From the IMG/VR virus record IMGVR_UViG_3300025120_000246, positions 1-34,373 of that record: a DNA stretch of 34,373 nucleotides; one strand, written 5' to 3'. The stretch's first letter is position 1, and the number at the start of each line of letters is the position of its first letter. The translations under genes were made by a program, and so were the position numbers. Source of the DNA: a virus. Lineage: Duplodnaviria; Caudoviricetes. Positions 1-34,373 of this stretch are shown piece by piece. The notes under the pieces were generated by a model. The model did not search any database. It was given only the letters and a program-made list of their open reading frames with translations, and was not told the DNA's origin.

Positions 1-414
1 CAAGCTGATGATAAATTGTGGGCTATGCTATCGGATCAAACTAAGACCGATGATAATCGATTACTATTACAGAAAGTTCAAGACGTGGTAGAGCATACCG
101 CAAATAAGGATAACTTTCAAAAACAGGTAGATCGATTAAGAGAGGCGGATGGTATTGTAATTGCCAAACCTAAGGAAGCGGTGAAAGTTTTAAAACAAAC
201 TTTTAACTTTACCGAGATGGAGCATGACTCAATTCTAAATAATTTGTTAAATAGAATTGATGAGACTGAGGGAGCGACGACCAAATGGAAGTTAGCAAAC
301 GCGGTCACCCATTTAGCCCATGAGACTGAGGATTATGACAGAGGAATTGATTACGAGGTAATTGGAAATAAAATCCTAGATTTACCAAACCACTCTCTAT
401 TCGCAGTCGCTTAA
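1..414 (+). CDS. DUF932-like phage protein, 5'-truncated
   Basis: Frame is open from base 1 (QADDKLWAM...). The C-terminal 'TKWKLANAVTHLAH' resembles DUF932-type early phage proteins. Confidence 0.55.
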   Translation, partial: QADDKLWAMLSDQTKTDDNRLLLQKVQDVVEHTANKDNFQKQVDRLREADGIVIAKPKEAVKVLKQTFNFTEMEHDSILNNLLNRIDETEGATTKWKLANAVTHLAHETEDYDRGIDYEVIGNKILDLPNHSLFAVA

Positions 415-482
415 TGATTGAAGTATTTTTAGTTGTAATTATATTTCAAGTAATCATTAAAATCTTTGACGATAAAAAATAA
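414..482 (+). CDS. 22-aa hydrophobic peptide MIEVFLVVIIFQVIIKIFDDKK (not in ORF track)
   Basis: TAATG stop/start overlap with the upstream gene; one TM-like stretch with a charged tail; ends just before the terminator. Confidence 0.5.
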   Translation: MIEVFLVVIIFQVIIKIFDDKK

Positions 483-487
483 TTTAT

Positions 488-525
488 TGGAGCGGGATTT
501 CCGCTCCATAGCTTTTGTTCTTTTT
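488..525 (+). terminator. Rho-independent terminator
   Basis: TGGAGCGG-gattt-CCGCTCCA stem (488-508) followed by a T-rich tract. Confidence 0.75.
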
Positions 526-562
526 ATAGAAAAAAAATTCTTTATATAGAAAAAATAATTTA

Positions 563-599
<37 letters not shown>

Positions 600-632
600 C
601 TCGGGGGGTTTTTCAAAAAACTCAAAAACTCA

Positions 633-730
633 AAAAAGTGTAAGTGCGCTGAAAATTTTTTTCTAAAAAGTGTAATGATTTTTGGAATTTTTTTTCTAAA
701 AAGTGTAAGTGCGCTGAAAATTTTTTTTTT
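633..730. repeat. Three tandem 32-33-bp units (AAAAAGTGTAAGTGCGCTGAAAATTTTTTT; middle unit diverged)
   Basis: Units start at 633, 665 and 698. Units 1 and 3 are identical over about 30 bp. Confidence 0.9.
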
Positions 731-740
731 AAAAATAAAG

Positions 741-770
741 TTGTATTTTTAGAAATATTTATGATAAAAT
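741..770 (+). promoter_or_regulatory. Sigma70-like promoter
   Basis: TTGTAT-18 nt-TAAAAT with an extended TGn; SD-like AAAGGAAG at 781-788. Confidence 0.5.
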
Positions 771-791
771 ATGATAATAGAAAGGAAGAAC

Positions 792-1046
792 ATGACAATA
801 TTATATCCATGTGTTAATCACACAACAATTGAGGGAGGCTATGACATCTCAATTATTGAAACAGAAAAAAGTGTTTACAGCGCTTTTTGTAACAAAGAAG
901 GATATCCGCCTAGGTATCTTTTCAAAGTCCGCAATCCAAAAGTCGATAATAGATATGTGACTAATATTGAAGAGATGCAAAGAGATAGGACAAGAACAAT
1001 GGTTAGACTAGCCATGAAATTTTTAGATAAGGAAAGTATAGCTTGA
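792..1046 (+). CDS. Hypothetical protein (start revised to 792)
   Basis: ORF track 771..1046; AAAGGAAG precedes ATG 792. Confidence 0.7.
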   Translation: MTILYPCVNHTTIEGGYDISIIETEKSVYSAFCNKEGYPPRYLFKVRNPKVDNRYVTNIEEMQRDRTRTMVRLAMKFLDKESIA

Positions 1047-1231
1047 ACACGGAAAAGTATTGGATAAGTAAACACGCAAAAAGAAAGCAAGAGATTGTAT
1101 CACAGCTTGAAAAATATATTAAGGTTAGAAATGTTTCTAAAATTGATATAGTAAACATGAGGTTTGATCACGAGATCGACAGACTCAGAGAAGAATTAAA
1201 TGCAATCAATGAACTTATCAATGTTATTTAA
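1043..1231 (+). CDS. Hypothetical coiled-coil protein
   Basis: TTGA overlap with the upstream stop; followed by a hairpin. Confidence 0.6.
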   Translation: MNTEKYWISKHAKRKQEIVSQLEKYIKVRNVSKIDIVNMRFDHEIDRLREELNAINELINVI

Positions 1232-1234
1232 TCT

Positions 1235-1275
1235 AAATAGGGGGTAAAAACTCCCTATTTTAACTATTTTATTTT
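1235..1275 (+). terminator. Rho-independent terminator
   Basis: AAATAGGGGGT-aaaa-ACTCCCTATTT stem followed by T-rich sequence. Confidence 0.6.
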
Positions 1276-1325
1276 CATATTAAATATTATATAAGTAAAG
1301 AAATTATATTAAAAAGGAGCGAAGA

Positions 1326-1478
1326 ATGTCGAAAGAAGATAAAAAATGGGTGTCTCAGATTATGTCTGTGGAAACTCAAAAACTATTAGATAGAATATGT
1401 AAGGATACTCTAAGAACAAAGCCCACTCAATTATATCTTATTGTTAAAGAGTATTATGATAAATTAGAAAAACTTTAG
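1326..1478 (+). CDS. 50-aa ribbon-helix-helix-like DNA-binding protein (not in ORF track)
   Basis: AAGGAG at 1314-1319. MSKEDKKWVSQIMSVETQKLLDRICKDTLRTKPTQLYLIVKEYYDKLEKL fits the Arc/CopG strand-helix-helix pattern. Confidence 0.7.
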   Translation: MSKEDKKWVSQIMSVETQKLLDRICKDTLRTKPTQLYLIVKEYYDKLEKL

Positions 1479-1513
1479 TATAAATTATTTGTAATTTATG
1501 ATAAATTTTAGGA

Positions 1514-1720
1514 ATGTTGGAGATATTTAAAGATAATCCACACTTCTTTGAGAAGACTATCTATAAGGTCGAATACGTAGACGTACCCGATGAAGAGGAG
1601 CATATTGCTCAAAAAGTATTGGTGAAGTTTACAGATGGATCAGAGAAACTCTATGATTTTAGTTTTTGGAAAAAATTAGTTGAGAGAGGAAAAGAAATTT
1701 TAGAGAGAAGAAGAACTTAG
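1514..1720 (+). CDS. Hypothetical protein
   Basis: 68-aa ORF with an extended -10 element (TGaTAAATT) 6 nt upstream of ATG. Confidence 0.7.
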   Translation: MLEIFKDNPHFFEKTIYKVEYVDVPDEEEHIAQKVLVKFTDGSEKLYDFSFWKKLVERGKEILERRRT

Positions 1721-1738
1721 TTAGTTCTTGCTCTCTCT
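1702..1738. terminator. Possible bidirectional terminator hairpin at convergent stops
   Basis: AGAGAGA-ag-AAGAACT/AGTTCTT-gc-TCTCTCT imperfect stem centred on the overlapping stops at 1717-1720. Confidence 0.4.
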
Positions 1739-1842
1739 TCTATTTGACTGTCTTCAGCCTTATATTCTTTGTAAGCTGTCATTTGCGCAATCACGTCCTG
1801 TAAATATGCGATAATTAGCTTGTTTTCTTGGTTTTCTGTCAT
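1717..1842 (-). CDS. 41-aa hypothetical protein (not in ORF track)
   Basis: AAGGAG-attaaa-ATG; MTENQENKLIIAYLQDVIAQMTAYKEYKAEDSQIEERARTN. Confidence 0.65.
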   Translation of the reverse strand: MTENQENKLIIAYLQDVIAQMTAYKEYKAEDSQIEERARTN

Positions 1843-1961
1843 TTTAATCTCCTTTATTTTGGGGTGAACGACCACTATATCAGACCCAGATATCAAATAT
1901 CTACCTATTTATTTTTATTTTTGTTAAATAAATTTGTTGACTTTTATGTTAGCATTGTTCA

Positions 1962-2174
1962 ATGGCAAAAATATACTTATTTATGATTGTTTGTATGTAT
2001 AATCCCTCACTAAGTCTTGAAGATACTTGTAAGATAGTTCCTATGAAAGACCCTTTTAATAGTATGAGAGAGTGTTTAAACATGGGTGCAATGTTAAAAA
2101 CTAAAATAGAGTTAGAGATGATGAATGCCTATCCAACTGCCTTTTGTTCTGAAAAATATTTTACTTCTGCTTAA
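1962..2174 (+). CDS. Small Cys-containing exported or membrane-anchored protein
   Basis: Hydrophobic N-terminus, four Cys; TGtTAGCAT 6 nt upstream of ATG. Confidence 0.65.
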   Translation: MAKIYLFMIVCMYNPSLSLEDTCKIVPMKDPFNSMRECLNMGAMLKTKIELEMMNAYPTAFCSEKYFTSA

Positions 2175-2523
2175 GCCATTTAGAGAGTCCCGATCTAGTA
2201 GGGTGAACTTTCCACGAGTCGCTGCCCACGACCACCAAAACAACATTCATTTGCTTCTGAAGTGTACTCGGTGACCGATAAATTTCATGTCCAATCTGTC
2301 TTCTTTTACTTTTTGTCTTTCTTCTTGATTTGGTTTTAACATCAATGCGAAATGTTTCGTTGTCAGGAGAGATTGCCACAATGTCAATAATTCCATTGGG
2401 AGCTACATTTTGAAATACTAGAAAGCCCTGCTCCAAAAGATATTGAACAGCTTTGAGCTCTGATACTATTCCCTTAACATGTTTATCATTTATGTGACTA
2501 GTCGAGATTTTTTTTATTGTCAT
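2161..2523 (-). CDS. PD-(D/E)XK endonuclease / Holliday junction resolvase-like
   Basis: G..SE...YL...GF.VF...IDIVA...IDVKT catalytic pattern. Confidence 0.8.
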   Translation of the reverse strand: MTIKKISTSHINDKHVKGIVSELKAVQYLLEQGFLVFQNVAPNGIIDIVAISPDNETFRIDVKTKSRRKTKSKRRQIGHEIYRSPSTLQKQMNVVLVVVGSDSWKVHPTRSGLSKWLKQK

Positions 2524-2776
2524 CAGAATATAATTTAAGAGGAATTGTCATTCTGTGTATAATAGAACTTTTATAAAGTACAATTGTGCGTCCACCCTCT
2601 TTGTCCTGTCTAATCATGGAAGCCATTAATTTTAATTCATCTTTATTTTCTTGAAGAACCCATCCTACCTCATCGCATATAGCAGTTTTTAGTTTTTTCA
2701 TATCACCGTATGTATGCCATCCAGATTCCTCTTCGACAGTGTCTCTCCAGACAACATACTCAAGCTGATAATCCAT
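2498..2776 (-). CDS. Conserved-type phage hypothetical protein
   Basis: VVWRD...GW...VGWVL pattern; TATAAT 6 nt upstream of ATG. Confidence 0.7.
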   Translation of the reverse strand: MDYQLEYVVWRDTVEEESGWHTYGDMKKLKTAICDEVGWVLQENKDELKLMASMIRQDKEGGRTIVLYKSSIIHRMTIPLKLYSDDNKKNLD

Positions 2777-2800
2777 ATTAAAATTATATGGAAATATTGT

Positions 2801-3427
2801 TTATTTTAAAGTGTTTTGACCTGGAACTAATTTCTCAAAAACCTTAATCTTTTCAAGGGTTTTACCTGTATACCAAGTTTGCTCATGACTCATATTTACT
2901 CCTAAACCTGTAATTTTTAAGTCGGAGAGAGTAACATTAACCGCCTCCGCTACAGAGGCTAGACTGTAGTCATCCCCAAACATTACACCATCATTTTTTA
3001 ATTTAGGCCACCAATTTCGTATGTCATCCATGACTGGCTCATATTCATGGGCTCCATCAACCATAATGTAATCAATACTAGATTCTTCAAATTGTTCCAA
3101 TATCCTAGGATCATCTGATCTTCCCTGACAAACAACTACCATTCCTTTCTCAATAAAAAATTCTAAGTTTTGTTTAAACGTTGATGAAAAATCTTTTGGT
3201 ATATTCAAACTTGCGTGTTCCGATGATCCTGTAAAAGTATCCACCGAATAAATTTTTACATTTTCTTTACCAGCATTATACAATGCCGTTGCTAAATAGT
3301 GAGTAGATCTCCCTAAAAAAGAACCTATCTCTACAATTTTTCCATCATCTTTAATTTGATCAACAATGATGTCGTAAGTCTCTGAATAGTTAAACCATCC
3401 TGGTATTTTAAAATAACTGTGTTTCAT
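2801..3427 (-). CDS. Class I SAM-dependent methyltransferase (Methyltransf_24-like)
   Basis: VEIGSFLGRS motif I, VDTF, IMVDGAHEY, W..LK.DGVMFGDDY. Confidence 0.88.
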   Translation of the reverse strand: MKHSYFKIPGWFNYSETYDIIVDQIKDDGKIVEIGSFLGRSTHYLATALYNAGKENVKIYSVDTFTGSSEHASLNIPKDFSSTFKQNLEFFIEKGMVVVCQGRSDDPRILEQFEESSIDYIMVDGAHEYEPVMDDIRNWWPKLKNDGVMFGDDYSLASVAEAVNVTLSDLKITGLGVNMSHEQTWYTGKTLEKIKVFEKLVPGQNTLK

Positions 3428-3615
3428 TTTTTATTTCCTTCATTTATTTCCATTATTGATTGTGTATTTGTAAAATAATTTCTTCCTAATAATTTACTAA
3501 CCAACCTTCTTTGTTGTTTTCTTTGATTCTCAGCGTGTTTTGAATTTTCTGAAGACCTACGGTCACTATATTCATAAACGGGTTTCTTTTGTAATATATA
3601 CTTCCTATTTCTCAT
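3424..3615 (-). CDS. Hypothetical basic protein
   Basis: ATGA overlaps on both sides. Confidence 0.6.
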   Translation of the reverse strand: MRNRKYILQKKPVYEYSDRRSSENSKHAENQRKQQRRLVSKLLGRNYFTNTQSIMEINEGNKK

Positions 3616-3797
3616 TCTTTTAATTTTTCTGTTATAGTTTCAGCTAACTCTAAAGCAGTCTCATGTATAATATTAGCCATAGCCCACTTTTCGTACTTAT
3701 CTAAACTTTCTTGCATTTTAATTAATTCATTAAAACATTCACAAGCTTCTTTCAGCTTCTTGTGATCTATTTTTTCACGGTTAGGACTTAATATCAT
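3612..3797 (-). CDS. Hypothetical protein (start revised to 3797)
   Basis: ATGA overlap with the helicase stop. Confidence 0.6.
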   Translation of the reverse strand: MILSPNREKIDHKKLKEACECFNELIKMQESLDKYEKWAMANIIHETALELAETITEKLKE

Positions 3798-5254
3798 ATT
3801 AACCACTCCTTAAATTCTTCACCAAGTATTTCACTGGCGATGTTAATTTTAGAACGTAAACTTTTAATAATATTTTCGTCTACCGTTCCCTCACAGACTA
3901 AGTCAACATACGTCACTTTATCCTCTGTTCCTATTCTATGATTTCTAGCTTCAGCTTGCTCTCTGATTTCTAGATCATAATCGTTAGAATAAAATATCAT
4001 AGTTTTAGCTATATTCAAAGTTAAGCCATAACCTCCTGTTCGCGGATGACCTACCAAAAATCTCATATGGTGTTCAGGATCTTTAAATCTTTTTAATATT
4101 TTAGGTCTCTCTGTGCTGGGAGTCTCTCCATAAAAACCCTCCGCTGACCCCTGACCGTATTTCTTGTCCAGCGTTTCAATAACCTTTCTAATATTATGGC
4201 GATACGAACACCAGATAATTACCTTTCCGTCTACCTCCTCAATTGTATCGAGTAATTCTTTTAATCTATTCTCAGAAAAATCAATCAAACCTCCCTCATC
4301 GGTAGTCATATATCCACAGGCAATTTGATGTAATCTTTTTAATTGAGCAATCAAAGTAGCAGTTGTTAGTTGCTCCCCATCAATCTCCGCTAAAGCAACA
4401 CTCTTCATCATGACGTAAGCCTTTAATTGTTTATCGGACATCGGTACGCGTCTCTTCATATAAATTTTATCAGGTAAATCTAAAGCCTCTGCCTTTGTTA
4501 CGCGGTAAGAGAACTGCTGTATTTTATCTGTTAGCTCCTCCAACCGTTTGTATCCTGTTACCTTATTAAAGCTTCGCCCACCAAAGTTTAGTTTTACTTG
4601 GTTACAGTAGCGCGCTCTAAAAGAGTAAATAGAACTAAAGCCGAGCAGGTCTTCACTGAGAAAGGCACACTGACCATATAAGTCTTCAGGTGATTTTGTA
4701 ATTGGTGATCCTGTAAGAATGGTTCGATATTTTGCAAATGTTCCGATCTTAATACATCTCTTTGTTCTTTGAGCAGACATATTTTTAATAATGGTTGACT
4801 CATCAATACACATTAAAGTTTTATCAACGAGAGTAAATTTTTCTGCAACACTCGATCCAAACTTAGTAATGACTGAGTCAATGTTCATAATTAAAATTTT
4901 TAGTTTTTGATCTGTAGCAAACAAAACTTTTTTAATTTCATTTTGTTCTTTCTTTGTTTTTGCTCCCTCCCAAACGTGAACATCATAGTCAATATGTTCA
5001 GCTAAATGTTTTTCTAATTCCTCTCTCCAATTATATTTTATACCATTAGGGCAGATGACAAGTAGCTGATTTATTTTTCCGTTATCAAAAAGAATAGATA
5101 TTCCATCAATAAGAACTTTGGTTTTACCGCACCCCATTTCCATAAATAAAGCATACTCAGGTGAATTTTTTTCAAATTGATTAAGCATTCCCGCCAAACC
5201 AACAAGCTGATGCTCCATAGGCTTAGTTTTAAACTTGTATTTATTTAACAGCAT
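3794..5254 (-). CDS. SNF2-family (SF2) helicase/ATPase
   Basis: EMGCGKT Walker A, IDEST Walker B, LTGSP, GGYGLTL, QAEARNHRIG. Confidence 0.92.
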   Translation of the reverse strand: MLLNKYKFKTKPMEHQLVGLAGMLNQFEKNSPEYALFMEMGCGKTKVLIDGISILFDNGKINQLLVICPNGIKYNWREELEKHLAEHIDYDVHVWEGAKTKKEQNEIKKVLFATDQKLKILIMNIDSVITKFGSSVAEKFTLVDKTLMCIDESTIIKNMSAQRTKRCIKIGTFAKYRTILTGSPITKSPEDLYGQCAFLSEDLLGFSSIYSFRARYCNQVKLNFGGRSFNKVTGYKRLEELTDKIQQFSYRVTKAEALDLPDKIYMKRRVPMSDKQLKAYVMMKSVALAEIDGEQLTTATLIAQLKRLHQIACGYMTTDEGGLIDFSENRLKELLDTIEEVDGKVIIWCSYRHNIRKVIETLDKKYGQGSAEGFYGETPSTERPKILKRFKDPEHHMRFLVGHPRTGGYGLTLNIAKTMIFYSNDYDLEIREQAEARNHRIGTEDKVTYVDLVCEGTVDENIIKSLRSKINIASEILGEEFKEWLI

Positions 5255-5285
5255 GGTAATTATTATTCTAAGAGAGAATTATTAC

Positions 5286-5636
5286 ATGAGTGAAAGTAAA
5301 AGTAAAGTCTATGTAATACAAAAGGTATTACGTAAACACAATGATGGAACCTTGAGAGGACTTGATTTTTCTCAAGCGGAAAGATTTGGAGAGATAATTT
5401 ATTTGTTTGATAGCCAAAAACAAGTAGTGATGTCTCCGCAACCCACAATTAGAAAAATAAAACAGATCTTAAAAAACTTTAAAGACACTGATTATTTAGT
5501 ACTTGTGGGAGATCCTGCATTAATAGGGTTGACATGTGCCGTTGCAAGCACTATATCTAATGGTAGATATAATATGTTAAAATATGATAGATTAGAAAGA
5601 GATTACTTTCCTATCAGAGTTGACATAAACGAATAA
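5286..5636 (+). CDS. Conserved-type phage hypothetical protein (start revised to 5286)
   Basis: AERFGEI...DYLVLVGDP alpha/beta pattern; divergent from the helicase across 31 bp. Confidence 0.7.
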   Translation: MSESKSKVYVIQKVLRKHNDGTLRGLDFSQAERFGEIIYLFDSQKQVVMSPQPTIRKIKQILKNFKDTDYLVLVGDPALIGLTCAVASTISNGRYNMLKYDRLERDYFPIRVDINE

Positions 5637-5651
5637 GAAAGGAAAACAGTA

Positions 5652-6191
5652 ATGTTAGATTTACGAAAAGAGAAAAGCGATTTTGAAGTCAGTGAAGTTG
5701 ATCCGATATCAAAAGCATGTCAGGAACAATTAAAAATAGAGAAAGAAATTGACGATTTAGAGTCTTTAATGAAGGTAAAAAAAGACCTGCTCAAACAAAA
5801 TGGAGAACAAATTGTTTCTTTAATGGAAGAGCGTGGTGTTAAATCGATTAAGATGTCAGATGGACAATCTGTAGACATCAAACCATTTTATACTGGAAGC
5901 ATATCTAAAGATAATCAAGAGGCAGCGTTTGATTGGCTTCGTGAACACGGGTATGATGATATTATAAAAAATCAAGTTGTCTTAAAATTTGGTAGAGCAG
6001 AAGATGAAAAGGCTGATCAAATTTATAGTGACTTGGCAAGTAAAGGTTTAGACGCTGATAGAAATATCAAAGTTGAACCTATGACTCTCAAAGGTTTCAT
6101 TCGTGAAATGATTGAGAACGGTAAAGACATCCCAATGGAAACATTTGGTGTTTATGTCGGACATAAAATTAACATCAAGAAAGGTAAGTAA
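5652..6191 (+). CDS. Replication-module protein (coiled-coil N-terminus)
   Basis: AAAGGAAA SD; 'AFDWLREHGYDDIIK' family typically found upstream of the SSB in such phages. Confidence 0.75.
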   Translation: MLDLRKEKSDFEVSEVDPISKACQEQLKIEKEIDDLESLMKVKKDLLKQNGEQIVSLMEERGVKSIKMSDGQSVDIKPFYTGSISKDNQEAAFDWLREHGYDDIIKNQVVLKFGRAEDEKADQIYSDLASKGLDADRNIKVEPMTLKGFIREMIENGKDIPMETFGVYVGHKINIKKGK

Positions 6192-6194
6192 AAT

Positions 6195-7061
6195 ATGTCA
6201 GAGAAAAGTAAAACACAACAAGTAGTAAAAGAAGAAAAGAAAAGCGTAGCTGTATTTGATAATTCAATTTTGAGAAAAGCTGGTGCATCTTTAAATGAGA
6301 GAGATGCAGAAGATTATCAGATACCCTATCTAAAAGTTATTGTATCTGCTTCTCCACAAAGAAAAAAAGATAACAATAATTATATTCAAGGTGCCGAAGA
6401 GGGTATGATTTTTAATAGTGTTACATCAAAGCTTTACGATAATTTGACTGTTCTACCTGTATACTATCGAAGAAGATATACAGAGTGGCATACAGACAGA
6501 GATAAAGCGACGAGTCCTTTAAATATTTATACCATTGAAGAATACGAGAAAATGAAGAGAGATGGTAGAGTGTTTAGAAATGAGAATAACATAGAGATTT
6601 TAGATGGTGGTGAGACTTACGTTCAAAACACTGCTGAACACTATGTGATTGTCGTTGAGGAAGACGGAAGTTGGAATCAAGCTATTATCAAAATGAAATC
6701 TACTCAGCTAAAAAAATCTAGAACATGGAATTCTATAATGGCTAATCAAAGAAGAATTGATGGTGATGAAATTTATCAACCTAAAGATTTTGCTAGATCA
6801 TATAAACTTTCTACAAAATCAGTGCCTGGTAAAAAAGGTGACTACTATGATTGGGTAATCAATCAGGGTGACTGGATTGATGAAATGGATAATCCAAATA
6901 TTGAAAAAATATTTAATGATGCCGTTAAATTTGAAAAGGCTATTCATAAAGGTGAGGTATCTGGTGTAGAAGAAGATACTTCCGATGAACAAGTTTCTCC
7001 GCAAAAGGGTCGCGGAGATGCCTCGAAGAGTGGTGACTCGGAGTCCGATTTACCATTCTAG
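6195..7061 (+). CDS. Putative ssDNA-binding protein
   Basis: Position in the replication operon; beta-rich; acidic disordered tail ending SDLPF. Confidence 0.65.
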   Translation: MSEKSKTQQVVKEEKKSVAVFDNSILRKAGASLNERDAEDYQIPYLKVIVSASPQRKKDNNNYIQGAEEGMIFNSVTSKLYDNLTVLPVYYRRRYTEWHTDRDKATSPLNIYTIEEYEKMKRDGRVFRNENNIEILDGGETYVQNTAEHYVIVVEEDGSWNQAIIKMKSTQLKKSRTWNSIMANQRRIDGDEIYQPKDFARSYKLSTKSVPGKKGDYYDWVINQGDWIDEMDNPNIEKIFNDAVKFEKAIHKGEVSGVEEDTSDEQVSPQKGRGDASKSGDSESDLPF

Positions 7062-7074
7062 CTTACTAGCGCAG

Positions 7075-7135
7075 GATACGGCAGTCCCTGCTATATTATT
7101 TCTCCTCGTTTATGTTAATTGGGGGTTGCCGTATC
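7075..7135 (+). ncRNA. Intergenic structured RNA: 14-15-bp stem with anti-SD loop
   Basis: GAUACGGCAGUCCC pairs with GGGGUUGCCGUAUC (two G-U pairs); the loop contains UUUCUCCUC. Confidence 0.5.
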
Positions 7136-7156
7136 ATTTATTAAGGGAACCAATAA

Positions 7157-8713
7157 ATGAATGATGCATTTGTAGAAAAATTTAAGAATATATTTACGGG
7201 TTTAGAGCGAGCCCATGGTGTGTTTGAAAAATCAAACGAACCACAAAACGGTAAAAAAGTGGAAGCTCGAATGAAGACTGTCCACGAACCGCCGACCACT
7301 GAGAAATTTCAAAAACACTTGAAGGGAGAGTACCCTGCCATGGGTATTGTTCCGATCAACGATGACAATCAGTGTCTGTTTGGCGCTATTGATATTGATG
7401 TATATCCATTAGACCACAAGGCACTACAGAAAAAGATTAAAGATAAAAAATTTCCATTAGTTATGTGTCTATCAAAAAGTGGTGGCGCTCATTTATATTT
7501 ATTTATGAAAGAGGCAGTTACCGCTAAAGAAATACAACTAAAATTAAGTGAAATGGCAACTGCAATTGGATATCCATCAGCGGAAGTTTTTCCTAAACAA
7601 ATTGAGTTATCTCAGAGAGAGGGAGAACAAAAAAGAGATACAGGGAGTTGGATTAACTTACCCTATCATGGAAGAAATAGATACGCACTCAAGGAGGATG
7701 GATCGGGTGCTACACTAGAACAGTTTCTTGCGCTATACGACTCAATGGTCGTTGGTGATCTGTCAAGCATCAAGACAGATTTCAAGAACGAAGTTATCAA
7801 GGACGGACCTCCTTGTTTACAGATACTTACCGAGCAAGGAGTGAGCGATGGTTCCCGCAATAACGCTCTCTTCAATATCGGAGTATTTTATAGGAAGTCT
7901 AGTCCTGATAACTTTGCAGAATTAACGGAAGAATATAATAGAGTATATATCCACCCACCGCTGAAAGCGGATGAGGTAATATCTGTTATACGACAAATAA
8001 GTCAGAGTGATAATGAGGGTGCACCAAAGTATATGTATCGATGTACTCAGCCACCAATTGAGTCTCTTTGTAATAAACGTTTATGTAAGAAGAGAAAATT
8101 TGGTGTAGGTGGTGACAATGACAGAGAGCATCCTGTGTACTCTGATTTAAAAGTTTATAAGTCGGATCCACCGAGATATTTTCTTAATGTTGATGATAGA
8201 AGAGTAGAAATACCTAATACCGAAGACTTAATGAATCATCGTAAAATTATTCAAGCATGTCTTGAGCAATTAAATACAGGGATAATGAACATGAGTGCCG
8301 CAGAGTGGAATAGAACATACTCAGAGTTATTTGAGAATATATCGATTGATTATCCTCCCGAAGAGGTAACCAAGAAAGGTGAATTCAAAGAACTACTAGA
8401 AGAGTTTTGTTTACATCAGGGAGAAGCATTAAGCTTTGATGATATCTTTTTAGGCAAATCCTATAATGAGGAAGGGTATACCTATTTTGCTTTAAAAGAT
8501 TTAATGGATCATTTAAAGAGAAATGATTTTAAAGAGTCTCGAGCATGGGTGACTGTTAGATTGAGAGAAGAGTATGAGGCGGAAGACCTGATCAAGACAG
8601 TAAAAAATGTTAGAATTAGACTTTGGAAAATACAAGAGTTAACCGTAGGACAACCAGAATTAGATATTCCTAATATGGAAAAAGAAGTAAAAGAGGAGGA
8701 GATTCCGTTTTGA
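7157..8713 (+). CDS. AEP-superfamily DNA primase with PriCT/Cys-rich domain
   Basis: AIDID motif I, SKSGGAHLY motif II, INLPY, PPC...GSRNNALF (PriCT-like). Confidence 0.82.
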   Translation: MNDAFVEKFKNIFTGLERAHGVFEKSNEPQNGKKVEARMKTVHEPPTTEKFQKHLKGEYPAMGIVPINDDNQCLFGAIDIDVYPLDHKALQKKIKDKKFPLVMCLSKSGGAHLYLFMKEAVTAKEIQLKLSEMATAIGYPSAEVFPKQIELSQREGEQKRDTGSWINLPYHGRNRYALKEDGSGATLEQFLALYDSMVVGDLSSIKTDFKNEVIKDGPPCLQILTEQGVSDGSRNNALFNIGVFYRKSSPDNFAELTEEYNRVYIHPPLKADEVISVIRQISQSDNEGAPKYMYRCTQPPIESLCNKRLCKKRKFGVGGDNDREHPVYSDLKVYKSDPPRYFLNVDDRRVEIPNTEDLMNHRKIIQACLEQLNTGIMNMSAAEWNRTYSELFENISIDYPPEEVTKKGEFKELLEEFCLHQGEALSFDDIFLGKSYNEEGYTYFALKDLMDHLKRNDFKESRAWVTVRLREEYEAEDLIKTVKNVRIRLWKIQELTVGQPELDIPNMEKEVKEEEIPF

Positions 8714-9672
8714 TAAAGGTATTATTTGGAAATAGTTTTGAGAAGGTAAAAGACTTAGAAGATAACTCTATTGATTGTGTTGTCTCCTCTCCCCCTTACT
8801 TTGGTTTAAGAGATTACGGCAATGAAAATCAAATGGGTTTAGAAAAACACTATAAAGATTACATACAAAACACTGTTAATCTTTTTAGGCTAATGAAACC
8901 TAAATTAAAGGAAACTGCCACAATATGGTGGAATGTGGGAGACAGCTATTACAATTATAGACCAACAAGAAACAAAGGTAATTTACATAAAAGTCCTGAC
9001 TATCATAAACAAACTATTAGTAATTCAAGGCAAGACTTGCCTACGAAAGGTAGTAAGAGAGGTATTGTCTTTGAGGATATAAAAGAAAAAGACTTAATGA
9101 TGATACCTAATAGAGTGGCAATCGCTTTACAGGAAGACGGATGGTATGTGAGATCAGAGATTATCTGGCATAAACCTAATCCAATGCCAGAGAGTGTTAG
9201 AGATAGACCTACTTCCTCTCATGAAAAGATATGGTTAATAACAAAGAATAAATCCTATTACTATGATCATGAGGCAATTAAAGAAGACTGTTTAACTTAC
9301 GATAATTTAAATAGAGATAGAGATACTACTAAACTTAATAATACACCAGGTAGATCAAGAATGGGTGGATTGAAAAAGAATAATTACACAAAGAAAAATA
9401 AAAGAAATGTTTGGAGTATTACTACAAAACCATTTAAGGGAGCACACTTTGCAACATTTCCTCCCGACTTAGTTGAGCCTTGTATTTTAGCGGGATGTCC
9501 AGAGAATGGAACTGTCTTAGATCCTTTTGGTGGATCGGGTACAACAGGACTAGTTGCTCATCAGCACAAAAGAAACGCTATACTGATTGAACTTAACAGA
9601 GAATACAAAGAAGTAATGAAGTTAAGATTTAGTAAGGAAGGAAGTTTATTATTGCAGGTGCAGTATGAGTAA
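8710..9672 (+). CDS. Beta-class N4-cytosine/N6-adenine DNA methyltransferase
   Basis: SPPY motif IV near the N-terminus, HFATFP, and VLDPFGGSGTT motif I near the C-terminus. Confidence 0.92.
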   Translation: MIKVLFGNSFEKVKDLEDNSIDCVVSSPPYFGLRDYGNENQMGLEKHYKDYIQNTVNLFRLMKPKLKETATIWWNVGDSYYNYRPTRNKGNLHKSPDYHKQTISNSRQDLPTKGSKRGIVFEDIKEKDLMMIPNRVAIALQEDGWYVRSEIIWHKPNPMPESVRDRPTSSHEKIWLITKNKSYYYDHEAIKEDCLTYDNLNRDRDTTKLNNTPGRSRMGGLKKNNYTKKNKRNVWSITTKPFKGAHFATFPPDLVEPCILAGCPENGTVLDPFGGSGTTGLVAHQHKRNAILIELNREYKEVMKLRFSKEGSLLLQVQYE

Positions 9673-11254
9673 ACCTATTGTTGTCATCGGACCGCCAGGC
9701 ACGGGCAAAACAACTTTTATCTTAAATAAGATAGAAGAGTATATTGCTGAGGGATACTCGATTGATGAGATTGGTTTCTTTTCTTTTTCAAACAAGGCGG
9801 TAGACGAAGCTAAACAGAGAGCCAGTGAGAAATTCAAAATACCTGCCTCTCAATTAGAAAGCTTTTCCACACTTCACTCTTATGCCTTGCGTCAGCTAGG
9901 TTTAAGTCGTGACTATATAATGAGTAAAAATGATTGGAGAAATGTAGAGGATGTACTTCGGATTAAAATTAATGTTAATAATGATGACGATAGTTTTTAC
10001 AATAACTACGACGACAAATACATTCAGTTAATTGAAAAAGCAAAGAGAAGAGATATTGATTTACGAGATTGTTGGACAATGTTTGCAAAAGATATTATCT
10101 ACCACAAACTTGAGTATATTTCTAAAGGACTAAAAGAATATAAAGAAAAAGGTTATGAAAAGTTTACTGATGGTATTACAGGTTCTTTTGTTAAAGACTC
10201 TGGTCCTAAAATGGATTTTACAGATTTGATTAGTAACTATGTAAAGCAAGATAGAGTCAAACCTTTTCGTGTTGTATTTTTTGATGAGTCACAGGATATG
10301 TCCACGATCCAATGGAAAATGGCAGCGATGATTTGGAAAGCATCAGAGGTGTCTTATATTGCGATGGATCCTAATCAGGCTATCTATACTTGGGCTGACG
10401 CTGATGTGGCAAGAGCCATCGAGGTAAAAACTCAGTCTTCTAAAACAATTGTTTTAAATCAATCAAAGAGAGTACCAAGAAAAATTTGGGAAGTTGTTAA
10501 TCGTGTTGAAGAGCAGATAGTTGCCTACGATGATATTAAATGGAAACCCGCTGAGAGAGATGGGAATGTAGAATTTGTTAAAGGTATCTATCATCTTAAC
10601 GTTTCTGAGGGTAGTTGGTTGGTAATGGGTAGAACAAGGACAATTAGAGAGGATTTAGAAGAAGTATTACGTAAAAAGAATGTATTTTTTCGTGTTAAAA
10701 TGCGGGATAATAAGTATCGTTATTCTGTGAAAGCACAGGAAAGAAATGCTATACTAACTTGGAAAGAATTAATGAGAAGCGAAACAAATGAAGTTCCGAT
10801 TAGAATGATTGATAATTTATATAAAAGCATTGGAAAAGGTTTTGTAGCGAGGGGATATAAAAAAGTAGTGTCGGAACAAAAGAAAGCTTTTCCTGATAAA
10901 AAAATTTGTTTTAAAGAACTAAAAGAAAGTTACGGACTGGAAGCTGAATTTGGAATTTCTTGGGTAGATGTAATGACTACCTTGAATACAGAAACAAGAG
11001 CATACTTGGAAAACCTAGAGTCAAGGGGTGAGGACATAGGCAAAGAACCAAGGATAACGCTATCCACGATCCACCAACAAAAAGGTGGTGAAGCAGATAA
11101 TGTTATTGTCTCTCTTGATATAGGAAAGATGGCGTATGAAGATTACCGCACCAATCCTATTAATGAGCATCGTTTATTTTACGTTGCCTTTTCAAGAGCG
11201 AGACACAATTTATTTGTTGTCTTACCTCAATCAAGGGAGGCTTATAGAATATGA
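9665..11254 (+). CDS. UvrD/Rep-like SF1 helicase
   Basis: GPPGTGKT, STLHS, DESQD, STIHQQKGGEADNV, FYVAFSRA. Confidence 0.92.
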   Translation: MSKPIVVIGPPGTGKTTFILNKIEEYIAEGYSIDEIGFFSFSNKAVDEAKQRASEKFKIPASQLESFSTLHSYALRQLGLSRDYIMSKNDWRNVEDVLRIKINVNNDDDSFYNNYDDKYIQLIEKAKRRDIDLRDCWTMFAKDIIYHKLEYISKGLKEYKEKGYEKFTDGITGSFVKDSGPKMDFTDLISNYVKQDRVKPFRVVFFDESQDMSTIQWKMAAMIWKASEVSYIAMDPNQAIYTWADADVARAIEVKTQSSKTIVLNQSKRVPRKIWEVVNRVEEQIVAYDDIKWKPAERDGNVEFVKGIYHLNVSEGSWLVMGRTRTIREDLEEVLRKKNVFFRVKMRDNKYRYSVKAQERNAILTWKELMRSETNEVPIRMIDNLYKSIGKGFVARGYKKVVSEQKKAFPDKKICFKELKESYGLEAEFGISWVDVMTTLNTETRAYLENLESRGEDIGKEPRITLSTIHQQKGGEADNVIVSLDIGKMAYEDYRTNPINEHRLFYVAFSRARHNLFVVLPQSREAYRI

Positions 11255-11511
11255 ATTTAAAAGAATTAAAAGATCACGGTCTTTTAGATGATGAAATGAT
11301 TAAATGGGATGGTTTTGATGACTGTGTTTTAGGTGTTGGAAGCAGATGTGGGATGGAAGACATTCTTATTTATAGTAGACAAAAAATTGCTTACAAATTA
11401 AGAGACAGAGATAAAATGACAGTAGAAGAGGCTATCGAATATATAGACTATAATATAGTGGGAGCGTTTGTCGGAGAGAGAACTCCTATGCTTTTGGAGG
11501 ATTTTATATGA
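11251..11511 (+). CDS. Conserved-type phage hypothetical protein
   Basis: DGFDDCVLG...EEAIEYIDYNIVGAFVGERTP; ATGA-coupled on both sides. Confidence 0.75.
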   Translation: MNLKELKDHGLLDDEMIKWDGFDDCVLGVGSRCGMEDILIYSRQKIAYKLRDRDKMTVEEAIEYIDYNIVGAFVGERTPMLLEDFI

Positions 11512-13388
11512 GTAAGCAAATAGGAATGTTTAAACCTAAATCCGAGTGGCTACCACCAATGGACTTTCCCGATATTAAAGATGCAAAAAGAATTGCCATC
11601 GATCTAGAGACAAAAGACCCTAACATCACAGAAAAGGGTGCTGGCTGGGCTACAAACGATGGACACATCATTGGAGTAGCTATCGCTGTTGATGGTTGGG
11701 AGGGTTACTACCCTGTTCGACATGAGACAGGTTTTAATCATTCTCCTGAAATAGTTTTTGATTGGTTAAATGAAATGCTATCCACTGACTGCGAGAAGAT
11801 TGCCCATAATGCCTCCTATGATTTTGGTTGGTTACAGGCAGAGGGAGTTAAGTGGAATGGTCGTATTATTGATACGATGATTGCGGGTCCTCTGATTGAT
11901 GAAAATAGATTTAGTTATTCTCTAAATGCAATGTCTAAAGAGTACTTAGGAGAAAGTAAGAGTGAGTTTTTGTTAAAAGAAACAGCGGCACAGTGGGGTG
12001 TCGATGCCAAAGCAGAGATGTATAAGATTCCTGCTCAGTTCGTGGGAGAATACGCAGAGCAAGACGCGGTTCTCTGTCTTAAGCTTTGGGATAGACTGAG
12101 TGTGGAAGTCACTAAAAATAATTTAGAAACTGTTTTTAATTTAGAAACGGATCTTCTTCCTGTTCTTATGGAAATGAGAAAGAAGGGAGTGAGAGTTAAT
12201 TTAGATAAATTAGGGGTAGCAGAAAAAGAGTTAATTAAAAGAGAAAATAAATTACTTAATTTTGTTCACGATAAAACAGGTGGTAAGGTAGATATTTGGG
12301 CGGCTAGATCTATCGCCTCTATCTTTGATCTTTGTAAGATTGATTATCCTAAAACGGATAAAGGTAACCCTAGTTTTACAAAAAGCTTTTTAGAAAATCA
12401 TCCTCATCCCGTGCCAAAGGCAATCGTTCAAGCGAGAGAATACAACAAAGCGCGAACCACGTTTCTCCATACGATAGAAAGATATAACCACAATGGGAGA
12501 ATTCATGCCAATATCAATCAACTACGAACCGAGAATGGCGGAGCGGTGACAGGAAGGTTTAGTTACTCTAACCCTAACCTACAGCAGATACCTGCTCGAG
12601 ATAGTAAAGAGGCAGATATTAAAATTGGAACAATGATTAGAAGTTTATTTTTACCTGAAGAGGGAGAGAAGTGGGGTTCATTTGACTACTCACAGCAGGA
12701 ACCGCGTTTAGTGGTTCATTATGCTGATTTTATAGGTTTAGCTGGTTCAGAAAAGCTCGTAGGAGCTTACAGAGACGATAAAAACACTGACTTCCATACG
12801 ATCATGGCGGAGATTGGAAAAATCGAACGTAAGAGCGCTAAAACCATAAATTTAGGGTTATTCTATGGAATGGGTGTTGGAAAACTAGCAGATCAGCTAG
12901 GAATTGACCCCGAGGAGGCAAAACTACTTATCACCGAATATAATGAGAGAGTTCCCTTTGTTAGGAAGTTAGCTGACCGAGTTTCAGATCACGCAGGTAA
13001 AACAGGAAAGGTAAAAACATTTTTAGGAAGACAATGTCACTTTGATTTGTGGGAGCCAAAAGCTTTTGGTGCTCACCGAGCATATCCTTATGAGAAAGCA
13101 AAAGAGGAGCACGGTATTAATACACCCTTAAAAAGAGCGGGTACATATAAAGCATTGAATAGATTAATTCAGGGTAGTGCTGCCGATCAAACTAAACAGG
13201 CAATGGTGACTCTTCACAAAGAGGGTGTTATTCCAATGATACAAATTCATGATGAACTAGCTATTAGCGTTGATGGTTCGAAAGACCAGCAAGAAAAAAT
13301 AATAGAGGTAATGGAGAATGCTATTGAATTAAATATTCCATCAAAGGTAGATGTCGCTGTGGGAGATAATTGGGGAGAGGCTCAGTGA
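11508..13388 (+). CDS. polA: Family A DNA polymerase with 3'-5' exonuclease
   Basis: DLET, HNASYD, TGRFS...NLQQIP, DYSQQEPR (motif A), KTINLGLFYGMG (motif B), IHDEL (motif C). Confidence 0.96.
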   Translation: MSKQIGMFKPKSEWLPPMDFPDIKDAKRIAIDLETKDPNITEKGAGWATNDGHIIGVAIAVDGWEGYYPVRHETGFNHSPEIVFDWLNEMLSTDCEKIAHNASYDFGWLQAEGVKWNGRIIDTMIAGPLIDENRFSYSLNAMSKEYLGESKSEFLLKETAAQWGVDAKAEMYKIPAQFVGEYAEQDAVLCLKLWDRLSVEVTKNNLETVFNLETDLLPVLMEMRKKGVRVNLDKLGVAEKELIKRENKLLNFVHDKTGGKVDIWAARSIASIFDLCKIDYPKTDKGNPSFTKSFLENHPHPVPKAIVQAREYNKARTTFLHTIERYNHNGRIHANINQLRTENGGAVTGRFSYSNPNLQQIPARDSKEADIKIGTMIRSLFLPEEGEKWGSFDYSQQEPRLVVHYADFIGLAGSEKLVGAYRDDKNTDFHTIMAEIGKIERKSAKTINLGLFYGMGVGKLADQLGIDPEEAKLLITEYNERVPFVRKLADRVSDHAGKTGKVKTFLGRQCHFDLWEPKAFGAHRAYPYEKAKEEHGINTPLKRAGTYKALNRLIQGSAADQTKQAMVTLHKEGVIPMIQIHDELAISVDGSKDQQEKIIEVMENAIELNIPSKVDVAVGDNWGEAQ

Positions 13389-13594
13389 GTGATAAGATAA
13401 ACCCTGATTACTATAAAAGTAAAATAGAGACTGCTGATTATATAGATGCTCATGAAATGGATTATTTTCAAGGTAATGTAATTAAATATGTAACTAGATT
13501 TAAGAAAAAGAATGGATTAGAAGATTTAAAGAAAGCTCAATGGTACTTGCAAAGATTAATTAAAAAATATGAGAATAGCGACGACAGTTATTAA
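13385..13594 (+). CDS. DUF3310 protein (T7 gp1.7-like putative nucleotide kinase)
   Basis: INPDYY...GNVIKY..R...KNGLEDLKKAQWYL; GTGA overlap with the polA stop. Confidence 0.85.
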   Translation: MSDKINPDYYKSKIETADYIDAHEMDYFQGNVIKYVTRFKKKNGLEDLKKAQWYLQRLIKKYENSDDSY

Positions 13595-13686
13595 ACTAAT
13601 AAATTGCAAGAAACACTAATCTAACGACCTTTTCTAAATACACACAAGTTTCCTTCCATATAATTTTGGTCGTCACTATTCTTATA
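13568..13686. repeat. 18-bp imperfect inverted repeat with ~83-nt loop
   Basis: TATGAGAATAGCGACGAC / GTCGTCACTATTCTTATA. Confidence 0.7.
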
Positions 13687-13771
13687 GTTAAAATATCATA
13701 CCTGTTGTGCGTAAACAACAATTCTTTTTTTCTTTCCTGTGGATTAAAAATTATTAAAAAGGAGAAAAATC

Positions 13772-13948
13772 ATGTTTAACTTAACCAACAAAGCAAAAGA
13801 TCATTTCTTAAATTTATTTAAGAGTGATGACAAAGACCAATCAATCAAAGATTTCTGTCAAGCAGAATATAAAAAAGATTGGTATGCAGCCTATAGATCT
13901 TTTAAAGAAGAAGGTCGATTTCCGAATTTTATACGAAGAACTCTTTAA
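13772..13948 (+). CDS. 58-aa small protein (not in ORF track)
   Basis: AAGGAG SD; MFNLTNKAKDHFLNLFKSDDKDQSIKDFCQAEYKKDWYAAYRSFKEEGRFPNFIRRTL; stop shares TTAA with the lysozyme stop. Confidence 0.75.
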   Translation: MFNLTNKAKDHFLNLFKSDDKDQSIKDFCQAEYKKDWYAAYRSFKEEGRFPNFIRRTL

Positions 13949-14394
13949 GTATTAGCTACTATTTCAGCTAGATGCTCGCATCTGTTGGCGGTTTGCTTAT
14001 GCCATCTGGAATCTTTCATCTCGTCTGAGGCTTCCTTCCATTTACTATTCCTCATGTTTTTCCACATCTTGGAGAAATTTCGAACACCTTGAGTTCCTAG
14101 TTGAAAAACCATTTCCACAATAACGTGTTCTATGTGAACAGGTAAATCGTGACCAATACATTCCTCAATTAAAGCATCAGCTCCCGCCGCTGCTCTGTTT
14201 AAATCTAAATCAAATAGTTCATCTATTTCTTCTCTAGAAATTTTTTTTCCTTCAGGAAATCTTTCTCTTTCATGTGGTTTAATAAGGTGTCCTATACCAA
14301 TCGTGGCTTTTCCTAAACTGTCGAAATATACGTGGTCAACAATTCCTTCCGCAGAAGTGACTCTAGCTCTTAATTTATCTGTAATTTCAATCAT
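13945..14394 (-). CDS. T4-like (GH24) lysozyme
   Basis: EG...YFDSLGKATIGIGH (E-D-T triad), MVFQLG..GV..F, DSRWHKQT.NR. Confidence 0.92.
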   Translation of the reverse strand: MIEITDKLRARVTSAEGIVDHVYFDSLGKATIGIGHLIKPHERERFPEGKKISREEIDELFDLDLNRAAAGADALIEECIGHDLPVHIEHVIVEMVFQLGTQGVRNFSKMWKNMRNSKWKEASDEMKDSRWHKQTANRCEHLAEIVANT

Positions 14395-14480
14395 GATGCA
14401 CCTATACCCCAGTGTTCTTCGTGAGGGTCTTTTTCTACCTTTCGTTTAAATATATTTATAATAATTCTTAATAATTTCAT
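14391..14480 (-). CDS. 29-aa micro-ORF coupled to the lysozyme (not in ORF track)
   Basis: Exactly fills the gap (TAA|ATG upstream, ATGA overlap downstream); MKLLRIIINIFKRKVEKDPHEEHWGIGAS. Confidence 0.65.
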   Translation of the reverse strand: MKLLRIIINIFKRKVEKDPHEEHWGIGAS

Positions 14481-15731
14481 TTATTTAAATTTATAACCTA
14501 AACCAGCATATTTGTCTACACTTCCACCCTTTTTAAAATTCATTGATGCTCCGAAGTTTAGTCCTCCCTGACCCAATCTAGCATTTAAGTCAACAGGTTG
14601 TCCAAACACATCTACTGAATTAGAGTAGCCTAATTCAGGTTTCCCTGAAAAAACATTATCAAATGTTAAATTACCTATAGGTGCTTTTATTTGAGGGTTT
14701 TTTGAAAAATTATATAAATCCATTAAAGAAGGTAATCCTGTATTTTCGGCCATAAGAACGGGTTGTCCAATTGGATTTGTTTCAGGAGGTTGATTATAAA
14801 AATCTTCTTTTTGTTTATTTTTCATTTGCTCTTCTTTAAGCATTTTCTCAAATAGGTACTTGTCTAGTATTGTTCTTTCTTGAGGAGATAGTTCAGTTCT
14901 TAAATCTGATCCAATAGTTCCCTCAGGAACAACACCAATACTCTCTAAATATATATTACCCAGGGTATTATTAGGGTCATAGTATTCAGGAAGAGATACA
15001 CCAGCATTGTCTAATCCAAAAATAGAGGGGTCACTCTCGTCTCCAATCTGTCTTGGAGGTATTAGAGGATCTATTGCTTGTGTTTGTATTTTTTCTCTTG
15101 TTAAATCCTGAAATGGATCCTCTGTAGTTGTATAAATTGTGCTACCACCACCCGTTGTTACGGTGGGTTCTCTTAAAATATTTTTTCTTAAATTATCATA
15201 TAAACCTTTGACAGAATCTATTCCCTGTGTAGTTCCACCTTTAACTCGACTAAAAAGATCAGATAAAACGTTACCAATAGTTCCCCCTCTAGCTGCAAAA
15301 TCACCAAAACCCTGTGCTATGTTACCTAAACCAAATCCTATATCTCCCATAACTTCTCTGTTTGTAGGTCCATATTTGTTAGCTGTTTCCTGTCTAAATT
15401 TTTCAAAACTCATAGGAGCATTAGCTCCAAGGTTTCTTGTAAACCTACCAAAACCCTCAGGTCCTTGGTTAACTTCTTTAATTGGATTTAAAAAGTCTTT
15501 TTTAAATTGATTAACTAAATCTGCTTGTTTTTGTCTTTTTTCTAAACGATCATCAGTAATATCTTTTCTACCTCCAAAATAATCTTCTCTAGTTTTATTA
15601 AGACTCTCTCTTCTTTGTATTGCTTTATCTAATTCTTTTGATATTGCTCTGACATCTCTTGATTTCCCTGTGGAAGATGTACCAGGAGAGATAGGTCCAC
15701 TAGTTTTTGTTTTCATACGTATAGGAGCCAT
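14481..15731 (-). CDS. Putative internal virion/ejection protein
   Basis: Late operon position; low-complexity Gly-rich; C-terminal FKKGGSV. Confidence 0.55.
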   Translation of the reverse strand: MAPIRMKTKTSGPISPGTSSTGKSRDVRAISKELDKAIQRRESLNKTREDYFGGRKDITDDRLEKRQKQADLVNQFKKDFLNPIKEVNQGPEGFGRFTRNLGANAPMSFEKFRQETANKYGPTNREVMGDIGFGLGNIAQGFGDFAARGGTIGNVLSDLFSRVKGGTTQGIDSVKGLYDNLRKNILREPTVTTGGGSTIYTTTEDPFQDLTREKIQTQAIDPLIPPRQIGDESDPSIFGLDNAGVSLPEYYDPNNTLGNIYLESIGVVPEGTIGSDLRTELSPQERTILDKYLFEKMLKEEQMKNKQKEDFYNQPPETNPIGQPVLMAENTGLPSLMDLYNFSKNPQIKAPIGNLTFDNVFSGKPELGYSNSVDVFGQPVDLNARLGQGGLNFGASMNFKKGGSVDKYAGLGYKFK

Positions 15732-18289
15732 TACGCTACCACCTGTGGTTTTTTAAACTTTTTTGATTCGTAGAGATCCACTATACCACCCTCTGCTGCA
15801 TTGAAAAGAGGCATGCCAATTGACTCTAAGCTAGCCACGGTCTGCGGATTAATGGGGGAAGACAAAGGAGGGATAACGTCTACCCCCTGTCCGCGGGACA
15901 CTTGAGGAGAAGGAATGTTAGAAACTTGTAAATCTTTAGTATCAGGTTCCATCACAATAAACTCTGATTCTGGTGCTTGTATTTTAGGAATAAACTCTTC
16001 TGCTTTTTTCTTAACATCATCCAAAAGTTCTTGACCGTAGTAAGATCCTGTTGTGGCAAACTCTGTTTGATAATCCATCATTGACTCTGTAAAAAATACT
16101 ACATTGGCAGCCATATTTTTTGTTAAATCTTTAACTTGTTTTTCTCCTGTTTGAAGAGCAATAAAATTTTCTAAACCGTCTCTACCCTGTTTTGTTAATA
16201 ATAACTTAGAGAGATAATTCATACCTCCCGCTCTCGCTACTAAACCAGGTAAATTTACAAAACCCAAAACAATATCAAGCATACTTGCCTTAGGGCTTAC
16301 ACGACTAAAATTAGCTCTTCGAATATATTCTAAAACATCTCCTATTTCCTTTAATTCTTCTTTTGAAAATAAAATTTCTGCCTTACCTTTACCTCCACCA
16401 GCAGTTCCCTTTAAAGTTTTGTTAAGATTTTGCATAAACCTAACAGGATCTAAAATATCCTTAAAAACCAAAGGATCAAATTTATTAGATTGCACCGCGT
16501 CTCGAGCTTGTCCCCCAGCTTGTCCCCCAGCTCTAGTTGCTTTAGATAATTTTTCAGCTTCCAAGGTTAAATCTTCAATCGGTCTCAAGGATTTAATAAA
16601 AGCATCCTCTATAAGAGTAGCTTTCATTTGCTGAATAACATCATCATATCCGTTGTCCCTTAGAAACTTTAAAGCTTCATCTGTTTCTTGAGCGCTTAAC
16701 TTAGTAAATTGATTAACAATGTCATCCGCAGATTTTTTCCCTGTTTGAATAAAACCACTTAAAAAAGAATTTTCTAAAGCTGTTATTAAGTCGGAGTCTA
16801 TTTTGTAATCATCTCTTACTTTTTGTAAATTTTTTGCTACAGCGGTTTGAATGGTATCACTCATTTCTTTTAACTGAACATTACCCATTAAACCACTCTC
16901 AATGGTTTGATCTAAATCTTTATTTAAAGCATCCAATAATTCTCTGGACGGTCTCTTCTGAGCAGCGGCACCTAAATCTTTGAAGACACTACCCGTTCCC
17001 GCTGCGGCTGAACTGTATTGACTAATTAAATTTTGAAATTGAAGAGCAGTTAATACACCCTCTCCCCCTGTATCATCCAGTAAAGATGCTCTAGCGTCTA
17101 ATAAACTCCTGTACAGAGAGTCATCCCCTGTGCCCATTGGTTTGTATTGTGCTATTAATTCATCTAATTTAGCTACAAAGTTATTTGTATTTAATAAAGG
17201 TATCTCAGAAAAATCAACTATTTTTCCTGATTTTTGATCTTTTAACTTAGATAAATTGGCAAACCCCTCATCGGCTCTAACCTTTCTATTTTTAATTAGA
17301 TTATCTAAAATATTATTGTAAGAAGTAGAAATTTTATTTCCTAAGAGAGGACCACCTTGTTTACCATACAGTTGTTTCATCATATTCTGTATTGCTGTAG
17401 CGGTGTTGGTTATCTGTTCAAACGCTAAATCAGCTCCCTGACCTCTCGTCAGGTAATACCCTCTTAAAAAATCTTCTATCTGTCTTAAAAATTTATCACC
17501 GCTTATCTCTGATAAACTAAGTGCTCCATATTTTTCCTGTAATCTTAAACCCTCTTCAAAAAATGCTCTTGCTTCACTACCTTTTTCTCCTTTAATTGTT
17601 TTAACAATATTTTTTGTAGCAAAGTTTTTTACAGGGTTAACAGTTGTAATCCAGTTTAAGAAACTGTTAGCAGCCCACTGAGTGGATCCTCCCAACACAC
17701 CATTAGAAACAACTCTAAATGCTCTTTCCTCATTAGTTAGGTTTTCTTCACCTGGTAAGGAAGAAGATATAAATTGTAAAGCTCCCTCTCCAGCAGCCAT
17801 TGTTAAGGCAGCGGTTATAGGATTAGCAGTAAACATAGCGGGACCAAATTGTATTACCTCACTAGCCATTTCAATTGGCTGTATAAACATTTCTGATACA
17901 TCGTTTGCTGAAAATTCGGGATTGTATGCTTCCCAGCTAGCTCCTGGTTCATCTCTAAAAACAATGTTTCCCTCATTATCGGAGAAGACATTATTTTCTC
18001 CATAAATGTTTTTCACATAATTAATTTCACCTGCCTTACTGACTCCCTCCTTTAAATCAGCAAATAATCTATCTTTAAAAGCAACTTTGTCGCTTTTTCC
18101 CTTGGGATATAAATCAGGAATTTGCTCTTCTATTTGAGACAAAAAAGATAAAAAGTTTTCCGCATTGGAGACATAAGGTTTAAAGACTTCATCTTCTTGT
18201 ATAGGAATTAAAGGAATATCTTTAACACTTCTAAAGGGATCATAAGTCCCTGTTTCTTTACCTAATATTGGGTTGAAATCTTCAGCCAT
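15731..18289 (-). CDS. Large helical internal virion/ejection protein
   Basis: 852 aa, helical, with hydrophobic Ala/Gly segments; C-terminal FNAAEGGIV. Confidence 0.6.
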   Translation of the reverse strand: MAEDFNPILGKETGTYDPFRSVKDIPLIPIQEDEVFKPYVSNAENFLSFLSQIEEQIPDLYPKGKSDKVAFKDRLFADLKEGVSKAGEINYVKNIYGENNVFSDNEGNIVFRDEPGASWEAYNPEFSANDVSEMFIQPIEMASEVIQFGPAMFTANPITAALTMAAGEGALQFISSSLPGEENLTNEERAFRVVSNGVLGGSTQWAANSFLNWITTVNPVKNFATKNIVKTIKGEKGSEARAFFEEGLRLQEKYGALSLSEISGDKFLRQIEDFLRGYYLTRGQGADLAFEQITNTATAIQNMMKQLYGKQGGPLLGNKISTSYNNILDNLIKNRKVRADEGFANLSKLKDQKSGKIVDFSEIPLLNTNNFVAKLDELIAQYKPMGTGDDSLYRSLLDARASLLDDTGGEGVLTALQFQNLISQYSSAAAGTGSVFKDLGAAAQKRPSRELLDALNKDLDQTIESGLMGNVQLKEMSDTIQTAVAKNLQKVRDDYKIDSDLITALENSFLSGFIQTGKKSADDIVNQFTKLSAQETDEALKFLRDNGYDDVIQQMKATLIEDAFIKSLRPIEDLTLEAEKLSKATRAGGQAGGQARDAVQSNKFDPLVFKDILDPVRFMQNLNKTLKGTAGGGKGKAEILFSKEELKEIGDVLEYIRRANFSRVSPKASMLDIVLGFVNLPGLVARAGGMNYLSKLLLTKQGRDGLENFIALQTGEKQVKDLTKNMAANVVFFTESMMDYQTEFATTGSYYGQELLDDVKKKAEEFIPKIQAPESEFIVMEPDTKDLQVSNIPSPQVSRGQGVDVIPPLSSPINPQTVASLESIGMPLFNAAEGGIVDLYESKKFKKPQVVA

Positions 18290-18296
18290 ATCATTT

Positions 18297-20603
18297 TTAA
18301 CCTGGACTATTTATCCTATCTTTAATATCTTGCTCATTGCCATCAAGGAATTCTGTTCCGCGATCCCTAGATGGTAAATCAAAGACTTTCTCCAATTCAT
18401 CATAGTAATCAAACTGTTTATTTTTTGGAAGACTATCAAAATCACCTACCGTAGGTAATTCTAATCCTTGAGTAAAGTCGGGAAGAACTGATATTGGTTC
18501 TAAACCTCTCACTTTAACAATATTTTCAAAACCATCTCTAACTCCTTCGTAGGCTTTGTAAGCTCCCAGTGTGGCTCCTCTCGCCGCGGAGATAAGAGTT
18601 GCTCTTTGTTTAGGTGTTAAAACCGTTTGACCATTAAGAATCTTGTTTATAGTATTCAGACTTATATTCTCAAATGTAGATAAGTCTGTAGATGCCGCTA
18701 AACCAAATTCACTATCTCTAACAACAGAGGTTGGATCTAAAATTTTCATGTAAGTAAAAACCAGAGCCATGTCAGTGGCACCAGTGGAATCTGCGGCTAT
18801 GGTATCTAGAATAGAGAACTGTCTGACAGCCGAAGAAAAGTCTTTTGTTTGAGCTAGATATTCTTTTCTTAAAGTGTCTTCTTGTGACATTTTAAATTTT
18901 CTCCCCTCATCTGTATCATAAAAATCTTGTTTAAATCGAGGACTATTTTTTACAAAGTAATCTGCGTCTTGATCGATTTGAATTAATTCTTCTTGAGTCA
19001 GATCAGGGAATAAATCTTTAACTGACTGAGCTGTCTGTAATTTAAATCCTTTATTTACCTGTTCCATTTTTGCGTTTGTTAGAGAGGTGTAATATATATC
19101 TTGACTGCTGATGGGGTTACCAGTGCTTTTATCAAAGGGAATAACAACTCCATTTACCGTTTGAAATACTATTTCTCTGTTCTTCTGTTCTGCAAAAGCT
19201 TTTTTAATTGCTTCTGCTCCAAAAAGTTTAACAAAGTCTGACTGTTTTGTATCTTGAATCTCTTTGTCTTTTGTTGCTAAGTTTAGGGCTTGTGTTTTAT
19301 AAGGTTCTTTTAATTTCTCTCCCGCTTGACCTGCCACACCAATATTACTTAATCCTCCCATCAAAACTTCACTAAAAGATTTTTCAGGATCTAGAATATC
19401 TGTAGCTGTCTTAAGTAATAAAGGAGAAACAACACTAGTTAAAAATTTACTCTTTAAATCAACATTGTCTAATAATTTTTCTTCATATTGTTTTGCTCTT
19501 TGAGTAATATCCACAGGTGGCTTTCCCATATCAAACATATTCTCTCCCATTTTTGTAATAAAATCATACTGATTAGGGGACATCATATTCTGTAAAATAT
19601 CATAGTTTTGTGTGTTATCTGTAGGCATCTTTAAATTCATTGACATGTCTTGACCAGAAAACGGTACAGGGCTGGTTGAGTTAATAAAAAGTCCTGTGTT
19701 TGCCCTTAAAATACCATCACTCATTGGCTGATTTAATTGAGCAGAAGCTGTCGGCATCATGTCTTGAGCTTGCTGAGTGGCTCCAATACCCTGTTGCTCT
19801 TGTAATTCGAATACTGGTTGTACTAAAGCGAGAACGGATAACGGTGTATCCTGAGCGTCACTCTCTCCTACTACTCCAGCTAATTCTTGTACTCTTCCCT
19901 CCATTGCAACATCGTCACCTCTAATATCATTCATTAGCTGAACATACTGGTCAGGAGATACCTTAGCGATACCATCGGAAGTAGGGTCAGATGGAGGTGT
20001 TTCTCTGTCCAATCCATCAGCAATTCCCACAGCGTCGGATTCCTCTCCCTCCATGGGAGATCCCTCCGCTCTTTTTTTTAGTCTATCTAAAAAGTTCTGT
20101 TCTGCTGGATCTAATTCAAAATTGGTATCAGGTATAATCTGGTTTTGTGTTTCTATTGTTGCCTTATAGTTTGTAAATTGGTTTAATAATGGAACTAAAG
20201 CACTAAAGTTTTCAGGTGTATTACCTTGTAACAACATTTCTAAAATATTTTCACCGTTAGGTATTTCGGTTATTAAAAATCGTCTAAATTCATCATCGAA
20301 TAAAGCTTTTGTGTAAGAATCTATTGTTTCTTCCATTGGCATTTCACCATCTCTTACAACAGAGTTGGGATCAGCCATCATTTCACCATCTCTTACAACA
20401 GAGTTGGGATCTAACATATTTAAAAACTCACCATCTCTTACAACAGAGTTGGGATCTAATAATTGATCAGCAAACAAATTCATTAAAGCAGATTTTTCAC
20501 TATCTCTTACAACAGAGTTAGGGTCTAACATATTTAAAATCTCATTATCTCTTACAACAGAGTTGGGATCTTGTCTAAAAAGTAGTCTATCAAATACGGA
20601 CAT
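18297..20603 (-). CDS. Internal virion/ejection protein with N-terminal DPNSVVRD repeats
   Basis: 768 aa; C-terminal DMALVFTYMKILDPTSVVRDSEF motif typical of podoviral injection proteins. Confidence 0.65.
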   Translation of the reverse strand: MSVFDRLLFRQDPNSVVRDNEILNMLDPNSVVRDSEKSALMNLFADQLLDPNSVVRDGEFLNMLDPNSVVRDGEMMADPNSVVRDGEMPMEETIDSYTKALFDDEFRRFLITEIPNGENILEMLLQGNTPENFSALVPLLNQFTNYKATIETQNQIIPDTNFELDPAEQNFLDRLKKRAEGSPMEGEESDAVGIADGLDRETPPSDPTSDGIAKVSPDQYVQLMNDIRGDDVAMEGRVQELAGVVGESDAQDTPLSVLALVQPVFELQEQQGIGATQQAQDMMPTASAQLNQPMSDGILRANTGLFINSTSPVPFSGQDMSMNLKMPTDNTQNYDILQNMMSPNQYDFITKMGENMFDMGKPPVDITQRAKQYEEKLLDNVDLKSKFLTSVVSPLLLKTATDILDPEKSFSEVLMGGLSNIGVAGQAGEKLKEPYKTQALNLATKDKEIQDTKQSDFVKLFGAEAIKKAFAEQKNREIVFQTVNGVVIPFDKSTGNPISSQDIYYTSLTNAKMEQVNKGFKLQTAQSVKDLFPDLTQEELIQIDQDADYFVKNSPRFKQDFYDTDEGRKFKMSQEDTLRKEYLAQTKDFSSAVRQFSILDTIAADSTGATDMALVFTYMKILDPTSVVRDSEFGLAASTDLSTFENISLNTINKILNGQTVLTPKQRATLISAARGATLGAYKAYEGVRDGFENIVKVRGLEPISVLPDFTQGLELPTVGDFDSLPKNKQFDYYDELEKVFDLPSRDRGTEFLDGNEQDIKDRINSPG
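20344..20570 (-). repeat. Five in-frame 29-bp repeats (TCACCATCTCTTACAACAGAGTTGGGATC)
   Basis: Copies at 20344, 20383, 20428, 20497 and 20542; periods 39, 45, 69 and 45 nt. Confidence 0.95.
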
Positions 20604-21511
20604 TAAAACAGTCCCTGCAATCCGCTAAGACCTGACAGTGCTCCTAAACCCGCTACACCGTAACCAGCAATTGTTCTTAGGGGCGACATACTACTTGTTG
20701 CCGCTGGAGAGGTACTTGTTTGAATTGTTTGTGTACTTGTTGGTGCTCCCGCATAAATATCTGATAAGAAACCAACTCTCTGATATGGCTCATACATTTG
20801 AGAAAGTTGATTTTGTCTTGCCACATCCAGACTTGATTGAGCTTGCTGTTGCCCCAAGGCACCTAAACCTAATAATGTATTAATATCTTGTGAACCTAAT
20901 TGTTGACCTGTGACACCTAATTGAGCTTGCTGTGCTCCAAAGGAGCCATACTGAGGAGCGAGTGCTCCTAAACCTGCCGCTGAAGTTTGCTGCCTTTGAC
21001 CTAACTGTTGTTGTGCATTTAAAAATGCTTGAGCTTGTGCCTGAGCTAATGACGATGCACGATTACGCTCTAATTCTGCTTGTGCAACTCCCTCTCTTCC
21101 TCCTCCAAACGCGCCCGCCTGAACCGCTTGCGCTGCCTGACCCTGTTGAGCAATATTATAGGAACGATTAATTTCATCTTGAATAGACTGTTGATAGGGG
21201 TTCATAAAAGGTTGAAGCTGTTCCATAGTCGGAGCTGTACCAATATCGGTGTAAGCTTGCGCTGCCTGACCGAGTGTACCTAGTCCCGCCGCCTGAGATT
21301 GAAGTGCGGATGTTAGGAAAGGTTGATAGCCTCCTATACCCTGAGAACCTAATTGAATAGCTTGTAATTGCTCAGGAGTAAACCCTGCTACCTGCTGTGC
21401 TGGTAACGTTAAAGGTTTATCCGCTAAAGACTTAGCGGTATCCATTAACCCCAGTCTTCTTGCTTCAATATCTGGTGCTTCTCTTTGTAAATATTCCGTT
21501 GTTTCTACCAT
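20603..21511 (-). CDS. Gln/Ala/Gly-rich DNA pilot/ejection protein
   Basis: FMNPYQQ, GAFGGGREGVAQAE, LGALGQQQAQ..LD, hydrophobic Gly-rich C-terminus. Confidence 0.7.
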   Translation of the reverse strand: MVETTEYLQREAPDIEARRLGLMDTAKSLADKPLTLPAQQVAGFTPEQLQAIQLGSQGIGGYQPFLTSALQSQAAGLGTLGQAAQAYTDIGTAPTMEQLQPFMNPYQQSIQDEINRSYNIAQQGQAAQAVQAGAFGGGREGVAQAELERNRASSLAQAQAQAFLNAQQQLGQRQQTSAAGLGALAPQYGSFGAQQAQLGVTGQQLGSQDINTLLGLGALGQQQAQSSLDVARQNQLSQMYEPYQRVGFLSDIYAGAPTSTQTIQTSTSPAATSSMSPLRTIAGYGVAGLGALSGLSGLQGLF

Positions 21512-22605
21512 TATGACATCCCTATGCTTTGTTGTGATAGACTACCACCGTTTTCTAAACTTTTCATCATTTTATACATATTTTTTGCTCCCGCTTTCCG
21601 CGATCCACCGCCCGCGTTTCGAACTGCCTTGGCAGTCATTACAAATTCTCCATCCGATAGCATTGCAGGAATGTCATCAGAAGTTCCCGTTCCAGCTCCT
21701 GCAATTTCTCCGATGCGTTTTGGGTGTTCTCTGACTTTACCATCAGAGTGTTCAATTCGCTGACCGCTGTTCTCGATCCCGCCTGTCACCTCTCCGCCAT
21801 CAGCGGCTAGATAAATACCAGGATCGTATCCCTGTGGTCCTGTGATATCTAATAGTTGATATTTTGAGGGGTCGGCGTAGTAGTATTCATTGGGAGTAAA
21901 AGAGGCAACATACTCTTCTTCTGTTGGTTGCTCTTCGGGTTTCATAGCCAGAGAAGATAACCCAGCTATTGTCGCTGCCGCAGGTAAAAACTGTCCCGCA
22001 ATACCTCTCTTTACTTTTTCAGGAACAATACCTAATTGTTTATTTAACATTGCTCTATTTAAAAAATTTTCTTGTATTACATCTTCTGTTAAACCCTCAC
22101 CAGTAATTGGAAACTTCTTTTCAATAAAGGATTGAGATAAAGCCATGTCATCTGTAAACTTTGGATTAGTCTTAAATTGAGAAGCCTCACTGAAGGGGTT
22201 TAATCTTGAATCCTTTACTTTATCAAACACATTACTAATACCTTCCACCTGACCGCTGTTCTTTGGTTGAAGATTAGGTTTAACACCGAATGCTCCTTCC
22301 ATAAAACCTTGACCGAGTGTTGCTCCCTCAGGTCTCATTATAGCACCTCTCAGTCCTCCAATACCTACTTGCAACGCTAAATCTTTTGCTACGTCTACTG
22401 GTTTTTTTCCAGCGGCTAGACCAATACCCGCTCCTAATCCAAGTTGAACTGCTGGACCACCAGGTATAAAAGGTAAAACATAAGGTGCTATGGGTTCTAC
22501 TGCTCTAGCAAAACCTGTAACCGTATCTTTAACATTTTGAAAAAAATCACCAACAAGAGATCCTAGACCGTATTCATACATTTGTGGATATACTTGTTGC
22601 TGCAT
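21511..22605 (-). CDS. Virion protein with tape-measure-type C-terminal domain
   Basis: Hydrophobic Gly-rich N-terminus; AADGGEV...GAGTGTSDDIPAMLSDGEFVMTAKAV. Confidence 0.7.
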   Translation of the reverse strand: MQQQVYPQMYEYGLGSLVGDFFQNVKDTVTGFARAVEPIAPYVLPFIPGGPAVQLGLGAGIGLAAGKKPVDVAKDLALQVGIGGLRGAIMRPEGATLGQGFMEGAFGVKPNLQPKNSGQVEGISNVFDKVKDSRLNPFSEASQFKTNPKFTDDMALSQSFIEKKFPITGEGLTEDVIQENFLNRAMLNKQLGIVPEKVKRGIAGQFLPAAATIAGLSSLAMKPEEQPTEEEYVASFTPNEYYYADPSKYQLLDITGPQGYDPGIYLAADGGEVTGGIENSGQRIEHSDGKVREHPKRIGEIAGAGTGTSDDIPAMLSDGEFVMTAKAVRNAGGGSRKAGAKNMYKMMKSLENGGSLSQQSIGMS

Positions 22606-22613
22606 TTACATCT

Positions 22614-22865
22614 CTATTCTTTGACCACGGCACCTGTAAATAATTTTGGTGCAATAACATTTACGTCTCGTCTAATTTCACTATCGGTGGTATCGGTGTT
22701 AGGATCGGCAACGTCATTGTTTGCGTGATCCTCAGAATCATATTCGACACCTGTTCTTGTATTAGTAATAGTGGTTTCTACCTTACAGCTATAAACAGGG
22801 ATTTGATTTCCCTCTGCGTCATACTCATAGCGTAAGATGATTGGTTCATCTATAATCTTTGCCAT
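22614..22865 (-). CDS. Conserved-type phage hypothetical protein
   Basis: 83-aa acidic ORF in the late operon. Confidence 0.7.
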   Translation of the reverse strand: MAKIIDEPIILRYEYDAEGNQIPVYSCKVETTITNTRTGVEYDSEDHANNDVADPNTDTTDSEIRRDVNVIAPKLFTGAVVKE

Positions 22866-22904
22866 AGTATAGTTTTATCGAGGAAAAGCTAAGAAATCAA
22901 CCGA

Positions 22905-23261
22905 TTATTGCTGTGCTTTAATTTCTAAAACAGAAGCTTTAATAACAAGATCATTTGCAGCACTAGAGGTTACTTTTAGGCTATCCCCTTCCTCAAAAAC
23001 AAAGGTACCATTGATGATTTTTGTAGCTTGATGAGCTACCGCAACATTATTTATTTCAAAATCTGTGCTACCGTCATTATATGTAAGGACAGCATTTAGT
23101 GTTCCAGATCCTGAATTATTATGTAGAACGATAGTTTTAACCATAAAGGTGGTAACAGGAGTCGGAGGTGTCGCAGCTACATTAGCTGTAGGCACCGTAA
23201 ACAATGTATTGGCTCCTGTATTTGCAGGAGTTAAAGCAAAGGTTCTAAATCTATCAGCCAT
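22905..23261 (-). CDS. Small beta-rich virion protein
   Basis: TLFTVP...VKTIVLHN...FEEGDSLKV...SVLEI. Confidence 0.65.
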   Translation of the reverse strand: MADRFRTFALTPANTGANTLFTVPTANVAATPPTPVTTFMVKTIVLHNNSGSGTLNAVLTYNDGSTDFEINNVAVAHQATKIINGTFVFEEGDSLKVTSSAANDLVIKASVLEIKAQQ

Positions 23262-23449
23262 TAGTCAGTCGTTGTGCCTCCTGTTGCAAAAAACACTGTT
23301 CTTCGTGTTGATTCTTCTTTTGTGTCTTCTGTGTATTGTGTGTTTAATTGTTGAATCATTTCTTCTAGCTGCCTTACTAACTCCGAAAATTGTTGTCTTT
23401 CATACTCATCAGGAGCGTCAGGAAATCTCTGAAGAGTTAGTTTTGCCAT
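23261..23449 (-). CDS. Small coiled-coil virion protein (start revised to 23449)
   Basis: MAKLTLQRFPDAPDEY...LVRQLE...LN; TAATG-coupled to the next gene. Confidence 0.65.
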   Translation of the reverse strand: MAKLTLQRFPDAPDEYERQQFSELVRQLEEMIQQLNTQYTEDTKEESTRRTVFFATGGTTTD

Positions 23450-23453
23450 TATG

Positions 23454-24158
23454 TTATTTAAATGATTTTTTCTTCCAAAACAAGCTTTTATAGTTATTAA
23501 AAAGTCTACTAAAGTATGCAAATTTTTGTTTATTAGTTAAAAGCTCATCTTTATCTACATATTCTGTGCTCATTTTCCAGTCTTCTCTTTTAAATGGAAT
23601 CACCATAGCCATTGGAGATCCTTGTTTTAAAAGAGTTCTTTTTTTTAAATCTTCAGTCCAATAAAAAGGAAAGTTAACATTCATGATAAACTCATCTGTA
23701 TCAACAATTCCAGTAATTAAATCAAATGGCAGTGCATGATTAAAAGGAGTTACAAATAAACAACTGTATCCCTTAGGAGTAACTACCTTCCAAGGATTCA
23801 AAAACTTAAAAGCAACATCAACAGTTCTTTTTGGGTTTCTCATTTCTTCCGCAGTTTGAAAATTAGGGTGAGAAGATATTCCAATTATGTTTGAAAACAT
23901 ATCTCCTAGTTGATCATTACATGTAAATTTGACTTGATCAGCTTCTTCATCAACCCAAATTTCAAAGTCGCATGGAAAAGGAATAATGTATCCTGCTGTT
24001 AAAGAATCTAAAAAGGGCATACATCTTTTTACTGTAGAATCATTTTGATCTTTAATATAAGGGGGTAATTTTTTAAATGCATCTGGTATAAAAAAAGTTG
24101 AAGGTTTTGGTTCAGCACAATATCCTTTAAGCGGTGATATAAATTTTATTTTATTCAT
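23454..24158 (-). CDS. DUF6065-like protein (start revised to 24158)
   Basis: TVKRCMPFLDSLTAGYIIP, KFLNPW...TPKGYSCLF..P, GIVDTD, GSPMAMVIPFKREDW. Confidence 0.7.
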   Translation of the reverse strand: MNKIKFISPLKGYCAEPKPSTFFIPDAFKKLPPYIKDQNDSTVKRCMPFLDSLTAGYIIPFPCDFEIWVDEEADQVKFTCNDQLGDMFSNIIGISSHPNFQTAEEMRNPKRTVDVAFKFLNPWKVVTPKGYSCLFVTPFNHALPFDLITGIVDTDEFIMNVNFPFYWTEDLKKRTLLKQGSPMAMVIPFKREDWKMSTEYVDKDELLTNKQKFAYFSRLFNNYKSLFWKKKSFK

Positions 24159-24687
24159 TGGATAGTTTAAAATTACAAGAAAATACAATTCTTTCTTTGT
24201 CTTTATTTGGAGGAACACTGTGAGGTAATCCTCCTGGAAAAATTACAAATTTAGATTTCTCAGCCTTCACTTCAATACTTGGCGAATTAATATATGGATA
24301 ACCAAGATTAAAAAATACAGTGCTAGAAGATTCTTCAGTACACTGAATATAAAATATTAATGAAAAATCATTTAAGTTTAGGTTATGTGTATGTAGTGAA
24401 TGAAAATCACTTTCTCTATACGCCTGTAACCAAGATCCATCGATAGAGAAACTTTTTCTATTCATAATTTGTTTGGTAAATATTTCTATAAATTGATAAA
24501 CATGATTTTTTAAATCAATTAATTTTTTATCTTCAAGAACATTCGGTGTATTGTAGTATGTAGTTAAATTTCCCTCATCTACAAATTTATTTGTAGACAC
24601 AAATTCAATTGTAGATTTATTGTCAAAGTCAGAGGGTATTTCATACAAGGTGCTCTGAAAATGATGTCTTGTTATATCTAGGCTCAT
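24151..24687 (-). CDS. 2OG-Fe(II) oxygenase (TIGR02466-like)
   Basis: W...Y...FHSLHTH...IFPGGLPHSV...RIVFSCN. Confidence 0.85.
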   Translation of the reverse strand: MSLDITRHHFQSTLYEIPSDFDNKSTIEFVSTNKFVDEGNLTTYYNTPNVLEDKKLIDLKNHVYQFIEIFTKQIMNRKSFSIDGSWLQAYRESDFHSLHTHNLNLNDFSLIFYIQCTEESSSTVFFNLGYPYINSPSIEVKAEKSKFVIFPGGLPHSVPPNKDKERIVFSCNFKLSNE

Positions 24688-24693
24688 TATTCT

Positions 24694-25239
24694 CTATAGC
24701 TGTATATTACATGTTAAAGAAAGTTTTGCATTATTTATTTCTACAACTTGATGATTTATAAACTTGTCAAACCAAATACATTCTTGATTAGACAAAAGTG
24801 TCTCTTTTTGATCAATTATCCACTTAGATTTACCATATATGTTTTTTACTATAACAGGATATTCGTGTTGATGCTTGGGGAACGATATTGATTTTTTACC
24901 ATTACCAAAATAAAAATTACAATTAATCTCTGTTTTAAAATTAATATTTAATAATTTTTGAATAATCCATGTATCTTTTGTAAAAGAGCCTATATTGGAA
25001 AGAATTAAAGTGTAGCCTTCTTCATAACATTTAATGCATTTTTCGGGATCTAAATATCCATCCTCACAAAAAAAATCTTGATGTTTATTACCATTTTCTA
25101 ATATAGCTTCAACACTAGGTTGACCATTTAAATATTGTTTAGGCCAACGTCTTCTATCAAGCAATCTTTCTAAAACATGATCTTCTGTTAAGTTAACTTT
25201 TTTATTTTCTAATGTTTTTAAAAATCTATCTTCTACCAT
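24694..25239 (-). CDS. JmjC/cupin oxygenase-like protein (YcfD/ROXA-like)
   Basis: GYTLIL, CNFYF, SFPKHQHEYPVIV..IYGKSKW, HQV, LSLT. Confidence 0.75.
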   Translation of the reverse strand: MVEDRFLKTLENKKVNLTEDHVLERLLDRRRWPKQYLNGQPSVEAILENGNKHQDFFCEDGYLDPEKCIKCYEEGYTLILSNIGSFTKDTWIIQKLLNINFKTEINCNFYFGNGKKSISFPKHQHEYPVIVKNIYGKSKWIIDQKETLLSNQECIWFDKFINHQVVEINNAKLSLTCNIQL

Positions 25240-27055
25240 CTGGTTGTATGTCGAAACGCTGAGTGCCTAATCTCCAAGAAGTACCTGAAGTATTGGAAAC
25301 AACATTTACTGTAAATTCTCTTCCTCTTCCCCTTAAACTTACAAATTCAGTAGTGTCACTAAAAGTTGTTGTTTTAGTTACACTCTGTGTGTTGTTTGGA
25401 TAATATTTAAATTCTAAGTCCATATTTAGAACACCTGATTGATTCTGTATATCAGGTATCAACTTTTGCACCATTAGTATATCATTACCTTCTCCTATTT
25501 CAACTGATCCAGATTTTACATAAGCAGTCATTGCTTGTCCGTCAGCATCGTTTCCTGTTTCATGTAAATACATTTGTGTTGCTCCTGCTGTAAGTCCTAA
25601 AATAGTTTCATTATTTGCAACAGTAGTGCCAGAATATTCTGAGCCAATAGGATTTTGATATACTTCTCTGTCTATCCAAGTAGTCCTTGATAAGGTGCCA
25701 GTCCACCAAGTTTGCTCTAAATAGTTATAAGCAACAACAGCATTTATTTGATTAGATCCTTCTCTAGGATAAAACCATAGTATTTCATTAAACTCACCGT
25801 TATGTCCTGCAAAAGCATTTTCTGCCCCTGTTTGATTAATATTATTAAAAATAAATTGTTCAACAGTGCATGGTAATTTTTTCACAGATCCATCAAAAAG
25901 ATAAAAAGAATCTTGAGACATCCAGTAACTCACACCATTTAAATCAACACCTGCGTGACTGCCCATAATTCCACAGTTTTGACCTAATTGTCTAAGACCA
26001 AAAGTAAAAGGTGGTCCAATAAACTGTAGTGAGTGAAGGGAGGTATCTGTCCACACTAATATTTGACCTCTTGAACGTTCAGCCGCCATGATCCGTGATC
26101 CGTCAGCAATACGTAGTGAACCAGCAGTATTCTCTGCTGTTGGCTGATAGTTGGTAATATTTTCTTGATCGGAGAATCTTATTAATAAATCATCTTGAGT
26201 AGTTGTATCGCCAATCGTGTTTTCTGTTCCCATGATCATTAAATGTCTGTCTGGAGTAGAAATTAAACTTAATCGTGAAGCAGTTGGAGCGTTAGTGATA
26301 GCAGTAGCTCTTGTGTTAAGTCCACTAGAAGTATCCCACTGAAAAGTACCGCCATTTAAAGCAGTAGCTATTAAATCTTCACCGAAGTTATCTAGAGACC
26401 ACTGCCTTGCCTCCAAAGTAACATTTGAGACTGTAGAAGGTGATCCCCATCCTCCAAAACCAAATTTATCTGTACCATATCCAAAGGCAAGCAGAGAAAA
26501 CTCAGGACCAGGATTTATTTGATAGTTGGCATTACCTGTTCCTCCACCAGCTGCTGTAGAACCAGAAGCAGTGCTAGTATGAGTAACTACGTAAGCAGCT
26601 GCATTGACAACAGAAGAAACTTCAAATTCTTTATTCATGTCTAATCCGTCTATTGCTGAGAATGAGTCAAATTTTACGAAACTACCAATTTCACAATCAT
26701 GGCCTGAATCCGTAACTACAATGGAAGTAGTTGCATTTGTTGTAAAAGGATTTGTTAAAGAAGTAGGGCCTCGTCTAATCGGTGTAATATCATAAGCCTC
26801 TCCTTCTTGAATAACATATAATTTTCTATCCGTTCCGACAGCATTATATCTTGTGCCGTCTAAGGATACCCAAGCGTGCTGATCCCTAGCTACTCCAACT
26901 ATAGTCTTAGCAATAAATTTCTCCCACCCTTGTATTTTTTGTGGCAATCCTTGAAAAAAGCGTACATTATCACCGTCTGTCCACTTACCTTCGCCTGTGT
27001 AGTCGGTAACTTCTTTATTAATACCGGGTGCTGGTCTAAAATTAACTAATGGCAT
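25226..27055 (-). CDS. Tail nozzle / P22 gp10-like DNA stabilisation protein
   Basis: 609-aa beta-propeller-like sequence (W.DGDNVRF, WSLDNFGEDL, IRFSDQE, YNYLEQTW, DIQPDGRR). Confidence 0.72.
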   Translation of the reverse strand: MPLVNFRPAPGINKEVTDYTGEGKWTDGDNVRFFQGLPQKIQGWEKFIAKTIVGVARDQHAWVSLDGTRYNAVGTDRKLYVIQEGEAYDITPIRRGPTSLTNPFTTNATTSIVVTDSGHDCEIGSFVKFDSFSAIDGLDMNKEFEVSSVVNAAAYVVTHTSTASGSTAAGGGTGNANYQINPGPEFSLLAFGYGTDKFGFGGWGSPSTVSNVTLEARQWSLDNFGEDLIATALNGGTFQWDTSSGLNTRATAITNAPTASRLSLISTPDRHLMIMGTENTIGDTTTQDDLLIRFSDQENITNYQPTAENTAGSLRIADGSRIMAAERSRGQILVWTDTSLHSLQFIGPPFTFGLRQLGQNCGIMGSHAGVDLNGVSYWMSQDSFYLFDGSVKKLPCTVEQFIFNNINQTGAENAFAGHNGEFNEILWFYPREGSNQINAVVAYNYLEQTWWTGTLSRTTWIDREVYQNPIGSEYSGTTVANNETILGLTAGATQMYLHETGNDADGQAMTAYVKSGSVEIGEGNDILMVQKLIPDIQNQSGVLNMDLEFKYYPNNTQSVTKTTTFSDTTEFVSLRGRGREFTVNVVSNTSGTSWRLGTQRFDIQPDGRR

Positions 27056-27101
27056 TTTGTCAATATACTACTTTTTTACCATAAATCTACAGTTCTTGTG
27101 C

Positions 27102-27614
27102 TTATCTAGGTTCGAAATTAAAAGCAATTGAAATTCTTTGATGATTTTCACTGTTGCAAGAACTTACAGAATGAGGGTATATACCAGGGAAAAAAATAAT
27201 CATCTTTTCTTGTGGAATTACAGAGGTTATATTTGTTCTAATTGTTGGCACCAAATGATGAAAATTTATCGTTGATTTGTCACAACATACTTTGTGGTAA
27301 TAAACTGCTGACCATGCTTCAAAATTAGGACTTTCATGTATATGAGAAACATTAGAAGATTTACCATCATTAATATTTAACCAAAAAGAATTTAACATAC
27401 AATTAATATTAACTGATTCTAGACTTTCTACTAAAAACTGTGTTAAATCATTAAAGCCAAAATCTATAAGATTACTCTGATAGCCTCCTCGATTACTTAA
27501 AGATACTCCTTTATCGAAAGACAATAACTTATCAATATCTCTTTGAATTAAAGATATATCTCCAAGATATTCTGTTAAAAAACAAGAATCCTTGCTAAGT
27601 ATTTTTTCAATCAT
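27102..27614 (-). CDS. 2OG-Fe(II) oxygenase (TIGR02466-like)
   Basis: SNRGGYQS, WLNIN, HIH, FFPGIYPHSV, RISIAFN. Confidence 0.87.
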   Translation of the reverse strand: MIEKILSKDSCFLTEYLGDISLIQRDIDKLLSFDKGVSLSNRGGYQSNLIDFGFNDLTQFLVESLESVNINCMLNSFWLNINDGKSSNVSHIHESPNFEAWSAVYYHKVCCDKSTINFHHLVPTIRTNITSVIPQEKMIIFFPGIYPHSVSSCNSENHQRISIAFNFEPR

Positions 27615-28173
27615 TTACTTGATTAGAAAAATTAAAAGATGCAGTAATTCTATCATTTTCACAATTACTTACAGAATGATAAAGCCACGAAGGGAATAAT
27701 ATAAGAGATCCTTTTTTTTCGTTTATTTGTTGATCTTCAACAAACTCAAATGGTCTAGTTTTACTTTCTACTAATTCTGTTTTTGAAAAACATAAATTGC
27801 CGTTACCTGGTTTGATAATAAGGACTCCACAAAAATCTGCAAATCCATGAGTGTGTAATTTAGTTAAATCATTTTTTTGATAAAAGTTAATCCAAGCGTC
27901 ATTTGTTATCCAATTATTATATTTCCAATTCTCGTTTTTACCTATCTCGGTGAGAATGCTTTGACAAATATAATCACATAAACTTCTTAATTCTTCATAT
28001 TCTTTTAGTCCATCCCAGCCTGATGTAAGTGCTTTGACATTTGCTAAATTTTTTTTCCATTTATCTTTATCTACAAGAACTTTTTTTTCTAATGTATCGC
28101 AGAAATCTTCATTTATTTGTAGATGAAAAACATTAGTTGGAAACCAATTTTCTTTTTTTATATCGACGTTCAT
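27607..28173 (-). CDS. 2OG-Fe(II) oxygenase (TIGR02466-like)
   Basis: WINFY, LHTH, LFPSWLYHSV, RITASFN. Confidence 0.87.
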   Translation of the reverse strand: MNVDIKKENWFPTNVFHLQINEDFCDTLEKKVLVDKDKWKKNLANVKALTSGWDGLKEYEELRSLCDYICQSILTEIGKNENWKYNNWITNDAWINFYQKNDLTKLHTHGFADFCGVLIIKPGNGNLCFSKTELVESKTRPFEFVEDQQINEKKGSLILFPSWLYHSVSNCENDRITASFNFSNQVND

Positions 28174-28973
28174 TAATCTTTCTTATTAAATAAAGATCCC
28201 ACATGCCCTTTAAATGATCTATTTCCAAAATGACTTAGAGGCATAGCTATATCAGCCCATATATCTCCTCCACATTCTTGCCAAAGTCTAGAAAAATAAT
28301 AATCTTCTGATAAATATCTTTTTACACCATTAGTTTCATATACCCCCGCACAAAATAAATCGTAACAGTTATCAGAGCTATAAGATTTACCATTGACAAT
28401 TTGATCAGATACATATTTTCGTTCTGGGAATTTCTTCATCATTGTTCGTAACACTTCTCTTTTGACAAGCATCATTCCTGTAGCTGCCTCCTGAATCTTA
28501 CAAAAACCATTGTCCATCCTTACATTCATAGGATCATCAAAATTTAAATTATAGCCTAAAGATCTTACTTCTATTTCTTCAGCAGTGGCTTCAGGGTGCT
28601 CTTTTAATATCTTAGGTATTCTTTCAAAATGAATATGCTTTCTTGGATAGATTCCACATGTAATATCTTTATCAAAACAAAGCATACGTTCTATATTCTC
28701 AACTTTAAAACCTATATCAGAATCAATAAATAGTAAATGTGTGGCAATAAAATCTGTTTGATCCATCATCATAGAAACACAAGTATTTCTAGCTCTAGTA
28801 ATTAAACTCTCATTTCCCATAGACTGTATACGCAGTCCTACGCCTTTTTCCATAGACCACTGCTGTAAGGACAATAAACCATGCATTGTATTTTCTGTAA
28901 GCATCCCACCATACATTGGCATTCCTAAAAATATTTTATAGTTCTTGTCTTTAAGTTCTTCTGGTTTAAGCAT
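28173..28973 (-). CDS. GT-A fold glycosyltransferase
   Basis: PMYGG, ESLITRARN, LLFIDSDI (DxD), ATGMMLVKR, YLSEDYYF. Confidence 0.82.
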   Translation of the reverse strand: MLKPEELKDKNYKIFLGMPMYGGMLTENTMHGLLSLQQWSMEKGVGLRIQSMGNESLITRARNTCVSMMMDQTDFIATHLLFIDSDIGFKVENIERMLCFDKDITCGIYPRKHIHFERIPKILKEHPEATAEEIEVRSLGYNLNFDDPMNVRMDNGFCKIQEAATGMMLVKREVLRTMMKKFPERKYVSDQIVNGKSYSSDNCYDLFCAGVYETNGVKRYLSEDYYFSRLWQECGGDIWADIAMPLSHFGNRSFKGHVGSLFNKKD

Positions 28974-29452
28974 TATTTTCTCCTTGTTTTGATAGCTAGT
29001 GTCATTCTAAAATCGTTAATATTTATATTTGGTAAGGCTCTATGAAAAATCTTAGCGTTAAAAATTATGGCTCTATTATACAAAGGATAGATACATAAAG
29101 AAGTATTGTTTTCTAATAACAATTCTGTTGCTCCTCCACTTTTTACTGTCCAATTTTTATTTAACCCTATTAAATAAGTTTCATCTCCATCATCCTGATG
29201 AAAATCACCATGCTGGCTATAAGTCTGTCCGTTAATATAAATTCTTGTAACTTGATTATTGATAATTTTATCTAAGTTTTTAGCTTCTTCAGAATCATCA
29301 ATATTTAAATGCCAAAACCAACTATCATTTTCTTCATCATTAGATTGTCCTTTTCTCCATTGACTGGATAGAGCTTTATTATAAATACTATCTATTAAAT
29401 TTTGAGGTAAGAAATTATCTGTGTATCTAATTTGCTCATTTATTACGTTCAT
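28973..29452 (-). CDS. 2OG-Fe(II) oxygenase
   Basis: RIYINGQT...FHQD...GGAT...IFHRA...RMTLA. Confidence 0.85.
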   Translation of the reverse strand: MNVINEQIRYTDNFLPQNLIDSIYNKALSSQWRKGQSNDEENDSWFWHLNIDDSEEAKNLDKIINNQVTRIYINGQTYSQHGDFHQDDGDETYLIGLNKNWTVKSGGATELLLENNTSLCIYPLYNRAIIFNAKIFHRALPNININDFRMTLAIKTRRK

Positions 29453-30057
29453 TATTTTTTGTAAGCAATGTTTTTTCTTTGATCATATTTATATTCAGGA
29501 TAATGAGGTCCTTCTTCATCTATAAAATGTAAAAAAGCTTGTGCACAATGATCTCCGCTAAACTTATTTCTCCAATGAACTAATTTTTCTCCCATATAAA
29601 CAACTCCATCTCCTGGTTGTATTGTTATTTCTTTTTTTAAAGAGTATCCGTCATCAAGATTTTTATCTTCATTGTTGAAATCACCAAAATATATAGGCCA
29701 AGGATCTCCTCCAAAGTTAACTGTGACAGAGTATTCACATGAGGGTCTGTCACTATGGGGTTTTAAAATCTCTCCTTTTGTATACAGTCTAGTATAGGTA
29801 TATGTCGGACAAAGTTTTTTACTTGTAACTTCACTAAGTTTGTCTACTACAAAACTAGAAAGACATTCAGTAACAACATCACCATAACAATACCTTAAAT
29901 ATTTTTCTTGTTCGTCATCTTGATTATTAGAAAAACTTTGATTAGTACAAGCTTTTAATACTAGATAATTATATATAAAAGTTGTTAATTCCTTTGAAAC
30001 TAAATTAGGAACATAAACATAACTATTTTCATTAAAATATGTCTTTAGGTTGTCCAT
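29452..30057 (-). CDS. 2OG-Fe(II) oxygenase
   Basis: PTYTYTRLY..G..L.PHSDRPSCEYS...PGDGVVY.G...HWR...QAFLH. Confidence 0.85.
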   Translation of the reverse strand: MDNLKTYFNENSYVYVPNLVSKELTTFIYNYLVLKACTNQSFSNNQDDEQEKYLRYCYGDVVTECLSSFVVDKLSEVTSKKLCPTYTYTRLYTKGEILKPHSDRPSCEYSVTVNFGGDPWPIYFGDFNNEDKNLDDGYSLKKEITIQPGDGVVYMGEKLVHWRNKFSGDHCAQAFLHFIDEEGPHYPEYKYDQRKNIAYKK

Positions 30058-30620
30058 ATTACTAATACCTTTCTATTTCCTGATTCTACTGGAGCTACTT
30101 TATGTGGAAACATAAAGTTAGAAGGAAACATAAGGCACTCTCCTTTATCAAGCTTTATACCCTCTTCATCATTTCCTACTAAAAGTTTTCCGCCTTCCCA
30201 CTCATCTTTAGAATTAACACCAATAAGCATAGTTAAAACTCTAGGCTCTAATTTGTAGTGATCTGTGTGATATTCATAATGTCCTTTGACTTTTCCATCA
30301 TAAGATAAAAAATTAAAGGTAGATTCTGAACCAAAGTACCAGGGAGATACTTTATCAATATAAATATCCTGTAATTTATTTTTTAATATAGATAGTTCAT
30401 TAAATAAAATTCTTTTTGAAATGGTGTCAACATCTTCTTCTTTAAAAGGTTTTTGCCTGACATGCCTGACTCTTAAATCTGGACCTGCAAAAGTTCCACC
30501 ATGTCCCCATTCTTCTTTATCATAGAACATAACTTCTTCCATAAGTCTACACTGAGAATTAGACAGTATATCCTTGACATGGAGGCAATACTCCATGATG
30601 TCCTTTTTTAAATTAAGCAC
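30045..30620 (-). CDS. Prolyl-4-hydroxylase-like 2OG-Fe(II) oxygenase
   Basis: YHTD...WEGGKL...FPSNFMFPHKVAPVESGNRKVLVIW. Confidence 0.87.
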   Translation of the reverse strand: MLNLKKDIMEYCLHVKDILSNSQCRLMEEVMFYDKEEWGHGGTFAGPDLRVRHVRQKPFKEEDVDTISKRILFNELSILKNKLQDIYIDKVSPWYFGSESTFNFLSYDGKVKGHYEYHTDHYKLEPRVLTMLIGVNSKDEWEGGKLLVGNDEEGIKLDKGECLMFPSNFMFPHKVAPVESGNRKVLVIWTT

Positions 30621-31086
30621 CTAAGATATTATTTTTTGCTGTGGTTGCTGCAGATTGAGCTGCGGTTTGAGCTGAATTAACATCAGCTTCATATGTTTCT
30701 GAACTTACATCTAAATTCGCAAGAGCATTATCATATTCTGTTTGGTAAGTTGCGTAATAAGTTTTTTCACCATTCCATCTAGTAATCATAGTATTTGCCC
30801 AAGAAGGTATATCGGATGCACTCGATAACACTAAATTTTGTTCAGTTCCAGTATACTCTAATTCACCAGTACCACTTGCTGCATTGAATTGAAGTGCATG
30901 AATATTAGTAGGAACAATATCACTTGCATTTAAGTTCATGTAGCCTACTCCATCAATTATGACATCACACTCTGTGTTGCCTGAATAAGCTCTTGGTCCA
31001 TCATTAGGATTATTAGCATTAATACCAGCATCATTAATAATGGTTATTTGATTATTTGCTGTTACGTTGTTTATTGTTATTGGCAT
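30613..31086 (-). CDS. Putative tail-fibre assembly/accessory protein
   Basis: Position after the fibres; IHALQF...GELEY motif. Confidence 0.5.
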   Translation of the reverse strand: MPITINNVTANNQITIINDAGINANNPNDGPRAYSGNTECDVIIDGVGYMNLNASDIVPTNIHALQFNAASGTGELEYTGTEQNLVLSSASDIPSWANTMITRWNGEKTYYATYQTEYDNALANLDVSSETYEADVNSAQTAAQSAATTAKNNILGA

Positions 31087-31519
31087 TTTTGGTTACCTTT
31101 TTTTTACCTTTCTTCTTTTTATCAAGTTTTTTGTTTGAAAGCAAGTTGATATCTTCAGGAACTTCTTCTCCATCTTCAAGGTTTTCTTGAGCATTTCCTA
31201 TAGATCCCCAAATACTGCCTACATCTTTTATCTTTGGATTTTCTTTTTCTTGAGCCATTTTAGGTAACATTGAAAGAGTTACCATATTAGCCTTAACCAT
31301 TTCATTTCTAAAAGATTCTACAGCAGCACTAGTTTGAACTTGTTTGCCTGTATTCTCTACTAAAAGTAATGGAATCCAAGCTATAGAACATCCCCATTCT
31401 TGAACATTTTGACCTGTTTGAGGATTTTTTCCTTGAAGCATATTATACCAAATACATTGGTGTTTAATGCATTTCTTGTTTAAAAGAGGGCACTTTCCGT
31501 CAGGATCAAATATTGGCAT
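31052..31519 (-). CDS. Cys-rich fibre-associated protein (possible chaperone)
   Basis: CPLLNKKC...C.WY...WGCSIAW.P.LLVEN...AAVESFRNEMV. Confidence 0.6.
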   Translation of the reverse strand: MPIFDPDGKCPLLNKKCIKHQCIWYNMLQGKNPQTGQNVQEWGCSIAWIPLLLVENTGKQVQTSAAVESFRNEMVKANMVTLSMLPKMAQEKENPKIKDVGSIWGSIGNAQENLEDGEEVPEDINLLSNKKLDKKKKGKKKVTKNANNNKQRNSK

Positions 31520-31539
31520 TTCTGTTTGTTAAATTATCA

Positions 31540-32577
31540 CTAATCTTTAGAACATGCAATTACATTTGCAAATTTTACGTTCATGTTTGGAACTGACAAT
31601 GATGTTGTTGCTGATGCATTACCACCTAGTGCAACACTACCGCTTAAAGGGTGAGTGTGACTACCACCTCCACCTGTAGTGCCTGTACTGCCGTTTGTAA
31701 CATTTTGAGAACCAACAGCAGCTGGATTAAAATAATTATTTGGACCAATAGGTGAACTATGTGTGTGAGAAGGTAATTGTGGGTTTGAAACTGTAGCAGC
31801 TCCCATACTAAAATTACCTGAGCCTGAAGCAGAACTTAAATCATTAAAAAGAATATCACCAGTTTCGGTAGTTCTACTTCCAGCAAATGTTGTACCAAAT
31901 GCATCTGAACCCCCTACTGCTCCACCCGTTCCAGTTACAACTCTCATTGTTGTGGTGTTTATAGAAGCGTCTGTATTTTGTGTCCAACCAGAAGGTGCGG
32001 AACCTTGAAAAAATAATGCAGTTGTCCCAGTAGGAATACTCGATACTCCAGTTAATGTAGAGCCATTACCAGAATAAGATGTTGCATTTATAGTTCCGTT
32101 AGCAGATGTGAATACTGTACCATTAACAGTTAATGAATTTTTTACACTAAATGTACCCAAAGAATTTGCAAAAAGATCAACCATTGCATCACCTTTATTG
32201 TACATAATGGTGTGAGCACCTTGAACTACAGCAACTCCGTTTGATGCATGACCTGTTGGTGCTACAGTCAAAGTTTGAGATCCTGTAGTATTGTTAAAAA
32301 ATATGTAGTTAGATTCAACGGCAGGAACAAAAACTTTAATATCGCCTGTCAAAGCTCCTGTAAATTCAATTACTTTATTAGATGATTCAGCATTAGGGTC
32401 AGCATTATTTGTTGTAAGGGTAACATCAGCAGAACCAGCAACACTCTTTGATAAATATCCAGCAGTAAAAGCGTCTACTACCTCTAAATTATTATTTGTA
32501 TTTTCTCCCCAAGTGTTTGCGTTAGCTCCTGTTGCTTGAAGTTCTAGTTTATATCTATCTGAATATGTTGATGCCAT
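31540..32577 (-). CDS. Tail fibre protein (paralog 3)
   Basis: MASTYSDR N-terminus, tail-collar-like APSGW, paired SHTH metal motifs. Confidence 0.8.
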   Translation of the reverse strand: MASTYSDRYKLELQATGANANTWGENTNNNLEVVDAFTAGYLSKSVAGSADVTLTTNNADPNAESSNKVIEFTGALTGDIKVFVPAVESNYIFFNNTTGSQTLTVAPTGHASNGVAVVQGAHTIMYNKGDAMVDLFANSLGTFSVKNSLTVNGTVFTSANGTINATSYSGNGSTLTGVSSIPTGTTALFFQGSAPSGWTQNTDASINTTTMRVVTGTGGAVGGSDAFGTTFAGSRTTETGDILFNDLSSASGSGNFSMGAATVSNPQLPSHTHSSPIGPNNYFNPAAVGSQNVTNGSTGTTGGGGSHTHPLSGSVALGGNASATTSLSVPNMNVKFANVIACSKD

Positions 32578-32580
32578 TTT

Positions 32581-33642
32581 TTAATCCTTTGTCGCTATTA
32601 TACTGTCTGCAAATTTTAAGTCCATTGCAGGAACAGAACTTGATATAGGTGTTGCTAAACTACCAGAAATTGGAGGGTTACTAACACTGTGTGAGTGACT
32701 ACCGCCTCCACCTGAACTAGAAGTGCTTTCAGAAGCAGTGAAAGGTCCTAAAAGAAAAGTATCGGTAGGAGGAGAAACAAGCGACATTCTAGCTTGAGGA
32801 GCTGATCCACCTGAGTTTTTATTAGTGTGTGAGTGACTTGGAATTGTAGGATTACTTAATGAAGTATTACCTACACTGTAATTACTACTTAGAGCTAGGT
32901 TAGAGGTGCTTAACGGCACGTCTGTGCCTGTGGCTGTTTTTGAACCACTGAAAACTGTTGAAAAAGTATCTGCACCACCTGTTGCACCACCTGTTCCGTT
33001 AACAACCTGTAAACAGCACTCAGATAAAGTAGAGTTTGTGTTTGTTGTAAAACCAGTAGGAGCAGCTGTTTGCACAAACATTGCTTCTGTACCTGATGGA
33101 AATTCTGCTACTCCTGTAAGCCCTGCTCCATCTCCTTTGTATGTTGTAGCATTAACAACACCATTTGAATTTAATTGAATATTAGTGCCAATTTTTAATT
33201 GATTAATTACACGAACATTGCCCAAGGTACTAGCAAACAAATCAACAATTCTATCCCCTTTACAATATTGAACTGTGTGTGCTCCTTGTGATATTGCAAC
33301 TCCATTAGCAGCGTGTCCTGTTGGAGCTACTGTTAATGTAAAAGAACCTGATGTATTGTTAAAAAATATGTAATTATTTTCTACTGCGGGTACAAAAACT
33401 TTAATATTTCCCGTTAATGCTCCTGTAAATTCAATTACTTTATTAGATGATTCAGCACTAGGATCTCTGTTAGCTGTGGTCAATGTTACGTCAGCAGAAC
33501 CAGCAACACTCTTTGCTAAATAACCTGCATTAAAAGCATCTACTACATCTAAATTTGAATTTGTGACATTACCCCAAGAATCTACATTTGCTCCTGTAGC
33601 CATTAATTCAAGTTTTAATCTATCTGAATACGTACTTGCCAT
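32581..33642 (-). CDS. Tail fibre protein (paralog 2)
   Basis: Same architecture: APTGF, SHSH...GGGGSHSH. Confidence 0.8.
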   Translation of the reverse strand: MASTYSDRLKLELMATGANVDSWGNVTNSNLDVVDAFNAGYLAKSVAGSADVTLTTANRDPSAESSNKVIEFTGALTGNIKVFVPAVENNYIFFNNTSGSFTLTVAPTGHAANGVAISQGAHTVQYCKGDRIVDLFASTLGNVRVINQLKIGTNIQLNSNGVVNATTYKGDGAGLTGVAEFPSGTEAMFVQTAAPTGFTTNTNSTLSECCLQVVNGTGGATGGADTFSTVFSGSKTATGTDVPLSTSNLALSSNYSVGNTSLSNPTIPSHSHTNKNSGGSAPQARMSLVSPPTDTFLLGPFTASESTSSSGGGGSHSHSVSNPPISGSLATPISSSVPAMDLKFADSIIATKD

Positions 33643-34371
33643 TTAACTATCCTTACTACAAACTATTACGTTTGCAAATTTTACATCCATGTTTGGAACA
33701 CTTAAACTAACAGCAGGTGCTGCTATAGTTCCTGATACTGAAGCACTTCCTGAAACAGGGTGAGTGTGACTAGAGTTGCCTCCAGAACTACCTGTTGTAA
33801 CAGGCCAAAAACCTATTCTTGTTCCAGCAGATCCTGGACCTGATGGAAATCTTCTATAGGGTTGATTGTTTCTGTTTTGTTGTATTGGAGAAACACTATG
33901 AGTGTGAGAAGCCATTTGTGGATTACTTAAAGAGGTACCAGCTACTCCTAAATCTCCAACTGTCAAAGGTGAGATACTTGCACTTGCAGTTCCAGAAGTA
34001 GTCGTTGATGCAAATACTGTTTGAAAAGCATCTGATCCACCTGTGCCTGCTGTGCCTGTCGTAATAACTCTTAAAGTAGCATTAGCTAAAGTTGAAGCTG
34101 TGTTTTGTGTCCAACCTGTAGGAGCTGCCGATTGTAAAAAAACCATTTGTGTTCCAGGATCAACAGTTACAACACCACTCAAGTCTGCTCCACTACCTGT
34201 AAAACTTGTTGCTGTTAATTGACCATTAGCTTGAACTTTTACTGTATTAGCAACGTTTACTAAATTTTTAACGCTTACTGTTCCTAGTGAATCAGCAAAA
34301 AGATCAATGATCCTATCTCCTTTACAATATTGAATTGTATGTGCCCCTTGTACAATAGCTACACCGTTAGA
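33643..34371 (-). CDS. Tail fibre protein (paralog 1), 5'-truncated by window end
   Basis: Frame stays open beyond the tracked start at 34182 to the window edge (SNGVAIVQGAHTIQYCKGDR...), matching the other two paralogs. Confidence 0.8.
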   Translation of the reverse strand, partial: SNGVAIVQGAHTIQYCKGDRIIDLFADSLGTVSVKNLVNVANTVKVQANGQLTATSFTGSGADLSGVVTVDPGTQMVFLQSAAPTGWTQNTASTLANATLRVITTGTAGTGGSDAFQTVFASTTTSGTASASISPLTVGDLGVAGTSLSNPQMASHTHSVSPIQQNRNNQPYRRFPSGPGSAGTRIGFWPVTTGSSGGNSSHTHPVSGSASVSGTIAAPAVSLSVPNMDVKFANVIVCSKDS

Positions 34372-34373
34372 GG

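Follow-up and report, generated by a model that had tools for sequence, protein, structure and literature searches.

Why would a phage ejection protein begin with several copies of a short motif that is also found once within its own C-terminal domain? The question is raised by P0001, a 768-aa protein encoded in the window (the whole stretch of viral DNA analysed here, 34,373 nucleotides in length; Table 1). A sequence-only reading of this DNA had reported five DPNSVVRD(G/S/N)E units in the first ~87 residues of the protein and one copy of the motif ~550-610 residues downstream, identical to the repeat consensus at 25 of 29 nucleotides. Both observations were borne out: the five units lie at the residues given in Table 1, the domain copy at residue 623 (ILDPTSVVRDSEF) is 545-611 residues beyond the leader copies, and the 25/29 identity was obtained again when recomputed. 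When searched with a codon-degenerate pattern, the window yields exactly six sites, all of them in the P0001 gene, and none of 100 shuffles gives any.

Table 1. Features of the P0001 locus (window coordinates)
Feature	Position	Strand	Basis
gp7-like DNA ejection protein, 302 aa, upstream of P0001	20603..21511	-	phrog_4287, E 3.8e-15
852-aa ORF downstream of P0001, putatively gp16-like by position only	15731..18289	-	P22 order 7-20-16
768-aa gp20-position ejection protein (P0001)	18297..20603	-	ORF call, AF2 model, PHROG
P0001 layout: disordered leader with array, conserved central segment, helical stalk, C-terminal domain	18297..20603	-	
Free copy 1, DPNSVVRDNE, aa 12-21	20541..20570	-	
Free copy 2, DPNSVVRDSE, aa 27-36	20496..20525	-	
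Free copy 3, DPNSVVRDGE, aa 50-59	20427..20456	-	
Free copy 4, DPNSVVRDGE, aa 65-74	20382..20411	-	
Free copy 5, DPNSVVRDGE, aa 78-87	20343..20372	-	
RAEGSP, instance of the xxGG/xxGS tag, outside the array	20055..20072	-	
Conserved central segment, ~aa 190-270	19794..20036	-	Invariant columns M224-G272, alignment A1
C-terminal helical domain, aa 570-718	18450..18896	-	Domain HMM; model pLDDT 87.5
Source motif DPTSVVRDSE, aa 623-632, in the C-terminal domain	18708..18737	-	

The window covers part of a podophage-like genome and has genes for PolA, an AEP primase and proteins like Pam3 gp32-34 (PHROG/Pfam). Its PolA finds its best matches in HTVC023P-type phages (52-53% identical) and is 51.8% identical to that of DSL-LC04 (Gammaproteobacteria); the sequencing runs containing the stretch are mostly marine. 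PHROG and Pfam searches with the 852-aa ORF downstream of P0001 gave no match.

The array is not an assembly artefact, as the identical five-copy layout is found in L077, P0018, P0019 and P0020, all from other assemblies. In sequencing run X1, which may be the source sample, contigs are identical to positions 20125-20369 and 20430-20714; between these two matches, where the array is collapsed, depth is raised, and no contig crosses the whole array. The concern that reads might contradict the array is thus answered by exact matches on both of its flanks and by the recurrence of the layout elsewhere. A low-depth contig from the same run has the entire leader replaced and represents a leader-less allele. 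In the AF2 model of P0001, residues 1-94 have a pLDDT of ~30 (whole-chain pTM 0.33), and the central segment that follows the leader is common to the whole P0001 family, irrespective of the leader or C-terminal domain attached to it (alignment A1).

The domain in which the source motif lies is far more widespread than the array. Among 50% cluster representatives, 6952 are related to P0001 at E<=0.001, most of the matches listed falling on the domain, and phrog_13634 matches the protein at residues 572-675. Scores on the domain HMM of 152.6, 84.2, 151.7 and 112.7 bits (84.2 for Kapi1 gp20) indicate homology between this domain and the C-terminal modules of Kapi1 gp20, an Mx8 virion protein and CRP-901 gp32, the Mx8 and CRP-901 homologs being annotated as virion structural proteins. 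Kapi1 gp20 is also matched by BLASTP (E 3e-8) and has a PF16928 N-terminus (E 1e-106). The C-terminus of P22's own gp20 scores 3.3 bits on the same HMM and is, by this measure, a different allele.

In the domain model, the motif forms a loop between helices 49-63 and 71-80 and runs into the latter. The invariant columns of a 150-row domain alignment are D52, D64, P65, S67 and E73, four of which are in the loop; this alignment, together with Kapi1, Mx8 and CRP-901, verifies the statement in the sequence-only reading that LDPxSVVRExE is conserved in C-terminal domains of podoviral injection proteins. The loop is unchanged beside very different downstream genes in the gp16 position, which suggests a partner that probably varies less than gp16 does. 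Structural comparisons point to no particular fold: a search with the domain model returned no PDB match at E<=0.001 (best Z 7.2, among generic helical bundles), the full-length model matches only unnamed or uncharacterised phage proteins, and PDB sequence searches with the family profiles gave nothing meaningful. In the ESM Atlas, the leader has no match above 0.76 and the nearest Pfam-bearing clusters to the domain are leads only, one of them, at 0.87, with PF16928 in 23% of its members. Complex prediction for two domain copies and leader residues 44-90 was uninformative (score 0.00).

The sequence-only reading also placed RAEGSP and RANTG after the leader and suggested that they may be processing sites that release it. 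They are found at residues 178 and 300, that is, 90 and 210 residues past the last repeat, and they belong to an xxGG/xxGS tag found in four module ORFs (P0001 and those at 14481-15731, 15731-18289 and 21511-22605), so that a role as release sites is not supported, and leader cleavage is without support in this analysis. The loop copies are confined to one gene whereas the tag spans four. The copies are optional, multivalent and additional to this other tag common to the module ORFs, traits that would suit a decoy.

Across the P0001 family the copies come and go. Among 121 relatives, arrays of one to five copies are found in several different leader types, and L076 and L078 have six; the arrays are missing from P0004 and P0005, at 90% identity across 89% of the protein. 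Copy number in homologues, which the sequence-only reading had suggested examining, therefore varies from 0 to 6, and it can differ between otherwise near-identical proteins (3 in L067, 6 in L078). Copies are present in 18 of the 71 full-length members with the motif domain and in 0 of the 44 scored as lacking it (20 rows having been left out as truncated or anchor-less, and one of the 44, P0093, being a truncated motif-domain protein). A limitation to motif-domain proteins is expected anyway, since copies can arise only where there is something to copy. When a tree was built from the central segment, copy presence changed 14 times on it but domain type only 4 times, so that the link between copies and motif domain has no independent phylogenetic support (sign test p 0.5-1). 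The same leader is found on different domain and gp16-position alleles in P0001, P0018 and P0019. In type-B relatives, which have an unrelated C-terminal domain, matching of the leader against the protein's own tail revealed no free own-domain copies, only a shared xxGS..GE tag.

Do leader copies resemble the domain of the protein that carries them? Co-variation with the protein's own C-terminal motif, another point raised at the outset, is modest (4.51 versus 4.09 of 9 variable positions matched, n=21); with one protein per leader family, the match of leader to own domain has a median p of 0.02 (range 0-0.13), and the own domain is the top or tied best match of the leader in 3 of 15 loci. The earlier view that copies are drawn from the protein's own domain holds in single lineages: the leaders of P0047 and P0050 share FMRMVDP with their own domain, those of L008 share codons with it, and in the window all five leader copies show, relative to L077 and L005, an E->D change that is also found in the window's domain. 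The same view does not extend to most leaders, which keep the family consensus REGE regardless of the residues in their own domain.

Several observations suggest that the copies are maintained for the peptide that they encode. A tandem DNA pattern was found at 35 loci (9 viral and 26 metagenomic), and the peptide is in frame in an ORF at all 35. Five different codons for Arg and five for Ser occur within 56 distinct copies. Motif codons have pN<pS in 9 of 10 ortholog pairs, a figure inflated by the picking of copies via the motif and drawn from non-independent, overlapping pairs in which flanking codons are conserved too; in 7 of the 10, silent divergence is higher in the motif than in its flanks, as expected of gene conversion. 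Free copies (330, compared with 132 domain copies) retain L-D-P-x-S-V-V-R-E-[GS]-E without the YMK and FATA helix flanks, and the terminal Glu of the motif is invariant. The copies thus appear to be selected as peptide, and a lack of any sign of protein-level selection, which the sequence-only reading had listed as evidence against its proposal, is not what the frame, the silent codon variation and the pN/pS comparison indicate. A DNA-level repeat (CRISPR-like array, operator or recombination site) was also considered and rejected, given the silent codon variation, the in-frame position at every locus and the start-to-start spacings of the window's leader copies (39, 45, 69 and 45 nt), each a multiple of 3.

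Free copies are not restricted to P0001-like proteins. A leader search among proteins of 30-379 aa gave 163 matches at E<=10, and 116 of the 120 listed have at least two copies. With the motif masked, these listed short proteins fall into 36 clusters, one of which is a true domain fragment and another the window's own family; as masking short proteins may over-split them, and with these two discounted, we speak of some thirty carrier clusters. Free copies are therefore no quirk of one leader. Several carriers are only 64-91 aa long and little more than an array, and of 34 cluster representatives all but one are without any PHROG match apart from those via the motif. Where the context was read, carriers follow directly on the portal gene, extend a gp7-like protein, closely precede the gp20-like gene or lie within it, or come immediately behind the ejection genes; the small carrier proteins are likely to come from phages. 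When 80 loci were chosen solely for the presence of the domain, none had free copies within as much as 10 kb of flanking sequence, which makes the array a lineage-restricted add-on. Nor were tandem copies found in GTDB genome contigs searched with one exact pattern, which diverged copies would escape. Taken together, the sequence comparisons support convergent peptide self-mimicry of an ejection-channel loop. The wider recurrence of free copies in other small proteins was absent from the interpretation given in the sequence-only reading.

A second loop may have been copied in the same manner. In 63 distinct post-portal ORFs, DP-type copies are found in 5, at least two G[AS]xSxxE-type copies in 6, and both in none; the latter pattern gives 24 matches against a shuffle mean of 0.04, the expression having been written after the copies were seen. 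Both complete genomes with DP copies (G023 and G027) encode the DP domain, as do G012 and G014, whereas three complete sister genomes without DP copies have no DP domain (records that are fragments without the domain, such as G007 and G013, 10-67% complete, were excluded from the absences; G013 is also without the gp7-like gene). The gp20-position genes of the three sister genomes and of G038 carry the loops GALSEGEL, GSGSTSDMEF, GAAIAASEY or GTGSTSDIEF. It appears from these alleles that the second loop type (GSTSDxE; sister gp20-like alleles) is mimicked likewise, the link running across sister alleles.

What could free copies of such a loop be for? The reading that we prefer, tentatively and at somewhat less than an even chance, is that the leader units, being free copies of the protein's own most conserved loop, act as injected decoys against a host or prophage factor that would bind the loop in their absence. 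In P22, going by the available part of the report, PP3 (256-435) forms a dodecameric plinth that abuts the inner membrane, for which a role as gp16 template is proposed (bioRxiv 10.64898/2026.09.03.749273), and by its position the P0001 domain may form the corresponding plinth where the periplasmic channel meets the inner membrane. The loop, unable to mutate away, would be a target open to a defence; the leader and the small proteins would be packaged and ejected, or present beside newly made gp20, and tandem copies (~5 extra per subunit in the protein of the window) could out-titrate that defence. The concerted E->D change in the five window copies would then represent decoys re-tuned to their own domain. 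Factors acting at this point are described in the parts of the literature available to us: SieA escape maps to the C-terminal region of gp20, residues 338-350 (PMC10883804), HXS escape maps to T7 gp15/gp16 (PMC13128918), and T4 injects optional counter-defence internal proteins (PMC3012670). The SieA escape sites are not mappable onto the present loop, because the P22 gp20 C-terminus is a non-aligning allele. A survey of STAND sensors has, in the portion available, 13 targets with no ejection protein among them (bioRxiv 10.64898/2026.01.04.697583), and our own analysis found no binding partner or defence system for a decoy. According to the same partial P22 source, the gp20 N-terminus ends in the extracellular channel and not at the inner membrane (bioRxiv 10.64898/2026.09.03.749273), so a tethered leader may be misplaced unless it is released.

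The main rival is a docking or avidity tag, in which the loop would bind a phage partner (a neighbouring subunit, a gp16-like protein, the scaffold or the portal) and the copies would strengthen recruitment of the protein or its cargo to the head, keep that partner inactive up to ejection or capture gp16 that diffuses afterwards. We consider it somewhat unlikely, even though the carriers whose context was read sit after the portal or among ejection genes, copies co-vary to some extent with their own domain, and DP copies and DP domain go together in the complete genomes described above. The gp16 of P22 acts in trans, and the plinth of gp20 is its proposed site of assembly (bioRxiv 10.64898/2026.09.03.749273, available portion), and the T4 capsid targeting sequence (CTS), as far as the accessible text goes, provides a precedent for a short portable tag (PMC3012670). 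However, copies are missing from most relatives and from all 80 domain-picked loci, so they are dispensable for assembly; the cargo ORFs already bear other shared tags, and one and the same leader is combined with differing domain and gp16-position alleles. Near-neutral expansion would dispense with a partner altogether: pieces of the domain gene would now and then be copied into disordered ORFs that tolerate them and would multiply there by slippage or conversion, doing little or nothing for the phage. The rapid change from 3 to 6 copies between L067 and L078, the 14 flips in copy presence on the tree and the raised silent divergence of the motif are all in keeping with such a process, which is nevertheless improbable given that every tandem match is in frame, that the loop core alone is retained while its flanking residues are not, and that some thirty dissimilar carriers exist and another loop type, whose DNA sequence differs, appears to have been copied likewise.

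Two further explanations have little to recommend them. Glu-specific cutting of propeptides is part of head maturation of the T4 and SPN3US types, and Glu-ending repeats in a disordered leader, with an invariant terminal Glu, might provide multiple cut sites by which the leader is chopped during maturation. A prohead protease does cut SPN3US head proteins, in the available part of that study (PMC10052503), but a 10-residue match to a loop of a folded domain far exceeds what such a protease needs, the motif is in only one gene of the module, and PHROG and Pfam found no prohead protease among the 35 ORFs scanned in this partial genome, all of which makes the explanation very improbable. Least probable is the exclusion of rival phages, by which copies left in the envelope would block channel assembly by later phages using the same loop. 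P22 gp16 diffuses between co-infecting particles, according to the accessible portion of the report (bioRxiv 10.64898/2026.09.03.749273), as such a role might lead one to expect; yet the phage's own channel would be struck first, the carriers whose context was read are in late morphogenesis modules and not in a sieA-like position, and simple Kyte-Doolittle thresholds detected no transmembrane or signal-like hydrophobic stretch in any of the 120 listed short carriers.

Coming back to the decoy, a bolder version of it is that marine podophages repeatedly evolved injected self-mimic sponges of the gp20-type channel loop, which would mark an undescribed host defence or a universal receptor; this we regard as possible and rather doubtful. 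What bears on it is that the copied loops are of two types or more and that their carriers, dozens in number, are dissimilar, some consisting of hardly anything beyond an array. If it is true, the array is ready bait for finding the defence or receptor that recognises the loop. The packaging of podophage ejection proteins, their contacts with the envelope and their blocking by hosts are long-open questions, and a 10-residue loop that was copied and amplified in many independent instances points to a conserved binding partner. As Kapi1, a cultured coliphage, has the same loop, this partner can be fished out in Escherichia coli. Either outcome would be useful, be it a new anti-injection defence together with its decoy or a portable tag that loads proteins into podophage heads.

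We found no title or abstract opening that describes free copies of an ejection-protein loop, most subscription papers being outside the search, and there is nothing on such repeats in the parts available of PMC8954989, PMC9599517 and bioRxiv 10.64898/2026.02.16.706137. Compared with known proteins, P0001 is like P22-type gp20 in its place after a gp7-like gene, and residues 265-376 of Kapi1 gp20 (the Kapi1/SEN22 allele) are homologous to its domain and have the same loop, DPxSVVREGE. It differs from P22-type gp20 in having no PF16928 match (Pfam) and in its front end of 340 aa, mostly disordered; because the PF16928 N-terminus is missing, we do not file P0001 as a member of the gp20 family, although it resembles gp20 in its domain and, as far as the upstream gene goes, in gene order. 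Unlike P0001, none of the Kapi1, Mx8 and CRP-901 proteins has free copies. HTVC023P has a similar module with xxGG tags in gp79, gp82 and gp83, but in its gp82 the leader is short, the loop is of the GAAVSEQE type and an array is absent.

SieA (PMC10883804) and HXS (PMC13128918) are, in the accessible text, prophage or host blockers of the gp20/gp15-type tunnel and so the kind of factor that a decoy would titrate; no decoy is mentioned in the parts of either paper that were available. These blockers are escaped by phage point mutation, whereas the proteins with arrays are neither membrane-bound nor exported, and a decoy exported in the manner of SieA would need the signal peptide or transmembrane segment for which none of the listed short carriers was positive. 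There is also a likeness to the internal proteins of T4, head proteins which are small, variable, optional, injected for counter-defence and also marked by a short portable peptide tag (PMC3012670, as far as its available text goes). All T4 internal proteins share the CTS, and that text does not present it as copied from a structural loop, whereas the six motif sites of the window are all in one gene and copies are missing in 90%-identical relatives; on these grounds the array is no universal packaging tag of the T4 type. T4 IPI* is a folded nuclease inhibitor; the P0001 motif comes in tandem, can be missing and has its source in an essential ejection domain.

Small ORFs directly downstream of the portal gene in related loci (L193, L360, L366, L370, L372, L375, L377 and L428) carry arrays of the form G[AS]xS[DN]xE, a pattern composed only once these array ORFs had been seen. 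The GSGSTSDME of L193 is identical to the loop in the gp20-position gene of the sister genome G035, and the arrays are a second type of putatively mimicked loop.

In P0001, the 768-aa gp20-position ejection protein of the window, aa 190-270 (window 19794-20036) are strongly conserved and common to all family members, with the leader and the C-terminal domain being freely exchanged around them; the segment matches no family. The ORF at 3905-4675 of the related locus L060 runs from one free copy of the loop through a partial domain into apparently unrelated sequence and may be a chimera.

An xxGG/xxGS tag is common to four of the five ejection-module ORFs, as against one match among 13 other ORFs, and is a candidate signal for packaging or cleavage. 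Its counterpart in the post-portal family is apparently a GAL[GAS]xL-type tag, found at the start or end of many consecutive cargo-like ORFs (L191:10454-19803).

Positions of tags, loop arrays and the tape-measure-type segment
Feature	Location	Strand	Detail
xxGG/xxGS tag	window ORF 14481-15731		aa 399
xxGG/xxGS tag	window ORF 15731-18289		aa 831
xxGG/xxGS tag	window ORF 18297-20603		aa 178
xxGG/xxGS tag	window ORF 21511-22605		aa 267
GTGTSD.IPA.LS.GEFV segment	window 21514-21825	(-)	C-terminal part of ORF 21511-22605
G[AS]xS[DN]xE array ORF	L193:2292-3029		post-portal
G[AS]xS[DN]xE array ORF	L428:7612-9693		post-portal

Elsewhere in the window, the structural module contains a row of seven or more auxiliary genes that are 2OG-Fe(II) oxygenase-like or related (23454-30620), and three paralogous ORFs, two of them matching phrog_31104, occupy 31540-34371 (spacing about 1065 nt; 75% identity over 300 nt). 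The AT-rich, non-coding stretch at 510-735, which contains a T run of 33 nt and 3.2 tandem copies of a 33-nt repeat, is possibly an origin or genome end.

The tag of ORF 21511-22605 (AADGG) precedes a segment, GTGTSD.IPA.LS.GEFV, known from tape-measure proteins (PHROG matches), and PDB 8zdo_S matches the C-terminal part of this ORF (E 7.6e-6). The xxGG tags might be read or processed by this putative tape-measure-type segment. An identical layout, tag followed by tape-measure-type segment, is found in gp79 of HTVC023P, a podophage with a similar ejection module.
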